DNA from: an uncultured Candidatus Saccharibacteria bacterium
GTDB lineage: Bacteria > Patescibacteriota > Minisyncoccia > Minisyncoccales > Staskawiczbacteraceae
DNA: 61,131 bases
NCBI GenBank assembly: GCA_964475855.1
Contig: CAYZAV010000004.1
Location: 1 to 61,131 of the forward strand
Direction: 5' to 3'
This document shows, piece by piece, positions 1 through 61,131 of this stretch. The translations under genes were made by a program, and so were the position numbers. How positions within the stretch are numbered: the stretch's first letter is position 1; each line of letters starts with the position of its first letter. The notes below the pieces were generated by a model, which worked only from the letters and a program-made list of their open reading frames with translations, ran no database searches and was not told where the DNA came from.

Positions 1-762
1 CTTTTTTCCAGCTTCCCCTTTGCCTTCCATTTCTATAGCTTGGTTGTTATCAATACCGGCCGGAATAGTTACATTAATAGTTTCGTCACCTTTTACACGG
101 CCTTCGCCTCGGCATACATTGCAGGGCTTTTCGGGTTTCGTTCCCTCTCCTTTGCATTCAGGACAGGTGGCAAAAGCGGTGTAGCTGCCTAAGATGGTGC
201 GCTTTACCTGCTGTACCTGGCCCTGGCCACGGCAGGAAAAACATTCATGTACTTTGGTACCCGGTTCTGCCCCGTTGCCTACACAACGGCTGCAGACGAT
301 TAACTTGTTAAGTGTAATCTGTCGCACAATAGAATTAAGCGTGTCTTCCAAAGCAATTTCCAAATCTACCTGGATGTCTTTGCCTTTTTTTATATCTTTC
401 TTGCGCGTGGCTCGACCACCCCCTCCGCCAAATGAAAAAAAGTTTTCAAAAATATCGCCCAAGTCTTCGGGGTCAAAGTTTTGTCTCCCTTCGGGAGATC
501 CTCCGTAGGGGGACCATGCCCAATTAAAATCTTGCGCGCCAGCACCTGCTCCGCCGCCTTGATCAAACGTACGGCCAAATTGGTCATACTGCTGGCGTTT
601 TTCCTGGTTGCTTAAAACCTGATAAGCTTCGTTTATCTCTTTAAATTTCTTTTCATCTCCGCCTTTATCAGGGTGGTACTTATGAGCCAATTTATGAAAG
701 GCTTTTTTTATTTCGTCTTGGGATGCTTGCTTAGTTACCCCAAGAATTTCGTAATAGTCCAT
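1..762 (-). CDS. dnaJ: Chaperone DnaJ, N-terminal 254 codons (C-terminus runs off the window)
   Basis: My translation from the ATG at 762 gives MDYYEILGV...[15 protein letters not shown] (J domain with HPD), a G-rich linker, then CxxCxGxG zinc-finger repeats. It is absent from the ORF track because no stop lies in the window. Confidence 0.9.
320..331 (+). repeat. TGTCGCACAATA copy 1 (inside dnaJ, antisense to it)
   Basis: Exact 12-mer. Confidence 0.95.
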
Positions 763-764
763 GT

Positions 765-792
765 TTGACAAAGTTATATATTATGCTATACT
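765..792 (+). promoter_or_regulatory. sigma70-like promoter, TTGACA-16 nt-TATACT
   Basis: TTGACA at 765-770 and TATACT at 787-792, upstream of the small + ORF at 823. Confidence 0.5.
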
Positions 793-822
793 TATTGCAG
801 TAATCTTTTCACAGGAGGCCAT

Positions 823-978
823 ATGGCTGAAGAACGTAAAGAATTCGAGAAGACCGCTGAAGAAAAAGCGAAGGAGCTCAAAGAGCTTGAGCGAAGCATT
901 GAAGAGCAAGAGGCTGCAAAACAGCGACAAAGGGATTTTCGACCCGATTACTCAGAGTTCTGGGATCGAGTTTACTAA
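823..978 (+). CDS. Small charged protein (51 aa) antisense-embedded between dnaK and dnaJ
   Basis: AGGAGG sits 4 nt before the ATG. Product MAEERKEFEKTAEEKAKELKELERSIEEQEAAKQRQRDFRPDYSEFWDRVY. It has its own promoter and a downstream hairpin with T-run. Too short for the ORF track. Confidence 0.45.
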   Translation: MAEERKEFEKTAEEKAKELKELERSIEEQEAAKQRQRDFRPDYSEFWDRVY

Positions 979-990
979 TCTCCTTGTTTG

Positions 991-1029
991 GGGCGCCGCA
1001 AGTCAATTTGACCCGGCGCCTATTTTTTT
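991..1029 (+). terminator. Rho-independent terminator overlapping the dnaK stop
   Basis: GGCGCCG (992-998) pairs with CGGCGCC (1014-1020), followed by T8 (1022-1029). Confidence 0.6.
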
Positions 1030-2921
1030 TCTTTGAACTCTCCCTCCTCTGCTTTCGGCTGGTCTTCCTGTTTTGGCGCTTCTGCATCCTTTGACGCATC
1101 TGGAGTCTGTGTTTTATACAACTCTGCGCCGATTTTTTGCATGTGTTCTGACAAATCTTTTGTTGCAGCTTTTATAGTATCAATATTGTCAGATTTCTGT
1201 GCTTCTTTCAATACAGCCAGTTTTTCCTCGGCTGTTTTTTTCATATCGGCATTAACTTTTTCACCGGCGTCTTTTAGCGTCTTTTCCGTAGTATAAACCA
1301 TGGCATCGGCCAAGTTTTTGGTTTCAATGCTTTCCTGCTTTTTCTTGTCTTCGGCGGCATGTAGTTCGGCATCTTTTTTCATTTTTTCTACTTCTTCTTT
1401 GCTCAAACCGGCTGAGCCTTCAATTTTAATGCTTTGGGTTTTTCCACTGGCCTTGTCTTTGGCGGAAACATTTAAAATACCATTGGCGTCAATGTCAAAG
1501 CTTACCTCAATCTGTGGCACACCGCGCGGGGCTGGCGGAATGCCATCTAGCATAAACCTGCCTAATGTTTTGTTATCGGCGGCCATAGGGCGCTCGCCCT
1601 GTAGTACATGGATTTCCACACCTGGCTGACTATCTGCCGCGGTTGAAAATATTTGTGTTTTCCCAGTTGGCACGGTGGTATTTTTGGCGATTAAAATAGT
1701 ATCAACCCCGCCCATGGTTTCAATGCCAAGGCTCAAAGGTGTAACGTCTAACAGTAGCACGTCTTTTACGTTGCCCTGCATAATGCCGCCCTGCACAGCC
1801 GCTCCAATGGCTACCACCTCATCTGGGTTTACTTCTTTGTTGGGTTCTTTGCCAAACAGTTTTTTTACCTCTTCAATAATTTTTGGCATGCGCGTTTGCC
1901 CGCCCACCATGACCACTTCGTTAATTTCGCTGGCTGCCAAACCCGCTTCTTTTAGGGTCTGCTTTACCAGTTCAATAGATTTTTCAATGTATTCCCCTAC
2001 CATGTTTTCAAACTGGGCGCGGCTTAACTTTTGCAACAAATGCTGCGGGCCATCGGCGCCGCTGGTAATAAACGGCAAATTAATTTCTGTTTCCATGCTA
2101 CTAGATAATTCAATCTTAGCCTTTTCAGAAGCTTCTTTAATGCGCTGCAAAGCCAAATTATCTTTTTGCAAATCAATGCCGTTATTTTTTTTGAATTCCG
2201 CCACTACCCATTCCATGATGCGCTGGTCAATGTCGTCGCCGCCCAAATGAGTGTCACCGCCGGTGGCTTTTACCATTACCGATTGTTCGTCACCCTCCAT
2301 GCCCATTTCAAGCACGGTAATATCAAACGTTCCGCCACCAAAATCATACACTACAATTTTTTCATTTTTTTTCTTGGTTAGGCCATACGCCAAAGCCGCC
2401 GCGGTTGGTTCGTTGATAACGCGTTTTACGTTAAACCCGGCAATTTCCCCGGCAATTTTAGTGGCCTTGCGTTGACTGTCGTCAAAATACGCCGGGCAGG
2501 TAATGATTGCATCAGTAATAGTTTCGCCTAGCTTGGCTTCCGCATCAGCTTTTAATTTTTGCAAAATCATAGCCGAAATTTCAGCGGGGTTTAACCACTT
2601 GTCTCCCATCTTAACATCAACTCCGCCGTCGGCTGATTCTTTAATTTCATACGGCAAATTCTTTTTATCCCGCTGTACCTCGGCGTCGCTAAACTTGCGG
2701 CCGATTAATCGTTTTACCGAAAAAATCGTATTGGTCGGGTTGGTCACCGATTGCCTTTTAGCCAACACACCCACTACGCGCTCCCCCGTCTTGGTGATGG
2801 CAACAACGGAAGGCGTAGTCCGCGATCCTTCTTTGTTTTCAATAATTTTGGGCTCCCCATTCTCCACCACTGCCATGGCGCTATTTGTTGTCCCCAAATC
2901 GATTCCTAATATTTTGGTCAT
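1020..2921 (-). CDS. dnaK: Chaperone DnaK (Hsp70)
   Basis: 633 aa. Contains [27 protein letters not shown] and the EEVD-less acidic tail typical of bacterial Hsp70. Confidence 0.97.
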
Positions 2922-3012
2922 GAATTGCTGAGCAGAGCGAAGAAATTCACCTCGAAAATTAGGCTTAAGTAAATAGTATACCTTGAGGCCTAATTTGCGC
3001 GGGATACCTTGC
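2922..3012 (-). repeat. Copy A of a conserved 91-nt structured 5' leader, directly abutting the dnaK ATG
   Basis: Aligns base-for-base with 52543-52633 and 60313-60403. Contains GAGGTGA (SD-like) followed by a hairpin that ends at the start codon. Confidence 0.8.
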
Positions 3013-3019
3013 TCTCTTT

Positions 3020-3778
3020 TTATTTAATAAAATTACTTTCCTTCAAAAAATCTTGTATGTTGGACATGCTAATTCCAATAGAAAGTGACGCGGTTACGTT
3101 TGGAGGCAGTTGCCAGGAATTAAACCCATGCACCCAGCCGATTACTTTTCCGTTTGCGGGAGATAAAATTGGGCTTCCACTGCATCCGGGGAAAAAGAGC
3201 TGGTCAACTTCAAATAAGTTAATCCCGTGCATGGTTGCTGTTGTTTCAACGCCATCCGGATTGGTGAATTTATACTGGTTGTTTTTACTATATTTGGTGA
3301 CAATATTCCCCTTAAATAATCGGGGTGTGATACTAAAATCTCCCAACGTGCCGGCGCTAATCCACTCAACCGGAAGCCCCATTTCCGATGAATTACTGTC
3401 AAAATCCAGCTCCAAGCCTTCAATATCCAAGAGTCCCATTTTTTCCGCTGCTTTAGGATCGATAGAAGTGTCTATGGTAAGCACGGCCAAATCCACCTCC
3501 GGTTTAAATACAATTTTTTTGGCTTTCAAAAAAGTAATTTCAAATTTTCCAAGGTCAAAATCTTTGGCATTGCTGTCGCTGCGCTTGATTAATGCGTATG
3601 AAATATTGCCATCGTTATGTTCTGTCCCCTCCCCAACTACATGATTGCACGTCAGTACATATAAGGGATTTGTGTTTATGATAAACCCGGTGCCAACCAC
3701 GCGCGCGTTATTTTCTTTTAGTCGGTTGTCTATCCGCAAAATCCCAAACACATTTTTATATATTTCTAAGGGTTTCAT
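3020..3778 (-). CDS. Trypsin-like (S1 family) serine protease
   Basis: His in LTCNHVV, Asp in DLAVL, Ser in GCSGSPI. Inserted between grpE and dnaK. Confidence 0.75.
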
Positions 3779-3780
3779 GG

Positions 3781-4233
3781 TTATTTTGTAACACTTACTT
3801 TTACTGGCCTAATTACTTTATCACCTATTTTATAGCCTTTCTGGATTTCTTCGGCCACCATTCCAGGCTTTATGCCTTCGCCATCTACTTCGGTCATAAC
3901 TTCCATAGTCGCGGGATTAAACGGTTCGCCCAAGGTCTTAATTTCTTCAATCCCCTCTTTTTTTAAAAATTCCAGGATCTGTTTTTCTATTTGCGTAAAC
4001 CCGTCTTTTCCAAACGCCGCGGCCGCCAAATATATACTATCCAGAACCGGTAATATATTAGAAAACGTACCCTCTTTGGCGTAGCCCACTAACATTCCAG
4101 CACGTTCTATTTCCCCTTTTTTGTAGTTTATTAAATCCGCCGCCGCACGCTTCCAGTTGTTTAGATATTCATCCATGTTCTTTTTGGTTTCTTCTAGCTC
4201 AGTATTGGGTTGGTTGTTTTGTGGATCTTCCAT
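3781..4233 (-). CDS. grpE: Nucleotide exchange factor GrpE
   Basis: YLNNWKRAAADLINYKK...GEPFNPATMEVM...GYKIGDKVIRPVKVSV. The start is probably MEDPQ at 4233; the track's upstream extension (to 4275) lies in a palindrome. Confidence 0.88.
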   Translation of the reverse strand: MEDPQNNQPNTELEETKKNMDEYLNNWKRAAADLINYKKGEIERAGMLVGYAKEGTFSNILPVLDSIYLAAAAFGKDGFTQIEKQILEFLKKEGIEEIKTLGEPFNPATMEVMTEVDGEGIKPGMVAEEIQKGYKIGDKVIRPVKVSVTK

Positions 4234-4247
4234 ATATTCTAAATTTA

Positions 4248-4335
4248 CAATATACAATACACAATTTACAAACAAATTCTAATTTAGAAATTCGAAATTA
4301 AAAATATTAGGTATTGTTTGTAAATTGTATATTGT
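4248..4335. repeat. Long AT-rich inverted repeat between hrcA and grpE
   Basis: ACAATTTACAAACA (4261-4274) pairs with TGTTTGTAAATTGT (4315-4328), a perfect 14-bp match. It is extended by CAATATACAAT / ATTGTATATTG. Both strands yield ORFs beginning MFVNC because of this symmetry. Confidence 0.8.
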
Positions 4336-4347
4336 TAATTGTTTATT

Positions 4348-4848
4348 TTAAAAGCTCTCTAATTCCCGTAACAATTCCTCCATCAAATTCACATTTCGGC
4401 TGTACGTGTTGCGTGAAGGGCCGAGTATGGCCAGAATGTTTAAAATATCTTCTTTGCGGTATAAATTTGGTTGCTCAAGTACCCGGGAAATTTCTTGTAG
4501 CGATGTTACTAAATCTTGCGCCATGACCAGCTCTTTGTCTATCTTTTGTTTGGCGGCCTGGATTTCTTTGGCAATATAGCCGGGCATTTCTTCGTTACTG
4601 GCATCCGTAAACGTGATTTCAATAAACAGCTGGTAACCCTTGTTGGTTGGCACGCGGCCGGCTGAAGTATGTGGTTGCGCCAGATATCCGCTTTCGGCTA
4701 ATGTTTGTAATTCATTCCGGATAGTAGCCGGAGAAATATTAAAACCGAGTTTGTTTTTTAATGACTCGGAACTGATAGGTTCGGCGTGGCCGATATATTC
4801 CCTGACCAGCAATTGTAAGATTTCTTTTTGGCGTTCGCTAAGTTCCAT
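4348..4848 (-). CDS. hrcA: Heat-inducible repressor HrcA, short form (166 aa)
   Basis: N-terminal winged-helix sequence ERQKEILQLLVREYIGHAEPISSESL...ISPATIRNEL..LAESGYL.QPHTSAGRVPT. About half the usual HrcA length. Confidence 0.8.
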   Translation of the reverse strand: MELSERQKEILQLLVREYIGHAEPISSESLKNKLGFNISPATIRNELQTLAESGYLAQPHTSAGRVPTNKGYQLFIEITFTDASNEEMPGYIAKEIQAAKQKIDKELVMAQDLVTSLQEISRVLEQPNLYRKEDILNILAILGPSRNTYSRNVNLMEELLRELESF

Positions 4849-4856
4849 ATAACTCC

Positions 4857-4885
4857 ATATTAAGGAATTAGCAGACTGCTGTCAA
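4857..4885 (-). promoter_or_regulatory. hrcA promoter, TTGACA-17 nt-TAATAT
   Basis: -35 at 4880-4885 (inside the CIRCE spacer) and -10 at 4857-4862. Only 8 nt separate the -10 from the ATG. Confidence 0.6.
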
Positions 4886-4894
4886 GAGTGCTAA
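4868..4894. promoter_or_regulatory. CIRCE operator (HrcA binding site)
   Basis: TTAGCAGAC-N9-GAGTGCTAA versus consensus TTAGCACTC-N9-GAGTGCTAA. The right half is perfect; the left half has 2 mismatches. Confidence 0.75.
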
Positions 4895-4925
4895 AAACTC
4901 CGCTAGGTAAGACCTAGTGGAGTTT
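4893..4925 (-). terminator. Hairpin plus T-run just upstream of CIRCE
   Basis: Minus strand reads AAACTCCACTAGGT-CTT-ACCTAGCGGAGTTTTT. Confidence 0.5.
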
Positions 4926-4942
4926 GAGGAAAGTTATTTTAT

Positions 4943-5152
4943 AAAAAAAGGAGGAGTGCCGAGTAAATCCTCCTTGAGGCCAATCGGCCGTATAAATGGG
5001 GGGAATACTGGCACTCCATAGTGAGGGGCAAATCCTTTGCCCCATGCGGCCGCTATGGCCGAGATAAGGTGCAATCACCTTCCTTTCCGGGTTGGAGACT
5101 CATGTAAGTCCTCCTTTCGGTTTAGGGGGTTTTTGGAATCCTTTCCACTATG
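4943..5152 (-). ncRNA. Candidate structured RNA or structured msrB 3' UTR, class unknown
   Basis: GC-richer than its flanks and no ORF. Several local hairpins: GGTGATTGCACC, CGGCCATAGCGGCCG, GGGGCAAAGGATTTGCCCC, GGCCGATTGGCC. Long-range GGAGTGCC/GGCACTCC pairing. Ends in GGAGGA-N12-TCCTCC plus T7. Confidence 0.3.
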
Positions 5153-5548
5153 TTAATCTTTTTTATTTTGTAAGTCCAGACATACGGAGTTAATGCAATA
5201 CCGCTTGCCCGTTTCCGTTGGGCCATCGTCAAATACGTGGCCTAAATGGGATTTACAATTTGAACAAATAATTTCGGTTCGCCCGTCCGTTTCTTGCTTA
5301 TATTCCACCGACCCTTCTACGGGTTTATCAAAACTCGGCCAGCCCGTGCCACTGTCAAATTGGGCGTCAGACGTAAATAGCGGGTTCTCGCACACCATGC
5401 ACACATAGTTTCCATCTGTTGCTCTACCTGCCCTGAGCGTAGTCGAAGGGTGCACATACTTACCGGTAAAAGGGCGTTCGGTCCCCTTTTCACGAAGGAC
5501 ATGATATTGCTCGGGAGTTAATTTTTGTTTTAATTCTTCTTCATTCAT
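5153..5548 (-). CDS. msrB: Peptide-methionine (R)-S-oxide reductase MsrB
   Basis: SelR fold with CxxC...CxxC zinc site (CMVC, CSNC) and [13 protein letters not shown]. Confidence 0.9.
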
Positions 5549-5734
5549 GGTTTTTTGATAAGTTAGAAAATTATTTTTGGACTTTTTTAAACAATTGTCA
5601 TTATTGTATCATAACGGACTAAAGAAAAAAGGAGACCATATTCATAAGTAATTCATGATTGGATGTGTATCATGGTTAAATATGTATTATTATAGGTAAT
5701 TACATTTTCATACGACGTATATCTAAAGAAACAT

Positions 5735-7387
5735 ATGAACAAAAAAGCTATTATTTCCGCATCTAATAACGCAATTTTCAAACTCAAAGTTTTGGCCAAA
5801 GAAAAAGAAAGCATCAGGCGTAAATTAGTGGTAATAGCCGGGGAACTTCGCCGTAAAGCTAAGCAATTGGCCGTGACGGCCAAACAACTTGCCAAAACCG
5901 CTAAGGAAAAGGAGGATACCAGAAGCAAACTGGCGATAACTGCTAAACAACTTGCGAAAACCGCCAAGGAGAAGGAGGAAGTTAGACGTAAGCTGGTAGT
6001 GACAGTAGAAGAAAAGGAAGATACTCGGAGCAAGCTAGCGGTGACAGCCAAGAAACTTGCGGTGACGGCAGAGGAAAAGGAAGATACCAGAAGCAAACTG
6101 GCGGTAACCGCTAAGCAACTTGCTATGACGGCAAAAGAGAAGGAGATTGTCAGGAGTAAGTTGGAGGTGACGGCAGGAGCACTGCGTCTGAAAGCTAGTC
6201 AACTTGCCATTATTGCTAAGGAAAAAGAAAGTGTCAGAAGTAAGTTGGAGGATACGGCAAAAGATCTTGCCTACGCTAAAGCCACCGATGAAGCGATGTT
6301 TGATAGTATTGGTGACGGGCTTTTGGCTACAGATGAAAAAGGAAGGATCACGTTGATAAATAAAACGGCTGAAACATTGCTCGGCAAGAAAAGTAACGCG
6401 GTCATGGGCAAGGTTTTTTCAAAAATCATTCTTCTGGAGGATGAAAAAGGCGCATCTATTCCGGCAGAGAACCATCCCATAAACTTAGCCTTGATATCTG
6501 GTACGACTGCTACTGGAGGGGGTCTTACCTATTACTACGCACGAAAAGACCAAACAAAATTTCCTCTGGCAATTATGGCGACTCCTATTATTATTGCCGG
6601 TAAAGTCATTGGAGCCATTAAAGTGTTTCGAGATATTACGGAAGAAAAAGAGATCGACAAAGCAAAAAGCGAGTTTGTATCTATTGCCTCTCACCAACTT
6701 AAAACTCCGGCAACCATTATCGGTTTATACGCAGAAATGTTGCTCAATGGCCCCGGTAGTGTTACCACAGCAAAGCAAAAAGAGCATATTAATGAGATTC
6801 GTAGTGCTAATTCTCGCATGATAGATCTTGTTAACACCTTGCTTAATGTTTCCCGTATAGAAATGGGTATTTTTTCGGTAAACCCAACGCCAGTAGATGT
6901 TATTGATGTGTTTAAAAATGTTATTAAAGAATCAGAGGCAAATTTCAAAGAAAAACGTATTATTCCCCAAGAAAAATATCACCAATTAACCCACGTAATA
7001 CCCATCGATAAATTATTACTGAACATTGTTTTTTCTAATTTAGTCTCTAACTCCATAAAATATACTTCTATGCGCGGGGTAATATCTATAGAAAGCTTAG
7101 AAGTAAAAAAAGGTGAGTACGTAAATAATAAAATGATAAAAGAAAACAGCTTATTGGTCAGTGTATCTGATAATGGCTGTGGTATTCCCACTGACCAGCA
7201 AGATAAGATTTTTACCAGGTTTTTCAGATCGGATAATGCACGCAGAGAACATACTGACGGTAATGGTCTTGGACTGTATATTATTAAATCAATTTTAGAT
7301 CATATTGGAGGCGATGTGTGGTTTTCATCGAAAGAAAAAGAAGGCACTACGTTTTATTTCACCGTCCCATTAACTATTAATGTATAA
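5735..7387 (+). CDS. Cytoplasmic sensor histidine kinase: repeat-rich coiled-coil N-terminus, PAS, HisKA, HATPase_c
   Basis: H-box SIASHQLKTP, N-box LVSNSIKYT, G-boxes DNGCGIP and GNGLGLY. No TM segment is evident. Confidence 0.85.
   Translation: MNKKAIISASNNAIFKLKVLAKEKESIRRKLVVIAGELRRKAKQLAVTAKQLAKTAKEKEDTRSKLAITAKQLAKTAKEKEEVRRKLVVTVEEKEDTRSKLAVTAKKLAVTAEEKEDTRSKLAVTAKQLAMTAKEKEIVRSKLEVTAGALRLKASQLAIIAKEKESVRSKLEDTAKDLAYAKATDEAMFDSIGDGLLATDEKGRITLINKTAETLLGKKSNAVMGKVFSKIILLEDEKGASIPAENHPINLALISGTTATGGGLTYYYARKDQTKFPLAIMATPIIIAGKVIGAIKVFRDITEEKEIDKAKSEFVSIASHQLKTPATIIGLYAEMLLNGPGSVTTAKQKEHINEIRSANSRMIDLVNTLLNVSRIEMGIFSVNPTPVDVIDVFKNVIKESEANFKEKRIIPQEKYHQLTHVIPIDKLLLNIVFSNLVSNSIKYTSMRGVISIESLEVKKGEYVNNKMIKENSLLVSVSDNGCGIPTDQQDKIFTRFFRSDNARREHTDGNGLGLYIIKSILDHIGGDVWFSSKEKEGTTFYFTVPLTINV
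5800..6270 (+). repeat. In-frame tandem coding repeats (about 66 nt / 22 aa, with an 11-residue sub-period)
   Basis: Iterated AKEKEDTRSKLAVTAKQLAKT units. They also create the spurious antisense ORF 5653..6096. Confidence 0.8.
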
Positions 7388-7781
7388 TGTCATGTTGGAT
7401 GATAAAAAAAAGACCATATTAATCGTTGAAGATGAGCGAGCATTGCTAGGGGTATATGCTGAGCAATTAACTGGGGAAGGATTTTCAGTCTTAAAAGCCA
7501 GTAATGGCCAAGAAGGACTTGATCTTGCGATCAAAGAAAAACCCGATCTTATTTTAACCGATATTTTAATGCCGGTGATGGATGGTTTAACGATGGTGCA
7601 AAAAATTCGTAAAGGTAATTCTTGGGGACACTCGGTGCCAATTATCCTTTTGACGAATTTAACGGTAGATGAGGAAAAGATTAAGGAGATAGTCACTCAA
7701 AATCAGCCGGTGTATTATTTTTCTAAATCCACTTTTACGCTGCAGAATATGGTAGAAAAAATAGAATCATCAATACTGTAG
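7380..7781 (+). CDS. Single-domain response regulator (receiver only)
   Basis: ILIVEDE...DLILTDILMPVMDG...PIILLTN. Overlaps the kinase stop by 8 nt. Confidence 0.85.
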   Translation: MYNVMLDDKKKTILIVEDERALLGVYAEQLTGEGFSVLKASNGQEGLDLAIKEKPDLILTDILMPVMDGLTMVQKIRKGNSWGHSVPIILLTNLTVDEEKIKEIVTQNQPVYYFSKSTFTLQNMVEKIESSIL

Positions 7782-7823
7782 TAAGTGTAAATAAAATAAG
7801 TATATCTTAAAATTACGAAATTT

Positions 7824-8363
7824 TTATTGTTTTTTTAGTAGATTTAAGAATTTTTCTTGTACTTTTTTCAATTTCGGATTTATTACCACTTGGCAGTAGC
7901 CCTGTTGTTTGTTATTTTCGTAGTAGTTTTTATGGTAATCTTCGGCGGGGTAAAATTTTTCTAGCATTGTTACTTCAGTGATAATCGGCGCACCGGCGGT
8001 CGCAGAAGTATTTAATTCTTCAATAAACTTTTTGCATACTATAATTTGCGCCTCGTTGTCGCACAATACAACTGACCGATATTGCGTACCCACATCATTT
8101 CCTTGGCGGTTTAATGTTGTTGGGTCATGTGAAGCAAAAAATATGGTTAGCAGAGTTTCTAGTGGCACAACATCAGCATCATAGTCTATTTTTATCACTT
8201 CGGCGTGGCCGGTATCGCCCCCGGAAATTTGTTCATAGGTTGGATTTGGTGTATCGCCCCCGGCATACCCTGGTTCAACTGAAATTACTCCGCGCAGCAT
8301 GTTAAAAACCGCTTCCGTACACCAAAAACATCCGCCGCCGAAAACAATCGTTTCTTGTTTCAT
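7824..8363 (-). CDS. msrA: Peptide-methionine (S)-S-oxide reductase MsrA
   Basis: GGGCFWC active site from the start MKQETIVFGGGCFWC. The track's longer 8435 start reads through a terminator hairpin. Confidence 0.9.
   Translation of the reverse strand: MKQETIVFGGGCFWCTEAVFNMLRGVISVEPGYAGGDTPNPTYEQISGGDTGHAEVIKIDYDADVVPLETLLTIFFASHDPTTLNRQGNDVGTQYRSVVLCDNEAQIIVCKKFIEELNTSATAGAPIITEVTMLEKFYPAEDYHKNYYENNKQQGYCQVVINPKLKKVQEKFLNLLKKQ
8057..8068 (+). repeat. TGTCGCACAATA copy 2 (inside msrA)
   Basis: Exact 12-mer. Confidence 0.95.
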
Positions 8364-8392
8364 GTGCTTATTATAACCCTGCCCGGCCAAAG

Positions 8393-8420
8393 AAAAAAGG
8401 GAGACCATGATGATCTCCCC
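8393..8420 (-). terminator. Terminator closing the island (left edge)
   Basis: Minus strand reads GGGAGA-TCATCATGG-TCTCCC followed by T6. Confidence 0.6.
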
Positions 8421-8452
8421 TCGTTGATTACCCAAACGGGTTTTTTAAGGTG

Positions 8453-8680
8453 CTATGCATAGCACATTTGTCGGGCGTTGCCCATACGGATTTGAAGGTC
8501 CGTTATCGTTGGTTCAAGTTCCCTCCGTTGCGCTGGCGAGCAGCGTTGCTGTAGGTGCAGCAGTTCCCAATAGACATCCTCCAACTCCTGCAAAGATGCA
8601 CCCCCGAGCATCAACGTTTCTGCCTGGTCAATCAGGCTGGACTCTACCAATCCTCGTTCCCAATGATAAGCCTGCGCCAT
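8453..8680 (-). CDS. Island ORF 8, hypothetical 75 aa
   Basis: GGAGTAAC SD 7 nt before the ATG. Own promoter and terminator. No family recognised. Confidence 0.5.
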   Translation of the reverse strand: MAQAYHWERGLVESSLIDQAETLMLGGASLQELEDVYWELLHLQQRCSPAQRRELEPTITDLQIRMGNARQMCYA

Positions 8681-8741
8681 AGGTTACTCCGTTTCTCATG
8701 ATATCCATGGAATGTACGGTATGGCGGACACCGCAAATCCC

Positions 8742-8765
8742 TTTGAAGGCAAAGTTGCCTTCAAA
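8742..8765. promoter_or_regulatory. Perfect 11+11 palindrome at the predicted transcription start (operator-like)
   Basis: TTTGAAGGCAA-AG-TTGCCTTCAAA, immediately downstream of the -10 at 8769. Confidence 0.45.
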
Positions 8766-8768
8766 AAT

Positions 8769-8796
8769 AGTATATCACTGGCAGTGGTAAATACAA
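8769..8796 (-). promoter_or_regulatory. sigma70-like promoter, TTGTAT-16 nt-TATACT
   Basis: Read on the minus strand upstream of ORF 8453..8680. Confidence 0.4.
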
Positions 8797-8831
8797 TGGC
8801 CGCCTTCGCCAATGCTCCGGCGTGCCGAAGC

Positions 8832-8863
8832 AAAAAAAAGAGGGCAGTCGATTTGACTGCCCT
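8832..8863 (-). terminator. Strong rho-independent terminator
   Basis: AGGGCAGTC-AAATC-GACTGCCCT followed by CT8 on the minus strand. Confidence 0.75.
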
Positions 8864-8909
8864 ATGCCCCTAGCGCTCCCAATAGGAACTTGGGGGAATG
8901 TACTGTTGA

Positions 8910-9257
8910 TTAGCGGCCTCGGTGCCGCTTGCCCATTGCCTGGCGTTGGGCTCGGAAGATTACGACGTGAATCTTCGGTGCTCTTGCCATGGCCACCGGC
9001 TTCGGGATTGGTGAGAACTTTTTGGTGTTCTCGACCATTTTTGCCCGAAGCCGTTCGAGGCGTTCGTTGCGTTGGCGCGCACTGTCTTCCCGTTCGCGGG
9101 CTTCGAAGTTTGGGAGTTCGTCCTCATGATTGAGGACTTTCTCCCTGAGTTCGAAGTTTGGGAAAGCTGGGATGCCCAGGTACCGCTCCCATTCTTGCCA
9201 CGTGGCATTATCGGGAAGTGGGCTGATCGCCGCAACGAACAACAAGTCGTTAGCCAT
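8910..9257 (-). CDS. Island ORF 7, hypothetical 115 aa with an internal FPNFELRE / LPNFEARE repeat
   Basis: GGAGTAAC SD 9 nt before the ATG. The opposite-strand ORFs here lack an SD. Confidence 0.55.
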   Translation of the reverse strand: MANDLLFVAAISPLPDNATWQEWERYLGIPAFPNFELREKVLNHEDELPNFEAREREDSARQRNERLERLRAKMVENTKKFSPIPKPVAMARAPKIHVVIFRAQRQAMGKRHRGR

Positions 9258-9315
9258 GTCGTGTTACTCCATTGAGGATCCTTGGTGGCTAATCAAGGTT
9301 CCTGGGTTCAGGTAG

Positions 9316-9331
9316 GAGGAAGCGCTTCCTC
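9316..9331. promoter_or_regulatory. Perfect 16-nt palindrome in the leader of ORF 7
   Basis: GAGGAAGCGCTTCCTC. Confidence 0.4.
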
Positions 9332-9453
9332 TCTTTTCAAATCACTAAAGAATGTTAATTCGTTCGGAAGTATCTGCCATAAAAGACAATAATCCATCTA
9401 TTCAACTAATGATCTGAAAGGAGAGGATTTCCCCTGTTTCACTCTATATATCC

Positions 9454-9481
9454 ATTATAGCATATCCTACATGCTTGTCAA
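9454..9481 (-). promoter_or_regulatory. Consensus sigma70 promoter, TTGACA-16 nt-TATAAT
   Basis: Minus strand reads TTGACAAGCATGTAGGATATGCTATAATGGATATATAGAG. Closely resembles the promoter at 12665-12693. Confidence 0.7.
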
Positions 9482-9518
9482 TACCCTTACCCTCTTTTCG
9501 GGCCATTTGGTACTGGAC

Positions 9519-9561
9519 TGAAAAGAAGGGTGCTCGAATGTGCTAATTGCACTCGAGCACC
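9519..9561 (-). terminator. Terminator ending the long island operon
   Basis: GGTGCTCGAGTGC-AATTA-GCAC(AT)TCGAGCACC followed by CTTCTTTTC. Confidence 0.65.
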
Positions 9562-9567
9562 TTGGTT

Positions 9568-9762
9568 TTAGATTTCCCACCATCCGGTGGCGTAGGAGCG
9601 CTTCGGCTCCTGGCCGTTGCGCATCTGCTCCTTGTCTAAGCGGCGCTGTGCGCGTTTGCACTTTACCTTTACTCGTCCGATGCGCCGTCGGCGAGTCGGT
9701 TTTTTGTGCTCTTGGCTGCGCGCCTGGGCGAACTCACGGGTCGTCATCATTCCCTTGGTCAC
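9568..9762 (-). CDS. Island ORF 6, small Arg/Lys-rich protein (paralogue of 12398..12586)
   Basis: AAAGGA sits 7 nt before a GTG at 9762; ATG alternatives lie at 9750 and 9747. Core KKPTRRRRIGRVKVKCKRAQRR...GQEP aligns with the other copy. Confidence 0.45.
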   Translation of the reverse strand: MTKGMMTTREFAQARSQEHKKPTRRRRIGRVKVKCKRAQRRLDKEQMRNGQEPKRSYATGWWEI

Positions 9763-9857
9763 TTTACTATCCTTTCTAAAAAATCCTTCTAACAGTTTAC
9801 CATGCCCCATGCATCGTAACCTGTAGTGAAGGGGTAAACGGTTTTTTTTGTTTGCCC
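9763..9857 (-). repeat. Island intergenic module M5
   Basis: Minus strand: GGGCAAAC...GTTTACCCC hairpin, CTTCACTACAG, hairpin CAGGTTAC..GTAAACTG, TTAGAAG, then the SD. Confidence 0.8.
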
Positions 9858-9873
9858 TTTAGTTATTCGCGAT

Positions 9874-10077
9874 TTACGAATAACCTTCGTAGTGGGATTT
9901 GCCACACTTGCGGCATTTCCCAGACCATCCATAGTCGCCATCTTCCTTGATGTCGATCCAGGAGTGGATCCATCCCTCCTTGCACCAATTCCGCTTGATG
10001 TAGCGGATCACTTCGGTGACGATGGCGACACCTATCGCCACCATGAGAACAACTCCCAGAACGATCAATACCTCCAT
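9874..10077 (-). CDS. Island ORF 5, 67-aa single-TM protein with a Trp/Cys-rich tail
   Basis: GAGGAG SD. N-terminal hydrophobic helix, then C..W..W.D...CRKCG...Y.GY. Same architecture as 60519..60710. Confidence 0.55.
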   Translation of the reverse strand: MEVLIVLGVVLMVAIGVAIVTEVIRYIKRNWCKEGWIHSWIDIKEDGDYGWSGKCRKCGKSHYEGYS

Positions 10078-10178
10078 GGTATCTCCTCTAAAAAAAGCGA
10101 TTTCTTCTAAAAGTTTTTCAGCCCATTACTGATTAACTTTATTGAAGGGGAAAGCGCGGCATCATGCTTTGCTTTCCC
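10078..10178 (-). repeat. Island intergenic module M4
   Basis: GGGAAAGC-N15-GCTTTCCC hairpin (10148-10178), CCCCTTCAATAAAG (10137-10150), AAAGTT..AACTTT hairpin, TTTTAGAAG, then the SD. Confidence 0.8.
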
Positions 10179-10188
10179 TTATTTTTAA

Positions 10189-10545
10189 CTATTCCCACGT
10201 CCTGTTGGGGATAGCGTAGAGGGAGAAGGCGAACGTCGCCTTGGCCACCTCCTCGTAGGTGTACTCGTGGCGGTCGGTCAGCCGCGGCAAGCCGCGGACG
10301 CCCATGACCACGATTCGGTCGCCAAGTCCCAGGTTTACCTGGGGTGGCTTTTCCGGAATCGGGACGTCAATCCCGAATCGTTGCCTCATGGCCTTGATCG
10401 TCGCTTCGTGCGACGGGTTTAGGCAGGGTACGACGCCCTGGCTCACCAATTCCTTGACGGCTGCCACCGTCAGGGCGGTACGCGTGATGACACAGTCATC
10501 ACTGAACATTGAATCTGCCAATGCGAAACCAAAATACGTAGCCAT
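10189..10545 (-). CDS. Island ORF 4, STIV B116-like / DUF1874-like protein (118 aa)
   Basis: The pattern ALADSMF...NPSHEAT...VNLGLGDRIVVMGV..LPRL...YTYEEV...FAF matches my recollection of the B116/YddF family layout. Recalled, not searched. Confidence 0.55.
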   Translation of the reverse strand: MATYFGFALADSMFSDDCVITRTALTVAAVKELVSQGVVPCLNPSHEATIKAMRQRFGIDVPIPEKPPQVNLGLGDRIVVMGVRGLPRLTDRHEYTYEEVAKATFAFSLYAIPNRTWE

Positions 10546-10695
10546 TTGCTATCTCTTTCATTTTGAATAGCAGCGCGCCAGTTTGAAAGGTTGGCACAAA
10601 CCTTTATTTGCAGAATACGCTTCTGCTAGAATTTACCAATCAACATGACTGATGCACTCTAGTGAAGGGGCGAAATGCGTCATGCAAGTCGCCCT
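10546..10695 (-). repeat. Island intergenic module M3 (class A module followed by a class B leader)
   Basis: GGGCGA..TCGCCC hairpin, CCCCTTCACTAGAG (10657-10670), then AAAGGTT-TGTGCC-AACCTTT, CAAACTGGCGCGC and TTCAAAATGAAAGAGA. Confidence 0.75.
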
Positions 10696-10700
10696 TTACC

Positions 10701-11027
10701 CTACCCGCACCCGCAGTTCGGGCAGGTCTCGTGAAGCACGTTCGCGTGCCCGCAAAAGGGGCACAGCGGTGGGCTCGTCTGGCACTCTGCCAGATAGGTC
10801 GCCCTCCGTGCTTCTTCTGTGGCGAGGAGAAACCGTTCAGGTTTCCCCAGTTCCAAGGCGGCTAAGCCGTCATTGGTTGACCCCTGGATGGAATACTCCA
10901 CCCAGAGGTTCAGTCCCTCAATTGTCAGTTTTTTGGTGGCGTTTTGCCACCCCAGCCCAACACATTGGATTTTGATGTGTTGGGGGAATTGATCAAAAAT
11001 ACTGACTGCTTCTTGGTTGACTTTCAT
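10701..11027 (-). CDS. Island ORF 3, 108-aa protein with a C-terminal zinc ribbon
   Basis: AAAGGGAAG sits 5 nt before the ATG at 11027. C-terminus CPFCG-N9-CPNCGCG. The track's TTG start at 11078 lacks an SD. Confidence 0.55.
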   Translation of the reverse strand: MKVNQEAVSIFDQFPQHIKIQCVGLGWQNATKKLTIEGLNLWVEYSIQGSTNDGLAALELGKPERFLLATEEARRATYLAECQTSPPLCPFCGHANVLHETCPNCGCG

Positions 11028-11254
11028 AGTGGCTTCCCTTTCATTTTGAAAACCGTTGTATGTCCTTAGTTCTGCCAACGCGGCAGTTTGAAGGTGGACA
11101 TATTCCCTTCTTTCAAATCATCACGGCGCGGCATTCGATATATCCTTTACCATTGCAAGCAACGGTGAATGTGATATATCTGGCGCGTGCGCCTGGTGAT
11201 CTGAAAGAAAGGAGGATTCTTTGAATTAGGCGAATCCTTATAGCCTTTTGCGCA

Positions 11255-11530
11255 TTAGTTGCGCTCTGCCTGGTCGCGGAGAAATTTTCTCCACAGCGGA
11301 CGGACGAGATATGCCGGAAGCGGTTTTACCGCTTCAATCATATCGTCCGCCTGTGCTGGTTCAAACAGGTATTCAACACACCCAGTTTGGGTGTTTACGA
11401 CCTGCACGCACATGGCGCAGTCGTCTTCCTCTTCCTGCTTGGCCGCGGCAATCGCGGTGGCAAGGTTACTGATGTGATCGAGAAATGACCACGCAGTAGT
11501 GCCAATCTGTCGACAATAAATATCGTAGAT
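11255..11530 (-). CDS. Island ORF X, 91 codons, no canonical start behind a full module and SD
   Basis: The frame opens right after a TGA. GAGGGG lies 6 nt upstream of ATC at 11530 and ATT is 3 codons later. The only ATG is at codon 40 and has no SD. Not in the ORF track. Confidence 0.35.
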   Translation of the reverse strand: MYDIYCRQIGTTAWSFLDHISNLATAIAAAKQEEEDDCAMCVQVVNTQTGCVEYLFEPAQADDMIEAVKPLPAYLVRPLWRKFLRDQAERN

Positions 11531-11629
11531 ACGTCACCCCTCGTTAGAAAAACTTCTAAAAGCTTACCATACCCAGTGCATCGTAAGCTTTAGTGAAGGG
11601 GAAAGTGCGGCATCGTGCGTTGCTTTCCC
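11531..11629 (-). repeat. Island intergenic module M2
   Basis: GGGAAAGC..hairpin (11599-11629), CCCCTTCACTAAAG (11588-11601), AGCTTAC-N15-GTAAGCT hairpin (11561-11589), TTTTAGAAG, then GAGGGG. Confidence 0.8.
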
Positions 11630-11639
11630 TTGTTTTTTG

Positions 11640-12215
11640 CTAATCGCCCAGTTGAGCGATTGCTTTGCGCGCCCTGGCGACGACCTCCTTGAAGTCGTGA
11701 AACCTGTTTTTCAGGGCTTCTTCGAAGAGTTTCTCCCACTCCTCCTTGGTGGCACAGAAGAAGCTCATGCCGGGGCGGCGCATGTCGCGCCAGGACAGGG
11801 CCTTTTGCCCGTAGGTCTCACCCGGGCAAAGCCCCTCAACTCCGTCCTTTCGCATCCATCTTTGTTGCCCTTGGTTGGGCTCGCCAAAGATGCCCCGCAC
11901 GATGCGGTATTTCCCTGCTCTTCCATGAGCCTCATACTTTTCCCTCTCTACCTTGACGAACTGAGCGATGGCCTCCTTGATCTCTTCCAGGGGCCAAGGG
12001 AAAATAGCTTGGATGGAGACATTATCTCCCCATCCGGTTTCCCTGATTCGAACGGAGCACCATATGGCTCCGAGTTCCTTCATTCTTTTTTCAATTGCCT
12101 TGGGGTCTGCTAACCCCAGGCCACCAGATTTGATGGTGGCAAACGTGCCACCCTTTCGTCCGGCTTCGATCTTGGCCCCAACCAGATAGGGCGCCAATTC
12201 GATGAGGTTAGCCAT
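11640..12215 (-). CDS. Island ORF 2, hypothetical 191 aa
   Basis: AGGGGA SD 7 nt before the ATG. Largest island ORF. No family recognised. Confidence 0.6.
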   Translation of the reverse strand: MANLIELAPYLVGAKIEAGRKGGTFATIKSGGLGLADPKAIEKRMKELGAIWCSVRIRETGWGDNVSIQAIFPWPLEEIKEAIAQFVKVEREKYEAHGRAGKYRIVRGIFGEPNQGQQRWMRKDGVEGLCPGETYGQKALSWRDMRRPGMSFFCATKEEWEKLFEEALKNRFHDFKEVVARARKAIAQLGD

Positions 12216-12310
12216 TTTAGATCCCCTAAAAACTTCTAAAATTTGATAACACGAAATTGTGTTACAAACCTTATTGAAGGGGAAAGCGCGGCATCGTGCG
12301 TTGCTTTCCC
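12216..12310 (-). repeat. Island intergenic module M1
   Basis: GGGAAAGC-N15-GCTTTCCC hairpin (12280-12310), CCCCTTCAATAAGG (12269-12282), TTTGTAACAC-N6-GTGTTATCAAA hairpin, TTTTAGAAG, then AGGGGA. Confidence 0.8.
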
Positions 12311-12397
12311 TTGTTTACTATTCCGGCGTGAAAGTAGGGAGGGTTTTTTGAAATAGGCAAACCCTCTTGGCCTGCAATGCACACCATGTGTATTGCA

Positions 12398-12586
12398 TTA
12401 AATAACATCGCGCTCGGTGAGTGCGTAACCCACCGTGGTGGGTTCGCCCCCCTGGCGGAGGGTCTCATTTGCTCCGCGTCGGGCGGCACGCTTCGCGCGG
12501 CGTTTGACAACGGTCAAGCGCCGTCGGGTGCTTTTGGCCAATAGCCTACGTGATTGACCAACCCGGTGGCAAACCATCATTTTCAT
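12398..12586 (-). CDS. Island ORF 1, small Arg-rich protein (paralogue of 9568..9762)
   Basis: GAGGGA sits 9 nt before the ATG at 12586. Core AKSTRRRLTVVKRRAKRAARR...GGEP. Confidence 0.45.
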   Translation of the reverse strand: MKMMVCHRVGQSRRLLAKSTRRRLTVVKRRAKRAARRGANETLRQGGEPTTVGYALTERDVI

Positions 12587-12608
12587 AATATTCAATCCCT
12601 CTGTATTT

Positions 12609-12659
12609 GCGTCAAATTAAGGATCACTTGTATAGGGTATTTGACGCATTTACCCTATA
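12609..12659. promoter_or_regulatory. Two overlapping, mutually exclusive perfect 9-bp inverted repeats in the island leader
   Basis: TATAGGGTA/TACCCTATA at 12631-12639 and 12651-12659. GCGTCAAAT/ATTTGACGC at 12609-12617 and 12639-12647. Confidence 0.6.
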
Positions 12660-12664
12660 CCTCC

Positions 12665-12693
12665 ATTATACTACTACCAAGAGTTCTTGTCAA
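12665..12693 (-). promoter_or_regulatory. Perfect consensus sigma70 promoter, TTGACA-17 nt-TATAAT, reading into the island
   Basis: TATAAT at 12665-12670 and TTGACA at 12688-12693 on the minus strand. Confidence 0.75.
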
Positions 12694-12707
12694 GCCCCGT
12701 GAGGGGT

Positions 12708-12719
12708 TGTCGCACAATA
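12708..12719 (+). repeat. TGTCGCACAATA copy 3 (intergenic, at the island/typA-terminator junction)
   Basis: Exact 12-mer. Confidence 0.95.
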
Positions 12720-12753
12720 AGCAAAAATCGGCTGGATTCAGCCGATTTTTGCT
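12720..12753 (-). terminator. typA terminator (15-bp perfect stem, bidirectional shape)
   Basis: AGCAAAAATCGGCTG-GATT-CAGCCGATTTTTGCT. Confidence 0.8.
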
Positions 12754-12786
12754 ATTCGTAAATTCGTAACAAATTCGTAAATTCGT
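12754..12786. repeat. Four phased ATTCGT repeats between the typA stop and its terminator
   Basis: ATTCGT at 12754, 12762, 12773 and 12781. Confidence 0.7.
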
Positions 12787-12789
12787 TGA

Positions 12790-14628
12790 TTACTTCCCTT
12801 TCCGTTCAGCCTGTTTGGCGGCCATTTCGGTCAGATACATTTTACGGATACGCACCGTTTTTGGGGTAATTTCTACCAGTTCATCGTCGCCGATGTATTC
12901 AAGCGCGTCTTCCAGTTCCATGATTTTTGGGGTATTAAAATGTTCGTCGCTGCCTTCACCTTTTGATCGCATGTTGCTAAGCTGTTTGGTTTTGCATACG
13001 TTCACGCGAATGTCTTCGGGTCGGCTGTTTTGGCCTACCACTTGGCCTTCGTAAATGGGTACGGCGTGGTCTAAAAACAGCACTCCCCTATCCTGTACGT
13101 TGATCAAGCCATAGTAATTCGTTGTGCCTGATTCGCTGGCAATGAGCGAGCCGTTAATGCGTTCTCTCCAGTTCCCTGGGTCGGCCTGGTAGTCAAAAAA
13201 GCTGGTGTTCATAATTCCCAAACCTTTGGTATCAGTTAAAAATTCACTACGATAGCCAAACAGCCCTTTGGTCGGGATGATAAATTCCAGAAACACCGTA
13301 TTGTTGTGGGTGCGCATATCTTGTAACTCTCCTTTGCGCCCGCCCAGTTTTTCCATAATAGCGCCTTGGTATTGTTCAGGGACTTCAATAAATGCCTTTT
13401 CATACGGAACCAGGGTTTTGCCTTCAACTTGTCGCACAATAACCTGGGGCCTTGAAACGGAAAATTCATAGCCTTCGCGCCGAAGCCGTTCAATCAAGAT
13501 GGCCAAATGCAGTTCACCACGGCCCGAAACTGTCCAACTTGAGCCTCCTGCGGCATTGGTGGTGTTTTCTTGGACACGCAGCGCCACATCGGTTTCCAAT
13601 TCTTTAAATAATCGTTCACGAATTTGGCGGCTGGTGCAAAATTCCCCCTCTTTTCCGGCAAATGGGCTGTCATTAACCATTAGCATCACTTTTACGGTCG
13701 GCTCTTCTATATTAATAACCGGCAAGGCAATAGGGTTTTCAATATCGGCAATGGTCTCACCAATGGTGGCATCGGGAATTCCGGCAATAGCGGCAATGTC
13801 GCCGGCACCGGCCTCTTCTGCTTCAATTTTTCCAAGCCCCGAAAAGGTCATTAGTGAAGTTAAACGATATTTTTTTTGTACTCCCTCCCGGTTAATCTGC
13901 ATCACTTCCTGGCCGGCTTTGATTGAGCCATTGTAAACACGGCCGATGGCAATGCGGCCTTTGAAATTATCAGCGGTAATAGAGGTGACCAGTAATTGCA
14001 ACGGTTTATTGACGTCAGCAATAGGCGCGGGAATGTACTGGACGATGGCGTCAAATAGTGGAGTAATGCTGTCCATGGTTGCCAAATCAGATACCAATCC
14101 GGCCTTGCCTTCACGTCCCGATGCGTATAAAACCGGGAAATCAAAGGCATTTTCTCCGGCTCCCAATTCCAGAAATAATTCATGGGTAGCTTCCAGGGCC
14201 CATTCGGACCTCGCGCCCGGCTTATCAATTTTATTGATAACAACGATAATTTTGTGGCCCATCTGCAGGGCTTTCTTAAGCACAAAACGGGTTTGGGGCA
14301 TAGGGCCCTCTTTGGCATCAATTAACAGCAAACAGCCGTCTGCCATGTTTAGCACCCGTTCCACTTCCCCGCCGAAATCCGCGTGACCGGGGGTATCTAT
14401 GATATTAATTTTGATATCGCCGTATTGCACTGCAGCATTTTTGGAAAAAATGGTAATACCACGTTCTCTTTCTAATTCATTGCTGTCCATGATCATTTCC
14501 TGGGCCGCTTCTTCCTTTTTCATGTGCGTTTTGCTTTGCCGCAAAAGCGCGTCCACTAGGGTAGTTTTGCCGTGGTCAACGTGAGCGATAATTGCAATAT
14601 TACGAATCAAGCTGTGAATGGGTTGCAT
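12790..14628 (-). CDS. typA: Translational GTPase TypA/BipA
   Basis: IRNIAIIAHVDHGKTTL, DTPGHADFGGEV, NKIDK. 612 aa. Confidence 0.95.
   Translation of the reverse strand: MQPIHSLIRNIAIIAHVDHGKTTLVDALLRQSKTHMKKEEAAQEMIMDSNELERERGITIFSKNAAVQYGDIKINIIDTPGHADFGGEVERVLNMADGCLLLIDAKEGPMPQTRFVLKKALQMGHKIIVVINKIDKPGARSEWALEATHELFLELGAGENAFDFPVLYASGREGKAGLVSDLATMDSITPLFDAIVQYIPAPIADVNKPLQLLVTSITADNFKGRIAIGRVYNGSIKAGQEVMQINREGVQKKYRLTSLMTFSGLGKIEAEEAGAGDIAAIAGIPDATIGETIADIENPIALPVINIEEPTVKVMLMVNDSPFAGKEGEFCTSRQIRERLFKELETDVALRVQENTTNAAGGSSWTVSGRGELHLAILIERLRREGYEFSVSRPQVIVRQVEGKTLVPYEKAFIEVPEQYQGAIMEKLGGRKGELQDMRTHNNTVFLEFIIPTKGLFGYRSEFLTDTKGLGIMNTSFFDYQADPGNWRERINGSLIASESGTTNYYGLINVQDRGVLFLDHAVPIYEGQVVGQNSRPEDIRVNVCKTKQLSNMRSKGEGSDEHFNTPKIMELEDALEYIGDDELVEITPKTVRIRKMYLTEMAAKQAERKGK
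13430..13441 (+). repeat. TGTCGCACAATA copy 4 (inside typA)
   Basis: Exact 12-mer. Confidence 0.95.
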
Positions 14629-14736
14629 GAGATGAAATTAAATAAATATATGTTTAATAAGCGAACGTTGACAAGGGAGGGGCCGGGAGGGAAGCATTCC
14701 CTTCCGTGTAGGAAAACAGTGAGGCGAAGCCGAGCG

Positions 14737-14829
14737 TTAGAAACCGAGGGTTTCTAAGGAGTGAGCCGCCAATAGACGGCGAGCGACGTCAACGTGTGCA
14801 ATTATGGCGATGTTGCGAATGTTTTTCAT
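14737..14829 (-). pseudogene. Displaced typA 5' fragment / 30-codon uORF (MKNIRNIAIIAHVD then out of context)
   Basis: The first 14 codons encode the TypA G1-motif N-terminus. Versus the real gene (14554-14586) there are only synonymous third-position differences. It then reads into GC-rich hairpins and ends in TAA. Confidence 0.6.
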
Positions 14830-14849
14830 ATGGGATTACAATAAAAATA

Positions 14850-14878
14850 ATTCTATCATAAAATTTTACCGGTGTCAA
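14850..14878 (-). promoter_or_regulatory. sigma70 promoter, TTGACA-17 nt-TAGAAT, in front of the displaced typA fragment
   Basis: TTGACA at 14873-14878 and TAGAAT at 14850-14855 on the minus strand. Confidence 0.6.
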
Positions 14879-14919
14879 AGCATAAAAAAACCGCGGCGAT
14901 TAGGCTACGGTTTGATGGT

Positions 14920-15285
14920 TTAATTAAACACGGCAATTCCGTCGGTGAGGTTGCGCGAACTGCAGTGGAATGTCCTGTTAGATTGAGTGGCTTTGAAGGC
15001 ATGCATAACATCGCTGTTGATGGCGCAAAGGACAAGTTTGCCATTAGCTTCACGTATCATTCTTTGCAGAGTGATGAATTTGCCAAGACCCACCCAGCTG
15101 AAATAGTAGATATTGCCAAAATCAACCAGGAGTTTCTTTTTTCCTTGGCTGACAAGGGTGAAGAGCTCTATACCCATTTGCCAGATGTCATCCGCACTTA
15201 CAATTTTTTTGACTTTGAACGTGACATGAGTGATGTCGGTTTCGGGAATGTCTTCATGCTCAAAAATCTGGATCGGATCGGCCAT
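14920..15285 (-). CDS. STAS-domain protein (anti-sigma-factor antagonist-like), copy 1
   Basis: Start MADPIQIFEHED with AAAGGAAA SD. KKKLLVDFGNIYYFSWVGLGKFITL is typical of a STAS fold. Confidence 0.75.
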   Translation of the reverse strand: MADPIQIFEHEDIPETDITHVTFKVKKIVSADDIWQMGIELFTLVSQGKKKLLVDFGNIYYFSWVGLGKFITLQRMIREANGKLVLCAINSDVMHAFKATQSNRTFHCSSRNLTDGIAVFN

Positions 15286-15430
15286 GGCGGGTTTCCTTTC
15301 TATTCTATGGAATTGGGAAAGAACGGACAATAGTTTTCAAAATTATAGCACATTTTTGTAAAAAAACAACCCACCTCATCCTTTCCCGATCTTTGGCACA
15401 CGAGAAAGAGAAGTTCTGTATACAATCATC

Positions 15431-15442
15431 TGTCGCACAATA
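15431..15442 (+). repeat. TGTCGCACAATA copy 5 (intergenic, next to the STAS-2 terminator)
   Basis: Exact 12-mer. Confidence 0.95.
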
Positions 15443-15477
15443 AAAAAACCGCGGCGTTTAGGCTGCGGCTTGATGGT

Positions 15478-15843
15478 TTAATTGAACACAGCGAGTCCGC
15501 CAATGAGATTCTGCGAATCGCAGTTGAACAGTTTATTGAGCCGAGTGACTTCGAACACCTCGAACACATCTTCATTGATGGCACAGAAGACCAGCTTGCC
15601 GCCGGCATCGTTGACCAATCTTTGCAGGGTGATGAACTTTCCCAGCCCGGCGGAGCTGAAATATTCCACGTTTCCCCAGTCGACCAGGAGTTTCTTTTTC
15701 CCTTGGTCGGCAAGGCTGAAGAGCTCCGCCCCCATCTGGCTAATCACGTCATCAGTTACAATTTTTTTGACTTTGAACCTGACATGAGTGATGTCGGTTT
15801 CGGGAATGTCTTCATACTCAAAGATCTGGATCGGGTTGGCCAT
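15478..15843 (-). CDS. STAS-domain protein, copy 2 (tandem paralogue)
   Basis: Start MANPIQIFEYED. The roughly 85-nt upstream region (15851-15935) duplicates 15301-15385, including TGCTATAAT. Confidence 0.75.
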   Translation of the reverse strand: MANPIQIFEYEDIPETDITHVRFKVKKIVTDDVISQMGAELFSLADQGKKKLLVDWGNVEYFSSAGLGKFITLQRLVNDAGGKLVFCAINEDVFEVFEVTRLNKLFNCDSQNLIGGLAVFN

Positions 15844-15960
15844 GACAGGCTTCCTTTCTATGGAATTGGGAAAGAACGGACAATAGTTTTCAAAATTATA
15901 GCACATTTTTGTAAAAAAACAACCCACCTCATCGGCGGGTTGTTGCAGACATGAAATATC

Positions 15961-16491
15961 TTATTCTACGGTGATTTTACCAAAGTGGCTCGCTGCCGAA
16001 TGATTGTGATACCCAAAGCTACCGGTTTTGGTGAAGGTGAATGACCAGGAAGTTCCGGGAGCGTCAGATTTACATTCGTCAAAATCATTGTTTTCCGGAT
16101 CCGGACAGTGTTGCTGTGCATTAGTGCCGCTGTATGCGGTGTGGGTTGGGTGCATAGCGCTCGCTGTCCACATTCCGCTGGAGCTTTGGTTTTTAAATGT
16201 TACCGTATCCCCTTTTTTGATGGTCAGGGCGTTTGGGGAATATCCGGAATCAGTATATGTTACGGTATATGTTTTTGGCGCTGTCACTCCAATATCAACG
16301 GTTATTTCACCACCATTGGTTTGGTTTGGGTTGTTTGTGATACCTGTTTGCCCGGACGGTGTTTGGGTGGTATTGTCAGTGGTTGGCGTGACTGGAGACG
16401 TGGTGTTACCGCTCATTAACCACCAGCCGCCCCCTGCCAATAAGAGCACAATAATCACAATCACAATACCCCATGTAATTTTTTGATCCAT
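15961..16491 (-). CDS. Membrane-anchored secreted protein, weak cupredoxin-like C-terminal domain
   Basis: N-terminal TM, T/P/N-rich linker, KKGDTVTFKN...GYHNHSAASHFGKITV. Confidence 0.5.
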   Translation of the reverse strand: MDQKITWGIVIVIIVLLLAGGGWWLMSGNTTSPVTPTTDNTTQTPSGQTGITNNPNQTNGGEITVDIGVTAPKTYTVTYTDSGYSPNALTIKKGDTVTFKNQSSSGMWTASAMHPTHTAYSGTNAQQHCPDPENNDFDECKSDAPGTSWSFTFTKTGSFGYHNHSAASHFGKITVE

Positions 16492-16549
16492 AATAATTAT
16501 ATTAATTAACAAAAAAGCCACGTATACGTACCGCGGCTTTTTTGCAGTC

Positions 16550-17017
16550 TTAGTTTATTTTTAACAGTTCTACGTCAAAAAGCAAGGTGGCTGACCTGGG
16601 GATAATTGGTGGAAAACCGTTTGCCCCGTATGCCAATTCCGGCGGAATAGTGAATTTTCGTTTTTCACCCACTTTCATGCCCACAACCCCAATGTCCCAA
16701 CCTTTGATCACCCTTCCTTCTCCAACTTTGAAGGTGAATGGCGCATTGCGGTCAAGGCTTGAGTCAAACTTTTTACCGTCACTTAAGGTTCCGGTGTAGT
16801 GCACGGTTGCGTTGTCCCCCGCTTTTATTGCAGGTCCGCTTCCCTCTTTGGTTACTTCGATTTTCATGCCTTGGATTTCATAATTTTTTTGATTGGCGGT
16901 ATCAGTTTGTCCGGGCAGTTTGGCTGAACCCGTGCCATACGTCATGACAAGATATACCCCAAGTAACGCAATTACCAGTACGAATAAAACGATTACGATG
17001 ATGAGTGCTTTGCTCAT
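16550..17017 (-). CDS. FKBP-type peptidyl-prolyl isomerase with an N-terminal anchor
   Basis: [37 protein letters not shown]...LLFDVELL. Confidence 0.85.
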
Positions 17018-17092
17018 GGTTTTTTATGGTGTTGGTGTTTTAGTATGTTATATTCTTGGACGTCGACCAAAATAATAGTATCATTCATTTTA

Positions 17093-17458
17093 TTAAAAAT
17101 AGAAAACAATGTAAAGCGAGGCAATTCCCGTGGTGACAAGCTGCAAAAGCGGAGTTATCCCCACTCCAAGTATTTTTGGCATGCTGGCGGAGTATTCCCA
17201 CTTCCCTTTTTTGAGTGAATAGATTTCCCAAAACGCGGCGAATAACACGGAGCAAATGGCAAATAGTATCATATTGCCTTTGGTGGCAAAATAGATAAGG
17301 GCAATCACAAAACCGTCAAATAGTGCCGCTTTGAGGATTAAATAGATATATCTTGGTAGTGTGGCTTCGTGGCACGTTTTATATAGTAGGCTGTGGATGA
17401 GTTCATAGAGTAAATTCAGGAAAAAAGCCACTACAAATAGCTTGATAATCAATGCCAT
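17093..17458 (-). CDS. Small polytopic membrane protein
   Basis: Four hydrophobic segments. Overlaps the upstream gene by 10 nt. Confidence 0.55.
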   Translation of the reverse strand: MALIIKLFVVAFFLNLLYELIHSLLYKTCHEATLPRYIYLILKAALFDGFVIALIYFATKGNMILFAICSVLFAAFWEIYSLKKGKWEYSASMPKILGVGITPLLQLVTTGIASLYIVFYF

Positions 17459-19005
17459 TGATCGATGATTTTACTGATAAGGTGTTCCACGGGGGCATAG
17501 TCGTCGGTTATTTGGAAATTGTTGGCAAGGTCAAGGCTTGAAAGGGTAATATTTTTATTGGCCAGATTTCGCAAAATAGGATCAGGGTTATTTTTAACGA
17601 GATTACTGTCAAAATCAATGCGTTTTTCACCATTAATACCAAGGAAAATAATGTTCTGACCTTTTTCTGACGTTGGCGAATTGACGGCGAAAAAATAACT
17701 ATTGGGAAATACTTCTTTGAAGGTGGTTATTTCAGACCCGATAAATGAAGGCTGCTCGCCCTGTAAATAGCCGGCATAGTTTCCCACGAAAACGCCGTTT
17801 TCAGAAAGGCGGGACTTGGCCAGGCTAAAAAATTCTTTGGTAGTAAAGTGAATGGGTACGGAAAAAAGCGAATAGTACACATCGGAAATGATGGCGTCGT
17901 AGTGTTTGTCGTTTAACTTTAAGAGTTGCCGGCCGTCTTGTATATGGTTGGTCAAGCGCGGGCTTTCGATTACGTTAAAGTATTGCTTTGCCAGTGAAAA
18001 AAGACGCGGTTCTATTTCGGCCACGTCAACCTGCATAGCTAAAGAGTCGTTTAATAGCGCTTTTGGAATTGAGTATGCCCCTCCGCCCATAACCAGGGAT
18101 GTGGTTGCCTCAGGTTTGAATAATTTATAAAGCGCGTAATATTTAGTGTAGTCATAGACCAGTTCAGGGGAATTCAAATACATGGCGGCCGAATAACTGC
18201 GGTCTTGGAATAAAAAGCGGACGGGTTGCTCTCCTCCGACCGCGGTCGGAGTCCGACTTGGGTCGGACCATTGGCCTTCCATTATTTTTATTTTTTCATA
18301 GACGCCGTCTTGTTCATATAGGGTTTGGGCGGTTACGCCTTGGGAATTTTGCCATGCGATGAGCGAGGCAACTAGTATACTCGCCATGGTCAGCAATACT
18401 CCGCCGCGATTTTTTTGATGTGAAAATAGTATTCCTAGTAATCCCCAAATACCAAGCAAGGCACCAGTGGAAAGGACGATGGCATTGATGCCAAGGTATG
18501 GAATGAGCACAAATCCGGCCAGCAACGTGCCGGTGATACTGCCCAGGGTTGACCAGAAAAATACTTCACCGGCCTTACTGCCAATGGTTTCATTTCCTTT
18601 TTCATATAACTTAATGGCAAAGGGCGAAAGGATGCCAAGGCAAAATGCTGGCACAAAAAAGAGTGCCATGGAAGCAATCAGCGGCCCGGAAACAATAGAA
18701 AACATCACGCCCATCAGGGGAAGTATGGTTTTGCCCGTTATTTGCATGATAATAATCAGCAAGCCCGAAATGGTTATAATGCCGTAAAATATACGTTGGT
18801 CGGGATGCCGGTCGGCAAATTTTCCGCCAAAATAGTATCCCAGCGAAAGGGCGGCGAGGACCGTGCCGATTACCGAAGAGGTGGTGTAAATGGTGTTTCC
18901 GTAATAGGGCGATAAAATGCGTGTGGCCAGGATTTCAATTACTAGCACGGCTGTACCGGTAATAAAAACGGAGGCCAAGAGGAACAAATCTTTTTGGGTT
19001 TTCAT
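17449..19005 (-). CDS. Membrane-fused spermidine-synthase-like protein
   Basis: About 7 TM segments, then VMGGGAYSIP...DAIISDVY (aminopropyl/methyltransferase fold). Start MKTQKD is 1 nt after the upstream stop. Confidence 0.7.
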   Translation of the reverse strand: MKTQKDLFLLASVFITGTAVLVIEILATRILSPYYGNTIYTTSSVIGTVLAALSLGYYFGGKFADRHPDQRIFYGIITISGLLIIIMQITGKTILPLMGVMFSIVSGPLIASMALFFVPAFCLGILSPFAIKLYEKGNETIGSKAGEVFFWSTLGSITGTLLAGFVLIPYLGINAIVLSTGALLGIWGLLGILFSHQKNRGGVLLTMASILVASLIAWQNSQGVTAQTLYEQDGVYEKIKIMEGQWSDPSRTPTAVGGEQPVRFLFQDRSYSAAMYLNSPELVYDYTKYYALYKLFKPEATTSLVMGGGAYSIPKALLNDSLAMQVDVAEIEPRLFSLAKQYFNVIESPRLTNHIQDGRQLLKLNDKHYDAIISDVYYSLFSVPIHFTTKEFFSLAKSRLSENGVFVGNYAGYLQGEQPSFIGSEITTFKEVFPNSYFFAVNSPTSEKGQNIIFLGINGEKRIDFDSNLVKNNPDPILRNLANKNITLSSLDLANNFQITDDYAPVEHLISKIIDQWH

Positions 19006-19006
19006 G

Positions 19007-22000
19007 TTATTCTGTTGGTCGTAGTTCAATATCCGGTTCGGGTATGTCGTCATTATTCTGGATTTCGTATGGATCGCCAACGCTGTCCTGTTCATTGTAA
19101 AATGTGCAGGTGACCGTGGTGCCCGAGGTTATAATTATGGCGTTTAGGGGATCCCCGTTATCGCAACTTGAACTGGTGTTCGTCCATCCAGGGGTGGCGG
19201 GTTCAGTTAATGAATAGGTTCCGGAATTGAGCGTAAATGAGGTTGACCCGACCCCACTCATAGTTATGGCAGTTGAGCTAGTGGATGTCGCTCCGCTGAC
19301 CGCGTAGTCAAAACTACCATCCCCGCCAGTGGTATTTTTAATGATCATAAGTGTGCCCTGGCCGCCGGATGATCCACTATACGTGTTCGTAAACGTACAG
19401 GTAGATGTTTTACCGTCTTCAATAGTGATGGGTAATGGATTCCCGGAAAGATCGTAAAGGTCAATCAGTGGGCCAGTGGGGTCAAGTAAATTGGTACATT
19501 GGGCGCTGGTCAGTGTCCAGTTTGCAAGAGGAGCTTCATTAAGAATGTAATTAGTCCCCGGAGAAAGATCTACAGAAGCATATCCGGATCCTGTAACCGT
19601 GGCAATGGCTGGCATCCCCGTATCACCGGAAAAAGTAAACGTCCCATCTCCGCCAACAGCAATTTTATTGACTTCAAGTGTTCCCATGCCGGGTGGCGGC
19701 GCGGTATAGGTGTTTTCAAAATAGCAGGTAGTAGTGCCGCCAGCTACTACCAGTATATCTTTTACACCGGTTGGGGTGCTGATGTAGGTTGTATCGCAAA
19801 ATGCGTCGGTTAAGGTAAATCCCGCAGGTAGCGCCGTTTCATCAATGCTATAGGCTTTACTGGTAGTGATGTTTGTACTATCAATGAAGGGTTGATACAG
19901 ATTTACAGAATTTGCATTTAAGGTAACCGGAGAAATTGGAAATATATTTTCCGGCGCATAAGGAGTAGTTCCGATCCTGCTATTGGTTTCAAAGGTAAAG
20001 GTGCCTCCGGCTCCGTAGGTGTTTTTGATTAATCGAATGGTGCCGGTATTTGGCGGTGGAGGTGGTGGCGCAGTATAAGTATTTTCAAACGTACAAGTAG
20101 TGGTTTGGCCTGCATATATGCCAAATCCTTCGTCTGTGAAACCGGGATTCAGAATATGTGTACCAAATTGATCCGTACATGATACCATAACGCCCGGAGA
20201 TAATGGAGTTTGGGCCCAGTTAGCTTGTGAGACCTCGGTAATATTACCAATTAAGCTACTTTGGTTTGGTAATGATATGAGGGCGCTTGAACCTGTTCCC
20301 CCAGTGGTAGTAACGGATACATTAGCAGGTGCTCCAAAAACTGCAGGCATGCTAAAGTTAAACGTGCCGTTGCCGCCAATAGTATTTTTAATAATTTGTA
20401 GAGTTCCCGCAGCAGGTGGGGTGCCTGTGGTATTAGTAAATGTACACGTTGTAATTTCCCCGGGATTTATCATTACGTCATCAAGACCTGGGCCACCTTG
20501 GGCCACTCCCGTTGGTGTTCCATTTGCTAGATTGCACACAACTGAAGTTATTGACCATCCCGCCGATAGCGTTTCATATATATTTCGAACGCCTGGCCCG
20601 TATACTATGTAAGAGTCGTCCCCATAATTACTAGTAGTTGTAATGCTATGACTACCTTGACCCCAACCAAAAGTAAAGGTGCCATCACCTCCAGCGGTAG
20701 TTTTTATAATATGAACATATCCAACCCATGAGTTGGTCATATAACAAGTTACCGTAGTGCCATCGCCAATCGTAATTACTGGATTAGGAGACACAGGAAA
20801 GGTTGTACCATCTGAAGACGAGCAATAAAAACCGCCATTCTGTTGAGCCCATTCAGGCCCTAGTGATTCGTTTAAAGTATAACTTCCCGTTGCCATTGAA
20901 ATCAATCCGCTGTCACCATTCCCAATTCCCGTGGCAATTGCCCCGGTAGTTGTTACGCTAATAAGCCCCGGGGTTGGTAAAACATTGAAATCAAATGTCC
21001 CATCACTGCCACCGGTTGCTATTTTATGTATTATTAAATTTCCAGTTCCAGTTGGTGCTGTATAGGTATTATTAAACGAACAGGTGACCGTATCCCCGGC
21101 TCCAATAGTAACTGCGGTGACGGGGTCTCCGTTGTCACAGATAGCCGAGGCTAAATTCCAATCTGGAATTGAGCTTTCCGCAAGACTGTAAGTTCCCGTG
21201 CCAACTGGTCGAGAATCGTATCCTGATCCAATGGAAGAAGAAGTACTTACCGCCATTAGAAATGGGGGTAATACGGTTGCGCCTTGTTGAATACCAATCG
21301 TAAAATTAACGTTTCCTCCAGGGCCTCCATTAGTGTTTTTCAGTATTTGAAGAGTTCCTGTTGCTGCGCCCGTAGTATAGGTATTTTCAAACGTACAAGT
21401 AACAACACTGCCAGGGGTAATATTAATTGCATTAATAGGATCTCCATTGTCGCAAGTGGTTGTACCGGTTTCAGTCCATCCTACTATTGGATCTTCACTA
21501 ATTTCATAGAGTCCTGGGGTTAAAGAGGCCAAACCAAGTCCAGACGTAGAACTGAGACTACCGATTGTCGCTTGTATAACGATAGGAGTTGCAAAAACGG
21601 GAAAATTAAAGGTTTCACCGCCCGCGCCATTGATAGTATTTTTTATAATTCTTAGTGTTCCCGGACTTGTCGGGTTATATGTATTGCTAAAATTACAAAT
21701 AACTGTGTCTCCGGGATCTATTTGAATACCGCTTACGCCAAAGCTATCCGGCGTTCCACGAATATCTGAAACATTAGTACTTAAGGCACACATTGCTCCC
21801 CCGTCAAAGTTCCAACCTAATGGGATTGGAGATTCATCTAAGAAATATGTTCCAGGCAAAATAGAGATAATGCCACTTGAGGCAAATCCCCCCGAAACAG
21901 CAATGCTTGGAGCTCCGCTGGTTGGCCCATTTAATACAAAGTCGAATATTTCATCCGGACCACTGGTAATGGTTTTATTGATGATAATTTCGGCTTGGCC

Positions 22001-22123
22001 CGGCGGAGCTGCTTTTATTGTTGCTGGTGTTAATCCAAAGAATAGTACTGCTATTGTAGCCGCAAAAAATAGCCGATTAAAATATTTTTTAGAAAAATAA
22101 TTCACGTTTAATAATAATATCAT
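19007..22123 (-). CDS. Giant secreted repeat protein (1038 aa), about 10 prealbumin/SpaA-like fold repeats
   Basis: Signal peptide. Reiterated GTLxIIKNTxGGxGTFxF...C..G....I..G.T.TCTFxNTY units. Confidence 0.8.
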   Translation of the reverse strand: MILLLNVNYFSKKYFNRLFFAATIAVLFFGLTPATIKAAPPGQAEIIINKTITSGPDEIFDFVLNGPTSGAPSIAVSGGFASSGIISILPGTYFLDESPIPLGWNFDGGAMCALSTNVSDIRGTPDSFGVSGIQIDPGDTVICNFSNTYNPTSPGTLRIIKNTINGAGGETFNFPVFATPIVIQATIGSLSSTSGLGLASLTPGLYEISEDPIVGWTETGTTTCDNGDPINAINITPGSVVTCTFENTYTTGAATGTLQILKNTNGGPGGNVNFTIGIQQGATVLPPFLMAVSTSSSIGSGYDSRPVGTGTYSLAESSIPDWNLASAICDNGDPVTAVTIGAGDTVTCSFNNTYTAPTGTGNLIIHKIATGGSDGTFDFNVLPTPGLISVTTTGAIATGIGNGDSGLISMATGSYTLNESLGPEWAQQNGGFYCSSSDGTTFPVSPNPVITIGDGTTVTCYMTNSWVGYVHIIKTTAGGDGTFTFGWGQGSHSITTTSNYGDDSYIVYGPGVRNIYETLSAGWSITSVVCNLANGTPTGVAQGGPGLDDVMINPGEITTCTFTNTTGTPPAAGTLQIIKNTIGGNGTFNFSMPAVFGAPANVSVTTTGGTGSSALISLPNQSSLIGNITEVSQANWAQTPLSPGVMVSCTDQFGTHILNPGFTDEGFGIYAGQTTTCTFENTYTAPPPPPPNTGTIRLIKNTYGAGGTFTFETNSRIGTTPYAPENIFPISPVTLNANSVNLYQPFIDSTNITTSKAYSIDETALPAGFTLTDAFCDTTYISTPTGVKDILVVAGGTTTCYFENTYTAPPPGMGTLEVNKIAVGGDGTFTFSGDTGMPAIATVTGSGYASVDLSPGTNYILNEAPLANWTLTSAQCTNLLDPTGPLIDLYDLSGNPLPITIEDGKTSTCTFTNTYSGSSGGQGTLMIIKNTTGGDGSFDYAVSGATSTSSTAITMSGVGSTSFTLNSGTYSLTEPATPGWTNTSSSCDNGDPLNAIIITSGTTVTCTFYNEQDSVGDPYEIQNNDDIPEPDIELRPTE

Positions 22124-22156
22124 AATTAGTGATCGGTCTATGTGTGGATAACCCCT

Positions 22157-24379
22157 TTACTTTGGCATCAGTGCCAGGACTACTACCATGGCGATGATAA
22201 TCGGTACGATTCCCACATATATCCAGGTGTTATTTAACCCCCCTCCACCACCTCCGCTTTGGATTTTATTATTTGAAAAAGTACATGAAGTGGTTTGGCT
22301 GGCGGTTACGGTAATATTGGTGCAATTAGTTTGTGTTTGTTGCCAGCCGGCCTGGGTACTTTCGGCGACAGTGTAGCTTCCCGGCGGCACGTTATTTATG
22401 GTGCCAATGCCAGTATTATTGACGGTGGTTATCTGGAAGTTCCCGGCGGTTGAAGTAAAACTAAAGGTTCCATTGCCACCGGTGGTATTTTTAGTAACCC
22501 TTATTGATCCGTACTGGATTGCCAGGGGCGTAATAGTAAATGTGTTAGCATTTGAAGTTCCTCCGCCGGGTGCCGGGTTTACTACAGTTACATCTCGAGT
22601 TCCTGGCGTATCAAGTTCCGTCGCTGGAATAGTGGCGGTTAGTTGAGTTGGAGAAACATAGGTAGTACTAAGTGTTACCGCTCCAAAATGGACAACCGAA
22701 CTGCTTATGAAATTTGTACCATTGACGATAATATTTTGAGGCAAAGGGGTTAGTAAAACCGGAGCGGATACCGGGGAAATAGTAGTAATGGTTGGAGTGG
22801 GATTGGTTGGTATATTGTAGCTGTTGGTAAAAAAACAGATGGTAGTTTGGCCGGCAATAATGGTAATAGAAGAAGGCGTGCCGTTGGTGCAGCTTGAGCT
22901 AGTAAGAGTCCAGCCTGCTTGGGGTGTTTCAGAAATAGCGTAAGTTCCTGGAGCTAGCGTTACTGACTGGGTGCCGGTGCCTGGTTGCCCCGTTTGATAT
23001 ATGACCGTACTAATTGAAGTAATGCCAGTGTTGCCAGTAAAGGCAAATGTCCCAATACCACCAATGGTATTTTTCATGATACTTAAACTGCCTTCTTGGG
23101 ATAATGGCTGGCCGACGGTAAATTCTATGGTATTGGAAATTTGGCCATTGCTACTGACCTTTAAAAAATAGGTTGTGGGAACAACCAATGCACTAGCATT
23201 GATCAAAAATGTTATTTGCGTAGGAGAATATGTAACAACGGGATTAGCAAAGGTACCATTGAGATGAGTTAATAGTATTGAGTTTTCGGAAAATCCTGTG
23301 CCATTGACCGTCATAGTAAAAGCGGGGCTTCCGGCAGGGACTGATGTAGGCGAAATACTAGTAATGGATAACGGACCTGAAGGCGGGTTTACCACAAAGC
23401 CTTTTTCGTTTGATGTTCCACCACCTGGTGCCGGATTTACCACATTTAATGTACGGTAGCCGGAGCCTAGTGAAAGCAAGACAGATAGTTGTGTTGACGA
23501 AATATAAGTAGTGGAAAATGCCTGGTTACTGGCACCGGTTATAATATGGACTACAGAAGAAGGTACAAAATTGGTACCCGTGACGGTAATGGTTTGAACG
23601 CCTTCAAGCATGATTGTTGGAGAAATACTGGAAATAAAAGGAACCGGATTCGTGGTTGGGTTTTCTGGCGCTTGGGTGACGGTAAATGTCTGACTATTTG
23701 AAGTGCCTCCCCCTGGCGCGGGATTTGCAATGCTAACCGTATGCGTTCCCACTGCCGGCATAGAAGATATAGATGCGGTAAGTTGAGATGCGGAAACATG
23801 ATTGGTTGGCAAAGCTAAATTGCCGAGGTAAATAATAGAAGACGAGGTAAAATTGCTACCATTGACGGTTAAGGTGAAAGGTGGGTCGTTTGATAGTTTT
23901 TCTGTGGGTGTAATACTAGTGGTTAGAGGAACGGGATTACCGGTGTAATAGTGCCGAAATTCGCAAATAATATCCCGGTCGGCGATAACATTAATATTTA
24001 TCATGCCATCAGTGTCATTGATGCCGGTGTTGCCACCAGAGCTACCATCCCACCAATAGCACTCCCGCGATGTCAGAATATTCCAACCTTCGGTTCTTGG
24101 TAATATTTCATGAATAGCATAAGTTCCAGGTGTCACCGACTGTATGCTGGAAAAGCCTATCATCCAGCTATAATTAGGTGGTCCATATGCGTCAACAGCA
24201 ACGTCGGTCGTATATGCAGTAGGTCCGGTAACTGAAAAATGGAATGTGGCAGCTGGGCCGTCGTATGCCCATTCTTTGATTTGGAGTGTGCCGTTTGCCG
24301 CGTGCACAGAAAAAGCGCCGCACAATAAAACCAATGCGGCGCCTAAAAATACCAAATGCTTAGAAAAATATTTTCCCAT
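22157..24379 (-). CDS. Surface protein with IPT/TIG-like repeats and a C-terminal TM anchor (740 aa)
   Basis: Signal peptide. Repeated ISPT....TVTGTNF..SSVV...VVNPAPGGGTSN. Ends in poly-Gly and a TM. Confidence 0.8.
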   Translation of the reverse strand: MGKYFSKHLVFLGAALVLLCGAFSVHAANGTLQIKEWAYDGPAATFHFSVTGPTAYTTDVAVDAYGPPNYSWMIGFSSIQSVTPGTYAIHEILPRTEGWNILTSRECYWWDGSSGGNTGINDTDGMININVIADRDIICEFRHYYTGNPVPLTTSITPTEKLSNDPPFTLTVNGSNFTSSSIIYLGNLALPTNHVSASQLTASISSMPAVGTHTVSIANPAPGGGTSNSQTFTVTQAPENPTTNPVPFISSISPTIMLEGVQTITVTGTNFVPSSVVHIITGASNQAFSTTYISSTQLSVLLSLGSGYRTLNVVNPAPGGGTSNEKGFVVNPPSGPLSITSISPTSVPAGSPAFTMTVNGTGFSENSILLTHLNGTFANPVVTYSPTQITFLINASALVVPTTYFLKVSSNGQISNTIEFTVGQPLSQEGSLSIMKNTIGGIGTFAFTGNTGITSISTVIYQTGQPGTGTQSVTLAPGTYAISETPQAGWTLTSSSCTNGTPSSITIIAGQTTICFFTNSYNIPTNPTPTITTISPVSAPVLLTPLPQNIIVNGTNFISSSVVHFGAVTLSTTYVSPTQLTATIPATELDTPGTRDVTVVNPAPGGGTSNANTFTITPLAIQYGSIRVTKNTTGGNGTFSFTSTAGNFQITTVNNTGIGTINNVPPGSYTVAESTQAGWQQTQTNCTNITVTASQTTSCTFSNNKIQSGGGGGGLNNTWIYVGIVPIIIAMVVVLALMPK

Positions 24380-24440
24380 GTTCAGTCATTTTACCATGCC
24401 CGGCAAACGCCGCAACTGTGGATAACAAATGACCGAAGAA

Positions 24441-24848
24441 TTATTCCGTTACGGTGATGGTTCCCTTTATCGTCGGATGCAGTTTGCAGTAATACGAATA
24501 CTTTCCCGCCACGACAAAGGTGTCGCTATATGTTGAAGCTTTTTGCAGTTCCGGACTCATAGGGCCGTTGTTATCTGCGGTAACCGTGTGGGTCATAATA
24601 TCGGTGTTAGTCCAAACAACCGTCTGGCCTTTTTTGATGGTAACATCTTTTGGGAAAAAACCATCTTTACTGATTACTACCGTCACAATATTGGAAGGCA
24701 TGGCAATTTGGTAAGGATTTTTCACCTGGTTGGTTTTGAGCACGATAATGCAATACACTAATCCGTACACAATTGCACCCAGAATAGCATAGGCTAAAAG
24801 CCAGTACCAGAACGTTTTTTTAAGTTGTTGTAGGTTTTTCATAGTCAA
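24441..24848 (-). CDS. Membrane-anchored cupredoxin-domain protein
   Basis: KKGQTVVWTNTD.MTHTVTA...YSYYCKLHPTIKGTITV. Confidence 0.7.
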   Translation of the reverse strand: MTMKNLQQLKKTFWYWLLAYAILGAIVYGLVYCIIVLKTNQVKNPYQIAMPSNIVTVVISKDGFFPKDVTIKKGQTVVWTNTDIMTHTVTADNNGPMSPELQKASTYSDTFVVAGKYSYYCKLHPTIKGTITVTE

Positions 24849-27642
24849 AAATATAATAAATTACCCAAGCCAGGCCAAAGAAAGCCAATATCCACATGAA
24901 ATTATTTTTTATCCATTGCCACAATGCTTCAACTCCGCTGGCATTTTGCAGAGCAGCTGTTTGATTATTGATTTGTGCGGTTATTTCCGGCGCGTTTTCA
25001 GCGATAAGTGTTGGGATTTCTTGGCTGGTAGGAGCTGATACTTTCGGATTTTCGGGCTCTGCTATGGCTACGGAATTATCTGAAGTTTCTTCTTCTGCAG
25101 ATGCAATAGTTACCGGAATTTCGCTTGGCGCGTCGGGAGTTTGCGGCTCTGGGCTGGGAGTTGGAATGACCGGTGCAAACGTGGCAAGAATGGTGTGCCC
25201 CGCACTGATATTAATAAAAGTATGGCTGATTACGGCTCCAGTGGATGTGCCATCAACTACTACGTCGGCAATAGCAAATCCGGCATTTGGGGTAATGGTA
25301 ACGGTATAATTATTTCCCGCCGCAACGGAAAGCGAACCAACCGGGTTAACCAATCCATTGGCATCAGATGAAGATGTGATGGTAAATAATTGCGCTGAAC
25401 CTCCGCCTCCCCCGCCACCTCCACCGCCTTGGGCATTGACTTGGAAGTTGGCAGTTACAGAAATATCAGTGATAACGTTAGTTTCGGTGCGCGGATTGAT
25501 GGTTGAGCTGTCAGACCAATTTACAAATTGAAACCCCGCATTTGCCACGGCGGTTACGGCAGTTCCATTGCTTGCATTTTCAACTGTTTGCGACGTGGTT
25601 CCAGTGATAGTCCCGTTTGTCCCGGCGATATAAGTAAGGGCGTGGGTTATGATGACGACTGGCACAATATCATCATTGGTAATAGTACAAAATTTTACAT
25701 CACTCACGGCGAGGATAATCGCTCCATCTGCTGCGCAGTCTCCACTAAAGGTTGCCGCGTATCCCACGTCAGCTGTTTCGCTTACAATGTAATTGGTTGC
25801 ATTAAAGCCCGTTTCAACACCACTGCTGACAGCGGTTGCCCCTACAAATAGTGCAAAATCTGCTACCACTTTTGTCCCACTATTATCATTGGTTACTATT
25901 TTAGTAACGGTCAGTTTTGGTTGGATGTCGTCAAAGGTGACGGTGCATGTCCTAGCTTCATCAAGGCTTAATGGACCGGGCCCCGATCCTGCCTGTGTTC
26001 CATCGCAGTCAGTTGAAAATGTTTTTGTGTAACCAGTCACATCTGCCGCGGTAACATCGTAGTCTGTATTGGCGTTTAAGGAAACAGTAAAGCCGGTGGT
26101 GTCGTCTCCCGGAAAGGTGGATGAGGGCACTACATTTACCCCGGTTACGGTTAGCGAGGTGGAAGAATCTACCAGTGACCCACCATTATCATTATTAATA
26201 GCCACTTTTACGGTTAATTGCGGTGAAATGTCGTCGTTAGTTAATGTGCAGTTTTTGGTTTCACCTAAACCCAAGCTTACATTTCCGGCGGTGTCGCAGT
26301 TTCCAAGGAAAGTGTAGCTTAATTCGTATCCTGCTGGCCCGGTTTCCGTTACTATATATGTCCCAACATCAACATAATGTAAGATTGCGGTTTCAGAGCC
26401 TGTTACGGAAAACGAAGTGGTCAGTGGACTTGGGCCGGCTACGTCTAAAGTAAAATCACTAGCCAGGGCCGTTCCCCCATTATCATTTACCATATGCTTG
26501 GCAACTTCCAAGATTGGTGAAATGTCATTGTTCGCAATGGTGCATGTTTTCACATCAGCCGGCACAAGCGTGATAGTCCCATCTGCTGCGCAGTCTCCAC
26601 TAAAGGTTGCCGCGTATCCCACGTCAACTGTTTCACTGATAGTGTAAGTTGCGGCATTAAAGCTGGTTTGCACTCCGGAAGTGACCGAAGTTGCCCCCAC
26701 AAACAATGCAAAATCGGTATCTATTTTTGTCCCACCATTATCATTAACAACCACTTTGGTGACCGTCAATTTTGGTTGAATGTCGTTATTGGTAATAGTA
26801 CAAGTTTTCACGTCTCCAACTGCCAGGGTAATACTTCCATCCGCCGCGCAGTCGCCTGAAGTCGCCCCGACATACTGCGGATCATTTATTTCACTGATGG
26901 TGTGGGCGCCAACGGTTAACGTATTTTCTGTGCCGGAAGTTACCGTGGTGGAATCTATTTGTATCGTAAAATCCGCCACTACTTTCGTCCCGCCATTATC
27001 ATTAACAACCACCTTGGTAACTGTCAGTTTTGGCGGCAGGGTATAGGTTACGGTAATTTGAATATAATCCACGGATCCCGTATGGTTGGTTCCGGAATTG
27101 CTAGTTACCGACAATGCTGCTCCGAAATTGGAAGCGTTAATATCTGATGGCGTCCAAGTTGTTCCCCATAAATCCGATGCGCTCCCGTAATTAGCCAATG
27201 CCACTGAATTTGACCATACTGATGCCCCAGCTTTATTGTCGCCCGTTATCATCCCGCCTTTCATCAAGCTTACGGTACTATCTTTTATCGATGAGCTAGT
27301 GGACGATTCTCGTCGAATGGTAAGTTGTATGCCATTAATGGTTGCATCTGTAGGAATAGAAAAGCCATAATCACTGCCCGTAACATAATGTGAAATATTT
27401 GGTGAGGCAAGGGTTACCGTTGCCATGTTATTTCCCGTAGAATCGGTGATCCTGTCCGGGTTTAACCAGGTAACGGTTCCAACGCTGCTTATGTCGGATC
27501 CTGTTCCCGCATCGCTTGGGCTGGTAGTTGCGGCATTGGCAATTGAAGCCATAAAAAAACCGCCAATTACAAAAATTGCGGCCAGTGAAAGCACAAGATA
27601 TTTTTTCGACATACTTTTTGAGTATCTGCTTATTATCCCCAT
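24820..27642 (-). CDS. Giant surface protein (940 aa) with repeated PKLTVTKVVVNDNGGTK domains, a poly-Gly hinge and a C-terminal anchor
   Basis: At least 5 repeats of LTVTK.V.NDNGG......F......CT..N. An alternative start lies at 27612. Confidence 0.8.
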   Translation of the reverse strand: MGIISRYSKSMSKKYLVLSLAAIFVIGGFFMASIANAATTSPSDAGTGSDISSVGTVTWLNPDRITDSTGNNMATVTLASPNISHYVTGSDYGFSIPTDATINGIQLTIRRESSTSSSIKDSTVSLMKGGMITGDNKAGASVWSNSVALANYGSASDLWGTTWTPSDINASNFGAALSVTSNSGTNHTGSVDYIQITVTYTLPPKLTVTKVVVNDNGGTKVVADFTIQIDSTTVTSGTENTLTVGAHTISEINDPQYVGATSGDCAADGSITLAVGDVKTCTITNNDIQPKLTVTKVVVNDNGGTKIDTDFALFVGATSVTSGVQTSFNAATYTISETVDVGYAATFSGDCAADGTITLVPADVKTCTIANNDISPILEVAKHMVNDNGGTALASDFTLDVAGPSPLTTSFSVTGSETAILHYVDVGTYIVTETGPAGYELSYTFLGNCDTAGNVSLGLGETKNCTLTNDDISPQLTVKVAINNDNGGSLVDSSTSLTVTGVNVVPSSTFPGDDTTGFTVSLNANTDYDVTAADVTGYTKTFSTDCDGTQAGSGPGPLSLDEARTCTVTFDDIQPKLTVTKIVTNDNSGTKVVADFALFVGATAVSSGVETGFNATNYIVSETADVGYAATFSGDCAADGAIILAVSDVKFCTITNDDIVPVVIITHALTYIAGTNGTITGTTSQTVENASNGTAVTAVANAGFQFVNWSDSSTINPRTETNVITDISVTANFQVNAQGGGGGGGGGGSAQLFTITSSSDANGLVNPVGSLSVAAGNNYTVTITPNAGFAIADVVVDGTSTGAVISHTFINISAGHTILATFAPVIPTPSPEPQTPDAPSEIPVTIASAEEETSDNSVAIAEPENPKVSAPTSQEIPTLIAENAPEITAQINNQTAALQNASGVEALWQWIKNNFMWILAFFGLAWVIYYIFDYEKPTTT

Positions 27643-27664
27643 CCTACATCACCCATAGTAAAAA

Positions 27665-28141
27665 TCAAGTGCCGGCCGTTTCTTTTTTTATTTTCAATGC
27701 GCGCACGACCGTATCCCACATAACGGGTAATTCTAAGTAATCAACAAAAATGGCAATCCATGACAGCCATACCGGGATTTGCACCAAGGCTTCGCCAGTG
27801 AAGTTTTCCAGTACTACTTCGTCCGTAATCCAAAACATGTGGAACCACTGACTGTTGAGCAGTAATAAATACAGCCACGCTTTTTTAGTTGCCCTCCCCT
27901 GGATAATATCGTTAATATAAATCAGCGAAACGCTGGCCAGGGCCGGGATTTCGGTATAATCAACCGCCCCAACCAGCCAATCAAGCTGGTGCGGGAACAG
28001 GCTTATTCCCCATAATCGGAAAAATACCACATTGGTGGTAAGCCAGACCAAATGGACAAGTTGCAGTAAAAAAAGAACCATTGCCAGGCGGACATGGAAG
28101 ACGTAGTGCCGATTATACCAAGCAAAAAGCTGTTGTATCAT
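27665..28141 (-). CDS. Polytopic membrane protein, unknown function
   Basis: 158 aa with 4-5 hydrophobic, Trp-rich segments. Confidence 0.55.
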   Translation of the reverse strand: MIQQLFAWYNRHYVFHVRLAMVLFLLQLVHLVWLTTNVVFFRLWGISLFPHQLDWLVGAVDYTEIPALASVSLIYINDIIQGRATKKAWLYLLLLNSQWFHMFWITDEVVLENFTGEALVQIPVWLSWIAIFVDYLELPVMWDTVVRALKIKKETAGT

Positions 28142-28150
28142 ACGATGGTA

Positions 28151-28546
28151 TTATACCACGTTTTTAGATATTGTTTGGTGTAGCCCAAAGGTATTGCCTT
28201 CGGTGTCCAAAAAATATCCCTGCCAGGCCATATCCATAATCTTAAATTTTGCCATGGCCACTTTTCCGCCTGCCGTTTCAATTTTTGCGGCAATGTCGTC
28301 AAAATCATCCACCTGCACGGTACAGACAAACGCGTTGGTACCCTGCTGTGGCGCTGGGGACGGGCATGGGCGTTTGAGTAATCCCCCATTAATGCCTTTT
28401 TCAGTACTCTCTTTTGGCGCGGTCATTATTCCCCAGTACCCGTCCATCCATTTTGGGAATTCCCAACCAAACACGGCGGAATAAAATGCAATAGCCCGTT
28501 CAACGTCATCAACTTGGATTTCAAAATGAGTGATTCTGTTTGGCAT
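28151..28546 (-). CDS. VOC/glyoxalase-family protein
   Basis: ITHFEIQVDD.ERAIAFY..VFGW...GYFLDTEGN.FGLHQ. Confidence 0.8.
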   Translation of the reverse strand: MPNRITHFEIQVDDVERAIAFYSAVFGWEFPKWMDGYWGIMTAPKESTEKGINGGLLKRPCPSPAPQQGTNAFVCTVQVDDFDDIAAKIETAGGKVAMAKFKIMDMAWQGYFLDTEGNTFGLHQTISKNVV

Positions 28547-28601
28547 GGTTTTTCTATGTTAATTGTATATTATATTACCATATCCAGATATAGCTTTCCT
28601 T

Positions 28602-28613
28602 TGTCGCACAATA
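28602..28613 (+). repeat. TGTCGCACAATA copy 6 (intergenic)
   Basis: Exact 12-mer. Confidence 0.95.
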
Positions 28614-28688
28614 AAGTGCTTTGATTGACATATTTAATTTTAATGCTAAACTAATATTAGCCCTTTTCACTTACATAAGGAGTTTTAC

Positions 28689-29186
28689 GTGGCGGAGGAA
28701 AAACCTAAAAACCAGGAAAACTATCGCATTGAATACAAGGAAGTAGCAACTAGTCACCGTTTCTACGTTGGCCTGAGGTTCGTTATCGCCGCATTCACAG
28801 CGACGTTGCAATCAGCGCTGCTGAAACTGTACAGTGATGCACTACAGGCGACTTCACCGCCCGAGGTTTTGCTTTTCGGATATCGGTTTAGCTTGGGAGG
28901 GCATCCAGTTTCCATCGCCGCAGTCGGCTGTATCACTATGCTGGCAATTCTGGTAATGGAAAGAAGGAACATTGACCGATTCAAAGTGATGTTAAAGCGA
29001 GGCAAGGAAGTTGAATTTAATCTCCTTTTGCTTGGTGGTCAATTCAGCCGACTTGGTGAAACCACTGGTCTTGGTCTTTTTACCTATACGTGGAGCCTTG
29101 GAGTCATCTATACTGGGATTGGGGCAATGTGGCTTTGGCTATTGTTCTTCAATCTCGTTGCCCTTTACGAAAGGAACTTCAAATGA
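28689..29186 (+). CDS. Membrane protein, 165 aa, unknown function
   Basis: TTGACA-16-TAAACT promoter (28625 onward). TAAGGAG sits 6 nt before a GTG start. 3-4 TM segments. Confidence 0.55.
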   Translation: MAEEKPKNQENYRIEYKEVATSHRFYVGLRFVIAAFTATLQSALLKLYSDALQATSPPEVLLFGYRFSLGGHPVSIAAVGCITMLAILVMERRNIDRFKVMLKRGKEVEFNLLLLGGQFSRLGETTGLGLFTYTWSLGVIYTGIGAMWLWLLFFNLVALYERNFK

Positions 29187-29362
29187 GCGCAGAAAACTCG
29201 AAAGAAAGCAGCGAAAAGGTTAGTCCGTATGAACCATTTACCGGTGAACACTGGATTGAGCGATGGGTCTGGAACGCAATGATCGGATTCTTGCTGGTGG
29301 GCTTAATTGGCGTAATTATTGGGCTTGTCGTTCTGCAAATCATGATACTCCTCAAGGATTAA
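29183..29362 (+). CDS. 59-aa single-TM protein, translationally coupled (ATGA overlap)
   Basis: MSAENSKESS...IGFLLVGLIGVIIGLVVLQIMILL. Its start overlaps the upstream stop. Confidence 0.45.
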   Translation: MSAENSKESSEKVSPYEPFTGEHWIERWVWNAMIGFLLVGLIGVIIGLVVLQIMILLKD

Positions 29363-29388
29363 CAAAGCAGCAATGCCGCACGCGCATG

Positions 29389-29412
29389 CCGGTTCATACG
29401 AACCGGTTTTTT
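29389..29412 (+). terminator. Terminator CCGGTTC-ATAC-GAACCGG plus T7
   Basis: Read directly. Overlaps the stop of the convergent gene. Confidence 0.7.
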
Positions 29413-30302
29413 TATACTGGAATTGCCGCTCTTAACTTCGGATGACTTCCGATGCAATTATTACAACAAATGACTTTGCGTGACGGCCGTATACTGTCAT
29501 CATTGTAAAACTCTTCGCATTTTGTCGCACAATAAGCGCAGGTACCCACAACTTCGCGGTTTTCTGATTCCGCGACCGGCGTTACCATCCGATTGTCAAA
29601 CACGAACAAACTGCCTTTAAATCGTTTGCCCGGGTATTTTTTAATGTAGGTATGAATACCATCTTTCAGCTGGAAAATATTGGTAAACCCCTCTTTTTTT
29701 AATAATACCGTTGCTTTTTCGCACCTGATTCCACCCGTGCAAACCGCCACCACTTTTTTGTTTTTTAAATGTGATAGTCCTGCAATTTTAGCCGGTAATT
29801 CTTTGAATTTTTGCAGCCCCGGATTTACCGTTTTTTCAAAATATCCGGCCTGGATTTCAAAGTCATTGCGTAAGTCCAATATCACAAAATCATCCTTCGG
29901 CACGCCAGAGCCTTTGGCGTCGGTGGCGCGATACATTTTTTCCAATTGCGTGGCGGTTACTGTAGGCGCCGTATCTTTTTTAATGTTTAACTCCCCCACT
30001 CCCAGCGTTACCACTTCCGGCCGCACTTTTACTTGCAGTTTGGTAAACCCTTTGCCATTGCCAGCACTTTCTTTAATTACAATGTTTTTAAAGATAGAAA
30101 TCTTGCGCAGCGCTTTGATATATTTTTTGATTGCTGTTGTTTCTCCCTCAAATGTGGCATTGACCCCCTCATGCGCCACCAGCATCCGCCCCGTCAAACC
30201 AAAACCAGCAGCAAGCTGTTTATGCATATCCCTAAACTTTTCAGGGTTTTTTATCTTAGTGAATTTGTAAAATAAAATGATGGTAAAACTCTCTTTTTTC
30301 AT
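29412..30302 (-). CDS. trhO: Rhodanese-domain protein of the UPF0176/TrhO (YceA) type
   Basis: HEGVNATFEG, LDLRNDFE...GYF, active-site CTGGIRCEK, C-terminal Cys cluster. Confidence 0.75.
   Translation of the reverse strand: MKKESFTIILFYKFTKIKNPEKFRDMHKQLAAGFGLTGRMLVAHEGVNATFEGETTAIKKYIKALRKISIFKNIVIKESAGNGKGFTKLQVKVRPEVVTLGVGELNIKKDTAPTVTATQLEKMYRATDAKGSGVPKDDFVILDLRNDFEIQAGYFEKTVNPGLQKFKELPAKIAGLSHLKNKKVVAVCTGGIRCEKATVLLKKEGFTNIFQLKDGIHTYIKKYPGKRFKGSLFVFDNRMVTPVAESENREVVGTCAYCATKCEEFYNDDSIRPSRKVICCNNCIGSHPKLRAAIPV
29523..29534 (+). repeat. TGTCGCACAATA copy 7 (inside the trhO-like gene)
   Basis: Exact 12-mer. Confidence 0.95.
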
Positions 30303-30317
30303 TATTTTTTTGCAATG

Positions 30318-31022
30318 TTATTTTCCCCTGTGTCTATCAAGCTCCTGTTGCATCCAGGTATCGCCAGCAGTATCTATTTCCTCTTCACTAGGTTGATCTG
30401 CGTAATTAGGATGCCTTCTTGCATTATCCATGGCCCGTCTGAGTGCTAAGTGACGATACTCTTTCCTTCTTTCTTCACCTTCTTTTTCTTGCTTTAATAT
30501 AGTCAGCTCTTTTAGGATTTTCTCTTTATCATTAAATATTTCGTGATATTGTTCAGAAACATTTTTTACCAGTTTCTGATAATCATCCTTAGATAAGGTC
30601 ACTTCTTTTAAATTTTTCTCTAGTTCTTGCAAGGCTAAATTTCTCCTCTTGTTCTCTTCTTCCTCTTCCAACTTCATTTGCACTCGTTCTTCTATGACTT
30701 CTTCTATATTTCTTAGATTACCTTTGGCTCCGAAAAAATTAAACTCTTCCATTGAAAGGAATAAATAGGTGAAAACTTTCTTGAAGAATATGAAAGAACA
30801 CAATACGACTGTTGGCCAAATCAAGATTTTCAATAAGTCTATGAATTGATCATAGCTAATAAGGCCTTTCCAGATAAATATGAAGACCGATAGTAAAATA
30901 ACTACAAAAATAACATATGGGACAGAATTAATGAGCCGCTCCAGAATTTCATTAATATTAGAATCTTTCCCGAAGGAAACTCTGAACCTGCCCGTTTCTG
31001 CTTTAAGGTGATAGTCTGTCAT
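30318..31022 (-). CDS. Membrane plus coiled-coil protein, unknown function
   Basis: Two TM segments followed by a long charged helix (EEEEENKRR...). Confidence 0.55.
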   Translation of the reverse strand: MTDYHLKAETGRFRVSFGKDSNINEILERLINSVPYVIFVVILLSVFIFIWKGLISYDQFIDLLKILIWPTVVLCSFIFFKKVFTYLFLSMEEFNFFGAKGNLRNIEEVIEERVQMKLEEEEENKRRNLALQELEKNLKEVTLSKDDYQKLVKNVSEQYHEIFNDKEKILKELTILKQEKEGEERRKEYRHLALRRAMDNARRHPNYADQPSEEEIDTAGDTWMQQELDRHRGK

Positions 31023-31023
31023 A

Positions 31024-31467
31024 TTATTTACTCAACACCAATATCAACCTCGGCTCTCCATCTCCATAAAAATTTTCTTTGCGGCTTTTGGCAACAAATC
31101 CCAGGGATTCATACAGCTTAAGCGCCTTGGTGTTTTCTGGGTGTACGTCCAGATCAATGTGCTTTGTGTCTTTTAATTCTTCTAATACTTTTTCTATGGC
31201 GGCGCGGCCAATGCCTTGCCCTTGGAAATGTGGCTCAACTACTAATCCGCTAATACGGACATGGCTTTCACCCTTTTTTTCATAACAAATACTTCCCACT
31301 GTTGCGCCTTTAGCTTCAACTAGGTACACGACGCCAATATCCAGCACAACCAACCATTCGTCTTCGATTAGCATGGGCGAATAGATCTTCAACCCCGCGG
31401 CGGTTTTCTCAATTTCTATCAGTTCTTCAATATCTGCATTGGTAGCTTTTGTAAGGCTTATTTGCAT
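31024..31467 (-). CDS. GNAT-family N-acetyltransferase
   Basis: VVEPHFQGQGIGRAAIEKV...LKLYESLGF. Confidence 0.85.
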   Translation of the reverse strand: MQISLTKATNADIEELIEIEKTAAGLKIYSPMLIEDEWLVVLDIGVVYLVEAKGATVGSICYEKKGESHVRISGLVVEPHFQGQGIGRAAIEKVLEELKDTKHIDLDVHPENTKALKLYESLGFVAKSRKENFYGDGEPRLILVLSK

Positions 31468-31519
31468 ATAGTTACCCGCATTCTAACAAAAAACCACCTA
31501 AAATGAAAGGCAGCTTACC

Positions 31520-32143
31520 CTATTTTCCCATCAAGCAAGAAGTTAGTTCTTGGGTCGGGATCCATTCGCATTGGCCGTTAGCAAGTTTGCCGCAGGTGGC
31601 GGATTTATAGCAGGCATATTCTTCTTTGTATTCGCAGGTGGTGATAACATTTTGCTGTGCGGAACAAATTTGGCCGCTGCAGCCAGAAATATAGCAGCCG
31701 GCTTGGATGGTTTGTTTGGTTACCATTATGGTTACCGTAGTTTGGGTAGAATTGGTTATTTGGAATTTGTAATTTACCTGGGTATGCGATGGTGCCGTCA
31801 TGGTGCCAATCGTAAATGTTTTTTGTTCTGTGCCAATATCGCCGCCAGTTGCGCTGAACTGATAAGAAAGTTCGCCGGCCCAGATGCAAACAACGCCTTC
31901 TTTGCATCGGGAATCATTGATGCTGTTTAAGGTAAGGCTCAAACTATCGGGAAATACTGCTTTTTCGTTCAAGGAAAATGTAATCGGTTGGTTGAATTCA
32001 GCTTGCCCGGTAGTTTGGGGGATGATGTTGGACGGTTCTTGCTTGGTCGTAAACGGTTGATAAGAAAAAAATGCCAACCCTGTGGCAATAATGGCGATGA
32101 ATATCCCGATAATAACTAGCAACCAGGTTTTCTGATTATTCAT
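31520..32143 (-). CDS. Anchored secreted protein with a Cys-rich C-terminus, unknown function
   Basis: N-terminal TM. 207 aa. Confidence 0.55.
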   Translation of the reverse strand: MNNQKTWLLVIIGIFIAIIATGLAFFSYQPFTTKQEPSNIIPQTTGQAEFNQPITFSLNEKAVFPDSLSLTLNSINDSRCKEGVVCIWAGELSYQFSATGGDIGTEQKTFTIGTMTAPSHTQVNYKFQITNSTQTTVTIMVTKQTIQAGCYISGCSGQICSAQQNVITTCEYKEEYACYKSATCGKLANGQCEWIPTQELTSCLMGK

Positions 32144-32190
32144 GGTGATTTTTTAAATAAAGTTTTCGGCAGAGGCGAAGCAATAATATG

Positions 32191-32261
32191 TTCCGGGGCT
32201 TGGATTCGAACCAAGATACAGGGCTCCAAAGGCCCTAGTCCTACCGTTAGACGACCCCGGA
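32191..32261 (-). tRNA. tRNA-Gln (anticodon UUG), no encoded CCA
   Basis: Hand fold: acceptor TCCGGGG/CCCCGGA, anticodon stem AGGGC/GCCCT with loop CTTTGGA, T arm CTTGG-TTCGAAT-CCAAG. Confidence 0.85.
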
Positions 32262-32396
32262 ACGTAATAAATTTTTCATACGAAAAATTTAAACGTTCCA
32301 GAGACGTGTAATTTCAAGAGAAATTATTACGTCTCGGAATACCATTCATATTACCATTATTTTTTAATATTTCAACCCATGGTATAATCATAAAAT

Positions 32397-33344
32397 ATGA
32401 AAAAAGATATTTTCTACGTTACTGTGGCGGCTATGCTTTTTACATTTGCAACAGCTGTGCATGCCAAAACCGATTTGTCTATTTCTGAAACCGATGTCAC
32501 TTTTTCTAAAGAGGATATTCTCAGTGGGGAAACGGTTACGGTATATGCCAGGATTTTCAACATTGGTGACACTAATGTATTTGGTAATGTGGTGTTTTTG
32601 AACAATGGCAAAGAAATATCAGACCCCCAGCCTGTTTCGGTGCGCCCCAATACCTATGATGATGTATTTATCACCTGGAAACCCGATTCAGGAAATTATA
32701 GCATTACGGCAAAAATTATCGGATTAAATCCCCCAGATGACAATGTTAATAATAATTTGACCGTTAAAAAAGAAGTGTTTGTAGATAACGATACCGACCA
32801 TGACGGCATCGGGGATAAAAAAGACACTGATCCCGATAGCGATACGCTAACTATTAGCCAGGAAAAAGCCAAACATACCGACCCACTAAAAGCCGATACC
32901 GATGGAGATGCCGTTAACGATAATATAGATGCGTTTCCCTTAGATAAAAGCAAATGGGGCGATGCTAATACTGCTACTGTTCCAACGGGAAGTGACTCGG
33001 GACAGGTTGCATCTGTACCGGTTGAAACCAGTGAATCGCCAAAAAGCAAATATCAGGCGGTATACGACCAAATACAAAAAGGCATAGAAAGTATTACCCA
33101 ATCAGCACCTGTGCAAACTGTCGCACAATACATTGACAAGGCCACCGGCGGAAAAATTCCCGAAGCGTATAAAGCAGTAACTTCAAAACTAAATTTGGCG
33201 GCTGTGGCAAATAATACCATTGATTATAAAAAACCAGCCGGAGGAATCTTTGAATTGGTTAAAACATATTGGCCCTGGGGCGCGGCTATTTTAGGAGTAT
33301 TATTCTTACTATTTCTATATAAATCCTGGCGTGGCCGAGAGTAA
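32397..33344 (+). CDS. Surface protein: CARDB-like domain, Asp-rich calcium-binding-type repeats, C-terminal anchor
   Basis: Signal peptide. DLSISE..V.F......GETVTVYARIFNIG. DNDTDHDGIGDKKDTDPDSD and DTDGDAVNDNID. Confidence 0.65.
   Translation: MKKDIFYVTVAAMLFTFATAVHAKTDLSISETDVTFSKEDILSGETVTVYARIFNIGDTNVFGNVVFLNNGKEISDPQPVSVRPNTYDDVFITWKPDSGNYSITAKIIGLNPPDDNVNNNLTVKKEVFVDNDTDHDGIGDKKDTDPDSDTLTISQEKAKHTDPLKADTDGDAVNDNIDAFPLDKSKWGDANTATVPTGSDSGQVASVPVETSESPKSKYQAVYDQIQKGIESITQSAPVQTVAQYIDKATGGKIPEAYKAVTSKLNLAAVANNTIDYKKPAGGIFELVKTYWPWGAAILGVLFLLFLYKSWRGRE
33119..33130 (+). repeat. TGTCGCACAATA copy 8 (inside 32397..33344)
   Basis: Exact 12-mer. Confidence 0.95.
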
Positions 33345-33382
33345 AAAAACAACCCCGGGCGTTTGCCGCGGGGCTTTTTGTG

Positions 33383-33835
33383 TTAGCGCATGATGTCGAT
33401 TGATAGATATCTTTGCCATTGCCATCTTCCGATGCTCTGTGAATCAGTATTCCTTGCACCAATAACATTGGAAGGAGGAGAAAGTTTTTGTTCGTAGAAA
33501 TAGCTCATCGCCCGACTATGGTGCTCCGCTTGATCAAAGATGCGCTTTTCTAACTTTTCAACCAGTTCAGTCTTGCTAAAAACTAACTGTTTTTGTTCAT
33601 CCGTCTCGTTTCCTGCTTCTTTCAACTCTTCCCTGAGTTGATTTTTACCTCCCAAGGTAAACCACCAATTACTTTTCGCTTCATCGAGTTCCTTGGTGAG
33701 TTTTTCATTCTCTGCCTTGAGAGTTTGGTTGTTTTCCACTAATTCGAGGTTGTTGCGAAACAACAGGAACAAGCTGATTACCAGCAGTCCCGTCATCAAT
33801 AGCCACTGCAGAACCACATGAACAAGTTTTTCCAT
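33383..33835 (-). CDS. Single-TM coiled-coil protein, unknown function
   Basis: 150 aa. TM segment followed by a charged helix. Confidence 0.5.
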   Translation of the reverse strand: MEKLVHVVLQWLLMTGLLVISLFLLFRNNLELVENNQTLKAENEKLTKELDEAKSNWWFTLGGKNQLREELKEAGNETDEQKQLVFSKTELVEKLEKRIFDQAEHHSRAMSYFYEQKLSPPSNVIGARNTDSQSIGRWQWQRYLSIDIMR

Positions 33836-33898
33836 AAAAAGTTCCTTTCCAAAAGGTTGTAAGTAAAAAAGAGCTACAAACCTATAATAACACTATAC

Positions 33899-34996
33899 TT
33901 AGATACTTGTCAGGTCTACTACCGCCAGCTCCAGGGGGAGTTGTAGAATGGAAGAATATTTCATTTTTTGTTCGGCTTCGATGAATTGCTTAAGTAGGGT
34001 TTGTAGATATGTTTCGGTTACGTTGGCGATTTGCTGCTTCATATTGGCCACTTCTTCGGCTGAAAGCCCGGAATTTTGGGGGGTTAAAAAATCAGCATTT
34101 ATTTTAAGCAGTAACATTTGGCGCACATAAAACACGAGCGTCTTGGCAAATTCCTGCACATCAACGCCCTGTTCAACGAGTGCGTTCAGATAGACAATAG
34201 CTTCTTTGGTTTGCTTGGCAAGAATGTGGTCAATGAAGACGGAAATTTGGCCGGCCTCCACAATACCCAGAATCTCTTTGATATCTTGGGCTTTCAATGT
34301 TTTAATACTACCCGAAAAACTAATGCATTTGTCCAACAAACTTTCAGCGTCACGGAACGACCCGCGGGCGTTTAGGGCAATCAGTGCCAGGGCGGAATCT
34401 TCGGCTTTAATTTCCTCTTTTTTTAAAATAAACTGCAGTTTTTGGATGATTTCATTGGTTTGCAGTCGCTTGAAATCAAATCGCTGGCAGCGGGAAACAA
34501 TAGTGGGAATCATTTTATTGGCTTCCGTAGTGGCCAGGATAAAAATGGCGTGGGCGGGTGGCTCTTCTAGGGTTTTCAGTAATGCATTTGCGGCTGATTT
34601 TGAAAGCTGGTGGCATTCGTCGATGATAAAAATTTTGTACTTGCTTTTGACCGGGGCGAATTTTAGGCCGTCAATTAATTCGCGCACGTCATCGACGCCC
34701 GTGTGGCTCGCCGCATCAATTTCCATTAAATCCATGGACTTCGCCCCCGTAATTTCAACGCACGAATCACAAGTGTTGCATGGCTCCCCATTTTTGGGTT
34801 TTATGCAATTAATCGCCTTGGCAAAGAGCCGGGCAATAGTGGTTTTACCGCTTCCGCGTGGTCCGGTAAATAAATAAGCATGTGAAACCGACTTCGCCGC
34901 CAGCGAATTTTTCAGTGTTTGCACAATGTGCGCCTGACCGATGATTTCCTCGAAACTCTGCGGCCGGTATTTACGGTAAAAAACTACGTTTTCCAT
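33899..34996 (-). CDS. dnaX: DNA polymerase III gamma/tau subunit (short)
   Basis: GPRGSGKTT, zinc module CNTCDSC, IFIIDECHQLS, SRCQRF. Confidence 0.9.
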   Translation of the reverse strand: MENVVFYRKYRPQSFEEIIGQAHIVQTLKNSLAAKSVSHAYLFTGPRGSGKTTIARLFAKAINCIKPKNGEPCNTCDSCVEITGAKSMDLMEIDAASHTGVDDVRELIDGLKFAPVKSKYKIFIIDECHQLSKSAANALLKTLEEPPAHAIFILATTEANKMIPTIVSRCQRFDFKRLQTNEIIQKLQFILKKEEIKAEDSALALIALNARGSFRDAESLLDKCISFSGSIKTLKAQDIKEILGIVEAGQISVFIDHILAKQTKEAIVYLNALVEQGVDVQEFAKTLVFYVRQMLLLKINADFLTPQNSGLSAEEVANMKQQIANVTETYLQTLLKQFIEAEQKMKYSSILQLPLELAVVDLTSI

Positions 34997-35012
34997 GATG
35001 TTTTAATATATA

Positions 35013-35612
35013 TTACTTTTTGAAAACAAAGAATTTATATCCCAGAAAGTTAAATATTGCGGCACATAGCCCTGCAAAAATAACGCTGAATTTTATCCAA
35101 ATGGCCTCGGGCGCGCCAAACTGTGCACCCATAACCTGTGTAAAGTATTGGTACGCAACGACGTCTATGATTAATCCCACGGCAGTAACGCCGAAAAATT
35201 GGCTGATTTCCTTGAGCACGTCTTCTTTTTCGTGTTTTTGGAATGTCCAGTATTTGTTCCCCCAAAATTTAAGCGCCGTGGCAAATAAAAATGACAACCC
35301 CTTGGCAATAATGGGGTTTACAGTGATAGCCATGGAAAAGGCAAACACCAGCCATTCAAACACTTTCAAATCCACAATGGTGGCAAACGCCCCGACCAAT
35401 ACGAATTTAGCGCTCTGGAAGATAAATAAAAATTTTCTGCCAATCAGGTATGCCAACCATAAACAAAACAGGGTAAAGAATGGGAATGCCAGCCATATCA
35501 TTAATTGATAATATATATTCAATTCAACTCCCCATGCCTTCAAAAAGTCGCCTACCAGATATCCGATGGTGCGACCGCAAACCAAGCCAAAAATAACATC
35601 AGTGACTTTCAT
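35013..35612 (-). CDS. GtrA-family membrane protein
   Basis: KFVLVGAFATIVDL..F and a C-terminal NFLGYKFFVFKK. Confidence 0.75.
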   Translation of the reverse strand: MKVTDVIFGLVCGRTIGYLVGDFLKAWGVELNIYYQLMIWLAFPFFTLFCLWLAYLIGRKFLFIFQSAKFVLVGAFATIVDLKVFEWLVFAFSMAITVNPIIAKGLSFLFATALKFWGNKYWTFQKHEKEDVLKEISQFFGVTAVGLIIDVVAYQYFTQVMGAQFGAPEAIWIKFSVIFAGLCAAIFNFLGYKFFVFKK

Positions 35613-35759
35613 ATTTATGAGTAAGAGAGGCAGAGGAAACGCATTTCATATGCCGACCGCACGATTAAATATATAAATTACCGGATCAATTTCTATCTTC
35701 TTTATGATATCACGAAAAACAGAATTGAAAAAATCAAGTAATATTGTTACAATACTTAT

Positions 35760-36416
35760 ATGAAACTATTTCCGGCTGCCATACAGATTCACATCCAAAC
35801 TTTGGAGACTGGTTTGGAAAAAATTAATGAAGAAAAGAACCAATATTTATATGGTTTCATTAAGAAATATTGGCCGCGTCAAATAACCCCCAACCATTTA
35901 AGTTGGGTACGTGTTAGCATTGGACTGCTTTTATTCATTTTATTGTTTAATTTCAGGAATGATAACGGACTTTTTATTTTGCCACTTTTTCTTATTGGTG
36001 CTCTGACCGATTTTCTGGATGGCCCTATTGCCCGCTGCCTGAACATGAAAACCAAGCTGGGCGAAGCCCTGGACCCGGTGGCCGACCGGATATTGCTTAT
36101 TCCTGTTTTTATTTATACTATTATTGATTACCAGGTGCTGCTTTTTTTCATCATTTTCTTTGAAGTAGCCAACGCGTTTTTGGCGCTTATTTCCCAGGGA
36201 AAAAATGTTTTTGAAGGTTCAAATATTTTCGGCAAAACAAAAATGTTTTTACAGTCTGTCGTATTGATCGCCATTTTACTGTTTTGGCCCGGCACACCTA
36301 ATTTATTTTTCATTTCACTGCTATGGGTTTCAGTGGCCTGTATTTTAATAAGCGTAAGTATAAAAATTCTTGCATTAAGGTCATATTACTATGCCAATAG
36401 CCATCCGGGTACATAA
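35760..36416 (+). CDS. CDP-alcohol phosphatidyltransferase family protein
   Basis: DFLDGPIAR....T.LGEALDPVADR motif. Confidence 0.8.
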   Translation: MKLFPAAIQIHIQTLETGLEKINEEKNQYLYGFIKKYWPRQITPNHLSWVRVSIGLLLFILLFNFRNDNGLFILPLFLIGALTDFLDGPIARCLNMKTKLGEALDPVADRILLIPVFIYTIIDYQVLLFFIIFFEVANAFLALISQGKNVFEGSNIFGKTKMFLQSVVLIAILLFWPGTPNLFFISLLWVSVACILISVSIKILALRSYYYANSHPGT

Positions 36417-37806
36417 TACTCTGACCGGGAAAAAAGACATCCTTAAACCTTTGAAAGGAAAGCGAGTGAATTTTTTTGTCTGCGGCCCAACAGTGTATGA
36501 TTTTGCCCACATTGGCCACGCCCGCACGTATGTCATTTTTGATTGCTTTGCGAAATATTTGAAGTTTCGGGGGTTTGATGTATTTTACCTCCAAAATGTT
36601 ACGGATACAGATGACAAAATCATCGCTCGGGCGCGGGAAAAGGGCGTTTTGCCAAAAGATCTAGCAGAAGCTTTTTTGACTGAACATCTAAAAGACATGA
36701 AGTTACTTGGCATTACCAGTGTCAAAAAATATGCCAAAGCAACCAGTCACATCAAAGAAATTATCAGCCAGGTCAAACGGTTAATGGAAAAAGGATACGC
36801 CTATTCCCTGGAAGATGGCATATATTTTGACATCGGCAAATTTAAAAATTATGGCAAGCTTTCCGGGCGCAATGCCCTGCAGGCCGAAGATGCGGTTTCG
36901 CGCATTGATTATAATACCCATAAAAAAAACCGCGGGGATTTTTGCTTATGGAAACTGAATACTGGAGTAGATGGTGAGCCCAGCTGGCCATCTCCCTTTG
37001 GCGGCGGACGCCCAGGGTGGCATATTGAAGACACGGCCATTACCGAAAAATTTTTTGGTGACCAGTATGACATCCATGGCGGCGGCCGAGATTTAATTTT
37101 CCCCCACCACGAAGCGGAAGTTGCTCAAATGGAGGCACTTTCGGGTAAACGCCCTCTGGCTGGAATTTGGATGCACACCGGATTTTTGACTATTAATGAG
37201 CAAAAAATGTCAAAATCTTTGGATAATTCCATAACCATTGATACGTTTTTGAAGCGATATAGCGTCGGGCAATTACGTTTCTGGATTGCCAAAAACCTGT
37301 GGCACTCCCCTATGAACTATTCGGAGTCAACCATGATTGAGATAAAAGCCGGGCTGGAAAAGATGGAAGAGTTTCTACGGAAAATAAAGGCTACAAAAGT
37401 TTCAAAGGTGATAGAAGTGACAAATGTAAAAAAGTTACTGCAAACCGTAAAACAGGATTTTTATGAGGCGTTGGATGATGATTTTAATACGCCAAAAGCA
37501 TTTGGGGTGCTATTTGATTTTATCAAGGAGTCTAATATCCATCTGTCGCACAATAAGATTAGCAAGAAAGAAGCTGTCGACATTTTCAAATTCTTTATGG
37601 AAATAAATATTATTTTTGGTATTTTTGATGGTAAAAACCTAGTGCAGGGCGAGGCGCCACCCGAAATTAAAAATTTATTAAAAGACCGCCAGCAATTCCG
37701 CGACGCAAAAGACTGGCAAAAAGCTGATCAGGTGCGTCAAGAAATAGAAAAATACGGCTACACTGTCCAAGACACCAAAGAAGGCCAGGCGCTGGTTAAA
37801 AAGTAA
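36391..37806 (+). CDS. cysS: Cysteinyl-tRNA synthetase
   Basis: HIGHARTY (HIGH) and KMSKS. 471 aa. Confidence 0.95.
   Translation: MPIAIRVHNTLTGKKDILKPLKGKRVNFFVCGPTVYDFAHIGHARTYVIFDCFAKYLKFRGFDVFYLQNVTDTDDKIIARAREKGVLPKDLAEAFLTEHLKDMKLLGITSVKKYAKATSHIKEIISQVKRLMEKGYAYSLEDGIYFDIGKFKNYGKLSGRNALQAEDAVSRIDYNTHKKNRGDFCLWKLNTGVDGEPSWPSPFGGGRPGWHIEDTAITEKFFGDQYDIHGGGRDLIFPHHEAEVAQMEALSGKRPLAGIWMHTGFLTINEQKMSKSLDNSITIDTFLKRYSVGQLRFWIAKNLWHSPMNYSESTMIEIKAGLEKMEEFLRKIKATKVSKVIEVTNVKKLLQTVKQDFYEALDDDFNTPKAFGVLFDFIKESNIHLSHNKISKKEAVDIFKFFMEINIIFGIFDGKNLVQGEAPPEIKNLLKDRQQFRDAKDWQKADQVRQEIEKYGYTVQDTKEGQALVKK
37544..37555 (+). repeat. TGTCGCACAATA copy 9 (inside cysS)
   Basis: Exact 12-mer. Confidence 0.95.
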
Positions 37807-37861
37807 AAAAACAACCAGGTAACACAAAGTACCTGGTTTTCGTTGTGGCGCAGAGAAAATA

Positions 37862-38236
37862 TTACCCGCGCGGGATGTGCTTGATGGTATTATAAACCAT
37901 CCTTCCATGACGGTCTACCGCTATTTTTCGGGGAAGCCGTGACTGGACCAACCTGCTATTGGTATCAAACCCGCCAATAGCGTACAAAATGCCGGGCATT
38001 ACTTCGCTCCAATGGAAGACAGACCCTTTTTCGACGCAAACTTCATACGGATTTAGTCCCACCCAGACAATTCCATCTACCAGGAACAATTCCTGAACTA
38101 CCGGATGATGAGGCTCAAATTCGCCATTGCACTTGCAGTCCGGACAGCAATAGTTAAGGATTTGCGGGGAAATCATTTTATCTACGCCGATGCTAAGGGT
38201 GTTGGGTTCAGGCCAGAATTCAAGACAGTAACGCAT
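37862..38236 (-). CDS. Hypothetical 124-aa Cys-rich protein
   Basis: TTGACG-17-TATAAT promoter. AAAGGGAG SD before the ATG at 38236 (MRYCLEF...CCPDCKC). Confidence 0.5.
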   Translation of the reverse strand: MRYCLEFWPEPNTLSIGVDKMISPQILNYCCPDCKCNGEFEPHHPVVQELFLVDGIVWVGLNPYEVCVEKGSVFHWSEVMPGILYAIGGFDTNSRLVQSRLPRKIAVDRHGRMVYNTIKHIPRG

Positions 38237-38348
38237 ACGTACTCCCTTTATTATCAAGGTTCTATTTCGATTGCTAAAATTATATACTTTTAATTACCCG
38301 GCGTCAACATAGCATATGCATGGCGATTTTGGTATATATAATTAGTAT

Positions 38349-39725
38349 ATGGCTACCGCAACCACCGAAAAAAAACCGCCGCAAAATATTGAGGCCGAGC
38401 AAAGTCTGCTTGGGTGTTTGATGTTGGACAAAAATGCTATCATCCGGGTTTCTGATACCATCGCGGCTGATGATTTTTATAAAGGCACACACAAGGAAAT
38501 TTACCAGTCCATGCAAGATTTGTTTGCTCGCACCGAACCGATTGATATTTTGTCTGTGTCAGCCAAACTGAAGGAAAAAAATAAGCTGGAATATATTGGC
38601 GGTGGCGCTTATTTGACTTCACTTATTAATACCGTTCCCACTGCCACGCACGTGGCCAATTATGCCAAAATTGTGCGTGAGAAAAAAGTGTTGCGAGATT
38701 TGATAGACACTTCAGCCCAGATCGGCCTAGATGCGTTTGACGAAACCCAGGATGTTGACATGCTACTAGATAAAGCCGAAAAAAAAGTGTTTGGCATTAG
38801 TCAGCGGTCACTGAACCAATCGTTTGTTTCTATTAAAGATATTTTACCCGAAACGTTTGAACGCATTGATCAGCTTTCCCGCCAAACCGGCCAATATCGT
38901 GGTGTACCGACGGGCTTTAAACAACTTGATAATATGCTTTCGGGGCTTCAGCGTTCTGATTTGATTATTTTGGCTGCCCGGCCTTCTATGGGAAAATCTT
39001 CTTTGGCCCTGGATATGGCCCGCCACGTGGCGGTGTTTCAAAATCTGCCCGTGGGAATTTTCAGCCTTGAAATGGGTAAAGACCAGCTGGTTGAACGTTT
39101 GTTGGCCAGTCAAGCTAATGTGGACTCCTGGCGCATTAGAACAGGAAAACTGCAGGATGGCGGCGCTGGGGGTGACAACGACTGGTCGCGCTTGCAAACA
39201 GCTATGGGTACGCTTTCTGAAACACCTATTTACATTGATGATGCGGGTACCACCAACATCATGCAAATGCGCGCCATGGCACGCCGTCTACAAGCAGATG
39301 TGGGCCTGGGCCTTTTGGTGGTGGATTATTTGCAGCTGATGGACAGCTCTAATAAATTTGCTTCTCCTATCCAGCAGGTAACCGAAAATTCACGAGCATT
39401 AAAACAACTGGCACGTGAATTAAATATTCCCGTTTTGGTGCTTTCCCAGCTTTCCCGTGCCGTGGAGCAGCGCACGCCGCATCGCCCCATGCTTTCTGAC
39501 TTGCGCGAGTCGGGTGCCATTGAACAGGACGCCGACGTGGTGCTGTTTATTTACCGCGAAGACAAATACAACGAAAATTCGCTGGAAAAAAATATTGCTG
39601 AAATTATTGTGGCAAAACATAGGAACGGCGCCACAGGTGCAGTAAAACTCTACTTTGACGACAACCGAGTAAGTTTCCGCGACTTGGCGCAGGGAGATTA
39701 TGTGACGGAGATTCAGGGGGAATGA
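38349..39725 (+). CDS. dnaB: Replicative DNA helicase DnaB
   Basis: PQNIEAEQSLLG, ARPSMGKSS (Walker A), VVDYLQLM. Confidence 0.95.
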   Translation: MATATTEKKPPQNIEAEQSLLGCLMLDKNAIIRVSDTIAADDFYKGTHKEIYQSMQDLFARTEPIDILSVSAKLKEKNKLEYIGGGAYLTSLINTVPTATHVANYAKIVREKKVLRDLIDTSAQIGLDAFDETQDVDMLLDKAEKKVFGISQRSLNQSFVSIKDILPETFERIDQLSRQTGQYRGVPTGFKQLDNMLSGLQRSDLIILAARPSMGKSSLALDMARHVAVFQNLPVGIFSLEMGKDQLVERLLASQANVDSWRIRTGKLQDGGAGGDNDWSRLQTAMGTLSETPIYIDDAGTTNIMQMRAMARRLQADVGLGLLVVDYLQLMDSSNKFASPIQQVTENSRALKQLARELNIPVLVLSQLSRAVEQRTPHRPMLSDLRESGAIEQDADVVLFIYREDKYNENSLEKNIAEIIVAKHRNGATGAVKLYFDDNRVSFRDLAQGDYVTEIQGE

Positions 39726-39842
39726 TTCCGCTCTGATATTGCCACATCAACTGCCCTTGGCATATTTTTTAGCGAAGTAGATTTATGTAAGTGAAAAGCG
39801 CCTACGTCTACCATGTGGTAGATTTCGGCGCCTTAGATGGGA

Positions 39843-40040
39843 CTACTGTCCCTTTTTGATGACGCGGCCCGTCATGATCGGATCCCTTGGGATTTCGCGC
39901 TCAAGAAGATAATCGTCTCTTGAGGTATCGGCGTTAATAACTTTCCACCCAGCGAGTCCGAGCTCGGTAAGGTGGGCGGAGAGTTCTCCATCCGTGAGTT
40001 GACTGTTCCAGCAAATTTTCTTGTACTCTCTTTTTTGCAC
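39843..40040 (-). CDS. Small protein, possibly DUF4177-like
   Basis: TTGACA-17-TATGAT promoter. AGGAGTAAGCT then GTG. EYKK...LTELGLAGWKV. Confidence 0.4.
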   Translation of the reverse strand: MQKREYKKICWNSQLTDGELSAHLTELGLAGWKVINADTSRDDYLLEREIPRDPIMTGRVIKKGQ

Positions 40041-40151
40041 AGCTTACTCCTGAAAAAGGCGAAATTAGTAACTATATCTTAATCATACACCCATCAAGTG
40101 TATTTGTCAATAGTTGGCGGGAACTGTCAAGTTTGGTACACTGAATCCGTT

Positions 40152-40727
40152 ATGTCTGATAGCATCAAGAAATTGCAACAATTATTATCCCGCTTCCCTA
40201 CTATCGGCAACCGTACTGCCGGGCGGTTTGTGTTTTATTTGATCCGGCAACCCAAAGAAAGCGTTGATGAGTTAATTGCCGCCCTGCAAGAACTCAAAAA
40301 AAATGTAAAACTGTGCGTGGATTGCTTCAACCCATTTGAAAGTGGTGGGGTGTCGGAGACCCCAATGCTTTGTGAAATATGTCAGTCCCCTGCCCGCAAT
40401 AAACAGTTATTGTGTATTATAGAAAAAGAAGCTGATTTGCTGACTATTGAGGCTACTAAGCGCTACACCGGGCTATATTTCATTCTGGCGAGCACTCGTT
40501 TTACTGAATTGAAAAACCGGATTACCAAAGGGAATTTCACCGAAATTATTATTGCTTTAAACCCGACCCCCGAAGGCCGTACCGCCGCCGCCCTGGTTAT
40601 GCGAGAAATCGGCCCCTTGTCGCACAATAGAAAAATAACCCGCTTAGCCCAAGGCCTGCCTGTTGGCGGCGAACTGGAATACGTAGACGAAGAAACCCTG
40701 GAAAGTGCATTTGAAGGAAGGAAATAA
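40152..40727 (+). CDS. recR: Recombination protein RecR
   Basis: LPTIGNRTAGRF, Cys4 zinc finger (C..C...C..C), Toprim region. Confidence 0.9.
   Translation: MSDSIKKLQQLLSRFPTIGNRTAGRFVFYLIRQPKESVDELIAALQELKKNVKLCVDCFNPFESGGVSETPMLCEICQSPARNKQLLCIIEKEADLLTIEATKRYTGLYFILASTRFTELKNRITKGNFTEIIIALNPTPEGRTAAALVMREIGPLSHNRKITRLAQGLPVGGELEYVDEETLESAFEGRK
40618..40629 (+). repeat. TGTCGCACAATA copy 10 (inside recR)
   Basis: Exact 12-mer. Confidence 0.95.
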
Positions 40728-40778
40728 GGCGACACCAATCTACTAATAACAAAAAGCCCCACTAAAGGGGCTTTTTGC

Positions 40779-40804
40779 ATTCGTATCATTCGAATGTCAT
40801 TCGT
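40779..40804. repeat. Three phased ATTCG(T/A) repeats at the 3' end of the surface-protein gene
   Basis: ATTCGT at 40779, ATTCGA at 40789, ATTCGT at 40799 (10-bp spacing). Shares ATGTCATTCGTAGATTAG with 53690-53708. Confidence 0.65.
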
Positions 40805-40818
40805 AGATTAGTGTCGCT

Positions 40819-42525
40819 TTAGGCTTGTTCCCGTTGCCTGATTTCAGAGATTTTAGCGGCAAGTTTATTATTGGCAATGCGGTTTTGCACACCTGCAAAT
40901 CCTAATGCTCCCAATAATCCCGATTTCCATGCCCATACCCCTGCCAAGGCGAGTGCCAATGGCAAGAAGAATGAATCAAAGAAAATGTTATCCGTCCAAC
41001 CGGTTGGGGCTCCCGTGGCTCCGCTGGTGCGATTAACGGAAATAGTAGCTCCAGAACCCGATGCAGAATTAGTCCCTTCGGAGCTCGTAATAGTTACGGA
41101 GTTAGTCAAAGTAGTCGTCCCAAAACCAAAGTTCTGGACTGGGGCAACTTGCGCCTGGTAGGCAATCAATTTGGTCTGGCCGGCAGCGATACTACCGATA
41201 TTCAAACCGGAAATGATGTTACCGGAATTGGCCACACCATCCAACGTCAAATTGTTGTAATAGTTCAAGTTGACTGGGAACGTGTCTTTTACGACCACGT
41301 TATTGATCAATTGGCTGCCATTGTTTTTGACCGTGATTTGGAACTGCAAAATGTCAGAAGGGGCTGCACTGGTATTTGTTGACCAGGTCAAATTTCCGCT
41401 CGACAAATTCCTTCCTTGTTTGGTTGAAGTCAAATTATTCCCCGTAGTTACGGTTACGCAAGAATTGTTTGAGCATGTCTGGTTGCCCTGGCAAGCCTGG
41501 TACAATTCCTGTTGATTGCCGCATGAGTCAAACCAGTATACGGCGTTATTGCCGGCACATCGCTGTGAAGCGTGGCTGGTACACGTAGTTGTGATGGTGG
41601 TGCAAACTCCTGCCCCACTGCATGTTTGCCCTGAAGCACAAGCTTGCACAAATTGCTGATTGGTGTTTCCTTGGCAGTATGAGCTTGCCGTTCCGGCATT
41701 CATACAAGTATAGGAAGTAGTGGTGTTATATACATTATTGCCATTGCAATAATTCTGAGTAGCGCTGGTTTGCGGACACTGTGTATTTGAGCTGCACGTT
41801 ATTGTGGCAGTTGAGGCATTGCTTTCGTCGTTATCCTGTCTTCCAAAGCATCCCGGATCAAATAAATCAGTTAAGTTGTCGCCATCGTTATCTAAACCGT
41901 CCTGGCAAGCAGCTTTAGGATTGCTTTCATCCGTATCAGTAGCTGAAGAACAGCTAAAATCAGATGGGTAATCCATAGCTCCATCGCCGTCGTTATCAAT
42001 GTTATCAGAACACTGGGCGGTCGCGGTAGTTGTAGTAGTGGTACACTGCCCTGCTGGCAACCCGATCACGGCAAAGCCTCCCCAAGTCTTCAGAGTTCCC
42101 ACGTTACAACCTCCGGTCTGGCCTATGCCTTGGAAGTTAATAATGTGGTGTCCGGCAGCAGCAGGTCCCAAGTTAATGTATCCGGAGCTGGCGTCTGGTG
42201 GTACAAAGCCCGTGCTTGCCATCAATACATCATCAAGCCAAATGCGCACTGCTACGTTTGAGCAATGCCCAACACCATTGGTGTCATAATTAACATACAG
42301 ATTGGTAGTAGCTGCAGCCAAATCAAACTGGACGGCTGGAGGGTTTACGCATACCTGCGAGCTAGAAGGGTCGTTATAGCATTGGGTTTGACCGAACTGG
42401 ATGCGCTCTAAGACGCAGGGAGCGGCAAAGGCGGTTTGGGCCATGCCGAAAATCCCTACGGCAGTGATTGCCAGGGCGAAGATGACCTTTTTATTACCCA
42501 TTAAGAACGAAAGTATTGTATTCAT
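40819..42525 (-). CDS. Secreted Cys-rich surface protein, paralogue A (568 aa), putative sortase substrate
   Basis: Signal peptide. The N-terminal ~160 aa are identical to paralogue B. DNDGDG repeats, Cys-rich modules, DUF11-like domain. C-terminus APTGWTDN, then TM and a basic tail. Confidence 0.8.
   Translation of the reverse strand: MNTILSFLMGNKKVIFALAITAVGIFGMAQTAFAAPCVLERIQFGQTQCYNDPSSSQVCVNPPAVQFDLAAATTNLYVNYDTNGVGHCSNVAVRIWLDDVLMASTGFVPPDASSGYINLGPAAAGHHIINFQGIGQTGGCNVGTLKTWGGFAVIGLPAGQCTTTTTTATAQCSDNIDNDGDGAMDYPSDFSCSSATDTDESNPKAACQDGLDNDGDNLTDLFDPGCFGRQDNDESNASTATITCSSNTQCPQTSATQNYCNGNNVYNTTTSYTCMNAGTASSYCQGNTNQQFVQACASGQTCSGAGVCTTITTTCTSHASQRCAGNNAVYWFDSCGNQQELYQACQGNQTCSNNSCVTVTTGNNLTSTKQGRNLSSGNLTWSTNTSAAPSDILQFQITVKNNGSQLINNVVVKDTFPVNLNYYNNLTLDGVANSGNIISGLNIGSIAAGQTKLIAYQAQVAPVQNFGFGTTTLTNSVTITSSEGTNSASGSGATISVNRTSGATGAPTGWTDNIFFDSFFLPLALALAGVWAWKSGLLGALGFAGVQNRIANNKLAAKISEIRQREQA
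42041..42440 (-). repeat. 400-bp block about 99.5% identical to 44942..45341
   Basis: Aligned by eye. I found only 2 mismatches (42388 and 42391, versus the other copy). Confidence 0.9.
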
Positions 42526-42613
42526 AATCGTAGTGTGTTGTGGTTTATTGATTATTATTTGTTGCTAATTTCTTATACTACACTATTCCATTAATCCTGT
42601 CAAGCCTTTTGGG

Positions 42614-43312
42614 CTAAAACCGGGGTTCATCCAATTGTGCCTGGACCGCAATTCGTTTGTAATTCTTACCTGGCGGCCAGCAACTTACCAGGGTTAGGAT
42701 GTTTGTTTTTTGGCTCAAACTGGTGGTTTGCAGTTCTTGACCTTTCTGTAAAATGTCGGTAGTTATTACCGTATAGCTGTATTGGCGATTTTCAAAATAT
42801 ACTATAATTTTATCGCCGGGTTTTAAGTTGGTCAGGTTGCTGAATACCCAATCGTGCTTGATGTGAGGCCAGTTTGGCGGTGCGGAGTGCCCTAATATGA
42901 CGTTTTCTCCTGCTTGTCCGGGATAAACGGAACCAGGGTAATACACTACCCCTTCATCTAAGTCTTTCATCAGGTCTTTTTCGATGACACTGGTACCGAT
43001 TACCAACGGCGTAACCAGGCCGAGGCTTGGAATTTCCAGTGAATTGGTTTTTTGAGAATATGGAAATTCACGGATTTTTGCTTGAATTGGCGGGGTTATT
43101 GCGTTTGCTTTTGCCAATTTTTCCAAATGACTGTCAGTGACGGTAATGAGAGAGCTGTTCTCGTAAGGGTTGAAAAAGTCATATGCCAGCGCCGAAACCA
43201 CCCGATAGTTAAACATCCAGGAAACTTCGCCCCAGTTAAACAGTAAAAAGCCGGCCAAGTAAAGGCCTACGAAAATTTTAGTAAATTGCCTCTGCTTTTC
43301 ATTGATTTCCAT
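42614..43312 (-). CDS. Sortase-family transpeptidase
   Basis: N-terminal TM, His in ILGHSAPP, catalytic Cys in TLVSCWPP, Arg in YKRIAV. Confidence 0.85.
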   Translation of the reverse strand: MEINEKQRQFTKIFVGLYLAGFLLFNWGEVSWMFNYRVVSALAYDFFNPYENSSLITVTDSHLEKLAKANAITPPIQAKIREFPYSQKTNSLEIPSLGLVTPLVIGTSVIEKDLMKDLDEGVVYYPGSVYPGQAGENVILGHSAPPNWPHIKHDWVFSNLTNLKPGDKIIVYFENRQYSYTVITTDILQKGQELQTTSLSQKTNILTLVSCWPPGKNYKRIAVQAQLDEPRF

Positions 43313-43413
43313 ATACCTTAATTATATCATACTATAAAGTCTTGTCAATAGCGCGTGGGCATATTTGCCGGTAAACCAAAAAGCACCCCATAAGGAGTGC
43401 TTTTTGTCGGTGA

Positions 43414-45399
43414 CTATGCCTTTTTTGTACTATCGGAAGCTATCCATGCAGGTAGGGCCCTTTTCTTAAAGATCCCCGCCCACCATGCCCATGCCATGGC
43501 AAGGAGCAAGAGTAATGGGATAATAAATGAATCAAAGAAAATGTTGTCCGTCCATCCGGTTGAAATCTGGGCAGCGCCGCCAAGCAGCGACCGGGTTACA
43601 AAAACGGAAATAAGCGACGTTGAGTAGGCGCCATTGTTTCCGCTGATAGTAATAGAATTACTTAGATTACTGCTTCCAAGCGGGAAATTCTGGCTTGGAG
43701 CGATTTGTAATTGGTAAGTGATGATTTTAGTCTGGCCGACGGTAATGCTGCCAATGTTTAACCCGGAGATAATGTTGCCGGAGTTAGCCACGCCATCAAT
43801 GGTCAAATTATTATAGTAATACATATTGGCCGGCAGCGTGTCTTTGACGATAATATTGTTGATAATCTGGGAGCCCGTGTTTTGTAGAGTGATTTGGATT
43901 TCCAAAATATCAGAAGGGCTGGCAGTAGCCGTTGCTCCCCATACCAAATTTCCGCTGGATAAGTTGCGAACACGGGTGGTTACCAATAGGTTTGACTGGT
44001 TTTGATTCTGGTTTTGGGTTACGCAGGTATTGTTTGAGCAAATCTGGCCAGAGCTACAGGTTTGATAAAGGCTCTGCTGGATGCCGCAGGAATTAAACCA
44101 ATAGACGGCATTGCCCGAACATTGTAAATACGAATTACCCGTGCAAGTGTTACCGATGGTGACGCAAGAATTATTGGAACAGGTTTGGTTTGTGCTACAT
44201 GCCTGGTATAATTCCTGGCGATTGCCACAGGAATCGTACCAATAGACCCCGTTGGCCGAGCATTGCGTATATGAGTGGTTGGCGCAGGTGTTTACGAGTG
44301 AACAGCTGCCAGAAGAACAAGTTTGGCTGCCTGTGCAACTTTGCTGTAATTGGTTGGTAGTTGAATTACTGCAGTATGAACTGGTGGTGCCAGCGCTATT
44401 ACAAGTATAGGTGGTGTAGTTGCGATAGACGGAATTGCCTTGGCAAAAATTTCCGCCGGTTACGCCATCTGTTCCACATTGGCTGTTTGAACTGCACGTG
44501 ACCGCAGCGGCAAGACAGCTTCCCGATGAACAGGTTTGGCTTCCGCTACAGGTGTTTTGCAATTGCGCGGCGGTATTGTTACTGCAAAACGAGCTTGCTG
44601 TACCGGCATTATTGCAGGTGTACGCAGTATAATTGCGATAAACACTGTTTCCCTGGCAAAAATTTCCGCCACTATACACATCGGTTCCGCATTGGCTATT
44701 AGTACTGCAAGCGATAGCTGCGCCTGTACACGATCCCGAACTGCAGGTTTGACTCCCAGAGCAGGTTGCTTGTAACTGCGCCACGGTATTATTACTGCAA
44801 AACGAGCTTGCGGTACCGGGGCTATTACACGTATAGCTGGTGTAATTGCGGTACGTAGAATTTCCCTGGCAAAATGGGCCACCCTGATAGGTATCAGCCC
44901 CACATTGACTATTAGTAGAACACACTATATTGGTTGGCGCCGTACACTGCCCTGCTGGCAACCCGATCACGGCAAAGCCTCCCCAAGTCTTCAGAGTTCC
45001 CACGTTACAACCTCCGGTCTGGCCTATGCCTTGGAAGTTAATAATGTGGTGTCCGGCAGCAGCAGGTCCCAAGTTAATGTATCCGGAGCTGGCGTCTGGT
45101 GGTACAAAGCCCGTGCTTGCCATCAATACATCATCAAGCCAAATGCGCACTGCTACGTTTGAGCAATGCCCAACACCATTGGTGTCATAATTAACATACA
45201 GATTGGTAGTAGCTGCAGCCAAATCAAACTGGACGGCTGGAGGGTTTACGCATACCTGCGAGCTAGAAGGGTCGTTATAGCATTGGGTCTGGCCGAACTG
45301 GATGCGCTCTAAGACGCAGGGAGCGGCAAAGGCGGTTTGGGTAAATCCAAAGAAGGCTAGAAAAGTTAATGCAACCAGTGAGTACTGCTTTGCGTTCAT
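43414..45399 (-). CDS. Secreted Cys-rich surface protein, paralogue B (661 aa), putative sortase substrate
   Basis: Three tandem ~71-aa Cys-rich repeats (CS.NSQCG.D...GG.FCQGNS.YRNYT.YTCN..GT.SS.CSN) plus 2 shorter modules. C-terminus ISTGWTDN, then TM and KKR. Confidence 0.8.
   Translation of the reverse strand: MNAKQYSLVALTFLAFFGFTQTAFAAPCVLERIQFGQTQCYNDPSSSQVCVNPPAVQFDLAAATTNLYVNYDTNGVGHCSNVAVRIWLDDVLMASTGFVPPDASSGYINLGPAAAGHHIINFQGIGQTGGCNVGTLKTWGGFAVIGLPAGQCTAPTNIVCSTNSQCGADTYQGGPFCQGNSTYRNYTSYTCNSPGTASSFCSNNTVAQLQATCSGSQTCSSGSCTGAAIACSTNSQCGTDVYSGGNFCQGNSVYRNYTAYTCNNAGTASSFCSNNTAAQLQNTCSGSQTCSSGSCLAAAVTCSSNSQCGTDGVTGGNFCQGNSVYRNYTTYTCNSAGTTSSYCSNSTTNQLQQSCTGSQTCSSGSCSLVNTCANHSYTQCSANGVYWYDSCGNRQELYQACSTNQTCSNNSCVTIGNTCTGNSYLQCSGNAVYWFNSCGIQQSLYQTCSSGQICSNNTCVTQNQNQNQSNLLVTTRVRNLSSGNLVWGATATASPSDILEIQITLQNTGSQIINNIIVKDTLPANMYYYNNLTIDGVANSGNIISGLNIGSITVGQTKIITYQLQIAPSQNFPLGSSNLSNSITISGNNGAYSTSLISVFVTRSLLGGAAQISTGWTDNIFFDSFIIPLLLLLAMAWAWWAGIFKKRALPAWIASDSTKKA
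44942..45341 (-). repeat. 400-bp block about 99.5% identical to 42041..42440
   Basis: See the partner feature. Confidence 0.9.
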
Positions 45400-45551
45400 A
45401 GTCGTGATACGTTAGGTTAATAAGATTAACAGATTATTCCTTATACTAGTGTTTAAAAAATCCGTGTCAATATGGACAACTACAATATCGCATTGTTGCA
45501 TGTTGATTGTTAATTTTTCATTAAAAAAGCCGCACAAGGCGGCAGGAGGTG

Positions 45552-46370
45552 TTATTTATAATAAGCCCTGTCTTTATACTGTAGATAGAGGTACTTCATT
45601 TGTTGTCGTTGGTTTAAGGAAATTTCCCCTTCAAGCATGGCATTCATTTTTGTCACCTGCATATCAATGTCACCATCAGGGTCAAGGTAAAGTTTCCAAC
45701 CCTCTGAAGTGGTAATGATTAATGGATTGGACACGGCAACTTCCATAATCCCAATTCCAAAATTTTCCTTCAGGGCATTCCCTACTGCTTTGGTGGCAGC
45801 AATGAGATTTGGCTTTGTCACCAAGCTGCCAAGTACCAGATTCATGTCGCCCGATTCATATAGGGTTGGTAAATTTTCCTCTAGCGCCACCACTTTTTCA
45901 AAAATAATCCCAGTGTCATCAATATAAAAACATTCACTGCCGCCAAGGCCAAAGCAAAATACGGCAAAAGGCTCTCGCTCCACGATTTCAATGGTAATCC
46001 CTTGCGGCCAAGCTTTATGGACATGCACATCCTTAACCAATACGAAGGCATCAGCAATCAATTCTTCCAGCTTTGATGTATTTTCGATAATTATACTTTC
46101 AGATGTCAGTGTAAGTAATCCCGCCGGAAACAAGTTTTTTTTGATTTGCTTGTAGGCAATATTGTCAATTTGGGCGGTGGTTATTTTCCGGTTACCGGAA
46201 ATTTGGATATTTTCAATTTGTAGTTGCGGTAAAAAAAATATGAAGTAGGTCGCAATACTGAGCATTAAAGTAAAAAACAGGGCAAACCAAAAAATTCGAT
46301 GTTGCCAAAACCGTTTTTTTGGCTTTAGTCGTTTGATTTTGGGATGGATGTGTTTTTTCCGGTAAGACAT
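45552..46370 (-). CDS. ftsQ: Cell division protein FtsQ-like (POTRA)
   Basis: Basic N-terminus, TM, IENIQISGNRKITTAQI POTRA start. Confidence 0.7.
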   Translation of the reverse strand: MSYRKKHIHPKIKRLKPKKRFWQHRIFWFALFFTLMLSIATYFIFFLPQLQIENIQISGNRKITTAQIDNIAYKQIKKNLFPAGLLTLTSESIIIENTSKLEELIADAFVLVKDVHVHKAWPQGITIEIVEREPFAVFCFGLGGSECFYIDDTGIIFEKVVALEENLPTLYESGDMNLVLGSLVTKPNLIAATKAVGNALKENFGIGIMEVAVSNPLIITTSEGWKLYLDPDGDIDMQVTKMNAMLEGEISLNQRQQMKYLYLQYKDRAYYK

Positions 46371-46371
46371 A

Positions 46372-47382
46372 TTACAAACCGCGCTTCCACTTACGGGTCA
46401 ATTCTATTATATAATTTATCCAGTATTTTTGCGAAATAATATAATCCTGGGTTTTTACGTATTCATCATGGTAACCGCCAAAACCCATTTTAAATAACGT
46501 CGGGCCGGCGTAGGGGTGTTTTGGGTTGGCAGCCGGATTCGCATATCCCCAAAAGTCATAGGTTTTGGCCCCGCGTTTTTTAGCTTCTTTTATTGCCTCC
46601 CATTGCAACAAGTACGAAACCGGGATTTTTTTGTATTCTGGCAGCAATGCTGCGTGGTGGTAAAAACCAACTCCACTCCAAAAAATTTCAAACGAAGTGG
46701 CAATGTATTCACCCTTATACTTGGCAAAAAACAATGAAATAGTGTTGTCGGGTAGAAATGCGTTGAATTCTTTTTTTAAATAGTTCAGCGAAAACGGGGT
46801 GAATTTTTGCAGTTTTGCCACAGGCGTATGGAGTCGATAAAAAATGTTCATATCCTGCACATCCGAGCTTTTGATAATTTCTATATCTTTGTTGTGCTCG
46901 GCCTGTTTTATCAAATAACGTGTGCTTTTTCGCATATCGCGCAACAATTCTTCTTCTGATTTTGAAATATCTAGCTTCCAGCTTGATTCTGGATGATAAT
47001 GTAACGGCCCCTGTCGAAACTTTAAATCTTTAAATATTTTGACATTTACATCCTCTCGTTTAGCGATTGGGCTAACTCTAATAAAATCCACTTTCTCTAT
47101 TTTCGCCAACCCTTTTAGTTTTTCTAATAAAACGGGTAAAATGTTCAGATCCCCCACTGGCCCATGGGGAACCAATAAAAAGCTTCCCCTTTTAGAAATA
47201 ACTTTGACAGTCAAAGCCGCGGCAATCTGCTGGCCGTTCTCAAAAACCCCAAATCGCCAGACTTTATTCCCCATAGAAGCGTGGAAATCCCCCCAATTCC
47301 AAGATTGCAAAAACGTCTTGCGCGGACATTTGGCCAAAAAATCTTCCCATATTTTTTTGTCAGAAATTTCTCTTAATTCCAT
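46372..47382 (-). CDS. FemAB-family peptidoglycan interpeptide-bridge peptidyltransferase
   Basis: FLQSWNWGDF start and the two-GNAT-lobe length class (336 aa). Confidence 0.75.
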   Translation of the reverse strand: MELREISDKKIWEDFLAKCPRKTFLQSWNWGDFHASMGNKVWRFGVFENGQQIAAALTVKVISKRGSFLLVPHGPVGDLNILPVLLEKLKGLAKIEKVDFIRVSPIAKREDVNVKIFKDLKFRQGPLHYHPESSWKLDISKSEEELLRDMRKSTRYLIKQAEHNKDIEIIKSSDVQDMNIFYRLHTPVAKLQKFTPFSLNYLKKEFNAFLPDNTISLFFAKYKGEYIATSFEIFWSGVGFYHHAALLPEYKKIPVSYLLQWEAIKEAKKRGAKTYDFWGYANPAANPKHPYAGPTLFKMGFGGYHDEYVKTQDYIISQKYWINYIIELTRKWKRGL

Positions 47383-48575
47383 TGTTTTAGAAAATTAACA
47401 ATTCGTTTTGCGTCGTCTATGGAAATATTGATGTGGGTGGGTAAATTTAGCGCTGTTTTGGCCAGACGTTCGGCATTTGGGCACCTGCCGGGAACATATT
47501 TCATTTCTTCCAGTTTTGTATCAAACGGGTCAATGGGGCTACGATACCAATCGCCAAGGAGTATATTTTGCTGGTGCCAGGCTGCGTATAGTATTTCGTG
47601 TGCTTGTTTATGCTGGACGGCAAAACGTAAAAAGATATTATTTTCTTTGCGGGGCAATATAAATTTTGTGCCCGTCAATTCCTGATAATAAAACTCTGCT
47701 ATTTTTTTACGGTGCGCGTTAAACGTTTCCAATTTTTTGAACTGGTTTAAAGCCATGGCCGCCAATGCGTTTGGCAGTGCTTTTGGAAAATAATCAGGCC
47801 GCTGTCCCCTTTTTTCTTTAAAGCTTACCGCTTTTGATAAAATATGTAGCCACTGCGAAACTACTAAAAATACTTTTCCAAGATTGATAAAATTGTATAA
47901 CGGTAAAATAATAAAATATAGTAAAGTAGGATGCAAAATTTGCTGCTTTATCCAAGCCATGCCTGGCATGCCAAATTCTTTTTGTAGTGCCTGCAGTTTT
48001 TTTCCCAATTCATCGTCATTTGTTACTGCCATGCCACCATATACGCAAGAAATCACTTTGTCTCTTGAAAAACTAAAAAACCCGGCTTTGCCAAAAGTGC
48101 CAACTTTTTTACCGTTAATTTCTGCGCCCAGCGCGTGCGCACAGTCTTCAATTACTTGCTTATTGAGGGCTTTTTCATTGGGTAGGCCAAAAGTGTGTTG
48201 AACAATATCAACTCCGCTGACAGCATTAAAATCATTGTCGCAGTCAACGTATACTGGATTTAACCCTGCCCATAAAATAGGGTTTGCCACCGCATTGCAA
48301 GTAAAAGCTTGTATTTTTACGTCACTGCCTTTTGGTAACTCCAATGCCCTTAAAATGGCGTACATACTTGATCGACCCGAATTAAACGAAACAGCATATT
48401 TTACGCCAAGATATTTTGCAAATTCTTCTTCCAATTTTTTGACAGCGGGCGCAGACTTGTGCCCCGCCCATTTCCATGGTTGAAAAAGCAGTTTCAACGC
48501 CAAAACCACATCATCTTTTTGGACATTTGGAGAAAGCGATATGGAGACTGGTTTAAACGGTAAAAACATTGACAA
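47373..48575 (-). CDS. DegT/DnrJ/EryC1/StrS-family aminotransferase-like protein
   Basis: FSFSRDK (PLP Lys context), VIEDCAHALGA. Confidence 0.75.
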   Translation of the reverse strand: MSMFLPFKPVSISLSPNVQKDDVVLALKLLFQPWKWAGHKSAPAVKKLEEEFAKYLGVKYAVSFNSGRSSMYAILRALELPKGSDVKIQAFTCNAVANPILWAGLNPVYVDCDNDFNAVSGVDIVQHTFGLPNEKALNKQVIEDCAHALGAEINGKKVGTFGKAGFFSFSRDKVISCVYGGMAVTNDDELGKKLQALQKEFGMPGMAWIKQQILHPTLLYFIILPLYNFINLGKVFLVVSQWLHILSKAVSFKEKRGQRPDYFPKALPNALAAMALNQFKKLETFNAHRKKIAEFYYQELTGTKFILPRKENNIFLRFAVQHKQAHEILYAAWHQQNILLGDWYRSPIDPFDTKLEEMKYVPGRCPNAERLAKTALNLPTHINISIDDAKRIVNFLKQWN

Positions 48576-48634
48576 ACATTTTAATTAAATTATAATTCTA
48601 TTAATGGTTTTTTGCTTACACCAAGGAGAGTATC

Positions 48635-48889
48635 ATGTCAACACTCGCGGATGTGCAAAAACATTGTCAATCGCATCACAATAATTTGATGAATGGCCAA
48701 CGTAATAACGAGGCCAAGGACAAATGCTGGTCAAGACTTTTTCAGGCATTGGACGAAGAGCATGGTCCTTACACTAAGCGAGAAAAGCTTCCTCTTGAAA
48801 CTCCACTTGGTGACCAATCCGAAATAGCTTTTCAAGAGCTTAAAAAACTCAACATCGCACCTTCACAATCTATTGCTCTGAAAACTTAG
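48635..48889 (+). CDS. Hypothetical 84-aa protein
   Basis: TTGACA-16-TATAAT promoter (48583 onward) and AAGGAG SD. Confidence 0.5.
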   Translation: MSTLADVQKHCQSHHNNLMNGQRNNEAKDKCWSRLFQALDEEHGPYTKREKLPLETPLGDQSEIAFQELKKLNIAPSQSIALKT

Positions 48890-48896
48890 CCACCAG

Positions 48897-50525
48897 CTAG
48901 GTTTTTTTATTGCCGGCGATCAATAGTCCGATCAATTCTCCCGGAACTCGTCCTTCTAGTAACACGGTATCATCTTTTTTGCAGCAGACAGTGATATGGT
49001 GAAAAATTTCCTTTGAATTTTCAGAAAATATAATATTTTTTTCCGGCATCCCGGCATCCATGGCCCCTTTTTTAATTTGGTCAAACTGGTCGCGGGTGGA
49101 AATAATGGCTAAATCGCAAACCTGCGCGATTTTCTTACCGATTTCGTAATGCGCCTGTGCTGATTTTGGACCAAGCTCAATCAGGCATGGCATGACAATT
49201 GCTTTTTTACCAGGGAAAATTGAAAGATAATCCAAATCGGCCATTACGCCATCCGGATTTGATGAATATGAAGAATCTATAATTTGTATGCCATGCGTGC
49301 CAATTTTCAGTGTCATACCGCCTTGCTCTTGCCGGATGTTTTTGCAAGCCAAAGAAATTTGCTCAAGTGTCATGCCTAATTCACGCGCCACCAATATAGC
49401 CCCTAGTAAATTTTGTACTTGTTGGCGGCCCAGCACATTGGCGCTAATATGCATCAGCTCTTTTTGAAAATAGTGAACAATAAACGAAATCCCCTCTTTT
49501 TTCACTTCTACCTCCTCTGCCCAAATGTCGGCGTCTAGGATTTGTTTATGTTCCGTATAAATTTTCTTTTTACCGGTAAACTTTTTGTACAAATTCAGAC
49601 AATGCTGGTTTTCGCCATTTACGGCCAGCCAACCGTTTTCCGGCAACGCTACGGCTAATTCACGCCCACCTTCGGCTGAAAGTAAATTTTCTAAATTCCC
49701 AAATAGCGCCAAATGCTGTTCGTTCACCCCGGTTACCACTCCAATTTGTGGTCGCACCATGTCGCACAATAACTTTATACCGCCTTTTTGATATGCCCCC
49801 ATTTCCACAATAAATATTTCGTGTCCGGGCATAATGTCTTCCAAAATAGTTTGAGCAATGCCCATTTCGGAATTTCTATGGTCTTTCGTAGCAATAACTT
49901 TGTACTTTTCAGATAATATGGTTGTTAAAAATTCCTTGGTTGATGTTTTTCCATAGCTACCAGTAATGCCAATGACCATTAACTTCTTAAAGCCCGCTAA
50001 TTTTTTCCTGGCTTTTTCCAAAATACTTCGCCGGCCCATGACGAATAACGGTTGCACAAGTAAAACAATAAGGGTAATGATAGCAGGAACCAATAAATCA
50101 GCCATCAGCAATGCTTTGGCAAGATATTCACCCGAAGTTTCGTATACTGCTAACCCGATGGCAACCAAGCTGAATGTGCTTATTGATACCAAAGCCAATA
50201 GTATTGTTTTGAGTGTTTGTTTTGGCGCTAAATACTGCCCGGAAGGCAAGGCGCGCATCCAAAGTCCGGCTTCAATAATATACATAACTAATAATCCATA
50301 CAACGCGATGCGTGAAAATCCTGCCACCAAAAGTACGAGCACCAACATTTTTGCCGCGTAGAGCGGATTAAAAAATATTTTTTTGCCTTTGTGAGTCCTG
50401 AAGTGATCAATGAAACGCGGAATGTGATATTCTTTTAATTGCCATACATACAGCCAAAAAAGGGCATTTTTTAACGTCCGTATCAGCCACAAAAAAAGTA
50501 ACAGGTTGGTTAAAAAAGCTATCAT
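48897..50525 (-). CDS. Mur-ligase (MurF-like) fused to a ~170-aa N-terminal polytopic membrane domain
   Basis: ITGSYGKTSTKEFL P-loop and the Mur ligase middle and C-terminal domains. 4-5 TM segments precede it. Confidence 0.75.
   Translation of the reverse strand: MIAFLTNLLLFLWLIRTLKNALFWLYVWQLKEYHIPRFIDHFRTHKGKKIFFNPLYAAKMLVLVLLVAGFSRIALYGLLVMYIIEAGLWMRALPSGQYLAPKQTLKTILLALVSISTFSLVAIGLAVYETSGEYLAKALLMADLLVPAIITLIVLLVQPLFVMGRRSILEKARKKLAGFKKLMVIGITGSYGKTSTKEFLTTILSEKYKVIATKDHRNSEMGIAQTILEDIMPGHEIFIVEMGAYQKGGIKLLCDMVRPQIGVVTGVNEQHLALFGNLENLLSAEGGRELAVALPENGWLAVNGENQHCLNLYKKFTGKKKIYTEHKQILDADIWAEEVEVKKEGISFIVHYFQKELMHISANVLGRQQVQNLLGAILVARELGMTLEQISLACKNIRQEQGGMTLKIGTHGIQIIDSSYSSNPDGVMADLDYLSIFPGKKAIVMPCLIELGPKSAQAHYEIGKKIAQVCDLAIISTRDQFDQIKKGAMDAGMPEKNIIFSENSKEIFHHITVCCKKDDTVLLEGRVPGELIGLLIAGNKKT
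49760..49771 (+). repeat. TGTCGCACAATA copy 11 (inside the Mur-ligase gene)
   Basis: Exact 12-mer. Confidence 0.95.
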
Positions 50526-51292
50526 GTGATGTGTGCCAACATATGTTGGGCCAATAGTTCAGGGTGGCCAAGCTGTAATGCGTGCGTGCCACCGGCAATA
50601 ATAATCAGTTCAGAGCCCGCAATTTTAGAATGGATGAATTGAGCTTGTTCTATCGGGGTTGACTCATCTTTGTCACCCCAAATGATTATGGTCGGCACTT
50701 TGATAAAATAAAGACCCTGGGACAAATCATCGGAAATGACATTTAAATAGGTTTGGCGCATAGAAGGTGAAATACTTAGATAATCGCTTTTGCGAATGAT
50801 GAATTTGTAAAATGCCTTACGACCCAATTCATATTGTGGCAAAAATGCCAGCACTTTAGCCATTTTCGCCAGGTACTGCCAGCCCCTTTTTGCGACGGTG
50901 CGGTTTCTGACGCAGGCGGCGGAAACCAAGAATAGTTTTTTAATATTCTGATTATATTGTATGGCATATTTGGCTGACAGTGCTCCGCCAAACGAATGTC
51001 CGGCAAGATAAAAATCTTGTTTTAGTTCGGGCACGCTTTGTACAAATTCATGCAACCATTCAACGTACTGGTTAATGGTCCAGGCGCCCAAAGGTTCTTG
51101 GCTTAAACCAAATCCGGGCAAATCGGGAACGACGATTTTAATGTTTTTTCCGGCCAACATTTCCGCTACTTTGACCCATCGGTCGGATTTTGACGGCCAG
51201 CCATGCAAAATCAGCAAGGATTTTTCGCCCTGCCCAAAAACCTTGTAATTTATCTTGAGATTTTTTACTTCAATCTGCTGTTCTTCCATCAC
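50522..51292 (-). CDS. Alpha/beta-fold hydrolase
   Basis: HGWP, nucleophile elbow GHSFGG, C-terminal His. Confidence 0.85.
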   Translation of the reverse strand: MMEEQQIEVKNLKINYKVFGQGEKSLLILHGWPSKSDRWVKVAEMLAGKNIKIVVPDLPGFGLSQEPLGAWTINQYVEWLHEFVQSVPELKQDFYLAGHSFGGALSAKYAIQYNQNIKKLFLVSAACVRNRTVAKRGWQYLAKMAKVLAFLPQYELGRKAFYKFIIRKSDYLSISPSMRQTYLNVISDDLSQGLYFIKVPTIIIWGDKDESTPIEQAQFIHSKIAGSELIIIAGGTHALQLGHPELLAQHMLAHIT

Positions 51293-52542
51293 TTCTTTTT
51301 CGGCTTAATCACCTTAAACCCGGTATATTTGTGCAGCACTTTTGGGATTTTCACACTGCCGTCTTTTTGCTGGAACTGTTCCATTATGGCTGGAATTAAC
51401 CTGCTTGTTGCCAAGCCCGAAGCGTTTAACATATGCACAAACTCATTTTTTTGCGCTTTTTCGTCGCGATATTTAACGTTTCCGCGCCTTGCCTGGTAGT
51501 CCAAACCATTGGAAGCGCTACTTACTTCTTTGTAAATTCCCATGCTTGGGATCCATACTTCAATATCAATAGTTTTTGCCATAGCCGCGCTGGCGTCGCC
51601 AGCTGCCAATTGTACCGATTGGAAATTCAGCCCTAACCCTTTTACCAATTTTTCGGCATTGGCAACCAGTTCCTCAAATGCTTCCCAAGATTTCTCCGGC
51701 AACGTAAACTGGAACATTTCTACTTTGTTAAATTGGTGGCCGCGCACCATGCCGCGCTCTTCTTTGCGGTAACTGCCGGCTTCGCGCCTAAAACAAGCCG
51801 AATACGAAAAATATTTTAATGGTAATTCTTTTTCACTAAGCACTTCATCGCGGTGGTAGTTTCCCATCATCATCTCACTAGTGGCGTTTAGGGCCAATTT
51901 GTCCTGCGTCCAAAATAAATCATCGCGGAATTTTGGCAAGTGGCCGGAAGTGTAGGCCGATTCTTCGGTTAATAAATAGGGTAGCAATAAAAAGGTATAT
52001 TTATTTTTGCGGTGAAAATCTATGAAATAATTAAGCAATGCCCATTCCAGTACCGCCCCGTCGCCCTTATACACCCAAAAACCCGACCCGGACATTTTCG
52101 CCCCGCGTTCATAGTCAATCAATGCTAAATCCGTCGCCAATTGCACGTGGTCTTTTGGCTCAAAGGTAAATTTAGGCTGTTTTCCAAAGCTACGCAATAC
52201 CCTATTATTTTCTTTTCCACCTGCCACCACATCATCTGCCACAATATTGGGTAGTTCCGATAGTCTTTCCTTTAACTGCGCTTCTATTTGACCTATTTTT
52301 TCGTCCAGCGCGTTTATTTGATCCCCCACCGCTTTCATTTGGGCAATCATTTCCGGCGTTGGCTTAGTCTTTGAATTTTTATTCCGGTCAGCCTTCAGTA
52401 TCTCCGCTTCTGTCAATAATTTCTTTCGTGCATCATCCAGTGCAACTACACCATCCAAATCAAAAGCACTCTCTGGTAGCCGCTTGAGGAGCGATTTCTT
52501 AACTTCTTCCTTGTTATTTCTTATTTTTAAAATGTCTAACAT
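51289..52542 (-). CDS. serS: Seryl-tRNA synthetase
   Basis: N-terminal coiled coil and class II motifs (FRREAGS, GLATSR). Confidence 0.95.
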   Translation of the reverse strand: MLDILKIRNNKEEVKKSLLKRLPESAFDLDGVVALDDARKKLLTEAEILKADRNKNSKTKPTPEMIAQMKAVGDQINALDEKIGQIEAQLKERLSELPNIVADDVVAGGKENNRVLRSFGKQPKFTFEPKDHVQLATDLALIDYERGAKMSGSGFWVYKGDGAVLEWALLNYFIDFHRKNKYTFLLLPYLLTEESAYTSGHLPKFRDDLFWTQDKLALNATSEMMMGNYHRDEVLSEKELPLKYFSYSACFRREAGSYRKEERGMVRGHQFNKVEMFQFTLPEKSWEAFEELVANAEKLVKGLGLNFQSVQLAAGDASAAMAKTIDIEVWIPSMGIYKEVSSASNGLDYQARRGNVKYRDEKAQKNEFVHMLNASGLATSRLIPAIMEQFQQKDGSVKIPKVLHKYTGFKVIKPKKK

Positions 52543-52633
52543 GAATTTATGAACAAAGTGAATAAATTCACCTCGGAAATCAGGCTTAAGTATATCGTAT
52601 ACCTTGCGGCCTGATTTACGCGGGATACTTTGC
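52543..52633 (-). repeat. Copy B of the 91-nt structured 5' leader, abutting the serS ATG
   Basis: See 2922..3012. Confidence 0.8.
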
Positions 52634-53041
52634 TTATTTGTTTAATAACGAAGATTTAAAAATTTCGGGTTTGTACGCCTTTAACCTTTCAACTTTCACC
52701 TTTTCTAGACCTCGTTTCGGCAATTCTACCGCCAATTTATCGGTAAAGTGGGTTTGGTCATATCCCAGGCAAATAATATCAGGTTTTATTTGTTCGATAA
52801 TTTTATACGGGTCGGCACCTTCGTTACCTAATACTGCCTCATCAACTAGTCCGCATTCTTGAACTTCTTTCAGCCTTTCCTGTTCAGTAAATTTCGGCGG
52901 CCGCTTTTTTACCCGTAACACCGTTGAATCCCGGCCGACAACAACGATTAATTTGTTGCCAAACTGTCGCGCTTGCCGGAAGAAATCTTTATGTCCTTCA
53001 TGCAGACCGTCAAACGTACCGAAGACGAGAATCTTAGTCAT
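52634..53041 (-). CDS. Cytidylyltransferase-family nucleotidyltransferase (HxGH)
   Basis: VFGTFDGLHEGH motif. 135 aa. Confidence 0.7.
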   Translation of the reverse strand: MTKILVFGTFDGLHEGHKDFFRQARQFGNKLIVVVGRDSTVLRVKKRPPKFTEQERLKEVQECGLVDEAVLGNEGADPYKIIEQIKPDIICLGYDQTHFTDKLAVELPKRGLEKVKVERLKAYKPEIFKSSLLNK

Positions 53042-53160
53042 TAGTTTTAAGTTACTAGTTTTAGTGATTGAGTTTCTAGTTAACCAAAAACTACCAAACC
53101 AAAACTATCAACTAATAACTATTAACCAATGATACTAAATTTGACAAACACCAGCAACTA

Positions 53161-53206
53161 TTGACAGATATAATTAATGGGTTTATAATGAAGGTATAGG
53201 GTAAAT
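53161..53206 (+). promoter_or_regulatory. Consensus promoter TTGACA-17-TATAAT plus a 17-nt box shared with the island promoter
   Basis: TATAATGAAGGTATAGGGTAAAT (53184-53206) versus the minus-strand island sequence TATAATGGAGGTATAGGGTAAAT (12648-12670): 22 of 23 identical. Confidence 0.7.
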
Positions 53207-53253
53207 ATCTGCATTTTGCACTATTCCCTGGTACCTTGAAAAAGGATTACGCC

Positions 53254-53622
53254 ATGAAGATTGATTCTGCCAAGGCAATCGAACAGATCCGTCTCATTTG
53301 CCTTTTCGCGTACTACTGCCGCGAGATTGATCCCAGCGAAAGGGAGGCGCTCATCCATATCGTTGTTAATCCGACGTTGATTAACGAAAAAATGGAAGAG
53401 TGTCTCAGGCGAGCCACAGAGAGCTACATGTTCGCCAGAGATAAAAAGGCGGCGTTCGAAAAAGCCGAAACCGAGCTTAGGGATGCGGAACAAAAAAAGA
53501 GTTTGGCGTTTTATCAACTAAAAAGATTGATCAAAGAAAACGCAGAGGAACAAGGGGGAAGATCTATGGAACTTCCTGTCCTGGACCAGAAAACCGTGAA
53601 GCTGGCTTTTGACACTGATTAA
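53254..53622 (+). CDS. Hypothetical 122-aa helical protein
   Basis: AAAGGA sits 7 nt before the ATG at 53254. Followed by terminator AGAGCGACC..GGCCGCTCT plus T7. Confidence 0.5.
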   Translation: MKIDSAKAIEQIRLICLFAYYCREIDPSEREALIHIVVNPTLINEKMEECLRRATESYMFARDKKAAFEKAETELRDAEQKKSLAFYQLKRLIKENAEEQGGRSMELPVLDQKTVKLAFDTD

Positions 53623-53676
53623 AAACCTGTTTCAACTACCAACCAAAGAGCGACCACCCGGCCGCTCTGTTTTTTT

Positions 53677-53701
53677 ATTCGTAGATTCGGATGTCATTCG
53701 T
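53677..53701. repeat. Three phased ATTCG(T/G) repeats at the 3' end of lysS
   Basis: Copies at 53677, 53686 and 53696. Confidence 0.65.
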
Positions 53702-53704
53702 AGA

Positions 53705-55210
53705 TTAGGATCGCTCTCTAGGCCTCATCAACGGAAAAATCTGGGTTTCCCGGGCCGGTTTGCCCATCAAAAAGCTAAATAAGCGTTCGCCGCCAATTCC
53801 GAATCCGCAAGTTGGCGGCATACCGTATTCCAGCGCTTCAACAAAATCATGGTCAAACATTTGGGCTTCCTGGTCACCTTTTTCGCGTAATTTTTCCTGC
53901 TCGGCAAAGCGCTCTGCCTGGTCTATGGGGTCGTTTAATTCACTGTACCCATTGCCCACTTCGCTCCCGGCCACAATCACCTGGAAGCGCTGGGTCATTT
54001 TTTGATTTTTTTCGTCACGCTTGGCAAGCGGCGAAACATCAACGGGTAAATTAATCAAAAATCCCGGACCGGTTATATTCTTGCGGCAATATTTCCACAA
54101 ATTATCAATAGCGCGGGTTTTGTTAAAGCCTTTTTTATCGTACTCAATTTTTAACTTTTGTAATTGTTTTTCCATTTCCGGCAAACTGGCTTCCATAATA
54201 TCAATGCCAGCATATTTGTTAATCATGGTTTGATAGTCGTACTTTTCCCATGTGGTGCCAAAGTCCACATCCATACCACGGATAGTAAACTTCAGTATTC
54301 CAAACGTTTCTTTGATAATATATTTATATAACTCTTCCACCAGATCCATGCCCATTTTATAATCAGCATATGCCCAATAAAATTCCATACCGGTAAAATC
54401 CTGTAAATGCTCTGCATCCATGCCTTCGTTGCGAAAAAGCCTGCCAATTTCAAACGTTTTTTCAAAGCCGGCCACCATCAGCTGTTTTTGCCATAATTCT
54501 CCAATAGAAATACGCAAATTCACGTCCAAGTCCAGTGCATTATGGTGGGTGGTAAAAGGCCGGGCATCAGCTCCTCCGGTAGTAACTTCAAGGATTGGTG
54601 TTTCTACTTCCAAGAAACCTTTTTCCATCAAAAATTCACGCATGGCATTCCAGAATATGCTGCGCTTTTTGATCATTTCTTTTACTTCATGGTTAAATAA
54701 AATATCCAAATACCTTTTGCGAAGCTTTTCTTCTTCATCTTGCAACCCATGCCATTTTTCGGGTAGTGGCAACAGTGATTTTGCCAACATTTTGTAATCC
54801 GTGGCTTCTATGGTTTTTTCACCACGCTTGGTTTCAATCAAAATACCCTTTATTTCCACAAAATCCCCAATATCAAAATGGTCAATGAAAAACTTGTAAC
54901 CCTTCTCCCCTACTTTATCTTCTTTGATAAGGCCTTGAATTTTTCCTTGGCTCGCCGAAGCTTCGGCGGAGGCGGCTGCGCTACCATCGTTAATATCTAA
55001 AAACGTGGCGCCGCCGTGGCCGCGCATGGCCATAATTCTTCCCGTCAGATATAATTCTTCGCCTGACTTTGCCAAGCTCGAAAAATCAACCAAAGCCTGT
55101 GCCACTGAATGTGTCCGCTTGGTTGTCGCCGGATACGCCAAAAGCCCGCTCGCCTGCAGCGACTTTAATTTCTCCAGCCTTACTTTTCTTAGTTCGTCTA
55201 TGGTGGACAT
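53705..55210 (-). CDS. lysS: Lysyl-tRNA synthetase (class II)
   Basis: OB-fold N-domain and class II motifs (FRNEG, GFGIGGERL). Confidence 0.95.
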   Translation of the reverse strand: MSTIDELRKVRLEKLKSLQASGLLAYPATTKRTHSVAQALVDFSSLAKSGEELYLTGRIMAMRGHGGATFLDINDGSAAASAEASASQGKIQGLIKEDKVGEKGYKFFIDHFDIGDFVEIKGILIETKRGEKTIEATDYKMLAKSLLPLPEKWHGLQDEEEKLRKRYLDILFNHEVKEMIKKRSIFWNAMREFLMEKGFLEVETPILEVTTGGADARPFTTHHNALDLDVNLRISIGELWQKQLMVAGFEKTFEIGRLFRNEGMDAEHLQDFTGMEFYWAYADYKMGMDLVEELYKYIIKETFGILKFTIRGMDVDFGTTWEKYDYQTMINKYAGIDIMEASLPEMEKQLQKLKIEYDKKGFNKTRAIDNLWKYCRKNITGPGFLINLPVDVSPLAKRDEKNQKMTQRFQVIVAGSEVGNGYSELNDPIDQAERFAEQEKLREKGDQEAQMFDHDFVEALEYGMPPTCGFGIGGERLFSFLMGKPARETQIFPLMRPRERS

Positions 55211-55322
55211 ATAGTTAGTATATCAAAATTATCAGACATCACAATTATTGACATTTATAAAAATTTAGTATATTTTATAGATAGCCCTTTTTATGATCTA
55301 ACACCTTACCCTTGGAGGCAGT

Positions 55323-56444
55323 ATGAATGAACCACTAAAAATCCACGCTCAAAGAAAAGTGTGGAACTTGGAAACAGGGTTTTTGGGATTGGCCGGACTG
55401 TCAATGATTTTGCGCCAAGACCTAGTGCATGGCATGGGCATCATTGCCGAAACCATCATCCTGGTGGTTTTTTTGGGAGGACTGATGGGCATTACCCGTA
55501 TCCCCTTTCCCACCAAGTTTCCCGGCGGACATCCTATCCCGCTGTGGGCATATCCGGTGATATCGGGGATAATTTCGGGGTTCATGGATTCCTTTCTGGT
55601 ATTGCTGATGATAGGCGCTGCAAATCTTAACGGCCCGCAAAAGCACCAATTCATCTTCAAGGCACTGAATATGGTTGCCGCCCTTATCGGTGGACTCATT
55701 ATGTACTTTGGCGAGGTGTACGCACTACCCCTTTGCTTGCGGTACCAGCTGCGTGATTGGTATTCCATGATTCCCCTCTTCCCGCCCATTTTCGCTTTTT
55801 TGGCAGTGTTGGCAGTGATTACCACCTTTCTGGATGTGCAGGTAACGCAAGCAGACATATCTGAAGATGGACATGAAAACGGCAAAAAGATTATTGCCGA
55901 CACCGGGGATTACATTGAGTTTTCCGCGGCAATCATACTGTTGCTGGCCAGTCACAACGCCCTGTTGTGCTTTGGCATCTTGCTGGTATACAGCTTTATC
56001 ACCGGCCAGGGTGAAGATTTGCTAGATGTGGTAAAAACTGAAACCGAAGTTGGCGTCATGCTACTGCTGATTTTCGCAGGATTTATTTCTCCGCTCATTG
56101 AGCCATGGATGTCTAATTTTTCCGGCTGGCTGGCATTCATTCCCGCAACCATTAATGGCGTTTTGACCGGAGCGATTTATCCAGCCCAGGGTAACTTTTG
56201 GCAGGAAATCCATATCCTAAGTACCGCAGTCTTATTAACACCGATTTCCTCATTAGTGGGAATCATGCTTTTTAAAACTGCAAAGGAATGGAAGGATTAT
56301 ATTCTCTTCGCCCTGCCTATTGCCCTGCTTTGGTTTGTACTTGCGGGAAGTTGGATTTACGGGCCATGGGAATGGTACCTGCGCGCGCCATTTGAACAAC
56401 AATTTGGCGCACCCACACTCAAGAAAGACCATAATACGCAGTAA
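55323..56444 (+). CDS. Polytopic membrane protein (transporter-like), family not recognised
   Basis: About 11 hydrophobic segments. GGAGG SD. Confidence 0.65.
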   Translation: MNEPLKIHAQRKVWNLETGFLGLAGLSMILRQDLVHGMGIIAETIILVVFLGGLMGITRIPFPTKFPGGHPIPLWAYPVISGIISGFMDSFLVLLMIGAANLNGPQKHQFIFKALNMVAALIGGLIMYFGEVYALPLCLRYQLRDWYSMIPLFPPIFAFLAVLAVITTFLDVQVTQADISEDGHENGKKIIADTGDYIEFSAAIILLLASHNALLCFGILLVYSFITGQGEDLLDVVKTETEVGVMLLLIFAGFISPLIEPWMSNFSGWLAFIPATINGVLTGAIYPAQGNFWQEIHILSTAVLLTPISSLVGIMLFKTAKEWKDYILFALPIALLWFVLAGSWIYGPWEWYLRAPFEQQFGAPTLKKDHNTQ

Positions 56445-56672
56445 TGACCTAACTGCAATCATCACAAAACCCGGTAGATAAAACTATTTGCCGGGCATTT
56501 TTTTACAAAAAAACCAACTTTTTATTTTATCCCATCCTGTAAAGCTTCACTTTTTTAAATATAACAGAATCTCAGGATTATTTGACATATTCATATTTAT
56601 GTACTATTATGAGAATAGAACGTCTAGCCATTCTATGGCCTTACCATCACCTTTACGCAAAGGAGCTATCGC

Positions 56673-56909
56673 ATGGAAACAAAAACCTTTTGGGTGGAAT
56701 GCCGACTGGATGAAAGCAGTAACCCATGCTTTTTCCCCGGCCACAACCTAGACCACGCGATTGTGCGTGCAAAAGAATTTTTTGCTGCCCTGTCTATCCC
56801 TTGGGGAGATATTATTGTAAGGGAATATTTCCCTCGCACCAAAATCGTCACCAAGCGAAAAATGAAACATAAGCGAGCCAAGCACGCAATTGCGGGAAGG
56901 AAGTTGTAA
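56673..56909 (+). CDS. Hypothetical 78-aa protein with a basic tail
   Basis: TTGACA-17-TATTAT promoter (56585 onward) and AAAGGAG SD. Confidence 0.5.
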   Translation: METKTFWVECRLDESSNPCFFPGHNLDHAIVRAKEFFAALSIPWGDIIVREYFPRTKIVTKRKMKHKRAKHAIAGRKL

Positions 56910-57022
56910 TCGATAAATACTTCACAAGCCCGGCGACCACAATCGCCGGGTATTTTTTTTGCAACGAAATAAATTCTTCGAATTTAAACGGGGCGGGCAA
57001 AATTTTTGAGCGAGCGGAAAAA

Positions 57023-58951
57023 TTACTTACTAAAGTAGTAATTCAGCACCTCGTGCGCCACGGGCAACGTGGCGCTGCGTAATCCACTCACGCCTTCAAT
57101 AGTAGCCACAAATACAATTTCGGGATTATCATACGGCGCGAAATTTGATGACCAGGTGTTAAACACCCCGGATTTGCCAGTTTCAACGGTTCCTGTTTTT
57201 CCAGCTACGGCCACAGGCAAATCGCGCAACATTACTGACCCCCCATAGTCTTTTTGCACCCCATCACGCATGCCTTCCCGCACCACTTGGAGGTTTTTTT
57301 CATCAATACTAATTTGCCCCATGCTTTGTGGACTGAATTGCTGCACCACGCTTTGATCACTGGAAGAAATAATTTTTTGCACAATTTGGGGTTGATATAG
57401 TGTGCCGCCATTAGCAATCGCGCCATACGCCACCGCCACTTGCAATGGAGTCACCTGTAAATCAGATTGGCCGATGGAAAGGTTATAGGTATCCCCATCC
57501 CACCAATTTTCGTTTTTAGTTTGTTTTTTCCAATCCGGGCTTGGCACAAATCCCTTCCACTCCCCAGGTAAATCAATGCCCGTTTTTTGTTCCCATCCAT
57601 ATTCATCCAAATATTGTTTTATGCGGCCCGGCCCAAGTCCCTGTTGGTCTTCGTATCCACCGCCAATGGTGTAAAAATAAATGTTACTGGAAACTGCCAG
57701 GGCCTCACGCATATCCACCCAACCATGCGGAGTTACGCCGCCAAAACGATAGACAACGCTGGGGTCATTTTGGCTGTGCACCAGCAAAAAACCAGGATCA
57801 TAAATTTGTTTGTTGGGGGAAATAATTTGTTCCTGCAGCGCAGCAGAAGCCAAGAATGGTTTTATGGTGGAACCTGTCGGATATTTAGCTGCAATGGCAC
57901 GGTTAAAAAACGGCTGATTAGTATCGTTGTTGAGCACACTAAGATCAGCTTGTGAAATGCTTTTGGAAAAAATATTATTATCGTAACTTGGATAAGAAAC
58001 CAACGCCAGCACCGCTCCGGTTTTAGGATTAAGAGCCACGGCTGCCCCGCGTTTTGCGCCAATGTTTTTGATAGAATTTTCTAAGGCATTATAGGTAGCT
58101 TTTTGAAGACCGGCGTCAATGTTAAGAATTAGCCCGTCGCCTGTCTTTGGTTCGGCCAGCACAGTATCCCCTTTCTTAATTCCCGTAGCCGTTTTTTGCA
58201 CCTCCAGGGTTCCAGGAGTTCCTCGCAAGGCTTGCTCGTAATATTTTTCGATACCCACCTTTCCGATATAGTCACTGGCAGTATAACTACCCGCGCTTTT
58301 TAATTCTTCCCGATTTACTTTTCCGGTATATCCTAAAACGTGGGAAAATATTTCTCCGTAGGCATAATTTCTGATAGTATTTTTCTGGATGGTGCAATCG
58401 GGAAGCTCTGCCGCGCGTGCCTCCAAAATCAATACGGTTTCTTGGCTCAAGTTTTCAGCTACTAGAACGCCCACATCTTCGTTTTCAGTAAATAATGATT
58501 GTAAATCCGCAATATCTTTTTTTACGATAGGTGCCAAAATAGCTATTTGCTCAGCCAGTCGATCAGCGCTGGCCGCCTGTTTACCGGCGGGAAGGCATAG
58601 CAAATCATAGGCTGGTGAATTAAGTACCAATTTTTTCCCGTTCGTATCATAAATAATGCCACGCTCGGGAGTTATTAGCGCCAGCTTGCCTTTATTATTC
58701 TGGCTGGCGGCGTATAAATCAGATCCATTAACCGCCTGCAGGAAAAACGTTTTGGAAAATAACACTCCAGCTGAAAGTAAGAAAATGGCAAACATGGCAA
58801 CAATAATCCGGGTCTTAATGGCCACTTCAAAGCGTTTTTCGGAAATGCCAAGCTCTTCTTCTTTATGATGCGCCAGCGTATCCAAAAAAACCTCATGGGT
58901 TTCCAGACTTCCCAATGATTCTTTTATTTGGTATTTCTTGTTAAACCACAT
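57023..58951 (-). CDS. mrdA: Penicillin-binding protein 2 (elongation transpeptidase)
   Basis: STIKP (SxxK), SSN and KTGT motifs. Positioned after mreCD. Confidence 0.9.
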   Translation of the reverse strand: MWFNKKYQIKESLGSLETHEVFLDTLAHHKEEELGISEKRFEVAIKTRIIVAMFAIFLLSAGVLFSKTFFLQAVNGSDLYAASQNNKGKLALITPERGIIYDTNGKKLVLNSPAYDLLCLPAGKQAASADRLAEQIAILAPIVKKDIADLQSLFTENEDVGVLVAENLSQETVLILEARAAELPDCTIQKNTIRNYAYGEIFSHVLGYTGKVNREELKSAGSYTASDYIGKVGIEKYYEQALRGTPGTLEVQKTATGIKKGDTVLAEPKTGDGLILNIDAGLQKATYNALENSIKNIGAKRGAAVALNPKTGAVLALVSYPSYDNNIFSKSISQADLSVLNNDTNQPFFNRAIAAKYPTGSTIKPFLASAALQEQIISPNKQIYDPGFLLVHSQNDPSVVYRFGGVTPHGWVDMREALAVSSNIYFYTIGGGYEDQQGLGPGRIKQYLDEYGWEQKTGIDLPGEWKGFVPSPDWKKQTKNENWWDGDTYNLSIGQSDLQVTPLQVAVAYGAIANGGTLYQPQIVQKIISSSDQSVVQQFSPQSMGQISIDEKNLQVVREGMRDGVQKDYGGSVMLRDLPVAVAGKTGTVETGKSGVFNTWSSNFAPYDNPEIVFVATIEGVSGLRSATLPVAHEVLNYYFSK

Positions 58952-58952
58952 A

Positions 58953-59483
58953 TTATAATAGTTTTAGTTGCTTGTTTTGGGTTTGGCGTTCAGCAACCAA
59001 ATTATATGCATAAAAACCAATTACGACAAACGGTAGGCTGTAAACCAGACTGATAAGTATTGGCAAGCCAAGTGGGTACGACTGGCCAAACAGTGCCAGG
59101 ACAACATACAAAAGCCCGTGATAGCCAAAAAATGCTAAGCAAAATAGGGCAAGAAAGTAAAAAATAAGGTATTTATCTGCACCCTCTTTCAAGAAAAAAG
59201 TAATAGCTTTGCGAAATATATAGATGACCGCCAGGCTAACCATAGCAATGCCAAAATGTGGTGGTAAAGAAATATCCAGCAAAAAACCTGCTACAATAAC
59301 AGAAAAAATACCTACAGAATATCCGTATTTGGGCTCAAAAAAAATGAGGAGAAAAAATACGGCAAACACCAGCTTTGGAATAGCCGACATGACCGAAAAA
59401 TACGGCAGAAAACTTTGCTCGGCCAGGGCAAGCAAAAACATTAGTAAAAAAAGTGCCGCAAATACCAAAATACGCCTGATCAT
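58953..59483 (-). CDS. mreD: Rod shape-determining protein MreD-like
   Basis: Polytopic, 176 aa, lying between mreC and PBP2. Confidence 0.65.
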   Translation of the reverse strand: MIRRILVFAALFLLMFLLALAEQSFLPYFSVMSAIPKLVFAVFFLLIFFEPKYGYSVGIFSVIVAGFLLDISLPPHFGIAMVSLAVIYIFRKAITFFLKEGADKYLIFYFLALFCLAFFGYHGLLYVVLALFGQSYPLGLPILISLVYSLPFVVIGFYAYNLVAERQTQNKQLKLL

Positions 59484-59484
59484 A

Positions 59485-60312
59485 TTACTTTTTATACCCA
59501 GTTACCACAAATAGCGTGTCAATGTTTTTAACATCGAAAAATGGCCGGATGCTGGCGGTTTGAAATGCCTTGGCATCATTTTTGTTGATGGAAAGAACAC
59601 TGCCAACCAATAAATCTTTTGGGAAGATGCCCTCGAGTCCGCTGGTCACCAGTAAATCCCCCTCTTTCAGTTCGGCATCCGAAGAAACCAAATCAAGATA
59701 CGCGCTAAAGCCGCTACTGCCTTTTACGGCGCCATAGATAGGCACCGTCAATGGATTGCTATTTTGTATTTTCACATTCAAGACGCTGGAACTATTGGAA
59801 ATAAGCGCCACTTCTGAAACATTGGCGTAAACAGCAAGAACTCTGCCGTAGACCACATTTTCATGGGAAATAACGGCCATATTTTCAGCAACGCCATCCG
59901 CCAGTCCACGATTAATGGTAATGGTATTTGCCGCGATATTGACGCCGATAATTTCAGCGGGCGACAAGTTAAGGGAATGTGCAGAGGCGGTTTTCGCAGC
60001 CACACCCGTTATTTGCGCCTGGCGGGCCACATCCTGCAGCCGGGTAATTTCGGAAAGAAGATTTATATTTTCCAATTTCAGCTTTTCATTTTCCTTGGTG
60101 GTAGCGGTAAACGTAAAAAACGACCCGAAAAAATGGGTGACCACGCTGCCACCGTGCATTAATGGGTTTGAAATGGGCGAAGAAACCACATAGAAAGAAT
60201 TACGCACCCGTGACTGGAACACATTCAAGAAAATAATAAGCAAAACGAGGCCACCGGCGATTGCCAATATTTTTTGCCAAGAAGAATTTTGTTTTTTGAT
60301 GTAAATATCCAT
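59485..60312 (-). CDS. mreC: Rod shape-determining protein MreC
   Basis: N-terminal TM, coiled coil, beta-barrel region (G.V.....S.V.LI....S). Confidence 0.85.
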   Translation of the reverse strand: MDIYIKKQNSSWQKILAIAGGLVLLIIFLNVFQSRVRNSFYVVSSPISNPLMHGGSVVTHFFGSFFTFTATTKENEKLKLENINLLSEITRLQDVARQAQITGVAAKTASAHSLNLSPAEIIGVNIAANTITINRGLADGVAENMAVISHENVVYGRVLAVYANVSEVALISNSSSVLNVKIQNSNPLTVPIYGAVKGSSGFSAYLDLVSSDAELKEGDLLVTSGLEGIFPKDLLVGSVLSINKNDAKAFQTASIRPFFDVKNIDTLFVVTGYKK

Positions 60313-60403
60313 GAATTTATGAGCAAAGCGAATGAATTCACCTCGGAAATCAGGCTTAAGTATATCGTATACAATTAGGCCTGATTTACGCGGGATACCT
60401 TGC
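60313..60403 (-). repeat. Copy C of the 91-nt structured 5' leader, abutting the mreC ATG
   Basis: See 2922..3012. Confidence 0.8.
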
Positions 60404-60518
60404 CGTTTGATGCCTTATCTTATCATACAATTAAAATCGGGCGCAAATTTGACAAAATTATTTAAAAATCGTAAGATTAGTATAAAGTTCTAGGCAGCAC
60501 ATTCAAAGGAGGCTTGTC

Positions 60519-60710
60519 ATGGATATTCTTTGTGTTGGTACCTTTTTGCTTTTCCTTCTTTTTATTACGTGGTTTATTTTCCGTCCGGAAAAATGCCCCT
60601 CTGGTCCTAATCATGATTGGGAAGAATTTTGGACGTGGGTGGACAAGGAACACGCAAGAAAAGATTGCCGATGCAGAAACTGTGGGGCAAGGCGATATGG
60701 AATATACTGA
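60519..60710 (+). CDS. 63-aa single-TM, Trp/Cys-rich protein (paralogue of island ORF 5)
   Basis: TTGACA-17-TAAGAT promoter (60451 onward) and AAGGAGG SD. Terminator AACCGAT..ATCGGTT plus T8. Confidence 0.55.
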   Translation: MDILCVGTFLLFLLFITWFIFRPEKCPSGPNHDWEEFWTWVDKEHARKDCRCRNCGARRYGIY

Positions 60711-60747
60711 AACCGATTGTACGATCGGTTTTTTTTGTAACAAAAAT

Positions 60748-60780
60748 CCGCATGATTAAGTGCGGATTTTTGTTGATTAA
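60748..60780 (-). terminator. rrn operon terminator
   Basis: AAAAATCCGCA-N8-TGCGGATTTTT, just downstream of the 5S gene. Confidence 0.6.
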
Positions 60781-60787
60781 GTTCTTT

Positions 60788-60898
60788 GGTGGCGACTACC
60801 TACTTTCGCGTTCATCACACTATCATCGGCCTTGGAGTATTTCACTTCTGTGTTCGAAATGGGAACAGGTGGGACAACTCCAGTATCATCGCCACCAC
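60788..60898 (-). rRNA. rrf: 5S ribosomal RNA
   Basis: The reverse complement contains CCCACCTGTTCCCATTTCGAACACAGAAGTGAAA, with helix I pairing GTGGTGGCGA / TCGCCACC. Confidence 0.9.
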
Positions 60899-60963
60899 AG
60901 AACTCAATTGTTCTGTGGCTATTGCAAATAACAAAGATACGTAAAATCTGTATCTATCAAATA

Positions 60964-61131
60964 CGCTAAAAAATGAATGATTTATTAGTACTCCCCGGCT
61001 GAACACCTTGCGGTGCTTACACCTGGAGCCTATCAACCCCCTCATCTAGGGGGAATCTATGAGTTCTCATCTTGGAGTTAGTTTCGCGCTTATATGCTTT
61101 CAGCGCTTATCTATTCCCAACTTAGCTACTC
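60964..61131 (-). rRNA. rrl: 23S ribosomal RNA, 3'-terminal ~170 nt (continues beyond the window)
   Basis: The reverse complement reads GCTGAAAGCATATAAGCGCGAAAC...GTTGATAGGCTCCAGGTGTAAGCACCGCAAGG...GAGTACTAAT. The 3' boundary is approximate. Confidence 0.85.

What the first reader, a model, noticed from the sequence alone, without database searches (positions are those of the whole stretch)
9763..12310. Five copies of a stem-loop + CCCCTTCA(C/A)TAnAG module that looks like a T3/T7/SP6-class phage promoter
On the minus strand, each gap between genes of the long island operon carries the same ordered module. First comes a GC-rich hairpin (GGGAAAGC-N15-GCTTTCCC in M1, M2 and M4; GGGCGA..TCGCCC in M3; GGGCAAAC..GTTTACCC in M5). 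Its 3' arm runs straight into CCCCTTCAATAAGG (12269-12282), CCCCTTCACTAAAG (11588-11601), CCCCTTCACTAGAG (10657-10670), CCCCTTCAATAAAG (10137-10150) or CCCCTTCACTACAG (9821-9834). The T3 promoter is AATTAACCCTCACTAAAGGGAGA and the T7 promoter is TAATACGACTCACTATAGGGAGA. The island consensus CCTTCACTAAAG matches the T3 core CCCTCACTAAAG at 11 of 12 positions, with a G where transcription would start. A hairpin followed by a promoter is also the RNase III-site/promoter layout of T7-like intergenic regions. No single-subunit RNA polymerase gene is in this window. The motifs could therefore be relics, be served in trans by a phage or another locus, or be something else such as processing sites or binding sites of an island protein.
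Basis: partly seen in the sequence, partly recalled or inferred. Interest (0 to 1): 0.8.

Follow-up and report, generated by a model that had tools for sequence, protein, structure and literature searches.

The report
Two-hairpin spacer between orphan-gene cassettes
The five "phage-promoter-like" motifs are real, but each is one arm of a conserved two-hairpin element that separates small orphan genes in a hypervariable island of a Parcubacteria (CPR) chromosome, so it most likely acts on the RNA as a divider between genes and is not a T3/T7-type promoter.

Summary
Five copies of CCCCTTCAMTANRG lie on the minus strand (0.21 expected by chance), each just after a GC-rich hairpin. The promoter reading is not supported.

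- **Structure:** In every copy, CTTC-AM-TA-NAG is the 5' arm of a second hairpin whose 3' arm is the equally conserved ...T-TA-GAAG, 24-45 nt downstream. The "CCCC" is the 3' arm of hairpin 1.
- **Covariation:** Across 18 copies from 8 loci (Parcubacteria and related metagenome contigs), 91% of cells pair, against 44-53% in slid controls. Thirteen pairs show compensatory changes, including the variable N.
- **Strand:** The sense strand folds better in 15 of 18 copies, and G.U pairs outnumber A.C (21 to 8). All copies are intergenic and co-oriented with their genes.
- **Context:** The operon has its own perfect sigma70 promoter. No single-subunit RNAP is in the window. Four IMG/VR scans, Rfam, and phage and plasmid BLAST found nothing.
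- **Island:** It fills a typA-msrA hotspot whose cargo differs between sister genomes. Homology breaks at these modules. The cargo is ORFans plus one gene with an AcrIII-1/Crn2 fold.

Best reading: a new structured RNA element between cistrons, for processing, stabilising or insulating the mRNA, that is also a recombination joint, as PeSLs are in T4-like phages. The exact mechanism is inferred, not shown.

The parts
12233..12310 (-). Module M1. Hairpin 1 at 12310-12280 (GGGAAAGC-N15-GCTTTCCC). Hairpin 2 at 12279-12233 (CTTCAATAAGG...TTTTAGAAG). Lies between ORF0 and ORF1.
   Evidence: 71.7 bits
11553..11629 (-). Module M2. Hairpin 1 at 11629-11599. Hairpin 2 at 11598-11553 (CTTCACTAAAG...CTTTTAGAAG). 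Lies between ORF1 and ORF2.
   Evidence: 80 bits
10620..10694 (-). Module M3. Hairpin 1 at 10694-10668 (GGGCGA...TCGCCC). Hairpin 2 at 10667-10620 (CTTCACTAGAG...CTAGCAGAAG, shifted register). Lies between ORF3 and ORF4.
   Evidence: 57.7 bits
10104..10178 (-). Module M4. Hairpin 1 at 10178-10148. Hairpin 2 at 10147-10104. Lies between ORF4 and ORF5.
   Evidence: 76.5 bits
9786..9857 (-). Module M5. Hairpin 1 at 9857-9832 (GGGCAAAC...GTTTACCC). Hairpin 2 at 9831-9786. Lies between ORF5 and ORF6.
   Evidence: 67 bits
12665..12693 (-). P1, a perfect sigma70-type promoter (TTGACA-17-TATAAT) that heads the island operon. It sits just after the typA terminator (12720-12753) and is conserved in L007, L161 and L162.
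9454..9481 (-). P2, a second perfect sigma70-type promoter (TTGACA-16-TATAAT, with TG upstream of the -10 box). It is preceded by a terminator-like hairpin and a CTTC...GAGG hairpin (9561-9491).
11103..11250 (-). Type 2 non-coding element between ORF2 and ORF3: a terminator-like hairpin followed by CTTTCTTTCAGATCAC...GTGATGATTTGAAAGAAGGGAA. Conserved in L001, L008, L011, L012, L023 and L162.
9331..9426 (-). Second type 2 element, downstream of P2 and upstream of ORF7. Conserved in L007, L008, L012 and L023.
12398..12586 (-). ORF0, 62 aa, arginine-rich, the first gene after P1. No family match.
11640..12215 (-). ORF1, 191 aa, an ORFan with only one relative among 5.8 billion proteins.
11255..11530 (-). 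ORF2, about 91 aa. The open frame begins at ATC after a Shine-Dalgarno sequence (GAGGGG), and there is no ATG, GTG or TTG at that position.
   Evidence: read from the sequence
10701..11027 (-). ORF3, 108 aa, with a C-terminal CxxC...CxxC. No family match.
10189..10545 (-). ORF4, 118 aa, DUF1874 fold (STIV B116 / AFV3-109 / AcrIII-1 / Crn2). A candidate cyclic-oligoadenylate ring nuclease.
9874..10077 (-). ORF5, 67 aa, with an N-terminal hydrophobic helix. ORFan.
9568..9762 (-). ORF6, 64 aa, rich in Arg and Lys. A 70%-identical homologue follows the module in L023/L162.

Best explanation
Each module is a conserved cis-acting element of about 75-95 nt, made of two abutting hairpins that fold on the sense strand. 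It most likely functions in the polycistronic mRNA transcribed from the island's own sigma70 promoter P1.

Anatomy: hairpin 1 is a GC-rich stem closed by GGG/CCC. With no spacer, hairpin 2 follows. Its base is the invariant CUUC/GAAG helix, then a 2-nt AM bulge, then UA/UA pairs, usually a 1-nt bulge on the 3' side, and a variable upper stem.

Proposed action (inferred): the element punctuates the mRNA between cistrons.
- Hairpin 2 is the target of a double-strand-specific endonuclease (RNase III class) or another host factor.
- Hairpin 1 stays on the upstream cistron as a 3' protective hairpin or weak terminator.
- Each orphan gene therefore becomes an independently stable and translatable unit.

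At the DNA level, the conserved cores of the modules are the places where gene cassettes are exchanged, inserted and deleted in a typA-msrA hotspot of Staskawiczbacteria-like Parcubacteria, in the way PeSLs work in T4-like phages.

Shown: the structure, its covariation, the strand bias, the intergenic co-oriented placement, the mosaic breakpoints, the island's own promoter, and the absence from phage collections. Inferred: that the element acts as RNA, that it is cleaved or bound, and which factor does this.
For: - **Two-hairpin fold:** It is predicted for all five copies, with z-scores of -2.0 to -4.6.
- **14 copies:** 91.2% of cells are paired against 44-53% for slid partners, with 11 pairs showing compensatory change.
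- **18 copies from 8 loci:** 91.4% paired, 13 compensatory pairs, covariation score 0.415 against 0.09-0.11 for slid partners.
- **Base of hairpin 2:** A further diverged copy has CCUC/GAGG at the base, and other copies have the U.G intermediate.
- **Strand bias:** 21 G.U pairs against 8 A.C. The sense strand is more stable than the antisense in 15 of 18 copies, by 5.5 kcal/mol on average.
- **Placement:** All copies are intergenic, co-oriented with the flanking ORFs, and lie between a stop codon and the next Shine-Dalgarno sequence.
- **Transcription:** A 12/12 sigma70 promoter heads the operon. Only one weak 9/12 sigma70-like match lies between P1 and the terminator at about 9.5 kb, and it is inside ORF2, not in a module.
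- **Hotspot:** The typA-msrA gap is 0.9 kb in L161, 1.3 kb in L162, 1.65 kb in L008 and 4.35 kb in the window, with different cargo in each. Homology blocks end at the modules.
- **L161:** Its cassettes are separated by terminator-plus-promoter composites and not by modules, so the modules occupy the place of an inter-gene regulatory unit.
- **RNase III:** An rnc gene is present in the module-bearing genome L007.
Against: - No transcript data exist. Cleavage, binding and even co-transcription are not shown.
- The invariant base of hairpin 2 (CUUC/GAAG, UA/UA) shows almost no covariation in the 18-copy alignment. Its pairing rests on complementarity, U.G variants and one diverged copy.
- Such strong sequence conservation is more than RNase III normally needs. 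It hints at a sequence-specific factor that was not identified.
- G.T pairs are also tolerated in folded single-stranded DNA, so a role of the sense strand as DNA is not excluded.
- Six of 17 copies have a U-run after hairpin 2, so some copies may act as terminators instead.
- The conserved cores could be kept uniform by recombination alone.
Confidence: 0.55

Rival explanations
1. The motif is a promoter for a T3/T7/SP6-class single-subunit RNA polymerase supplied in trans, for example by an infecting phage. Transcription would start at the G of TANAG. The transcript would then begin with the upper stem of hairpin 2, and hairpin 1 would end upstream transcripts.
For: M2 (CCTTCACTAAAG) matches the T3 core CCCTCACTAAAG at 11 of 12 positions (T3 sequence from my own knowledge). 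The G at the putative +1 is invariant in 18 copies. The cargo includes a gene with close jumbo-phage relatives.
Against: - Conservation stops at -13. Positions -14 to -17 covary with the 5' arm of hairpin 1.
- Position -2 is free and covaries with a downstream partner.
- A second conserved block, at variable distance, is complementary to the 'promoter'.
- +2 and +3 are T, not G.
- The family consensus is CTTCAATAAAG, and relatives read CTCTTC..., CCACTTCC... or CCTTCTATTTAG.
- No single-subunit RNAP is present in the window or in the related loci.
- Four IMG/VR scans filtered with the covariance model gave no viral copy. Curated phage records gave no match.
- The operon has its own sigma70 promoter.
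Confidence: 0.05
2. The modules are folded single-stranded-DNA recombination sites, analogous to attC sites, of a gene-cassette system. An unlinked recombinase would use them to capture and shuffle the ORFan cassettes.
For: The imperfect hairpin has conserved bulged bases and a variable terminal part. Orientation relative to the genes is fixed. One module sits at each cassette boundary. Gene order differs between loci, and homology breaks at the modules.
Against: - The R''/R' consensus (RYYYAAC / GTTRRRY) is absent on either strand (read).
- No integrase lies in the window or within 10 kb in any locus.
- The strand that folds is the coding strand. attC sites fold on the bottom strand (my own knowledge).
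- The mosaic pattern is equally well explained by homologous recombination between conserved non-coding sequences, as shown for PeSLs (PMC2839356).
Confidence: 0.1
3. The modules are leaky intrinsic terminators or attenuators. Hairpin 1 or hairpin 2 would stop part of the transcription after each gene and set a graded expression along the operon.
For: Hairpin 1 belongs to the same class as hairpins that are followed by U-rich tails in the type 2 elements and in L161 (GGGAAACC...GGTTTCCC TCTTCTTTTC). Six of 17 copies have at least 4 U just after hairpin 2.
Against: Hairpin 1 is followed by CUUCAAUAAAG, which has no U-run. The U-run after hairpin 2 is not conserved. This reading does not explain the invariant CUUC-AM-UA...U-UA-GAAG core or the zero spacing between the two hairpins.
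Confidence: 0.15
4. The modules are binding sites for a small arginine-rich protein encoded in the island (ORF0 or ORF6). This protein would act like lambda N on nut sites, or as a translational repressor.
For: ORF0 is the first gene after P1 and has an arginine-rich stretch (RRRLTVVKRRAKRAARR). ORF6 is similar, and its homologue follows the module in L162.
Against: No ORF0 or ORF6 homologue was found in L001, L007, L008, L016, L018 or L158, which all carry modules. Several of those contigs are short, so this is not conclusive.
Confidence: 0.07
5. The modules are selfish or neutral repeats (REP/MITE-like, or CRISPR-repeat mimics) with no role in expressing the neighbouring genes.
For: The hairpin 1 copies in M1, M2 and M4 are nearly identical, which suggests recent spread or gene conversion. 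An anti-CRISPR-like gene is in the island.
Against: - Copies are clustered and not dispersed: all 5 in the window lie within 2.6 kb of 61 kb.
- Orientation is co-directional with the genes in every copy.
- Structure is preserved through many compensatory changes across diverged genomes.
- No RAYT or transposase is linked.
- The window has no CRISPR array to compare with.
Confidence: 0.05

Closest known systems
PeSLs (promoter-early stem-loops), the mobile regulatory cassettes of T4-type phage hyperplastic regions (PMC2839356, PMC4122927)
   Same: Both are short conserved non-coding modules that contain a GC-rich stem-loop. Both sit between small ORFan genes, running from the stop codon to the next Shine-Dalgarno sequence. 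Both are concentrated in hypervariable regions and coincide with the boundaries of insertions, deletions and replacements between related genomes.
   Different: PeSLs are defined by a sigma70 promoter plus a terminator stem-loop. The type 1 module has no sigma70 boxes at a workable spacing. It has a second, long, covarying hairpin with an invariant base instead. The host is a CPR bacterial chromosome, not a T4-like phage. The terminator-plus-P2 composite at 9561-9454 and the composite in L161 are the parts that are truly PeSL-like.
RNase III processing sites between genes of the phage T7 early operon (R0.3 to R1.3; my own knowledge)
   Same: In both, a strong host-type promoter drives a string of small genes that includes an anti-defence gene. 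The genes are separated by conserved irregular hairpins with bulges or internal loops. Such a site would leave a protective hairpin on the upstream message.
   Different: Cleavage has not been tested here. The T7 sites are single hairpins, whereas this element has two abutting hairpins and a strictly conserved base sequence. No sequence similarity was established.
Integron attC sites and attC clusters without an integrase (CALINs)
   Same: One imperfect hairpin with bulged bases per cassette, a fixed orientation, a variable terminal part, and arrays of small genes of unknown function.
   Different: The GTTRRRY/RYYYAAC boxes are absent, there is no integrase, and the coding strand is the one that folds.
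T3/T7/SP6-class phage promoters
   Same: One copy matches the T3 core at 11 of 12 positions, and the G at the would-be +1 is invariant.
   Different: The conserved block is only about 14 nt. The upstream and downstream parts covary as RNA-like helices. No cognate polymerase was found, and no copies were found in phage collections.
REP/BIME extragenic palindromes
   Same: Both are intergenic palindromic elements inside operons that can stabilise the upstream mRNA.
   Different: REPs are dispersed genome-wide in both orientations, have a GTAG head and are linked to RAYT transposases. These modules are clustered in one island, point in one direction and have a different architecture.

Membership tests
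T7-class single-subunit RNAP promoter | A contiguous conserved duplex block from about -17 to +6 | tested here: not met
   Only -13 to +1 is conserved. Positions -14 to -17 carry 0.3-0.8 bits (except one T) and covary with the 5' arm of hairpin 1. Position -2 carries 0.32 bits.
T7-class single-subunit RNAP promoter | A cognate single-subunit RNAP gene in the same genome or phage | tested here: not met
   No ORF of suitable size or family lies in the 61 kb window or in the related loci. The rest of the genome could not be searched.
T7-class single-subunit RNAP promoter | Occurrence in phage genomes | tested here: not met
   Two strict IMG/VR scans gave 0 hits. BLAST against 50,697 phage records gave no match.
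T7-class single-subunit RNAP promoter | Primary transcript 5' ends at +1 | not testable with these tools
   Needs dRNA-seq, 5'-RACE or in vitro run-off transcription.
PeSL (T4-type mobile regulatory cassette) | Sigma70 -35 and -10 boxes inside the element | tested here: not met
   The promoter scan finds consensus promoters only at P1 and P2, and no sigma70-like match falls inside a module. By eye, no boxes at 16-18 nt spacing occur in any module.
PeSL (T4-type mobile regulatory cassette) | A stem-loop between ORFan genes, located at indel or replacement boundaries in a hypervariable region | tested here: met
Integron attC | R'' RYYYAAC and R' GTTRRRY core sites | tested here: not met
   The ends of the hairpins are CTTC...GAAG on the sense strand and the same on the antisense strand. 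There is no GTT/AAC core.
Integron attC | An adjacent integron integrase, or known attC arrays | tested here: not met
   There is no tyrosine recombinase in the window or in the 10 kb flanks of related loci.
RNase III processing site (T7 early-operon type) | An irregular hairpin of about two helical turns, lying between cistrons of one transcript | tested here: met
   Hairpin 2 is 44-62 nt with conserved bulges, lies between co-oriented ORFs and is downstream of P1. Co-transcription is inferred.
RNase III processing site (T7 early-operon type) | Cleavage by RNase III | not testable with these tools
   An rnc gene exists in the module-bearing genome L007. A cleavage assay is needed.
Intrinsic terminator | A GC-rich hairpin followed directly by a U-run | tested here: inconclusive
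   Hairpin 1 is followed by CUUCAAUAAAG. Hairpin 2 is followed by at least 4 U in 6 of 17 copies.
REP/BIME | Dispersed copies in both orientations, linked to a RAYT gene | tested here: not met
   All copies are clustered and co-oriented, and no RAYT was seen. The whole genome was not available.
Any Rfam family | A match to a curated covariance model | tested here: not met
   No match overlaps a module at gathering thresholds, or at E<=5 on the island.

The most novel reading that the evidence does not exclude
The modules may be the recognition signal of a dedicated factor that has not yet been identified. They would then define a new cassette system of CPR bacteria. One version is a sequence-specific RNA-processing signal, or a self-cleaving RNA, that makes each captured ORFan an autonomous expression unit. 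The other version is an integron-like recombination site that works without a linked integrase and drives ORFan capture at chromosomal hotspots such as typA-msrA.
Probability: 0.15. Interest if true: 0.75.

Novelty: new variant of a known kind. Interest (0 to 1): 0.55.

Why it matters
Parcubacteria and other CPR bacteria are uncultured, and almost nothing is known about how they regulate genes or acquire new ones. This work defines a covariation-supported structured element that is absent from Rfam. It punctuates arrays of orphan genes, including a candidate anti-type-III-CRISPR ring nuclease with close jumbo-phage relatives. It also marks the joints where cassettes differ between sister genomes. 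If it is an RNA processing or insulating signal, it would show how newly captured genes become expressible in these reduced genomes. It would also be a compact, portable spacer between genes for synthetic operons. In addition, the result is a warning that a near-perfect match to a famous promoter can be one arm of a hairpin.

Tried and rejected
- **First MAFFT alignment (A3):** It mis-registered the covarying arms of hairpin 1. I re-anchored it by trimming every copy to 6-nt flanks (A4).
- **Hand-written detectors:** The regexes missed copies. The structural descriptor alone gave 2-11 false hits per shuffled window, so I used it only to spot candidates and replaced it with the covariance model R1.
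- **Genome scan:** 8 of 10 hits were chance matches without the fold.
- **Hairpin-1-only viral scan:** It returned about 85 generic hairpins at chance level, and none was a module.
- **Libraries with no useful result:** Rfam, PHROGs and PADLOC on island proteins, Pfam and PHROGs on cargo from other loci, phage and plasmid BLAST, and a literature search for the motif strings.
- **Resemblances from memory, not pursued:**
  - rrn/lambda boxA (CUCUUUAACAA against CCCUUCAAUAA). The segment is base-paired here, and the AC variants fit boxA worse.
  - K-turn. There are no tandem G.A pairs.
  - Bulge-helix-bulge motif. The geometry is wrong.
  - HK022 put RNA, which also has two hairpins. It sits close to the promoter only, and I could not recall its sequence.
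  - Single-stranded promoters of the Frpo type. The stems are too short to hold -35 and -10 boxes.
  - N4 hairpin promoters. Those have a 5-7 bp stem and a 3-nt loop, unlike these.
- **Closing helix:** A helix between the A-rich 5' flank and the U-rich 3' flank is predicted only for M3 and M5, so I dropped it.

Full report
**1. Observation**

CCCCTTCAMTANRG occurs five times on the minus strand (9821, 10137, 10657, 11588, 12269). Chance expectation is 0.21, and no shuffle reaches five. Each copy follows a GC-rich hairpin directly.

Three small corrections apply. M2's 3' arm is ACTTTCCC. M5's stem has one mismatch. Not every gap carries the module: the ORF2-ORF3 gap and the gaps after ORF6 hold a different conserved element.

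**2. Anatomy**

Folding the sense strand of each copy gives the same picture (z-scores -2.0 to -4.6).
- Hairpin 1 is a GC-rich stem closed by GGG/CCC.
- Hairpin 2 abuts it with no spacer. Its base is CUUC paired with GAAG, followed by a 2-nt bulge (A, then A or C), then U-A and A-U pairs, usually a single bulged base on the 3' side, and a variable upper stem.

A second conserved block, YTNTTAGAAG, lies 24-45 nt downstream and forms the 3' arm.

**3. Relatives**

ORF1 has a single relative among 5.8 billion proteins. Its contig, L001, carries two modules in which hairpin 1 is AGAGCAGT/ACTGCTCT or AGAGCA/TGCTCT. The motif there reads CTCTTCTCTAAAG or CTCTTCAATAAAG.

More copies came from three sources:
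- Contexts of close ORF4 relatives: L007 (four copies), L008-L010 (two copies) and L158 (two diverged copies).
- One tight two-gap pattern scan of GTDB genomes: two true hits, a Parcubacteria MAG and a MAG labelled Bdellovibrionales. The other eight hits lacked the fold.
- The same scan of JGI metagenomes: L023, plus two loci (L028 and L035) that repeat contigs already fetched.

A covariance model built from 14 copies scores true copies at 46-80 bits (33.6 for the diverged copy in L158) and chance pattern matches at 26 bits or less. In the 61 kb window it finds only the five known copies.

**4. Covariation**

| Alignment | Cells paired | Slid controls | Pairs with compensatory change | Source |
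|---|---|---|---|---|
| 14 copies (A4) | 91.2% | 44-53% | 11 | |
| 18 copies, model-guided (A5) | 91.4% | 44-53% | 13 | |

In A5 the covariation score is 0.415, against 0.09-0.11 for slid partners. A5 leans toward the structure because it was fitted to the model.

The variable N of TANAG pairs as A:U, C:G, G:C, U:A or U:G. The base helix CUUC/GAAG is almost invariant, with only U.G variants. One diverged copy has CCUC/GAGG.

Hairpin 1 falls into recurring types (GGGAAAGC, GGGCGA, GGGCAAG, AGAGCA, GAAGGAG). One loop, AAAGCACGAUGCCGC, is kept on two different stems.

**5. Strand and placement**

G.U pairs outnumber A.C by 21 to 8. The sense strand folds better than the antisense in 15 of 18 copies, by 5.5 kcal/mol on average. 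Every copy is intergenic, points the same way as the flanking ORFs, and lies between a stop codon (6-37 nt upstream) and the next Shine-Dalgarno sequence. In two copies the GAGG at the base of hairpin 2 appears to serve as the Shine-Dalgarno sequence itself, by my reading of the sequence. This fits an element that works in the transcript. A folded sense-strand DNA is not excluded.

**6. Context**

The window is chromosomal, with 5S and 23S rRNA, a tRNA and housekeeping genes. TypA relatives at 75-80% identity are labelled Candidatus Staskawiczbacteria or Parcubacteria, so the host is a CPR bacterium.

The island (about 8.44-12.79 kb, GC about 0.48-0.52 against about 0.38-0.45 in the flanking windows) sits between typA and msrA. 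It starts with a 12/12 sigma70 promoter just after the typA terminator. A second perfect promoter lies at 9481-9454, behind a terminator-like hairpin.

All cargo genes are ORFans, with one exception. ORF4's confident model (pLDDT 88.5) matches only the DUF1874 fold of STIV B116, AFV3-109, AcrIII-1 and Crn2. Its closest phage relative (72% identity) is in a phiKZ-like jumbo phage, where no module is present.

**7. Hotspot and mosaic**

The same typA-msrA gap differs between sister genomes:

| Locus | Gap size | Type 1 modules | Note |
|---|---|---|---|
| L161 (typA 90% identical) | 0.9 kb | 0 | two ORFans separated by a terminator-plus-sigma70-promoter composite |
| L162 | 1.3 kb | 1 | larger context of L023 |
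| L008 | 1.65 kb | 2 | |
| Window | 4.35 kb | 5 | |

P1 or a near-consensus counterpart heads the gap in L161 and L162, and the P1 region is also conserved in L007.

BLAST blocks between loci start and stop at the modules, at the type 2 elements and at the promoters. For example, the L162 module is M4-like throughout but is followed directly by the ORF6 homologue. That fits a crossover at the 3' end of the module that removes ORF5 and M5.

The type 2 elements share the same plan: a hairpin followed by CUUCUUUC...GAAAGAAG.

**8. Promoter hypothesis**

Against it:
- Conservation ends at -13, and positions -14 to -17 covary with hairpin 1.
- Positions -2 to +6 are paired to a distant conserved block.
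- +2 and +3 are T.
- The family consensus drifts away from T3.
- No polymerase gene is present in the window or related loci.
- Two strict viral scans gave no hits. One loose-core scan and one hairpin-1-only scan, both filtered with the model, gave no copy. Phage and plasmid BLAST gave nothing.

The 11-of-12 match to T3 applies to one copy. By my estimate, chance is about 5e-4 for a handful of promoters and offsets, and far higher once one allows for all the motifs a reader might recall. I put this reading at about 5%.

**9. Other rivals**

- **attC-like site:** the architecture is reminiscent, but the core boxes and an integrase are absent, and the coding strand is the one that folds.
- **Terminator:** hairpin 1 lacks a U-run, and the U-run after hairpin 2 is present in only 6 of 17 copies.
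- **Binding site for the arginine-rich ORF0 or ORF6:** no homologues were found in most module-bearing loci.
- **REP or CRISPR-repeat mimic:** the copies are clustered and co-oriented, and the window has no CRISPR array.

**10. Mechanism proposed**

The structure, strand bias, placement, own promoter and mosaic breakpoints are shown. What follows is inferred.

The module acts in the mRNA as punctuation between cistrons. Hairpin 2 is cut or bound, with RNase III as the simplest candidate (an rnc gene is present in L007). Hairpin 1 remains as a 3' protective hairpin. Each cassette thereby becomes an independent expression unit. The conserved cores also serve as crossover points for cassette exchange.

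The strict conservation of the base of hairpin 2 suggests a sequence-specific partner that I could not identify.

**11. Comparison and novelty**

By function and location, the nearest concepts are PeSLs of T4-like phages (PMC2839356, PMC4122927) and the RNase III sites of the T7 early operon. The module fails the defining sigma70-box test for PeSLs. It matches no Rfam family. It is a new variant of a known kind of element, in a lineage where nothing comparable has been described in the libraries searched.

**12. Limits**

There are no transcript data. Only 61 kb of the host genome and short contigs of the relatives were available. The number of independent lineages is small, and several copies are close relatives. 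E-values from the model are rough.

Noticed in passing
window 10189-10545 (-): ORF4 is a DUF1874-fold protein. The model has pLDDT 88.5, and its only fold matches are STIV B116, SIRV1 ORF114a, AFV3-109, the anti-CRISPR ring nuclease AcrIII-1 (6scf) and Crn2. The NPSH motif, with His46, is invariant in 28 relatives and aligns with GHQAT of AFV3-109. The family has over 1,500 members, including a 72%-identical gene in a phiKZ-like jumbo phage contig (L006).
   Followed up: partly
window 11103-11250 and 9331-9426 (-); also L001 about 1780-1870, L007 about 8940-9300, L011, L012, L157, L162: A second conserved non-coding element ('type 2'): a terminator-like hairpin, then CTTTCTTTCAGATCAC...GTGATTTGAAAGAAGGGAA, forming a long second hairpin that also begins with CUUC and ends with GAAG. 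It has the same overall plan as the type 1 module and recurs across the same loci.
   Followed up: partly
window 12665-12693 and 9454-9481 (-): Two perfect-consensus sigma70 promoters (12/12) inside the island, with similar downstream sequence (TATAATGGAGGTATAGGGTAAA and TATAATGGATATATAGAGTGAA). The P1 region is conserved in L007, and L161 and L162 carry a near-consensus counterpart at the same place.
   Followed up: partly
window 8440-12790; L008, L161, L162: The typA-msrA gap is a hypervariable hotspot in related Parcubacteria. It ranges from 0.9 to 4.35 kb, with different ORFan cargo in each genome.
   Followed up: yes
window 11255-11530 (-): ORF2 has a good Shine-Dalgarno sequence (GAGGGG), but the open frame begins with ATC, and the first canonical start is 40 codons downstream. 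It either uses a non-canonical start or has recently lost its start codon.
   Followed up: no
window 12398-12586 and 9568-9762 (-): Two very basic small proteins (ORF0 and ORF6) with arginine-rich stretches that recall RNA-binding arginine-rich motifs. ORF0 is the first gene after P1.
   Followed up: partly
window 12317-12397 (-): After ORF0 comes a hairpin followed by CCTACTTTCAC. This looks like the 5' half of a type 2 element fused directly to M1. It is similar to L011 1186-1230 and suggests an old rearrangement.
   Followed up: no
window 12754-12786: A 14-nt direct repeat ATTCGTAAATTCGT occurs twice, 19 nt apart, between the typA stop codon and its terminator.
   Followed up: no
window 5879-6259 (+): Five to six degenerate 63-nt tandem coding repeats (about 21 aa each, 62-77% identical) in the N-terminal part of the PAS histidine kinase gene.
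   Followed up: no
window 19007-27642 (-) and 40819-45399 (-): A cluster of very large SpaA/prealbumin-fold, TIG-repeat and DUF11 proteins, probably surface proteins. It is conserved in synteny in sister genomes L161 and L162.
   Followed up: no
L009 541-1365 and L164 7964-8809: Insertion-sequence transposases (rve and DDE_Tnp_1) lie next to the hotspot region in some assemblies of sister genomes.
   Followed up: no

Follow-up and report, generated by a model that had tools for sequence, protein, structure and literature searches.

The question raised by this locus is why typA carries its 5′ end twice, and what the sequence between the two versions is. The window, meaning the whole 61,131-nt stretch of DNA that was analyzed, contains an intact typA/bipA gene of 612 aa (12790-14628, minus strand) that is 99% identical to P0001, encodes the Pfam domains GTP_EFTU, GTP_EFTU_D2, EFG_C, and BipA_C, begins with MQPIHSL, and uses a replacement 5′ end. 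The first-pass annotation had described a duplicated 5′ end upstream of this gene, and when the described elements were re-located in the sequence the duplication was found where it had been reported, on the minus strand. Specifically, the displaced original 5′ end (c1; 14788-14829, minus strand) comprises the 14 codons of MKNIRNIAIIAHVD, starts at the ATG at 14829, and ends at the insertion point after GAC, where a G+C-rich insert interrupts it behind the P-loop residues His-Val-Asp; M(x)NIRNIAIIAHVD-HGKTT is the usual typA N-terminus in 110+ relatives. Reading through past the insertion point gives VARRLLAAHSLETLGF followed by a stop, a 30-aa ORF (14737-14829, minus strand) that corresponds to the 30-codon frame previously seen to leave typA. 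The working copy of the codons IRNIAIIAHVD (c2; 14575-14607, minus strand) follows MQPIHSL, as had also been noted, and is continuous with the rest of typA. Leading into c2 is an element-side spacer (14608-14660, minus strand) made up of an A+T-rich stretch, the new ATG (14626-14628), and the six extra codons QPIHSL; the replacement 5′ end of the functional gene, which the insert had been proposed to supply, does come from the element side. This spacer is homologous among the window, L004, L073, and L076.

Comparison of the two 33-nt copies in the window confirmed seven differences, all of them synonymous and in third positions, with the G/C-richer codons in c1. Relative to the related locus L003, c1 differs at 3 of 33 positions and c2 at 7 of 33. 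In three genomes (L004, L073, and L076) c1 and c2 are identical over 26-33 nt, which requires either duplication of the target at insertion or gene conversion. In all copies of the insert, c1 and c2 form repeats of 26-46 nt, and with this duplicate of the interrupted gene end typA stays intact, with all of its domains.

The native typA promoter, TTGACA-17-TAGAAT (14850-14878, minus strand), was recovered in the promoter scan as a TG-extended site with 11 of 12 consensus matches, in agreement with the strong host promoter described earlier at 14878-14850, and similar promoters are located directly upstream of the typA start in relatives. In the window, it now drives the cut-off c1 and then reads into the element. 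A second promoter-like site, reported inside the insert, held up only in part: it scored in the window (TTGTCA-18-TATATT, 10/12), whereas by the same rule it was weak in L073 and absent elsewhere, and an internal promoter was rejected as a feature of the family. The "−35 TTGTCA" of this site is part of a conserved, target-complementary guide segment. The consensus promoter scan returned no plus-strand promoter for the element.

The insert harbors a conserved folded core (14673-14787, plus strand; 118 bits with covariance model R1), the intrinsic orientation of which is the plus strand of the window. Its helices, all on that strand, are H4′ (14685-14705; GGAAGGGAA-TGC-TTCCCTCCC), H3′ (14723-14731), H2′ (14737-14757; TTAGAAACC-CTC-GGTTTCTAA), and H1′ (14765-14780), and H2′ and H4′ correspond to the hairpins that had been picked out from the sequence at the start. 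The single-stranded motifs of the core are AAGGGAGGGG and CCGTGTAGGAAAACAG, and its 3′ end reads GAGCGAC. Across copies, the element measures 115-190 nt and is without an ORF, while the core measures 80-155 nt, with a core of ~80 nt in the minimal copies; indels of 1, 30, and 40 nt separate the copies and exclude a shared ORF. H4′ and H2′ covary, showing compensatory double changes at 9 of 18 pairs, and H4′ in particular is 98% paired, with compensation at six of its nine pairs. The whole structure outscored 500 of 500 shuffles as well as all slid controls. Between lineages the core is 55-83% identical, compared with 30-41% identity at the four-fold sites of their typA genes, which are saturated. 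Rfam searches of the whole window at gathering scores, and of 14400-15000 on both strands at E ≤ 10, returned no match other than chance ones, and a full-text literature search returned no description of such an element.

The guide segment (14661-14672, plus strand), GCGAACGTTGAC or, as read on the typA strand, GTCAACGTTCGC, is complementary to the codons GCN CAY GTN GAC for Ala-His-Val-Asp, the last base of which is the insertion point. It pairs with c2 over 8-12 contiguous bp in all seven copies, and the resulting helix (13-24 with 102-113 of alignment A7) has 90.5% of cells paired. Guide and target covary at the His codon (CAC/CAT with G/A) and, in L080, at the Val codon (GTT/GTA with A/T), amounting to two positions (GC/AU/GU and AU/UA) and two or three independent events among seven sequences; additionally, an Ala codon GCG accompanies a 12-bp guide helix.

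Several observations bear on which strand is functional. The guide mismatches on the typA strand are all A·C, equivalent to G·U on the plus strand, and the plus-strand fold is the more stable by 5.8-10.8 kcal/mol in seven of seven copies. The GC skew is +0.23 to +0.31 in the element, as opposed to negative values in typA. Moreover, the strains of one pair (L075/L076) differ by six changes in 56 nt of the element, compared with none in ~2,960 nt of flank, and three of these changes turn C-G into U·G on the plus strand; a second genomic copy has a further C-G to U·G-type change in H4′, again on the plus strand. Together, the wobble pairs, the fold energies, and the excess of G over C point to the plus strand of the window, antisense to typA, as the functional strand of the element.

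The same insert was found at the same codon boundary, after the GAC of HVD, in the window, L004, L073/L083, L074-77, L080, and L081 (seven assemblies), and the same element is present at this codon in at least six other Patescibacteria lineages, which came from unrelated samples. The earlier view that an element had targeted the conserved GTPase-motif codons was well founded in that every copy lies exactly after the GAC of His-Val-Asp. An arrangement conserved in all relatives, which had been entertained as well, was not seen when their typA loci were compared, most close relatives being without the element. Its distribution is patchy: one Staskawiczbacteria clade has four bearers mixed in with five or six non-bearers, L081 is placed far away, and presence and absence on the tree need five changes.

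Searches for additional copies had the following outcomes. The covariance model found no copy in 60 other related typA loci, and R1 found no further copies over 501 kb comprising the window and loci; a weak match in L057 lies in coding sequence. A profile search with the c1 peptides yielded only two new divergent copies (L080 and L081), along with a different element at the same site (L082), and a pattern scan for H4 plus guide in JGI metagenomes and IMG/VR re-found only L073 and L077, with no viral match. An element-free conspecific allele (L070) proved to be a recombinant, its first ~95 nt being 95% L005-like, and was set aside as an empty site since it shows polymorphism, not polarity. Among conspecific alleles it is the only one free of the element, which leaves the species without a clean empty site.

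Contigs of equal depth (35.6 vs 36.6; 94 vs 95; 44.8) indicated that this genome carries at least two further copies, which were read from 30-nt contig overhangs. One of these departs from the typA copy exactly at the guide, where it reads GATATAGCTAC, and this sequence is complementary to GTAGATATATC six bases upstream, in what appears from the 30-nt overhang to be the C-terminus of S10. Short words of the core also recur in the genome's rpsJ-rplC spacer and in S41-protease gene-end sequence. No shared sequence or repeats were found that would tie the insert to the G+C-rich island beyond typA (8.4-12.7 kb), whose proximity the first-pass annotation had remarked on. Its description of the insert as the scar of a past event was likewise not sustained: the insert is itself conserved, its core retaining far more identity than saturated typA sites, its helices covary, and further copies exist elsewhere.

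We consider it probable, at roughly 0.6, that the locus contains a copy of a structured insertion element found in Patescibacteria, which is small (115-190 nt), has no ORF, selects its site through base pairing, and belongs to an apparently undescribed family which duplicates gene ends at insertion. In plus orientation, the locus is composed of the typA body, c2, the spacer, the 8-12-nt guide, the folded core, and the original gene end c1, and the guide is complementary to the stretch starting at the insertion point, the antisense of the P-loop Ala-His-Val-Asp. Such an element would be mobile, now or formerly, and its guide would select the target. The active form may be a single-stranded nucleic acid of plus polarity, either ssDNA or an RNA, which at other loci would be co-transcribed with the host gene, and the chemistry would be performed by a trans-acting enzyme or by the fold itself. 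No recombinase gene was present at any of the eight bearer loci, and their neighborhoods were without a common gene.

On the typA strand, the element would be a mere passenger, with c1 leading to a short dead-end peptide and typA being initiated anew at 14628. The insertion would be tolerated because the duplicated gene end and the start codon in the spacer keep typA translatable; because the element occupies the 5′ end in antisense orientation, a start codon and, in the window, perhaps a promoter must come from the spacer. In four copies, the stop codon that closes the c1 frame (TAA/TGA/TAG) is always located in H2, and this could reflect some selection on the typA-strand transcript too.

A stronger version of this interpretation is put forward tentatively, at somewhat less than even confidence. 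It sees in the element a self-addressed programmable module, a folded plus strand of ~100 nt that would combine guide-placed insertion, copying of the gene end, and a ribozyme or enzyme handle. Insertion would be placed exactly at the 5′ edge of the 8-12-nt guide-target helix, and the displaced gene end would be copied, so that essential genes survive. Lacking a gene of its own, the module would itself act as a small ribozyme or else serve as the handle for a trans-acting CPR enzyme. On this reading, the 5′-end, antisense placement of the typA copies implies that targeting proceeds by sequence alone and not through transcription of the host gene, and this independence would favor a DNA target, possibly by way of an ssDNA intermediate. 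There are roughly even odds that the element is categorically new, and it could be a non-autonomous derivative of a known class.

Direct target repeats flanking the insert, and a new gene start that comes from the element side, might also be left by an integrase-dependent, CIME-like remnant. In this scenario, a larger integrative element at the typA 5′ end would have lost its interior, with attL (c1) and attR (c2) remaining, and the short recombination region might still be movable by a trans-encoded tyrosine or serine recombinase; the c1/c2 identity in L073 and L076, which ends 7 nt before the junction as in a crossover region, is consistent with such a history. We nevertheless regard it as unlikely. 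The eight bearer loci contained neither a full-length relative nor a recombinase gene, the metagenome pattern scan recovered the mini form only, and the element is equally small everywhere. The conservation of its interior and the covariation of its fold are not required of att arms, and the inverted target copy lies 35-190 nt from either repeat, compared with 6-8 bp in core-type recombinase sites. Furthermore, copies at other loci, as read from contig overhangs, seem to keep the core, and at least one of them has a different sequence at the guide.

The regulatory uORF that the first-pass annotation offered as its alternative would make the insert a cis-regulatory leader of typA. According to this explanation, a tandem duplication of the gene start gave rise to a structured RNA as well as to a translated uORF (c1), and the conserved block pairs alternately with c1 or c2 and tunes typA translation. 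This is distinctly unlikely in our judgment, since most close relatives, 60 related loci, and a 99%-identical conspecific lack the element, and since the strand antisense to typA pairs and folds better, without the A·C mismatches of the typA strand. The presence of the same core at unrelated loci of the genome and the His-to-Gln change of c1 in four lineages also argue against a leader, even though the block is able to pair with c1 or c2 and the c1 frame is open in every copy. Further points in favor of a leader are that each of the H2-borne stops that end c1 in four copies comes with a compensating change, and that the 30-nt insertion in L073 preserves the frame. In L080 and L081, where there is no internal promoter, the typA start lies 12-14 nt beyond the end of the uORF, making coupling plausible.

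A small self-splicing or otherwise processed typA intron, by which c1 would be joined to HGKTT in the RNA, appears very improbable. The site does lie in a highly conserved catalytic motif, as is the case for many bacterial and phage introns and inteins, and there is guide-like pairing with the upstream exon end together with an early in-frame stop; however, neither a group I nor a group II intron was matched in Rfam at E ≤ 10, it is the antisense strand that carries the fold, and the minimal copies have a core of only ~80 nt. In addition, the 3′ third of the insert is unstructured A+T-rich DNA that has its own start codon and repeats the exon end in full, for which an intron has no need. Finally, the chance that we are dealing with an assembly artefact, a concern raised at the outset, or with a chimera of two typA alleles is negligible, because although contigs break in or near the region in several assemblies, the breaks near c2 result from 31-mers common to the typA of other species and to other element copies, an independent ENA assembly (L001) and Logan contigs have the identical sequence, depth is even across its parts (29-37 in X1 and 88-95 in X3), and the same architecture recurs in six other lineages.

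Other candidates were rejected on specific grounds. For a DGR, the c1/c2 differences are not adenine-specific; for ribosomal bypass of the T4 gene 60 type, a take-off codon followed by a stop is lacking, and c2 has its own start; and for a homing-endonuclease cassette, an intact target is kept in c2, such that a filled allele would not be immune. The genome also has a 91-nt mobile leader, at 2922-3012 and other sites, whose sequence is unrelated.

If the guide of the proposed insertion element does select the site, this would constitute programmable insertion of DNA at a chosen sequence free of any protein gene. Its hosts are the smallest bacterial genomes known and its targets the most strongly conserved codons of essential genes, which would make it relevant to the biology of mobile elements and, potentially, to genome engineering. 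For annotation, the element accounts for gene ends that occur twice, unusual N-terminal extensions (MQPIHSL, MESKHTK, MENNKNQ, and MQSSSNS), and orphan "genes" of 30-58 aa before typA in CPR genomes, and contig breaks at its sites are to be seen as repeat-caused. The typA copies provide a 5′-end, antisense example with strand-resolved evidence, in the form of wobble pairs on one strand only, and they include a near-identical strain pair (L075/L076) with changes in the element only.

Among known systems, those of the SXT/R391 type share with the typA element an insertion inside a conserved gene, as seen also for phage 21/e14 in icd and for dusA-targeting islands. According to a passage in PMC2791158, which cites Hochhut & Waldor 1999, SXT/R391 ICEs insert in the 5′ end of prfC. 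The latter is a paralogous translational GTPase, and further features held in common are a direct target repeat at both ends and a replacement gene end with synonymous differences that keeps function. However, SXT/R391-like elements are 10-100 kb in size and carry their own tyrosine integrase, compared with 115-190 nt and no ORF here, and their att sites have neither a covarying fold nor a separate target-complementary segment, both of which the typA element has.

Members of IS200/IS605 are reported to read their targets by base pairing (Barabas 2008; Guynet 2009), inserting 3′ of a target of 4-5 nt. Together with their ORF-less derivatives (PATEs, and REP/BIME with RAYT), they have in common with the typA element an apparent action as single strands, hairpins near the ends, an internal guide that pairs with the target, and non-autonomous copies moved in trans. 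Their guide is 4-5 nt in length, as opposed to 8-12 nt, the hairpins and ends differ, and they do not duplicate a target or gene end, whereas a target repeat of 26-46 nt accompanies every copy of the typA element. The bridge (seek) RNAs of IS110/IS1111 and the omega/reRNAs of IscB/TnpB are, as here, structured over 100-200 nt and bear short programmable segments complementary to their targets. Those RNAs adjoin a recombinase or nuclease gene, which in IS110/IS1111 encodes a DEDD recombinase served by a bispecific RNA with two loops, while the typA element has no adjacent ORF and no Rfam match, and IS110 leaves no long duplication, unlike the typA element. In group II and group I introns (EBS-IBS and IGS-P1, respectively), a short guide likewise pairs, within a strongly conserved part of a gene, with sequence abutting the point of insertion. 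These introns are far larger and have a ribozyme core, to which the typA element has no match, and its fold lies opposite the host gene. Moreover, introns rescue the interrupted gene by splicing, whereas the typA element does so by duplication.

The start of typA was found twice in the window, on either side of a G+C-rich insert. A promoter scan identified a strong host promoter (TTGACA-17-TAGAAT, 11/12; 14878-14850, minus strand) ahead of an ATG at 14829, from which the upstream copy (c1, ending at 14788, minus strand) encodes MKNIRNIAIIAHVD; after c1 the ORF is out of the typA frame and reaches a stop at 14737, giving 30 codons. The functional gene (12790-14628, minus strand) starts with MQPIHSL and encodes 612 aa with all TypA/BipA domains, and a second IRNIAIIAHVD (c2; 14575-14607, minus strand) lies downstream of MQPIHSL. 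The two copies differ by seven mismatches, each in a third position and all synonymous. The first-pass annotation had described each of these parts, as well as two hairpins in the insert (14737-14757 and 14685-14705), and all were borne out in the sequence. An assembly artefact, which it had considered, was rejected: an independent ENA assembly (L001) and Logan contigs from several runs were identical to the window, and read depth in the Logan contigs was even over the parts of the arrangement, confirming that the order c1, insert, c2 is real. Directly upstream of the typA promoter are STAS-domain genes in tandem duplicate (136 and 149 aa; 14873-15933), with bodies 76-80% identical and an upstream 83-nt block 98% identical.

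The typA loci of relatives were compared, as had been proposed, and the closest came from Candidatus Staskawiczbacteria and other Patescibacteria. The usual TypA N-terminus was M(x)(x)IRNIAIIAHVDHGKTT (67 related loci, 120 related proteins); therefore, c1 corresponds to the ordinary gene start, and the unusual part is the seven-residue extension ahead of c2. A conspecific typA (L070, protein P0001; 99% identical) has a plain MNIRN start without the insert. Its first ~95 nt have 95% identity to the L005 lineage, while the window downstream of c2 and the rest of typA are L003-like, and the 5′ end is therefore polymorphic and recombining within the species; L070 does not represent a clean ancestral empty site. 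Another relative (L071, 3600-3760) lacks c1 and the core, yet has a seven-residue extension (MQTTQSS), and its spacer-like leaderless promoter (TTTACA-17-TATAAT, 7 nt, ATG) resembles the element-side spacer; either an insertion has decayed here, or the spacer was derived from a gene start of this kind. In one public MAG (L007, 1-30), the contig start is an assembly artefact in which an Illumina adapter is fused to typA P-loop codons.

Further bearers of the insert were sought using TypA proteins with seven-residue extensions, short ..IAIIA(H/Q)VDV(A/T).. peptides, and a scan of related loci, the last of which yielded L004. The same arrangement was present in L004, L073, L083, and L074 to L077, and in a more divergent form in L080 and L081. 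In every bearer the insert starts directly after the GAC of His-Val-Asp, and the second copy of the gene start lies 115-250 nt beyond the insert start. The L081 copy is minimal, its 80-nt core lacking helices H1 and H3, and in L080 and L081 the duplication extends back to the start codon. The arrangement is not shared by all relatives, as the first pass had allowed it might be: most typA loci lack the insert, and presence is patchy on the TypA tree, where four close bearers are intermixed with non-bearers (L003, L005, L006, L071, and L070) in a single Staskawiczbacteria clade of 10 members, and L081 is on a distant branch, requiring five gains or losses. A covariance model of the core (R1) recovered all known copies (58-118 bits), with no convincing match in about 60 other typA loci nor elsewhere in the window. 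Two other insertions at typA were also noted. At the same position after the GAC of HVD, L082 (2499-2680; JGI 3300037264 Ga0393283_0090860) has a different ~85-nt G+C-rich long-hairpin insert, unmatched by the core model, after which typA starts anew as MTNQSP-IRN; the 7 nt of the hairpin's apical loop, TCTACGT, are complementary to GTA GA in the truncated copy, and immediately upstream is a restriction-modification pair of the NgoPII type. In Daviesbacteria-like L047 (4693-5513; CAYQAW010000010.1), a direct repeat of ~110 nt, made up of the typA 3′ end and a further 35 nt, flanks an A+T-rich insert of ~610 nt whose small ORFs are on the opposite strand; this cassette, at the opposite end of typA from the c1/c2 insert, also duplicates a gene end but is of a different kind.

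Between bearer lineages, four-fold degenerate sites of typA are 30-41% identical, that is, saturated, and the core (14673-14787) is 55-83% identical, which shows constraint on the insert. RNAalifold and pair counting in the plus orientation (primed helices) supported H4′ (98% of cells paired, compensatory double changes in 6/9 pairs) and H2′ (82%, 3/9 pairs, with a longer loop misaligning two copies). The whole structure scored above 500/500 column shuffles, and 90.5% of cells were paired versus 34-50% in slid controls. H1 and H3 vary in length, with expansions of 30 nt and 40 nt, like peripheral stems; indels of 1, 30, and 40 nt between copies mean that there is no common ORF. Rfam gave no match on either strand of the region.

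In the guide helix, all cells that depart from Watson-Crick pairing are A.C when read on the typA strand and G.U on the window's plus strand, the plus-strand fold is more stable by 5.8-10.8 kcal/mol in 7/7 copies, and the region has G>C on that strand (skew +0.23 to +0.31), unlike typA. Most tellingly, L075 and L076 are identical across typA and the DNA downstream of it (about 2,960 nt) but differ at six sites inside 56 nt of the element (alignment positions 239-294); four are C>T on the plus strand, of which three turn C-G into U.G pairs in H4′ or the guide helix. This cluster would reflect either a local mutational hot spot or recent copying via an error-prone or deamination-prone intermediate. 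A second genomic copy has one more C-G to U.G-type change in H4′. The wobble cells, fold energies, skew, and L075/L076 changes therefore place the element orientation antisense to typA, so that the element is presumably read from the opposite strand. The layout is then the typA body, reverse-complemented c2, spacer (14608-14660), guide, core, and reverse-complemented c1, comparable to islands at tRNA genes, which likewise have gene body, replacement end, element, and displaced original end; here, the gene end is the typA 5′ end. On the typA strand the element would, given this orientation, be a mere passenger and c1 would lead to a dead-end peptide, whose stop codon, within H2 in four copies (TAA/TGA/TAG), may be a secondary adaptation.

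The conserved block at 14661-14672, RTCWACRTKCGC, is the reverse complement of the c2 codons GCN CAY GTN GAC, the last base of which is the insertion point. This putative guide co-varies with the c2 codons among copies: on the typA strand it is GTCAACGT in the window and L081 (CAC GTT GAC), GTCAACGTGCGC in L076 (GCG CAC GTT GAC, 12 bp), GTCTACGTGCGC in L080 (GCG CAC GTA GAC, 12 bp, a double change), and ATCAACAT in L004 and L073 (CAT GTT GAC). Pairing with c1 is possible too, but poorer (84.5%), and in four lineages c1 ends CAR GTY GAC, with Gln in place of His. The first pass had seen the −35 of an internal promoter in this block; the promoter match (10/12) exists in the window only and fails in L004, L075/L076, L080, and L081. 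Just upstream of c1, L080 (926-949) has a third typA-start fragment of 21 nt (ATGGAAATCAGAAACATCGCC, then TAA), which may be the trace of an earlier insertion round.

Other genomic copies were sought in Logan contigs from four runs of the source study. One contig (X1, 17.6 kb, depth 35.6 versus 36.6 for typA; X3, 7.4 kb, 94 versus 95) aligns to window positions 14671-14768 (7 substitutions, 2 gaps), has a long, L073-like H1, and at precisely the guide ceases to match the typA copy. Its plus-orientation sequence is GTGTAGATATATC-TATCAA-GATATAGCTAC, followed by the core; thus, the guide position is complementary, at 10/11, to the segment six bases upstream. That stretch, in frame ..VDISIKI*, resembles the C-terminus of ribosomal protein S10. 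A contig of 4,302 nt (depth 44.8 in X1, 98.3 in X3) begins with window 14759-14788, the 30-nt end of the core, before continuing as AAGTTATCACGGGGTAGTATTTGAAAAAAA; its depth is approximately genomic, and it probably carries a third copy at a different locus. That further copies have their own guides, as read from 30-nt contig overhangs only, is suggestive, not proven.

We consider it likely, with a probability of roughly 0.6, that the insert is a small ORF-less insertion element whose site is chosen via the guide. An 8-12-nt guide would select the insertion site, and the gene would tolerate insertion by keeping a duplicate of its interrupted end attached. Within each of L004, L073, and L076, a 26-33-nt stretch of c1 matches c2 exactly, though the sequences differ between those genomes, which implies that either the host target was duplicated on insertion or gene conversion took place; the seven differences in the window are as expected if c2 arrived with the element. 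The first-pass idea of a scar left by an element that hit the GTPase codons and gave a replacement 5′ end was thus right in substance as to element, target, and new 5′ end, and the insert would be the element itself and not its scar. A CIME-like remnant of an integrase-driven element would account for the repeats and replacement start, yet not for the conservation of the fold, the inverted copy of the target some distance away, the small size shared by all copies, or the existence of copies with other guides. The open c1 frame and the stop in H2 would fit a typA leader with a regulatory uORF, the first-pass alternative, which is at odds with the patchy distribution, strand asymmetry, and copies at other genes. 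An intron was rejected based on strand, the negative Rfam result, and the duplicated exon end.

A limited literature search, including a recent survey of non-coding families, returned no description of such an element. Nearest in outcome are integrative elements that restore the gene at their insertion site, such as SXT/R391 in prfC (PMC2791158). In target reading the nearest are IS200/IS605, which has a DNA guide within the element, the bridge RNAs of IS110, and group II introns; none of these joins an ORF-less 100-200-nt fold to a guide and a gene-end duplication.
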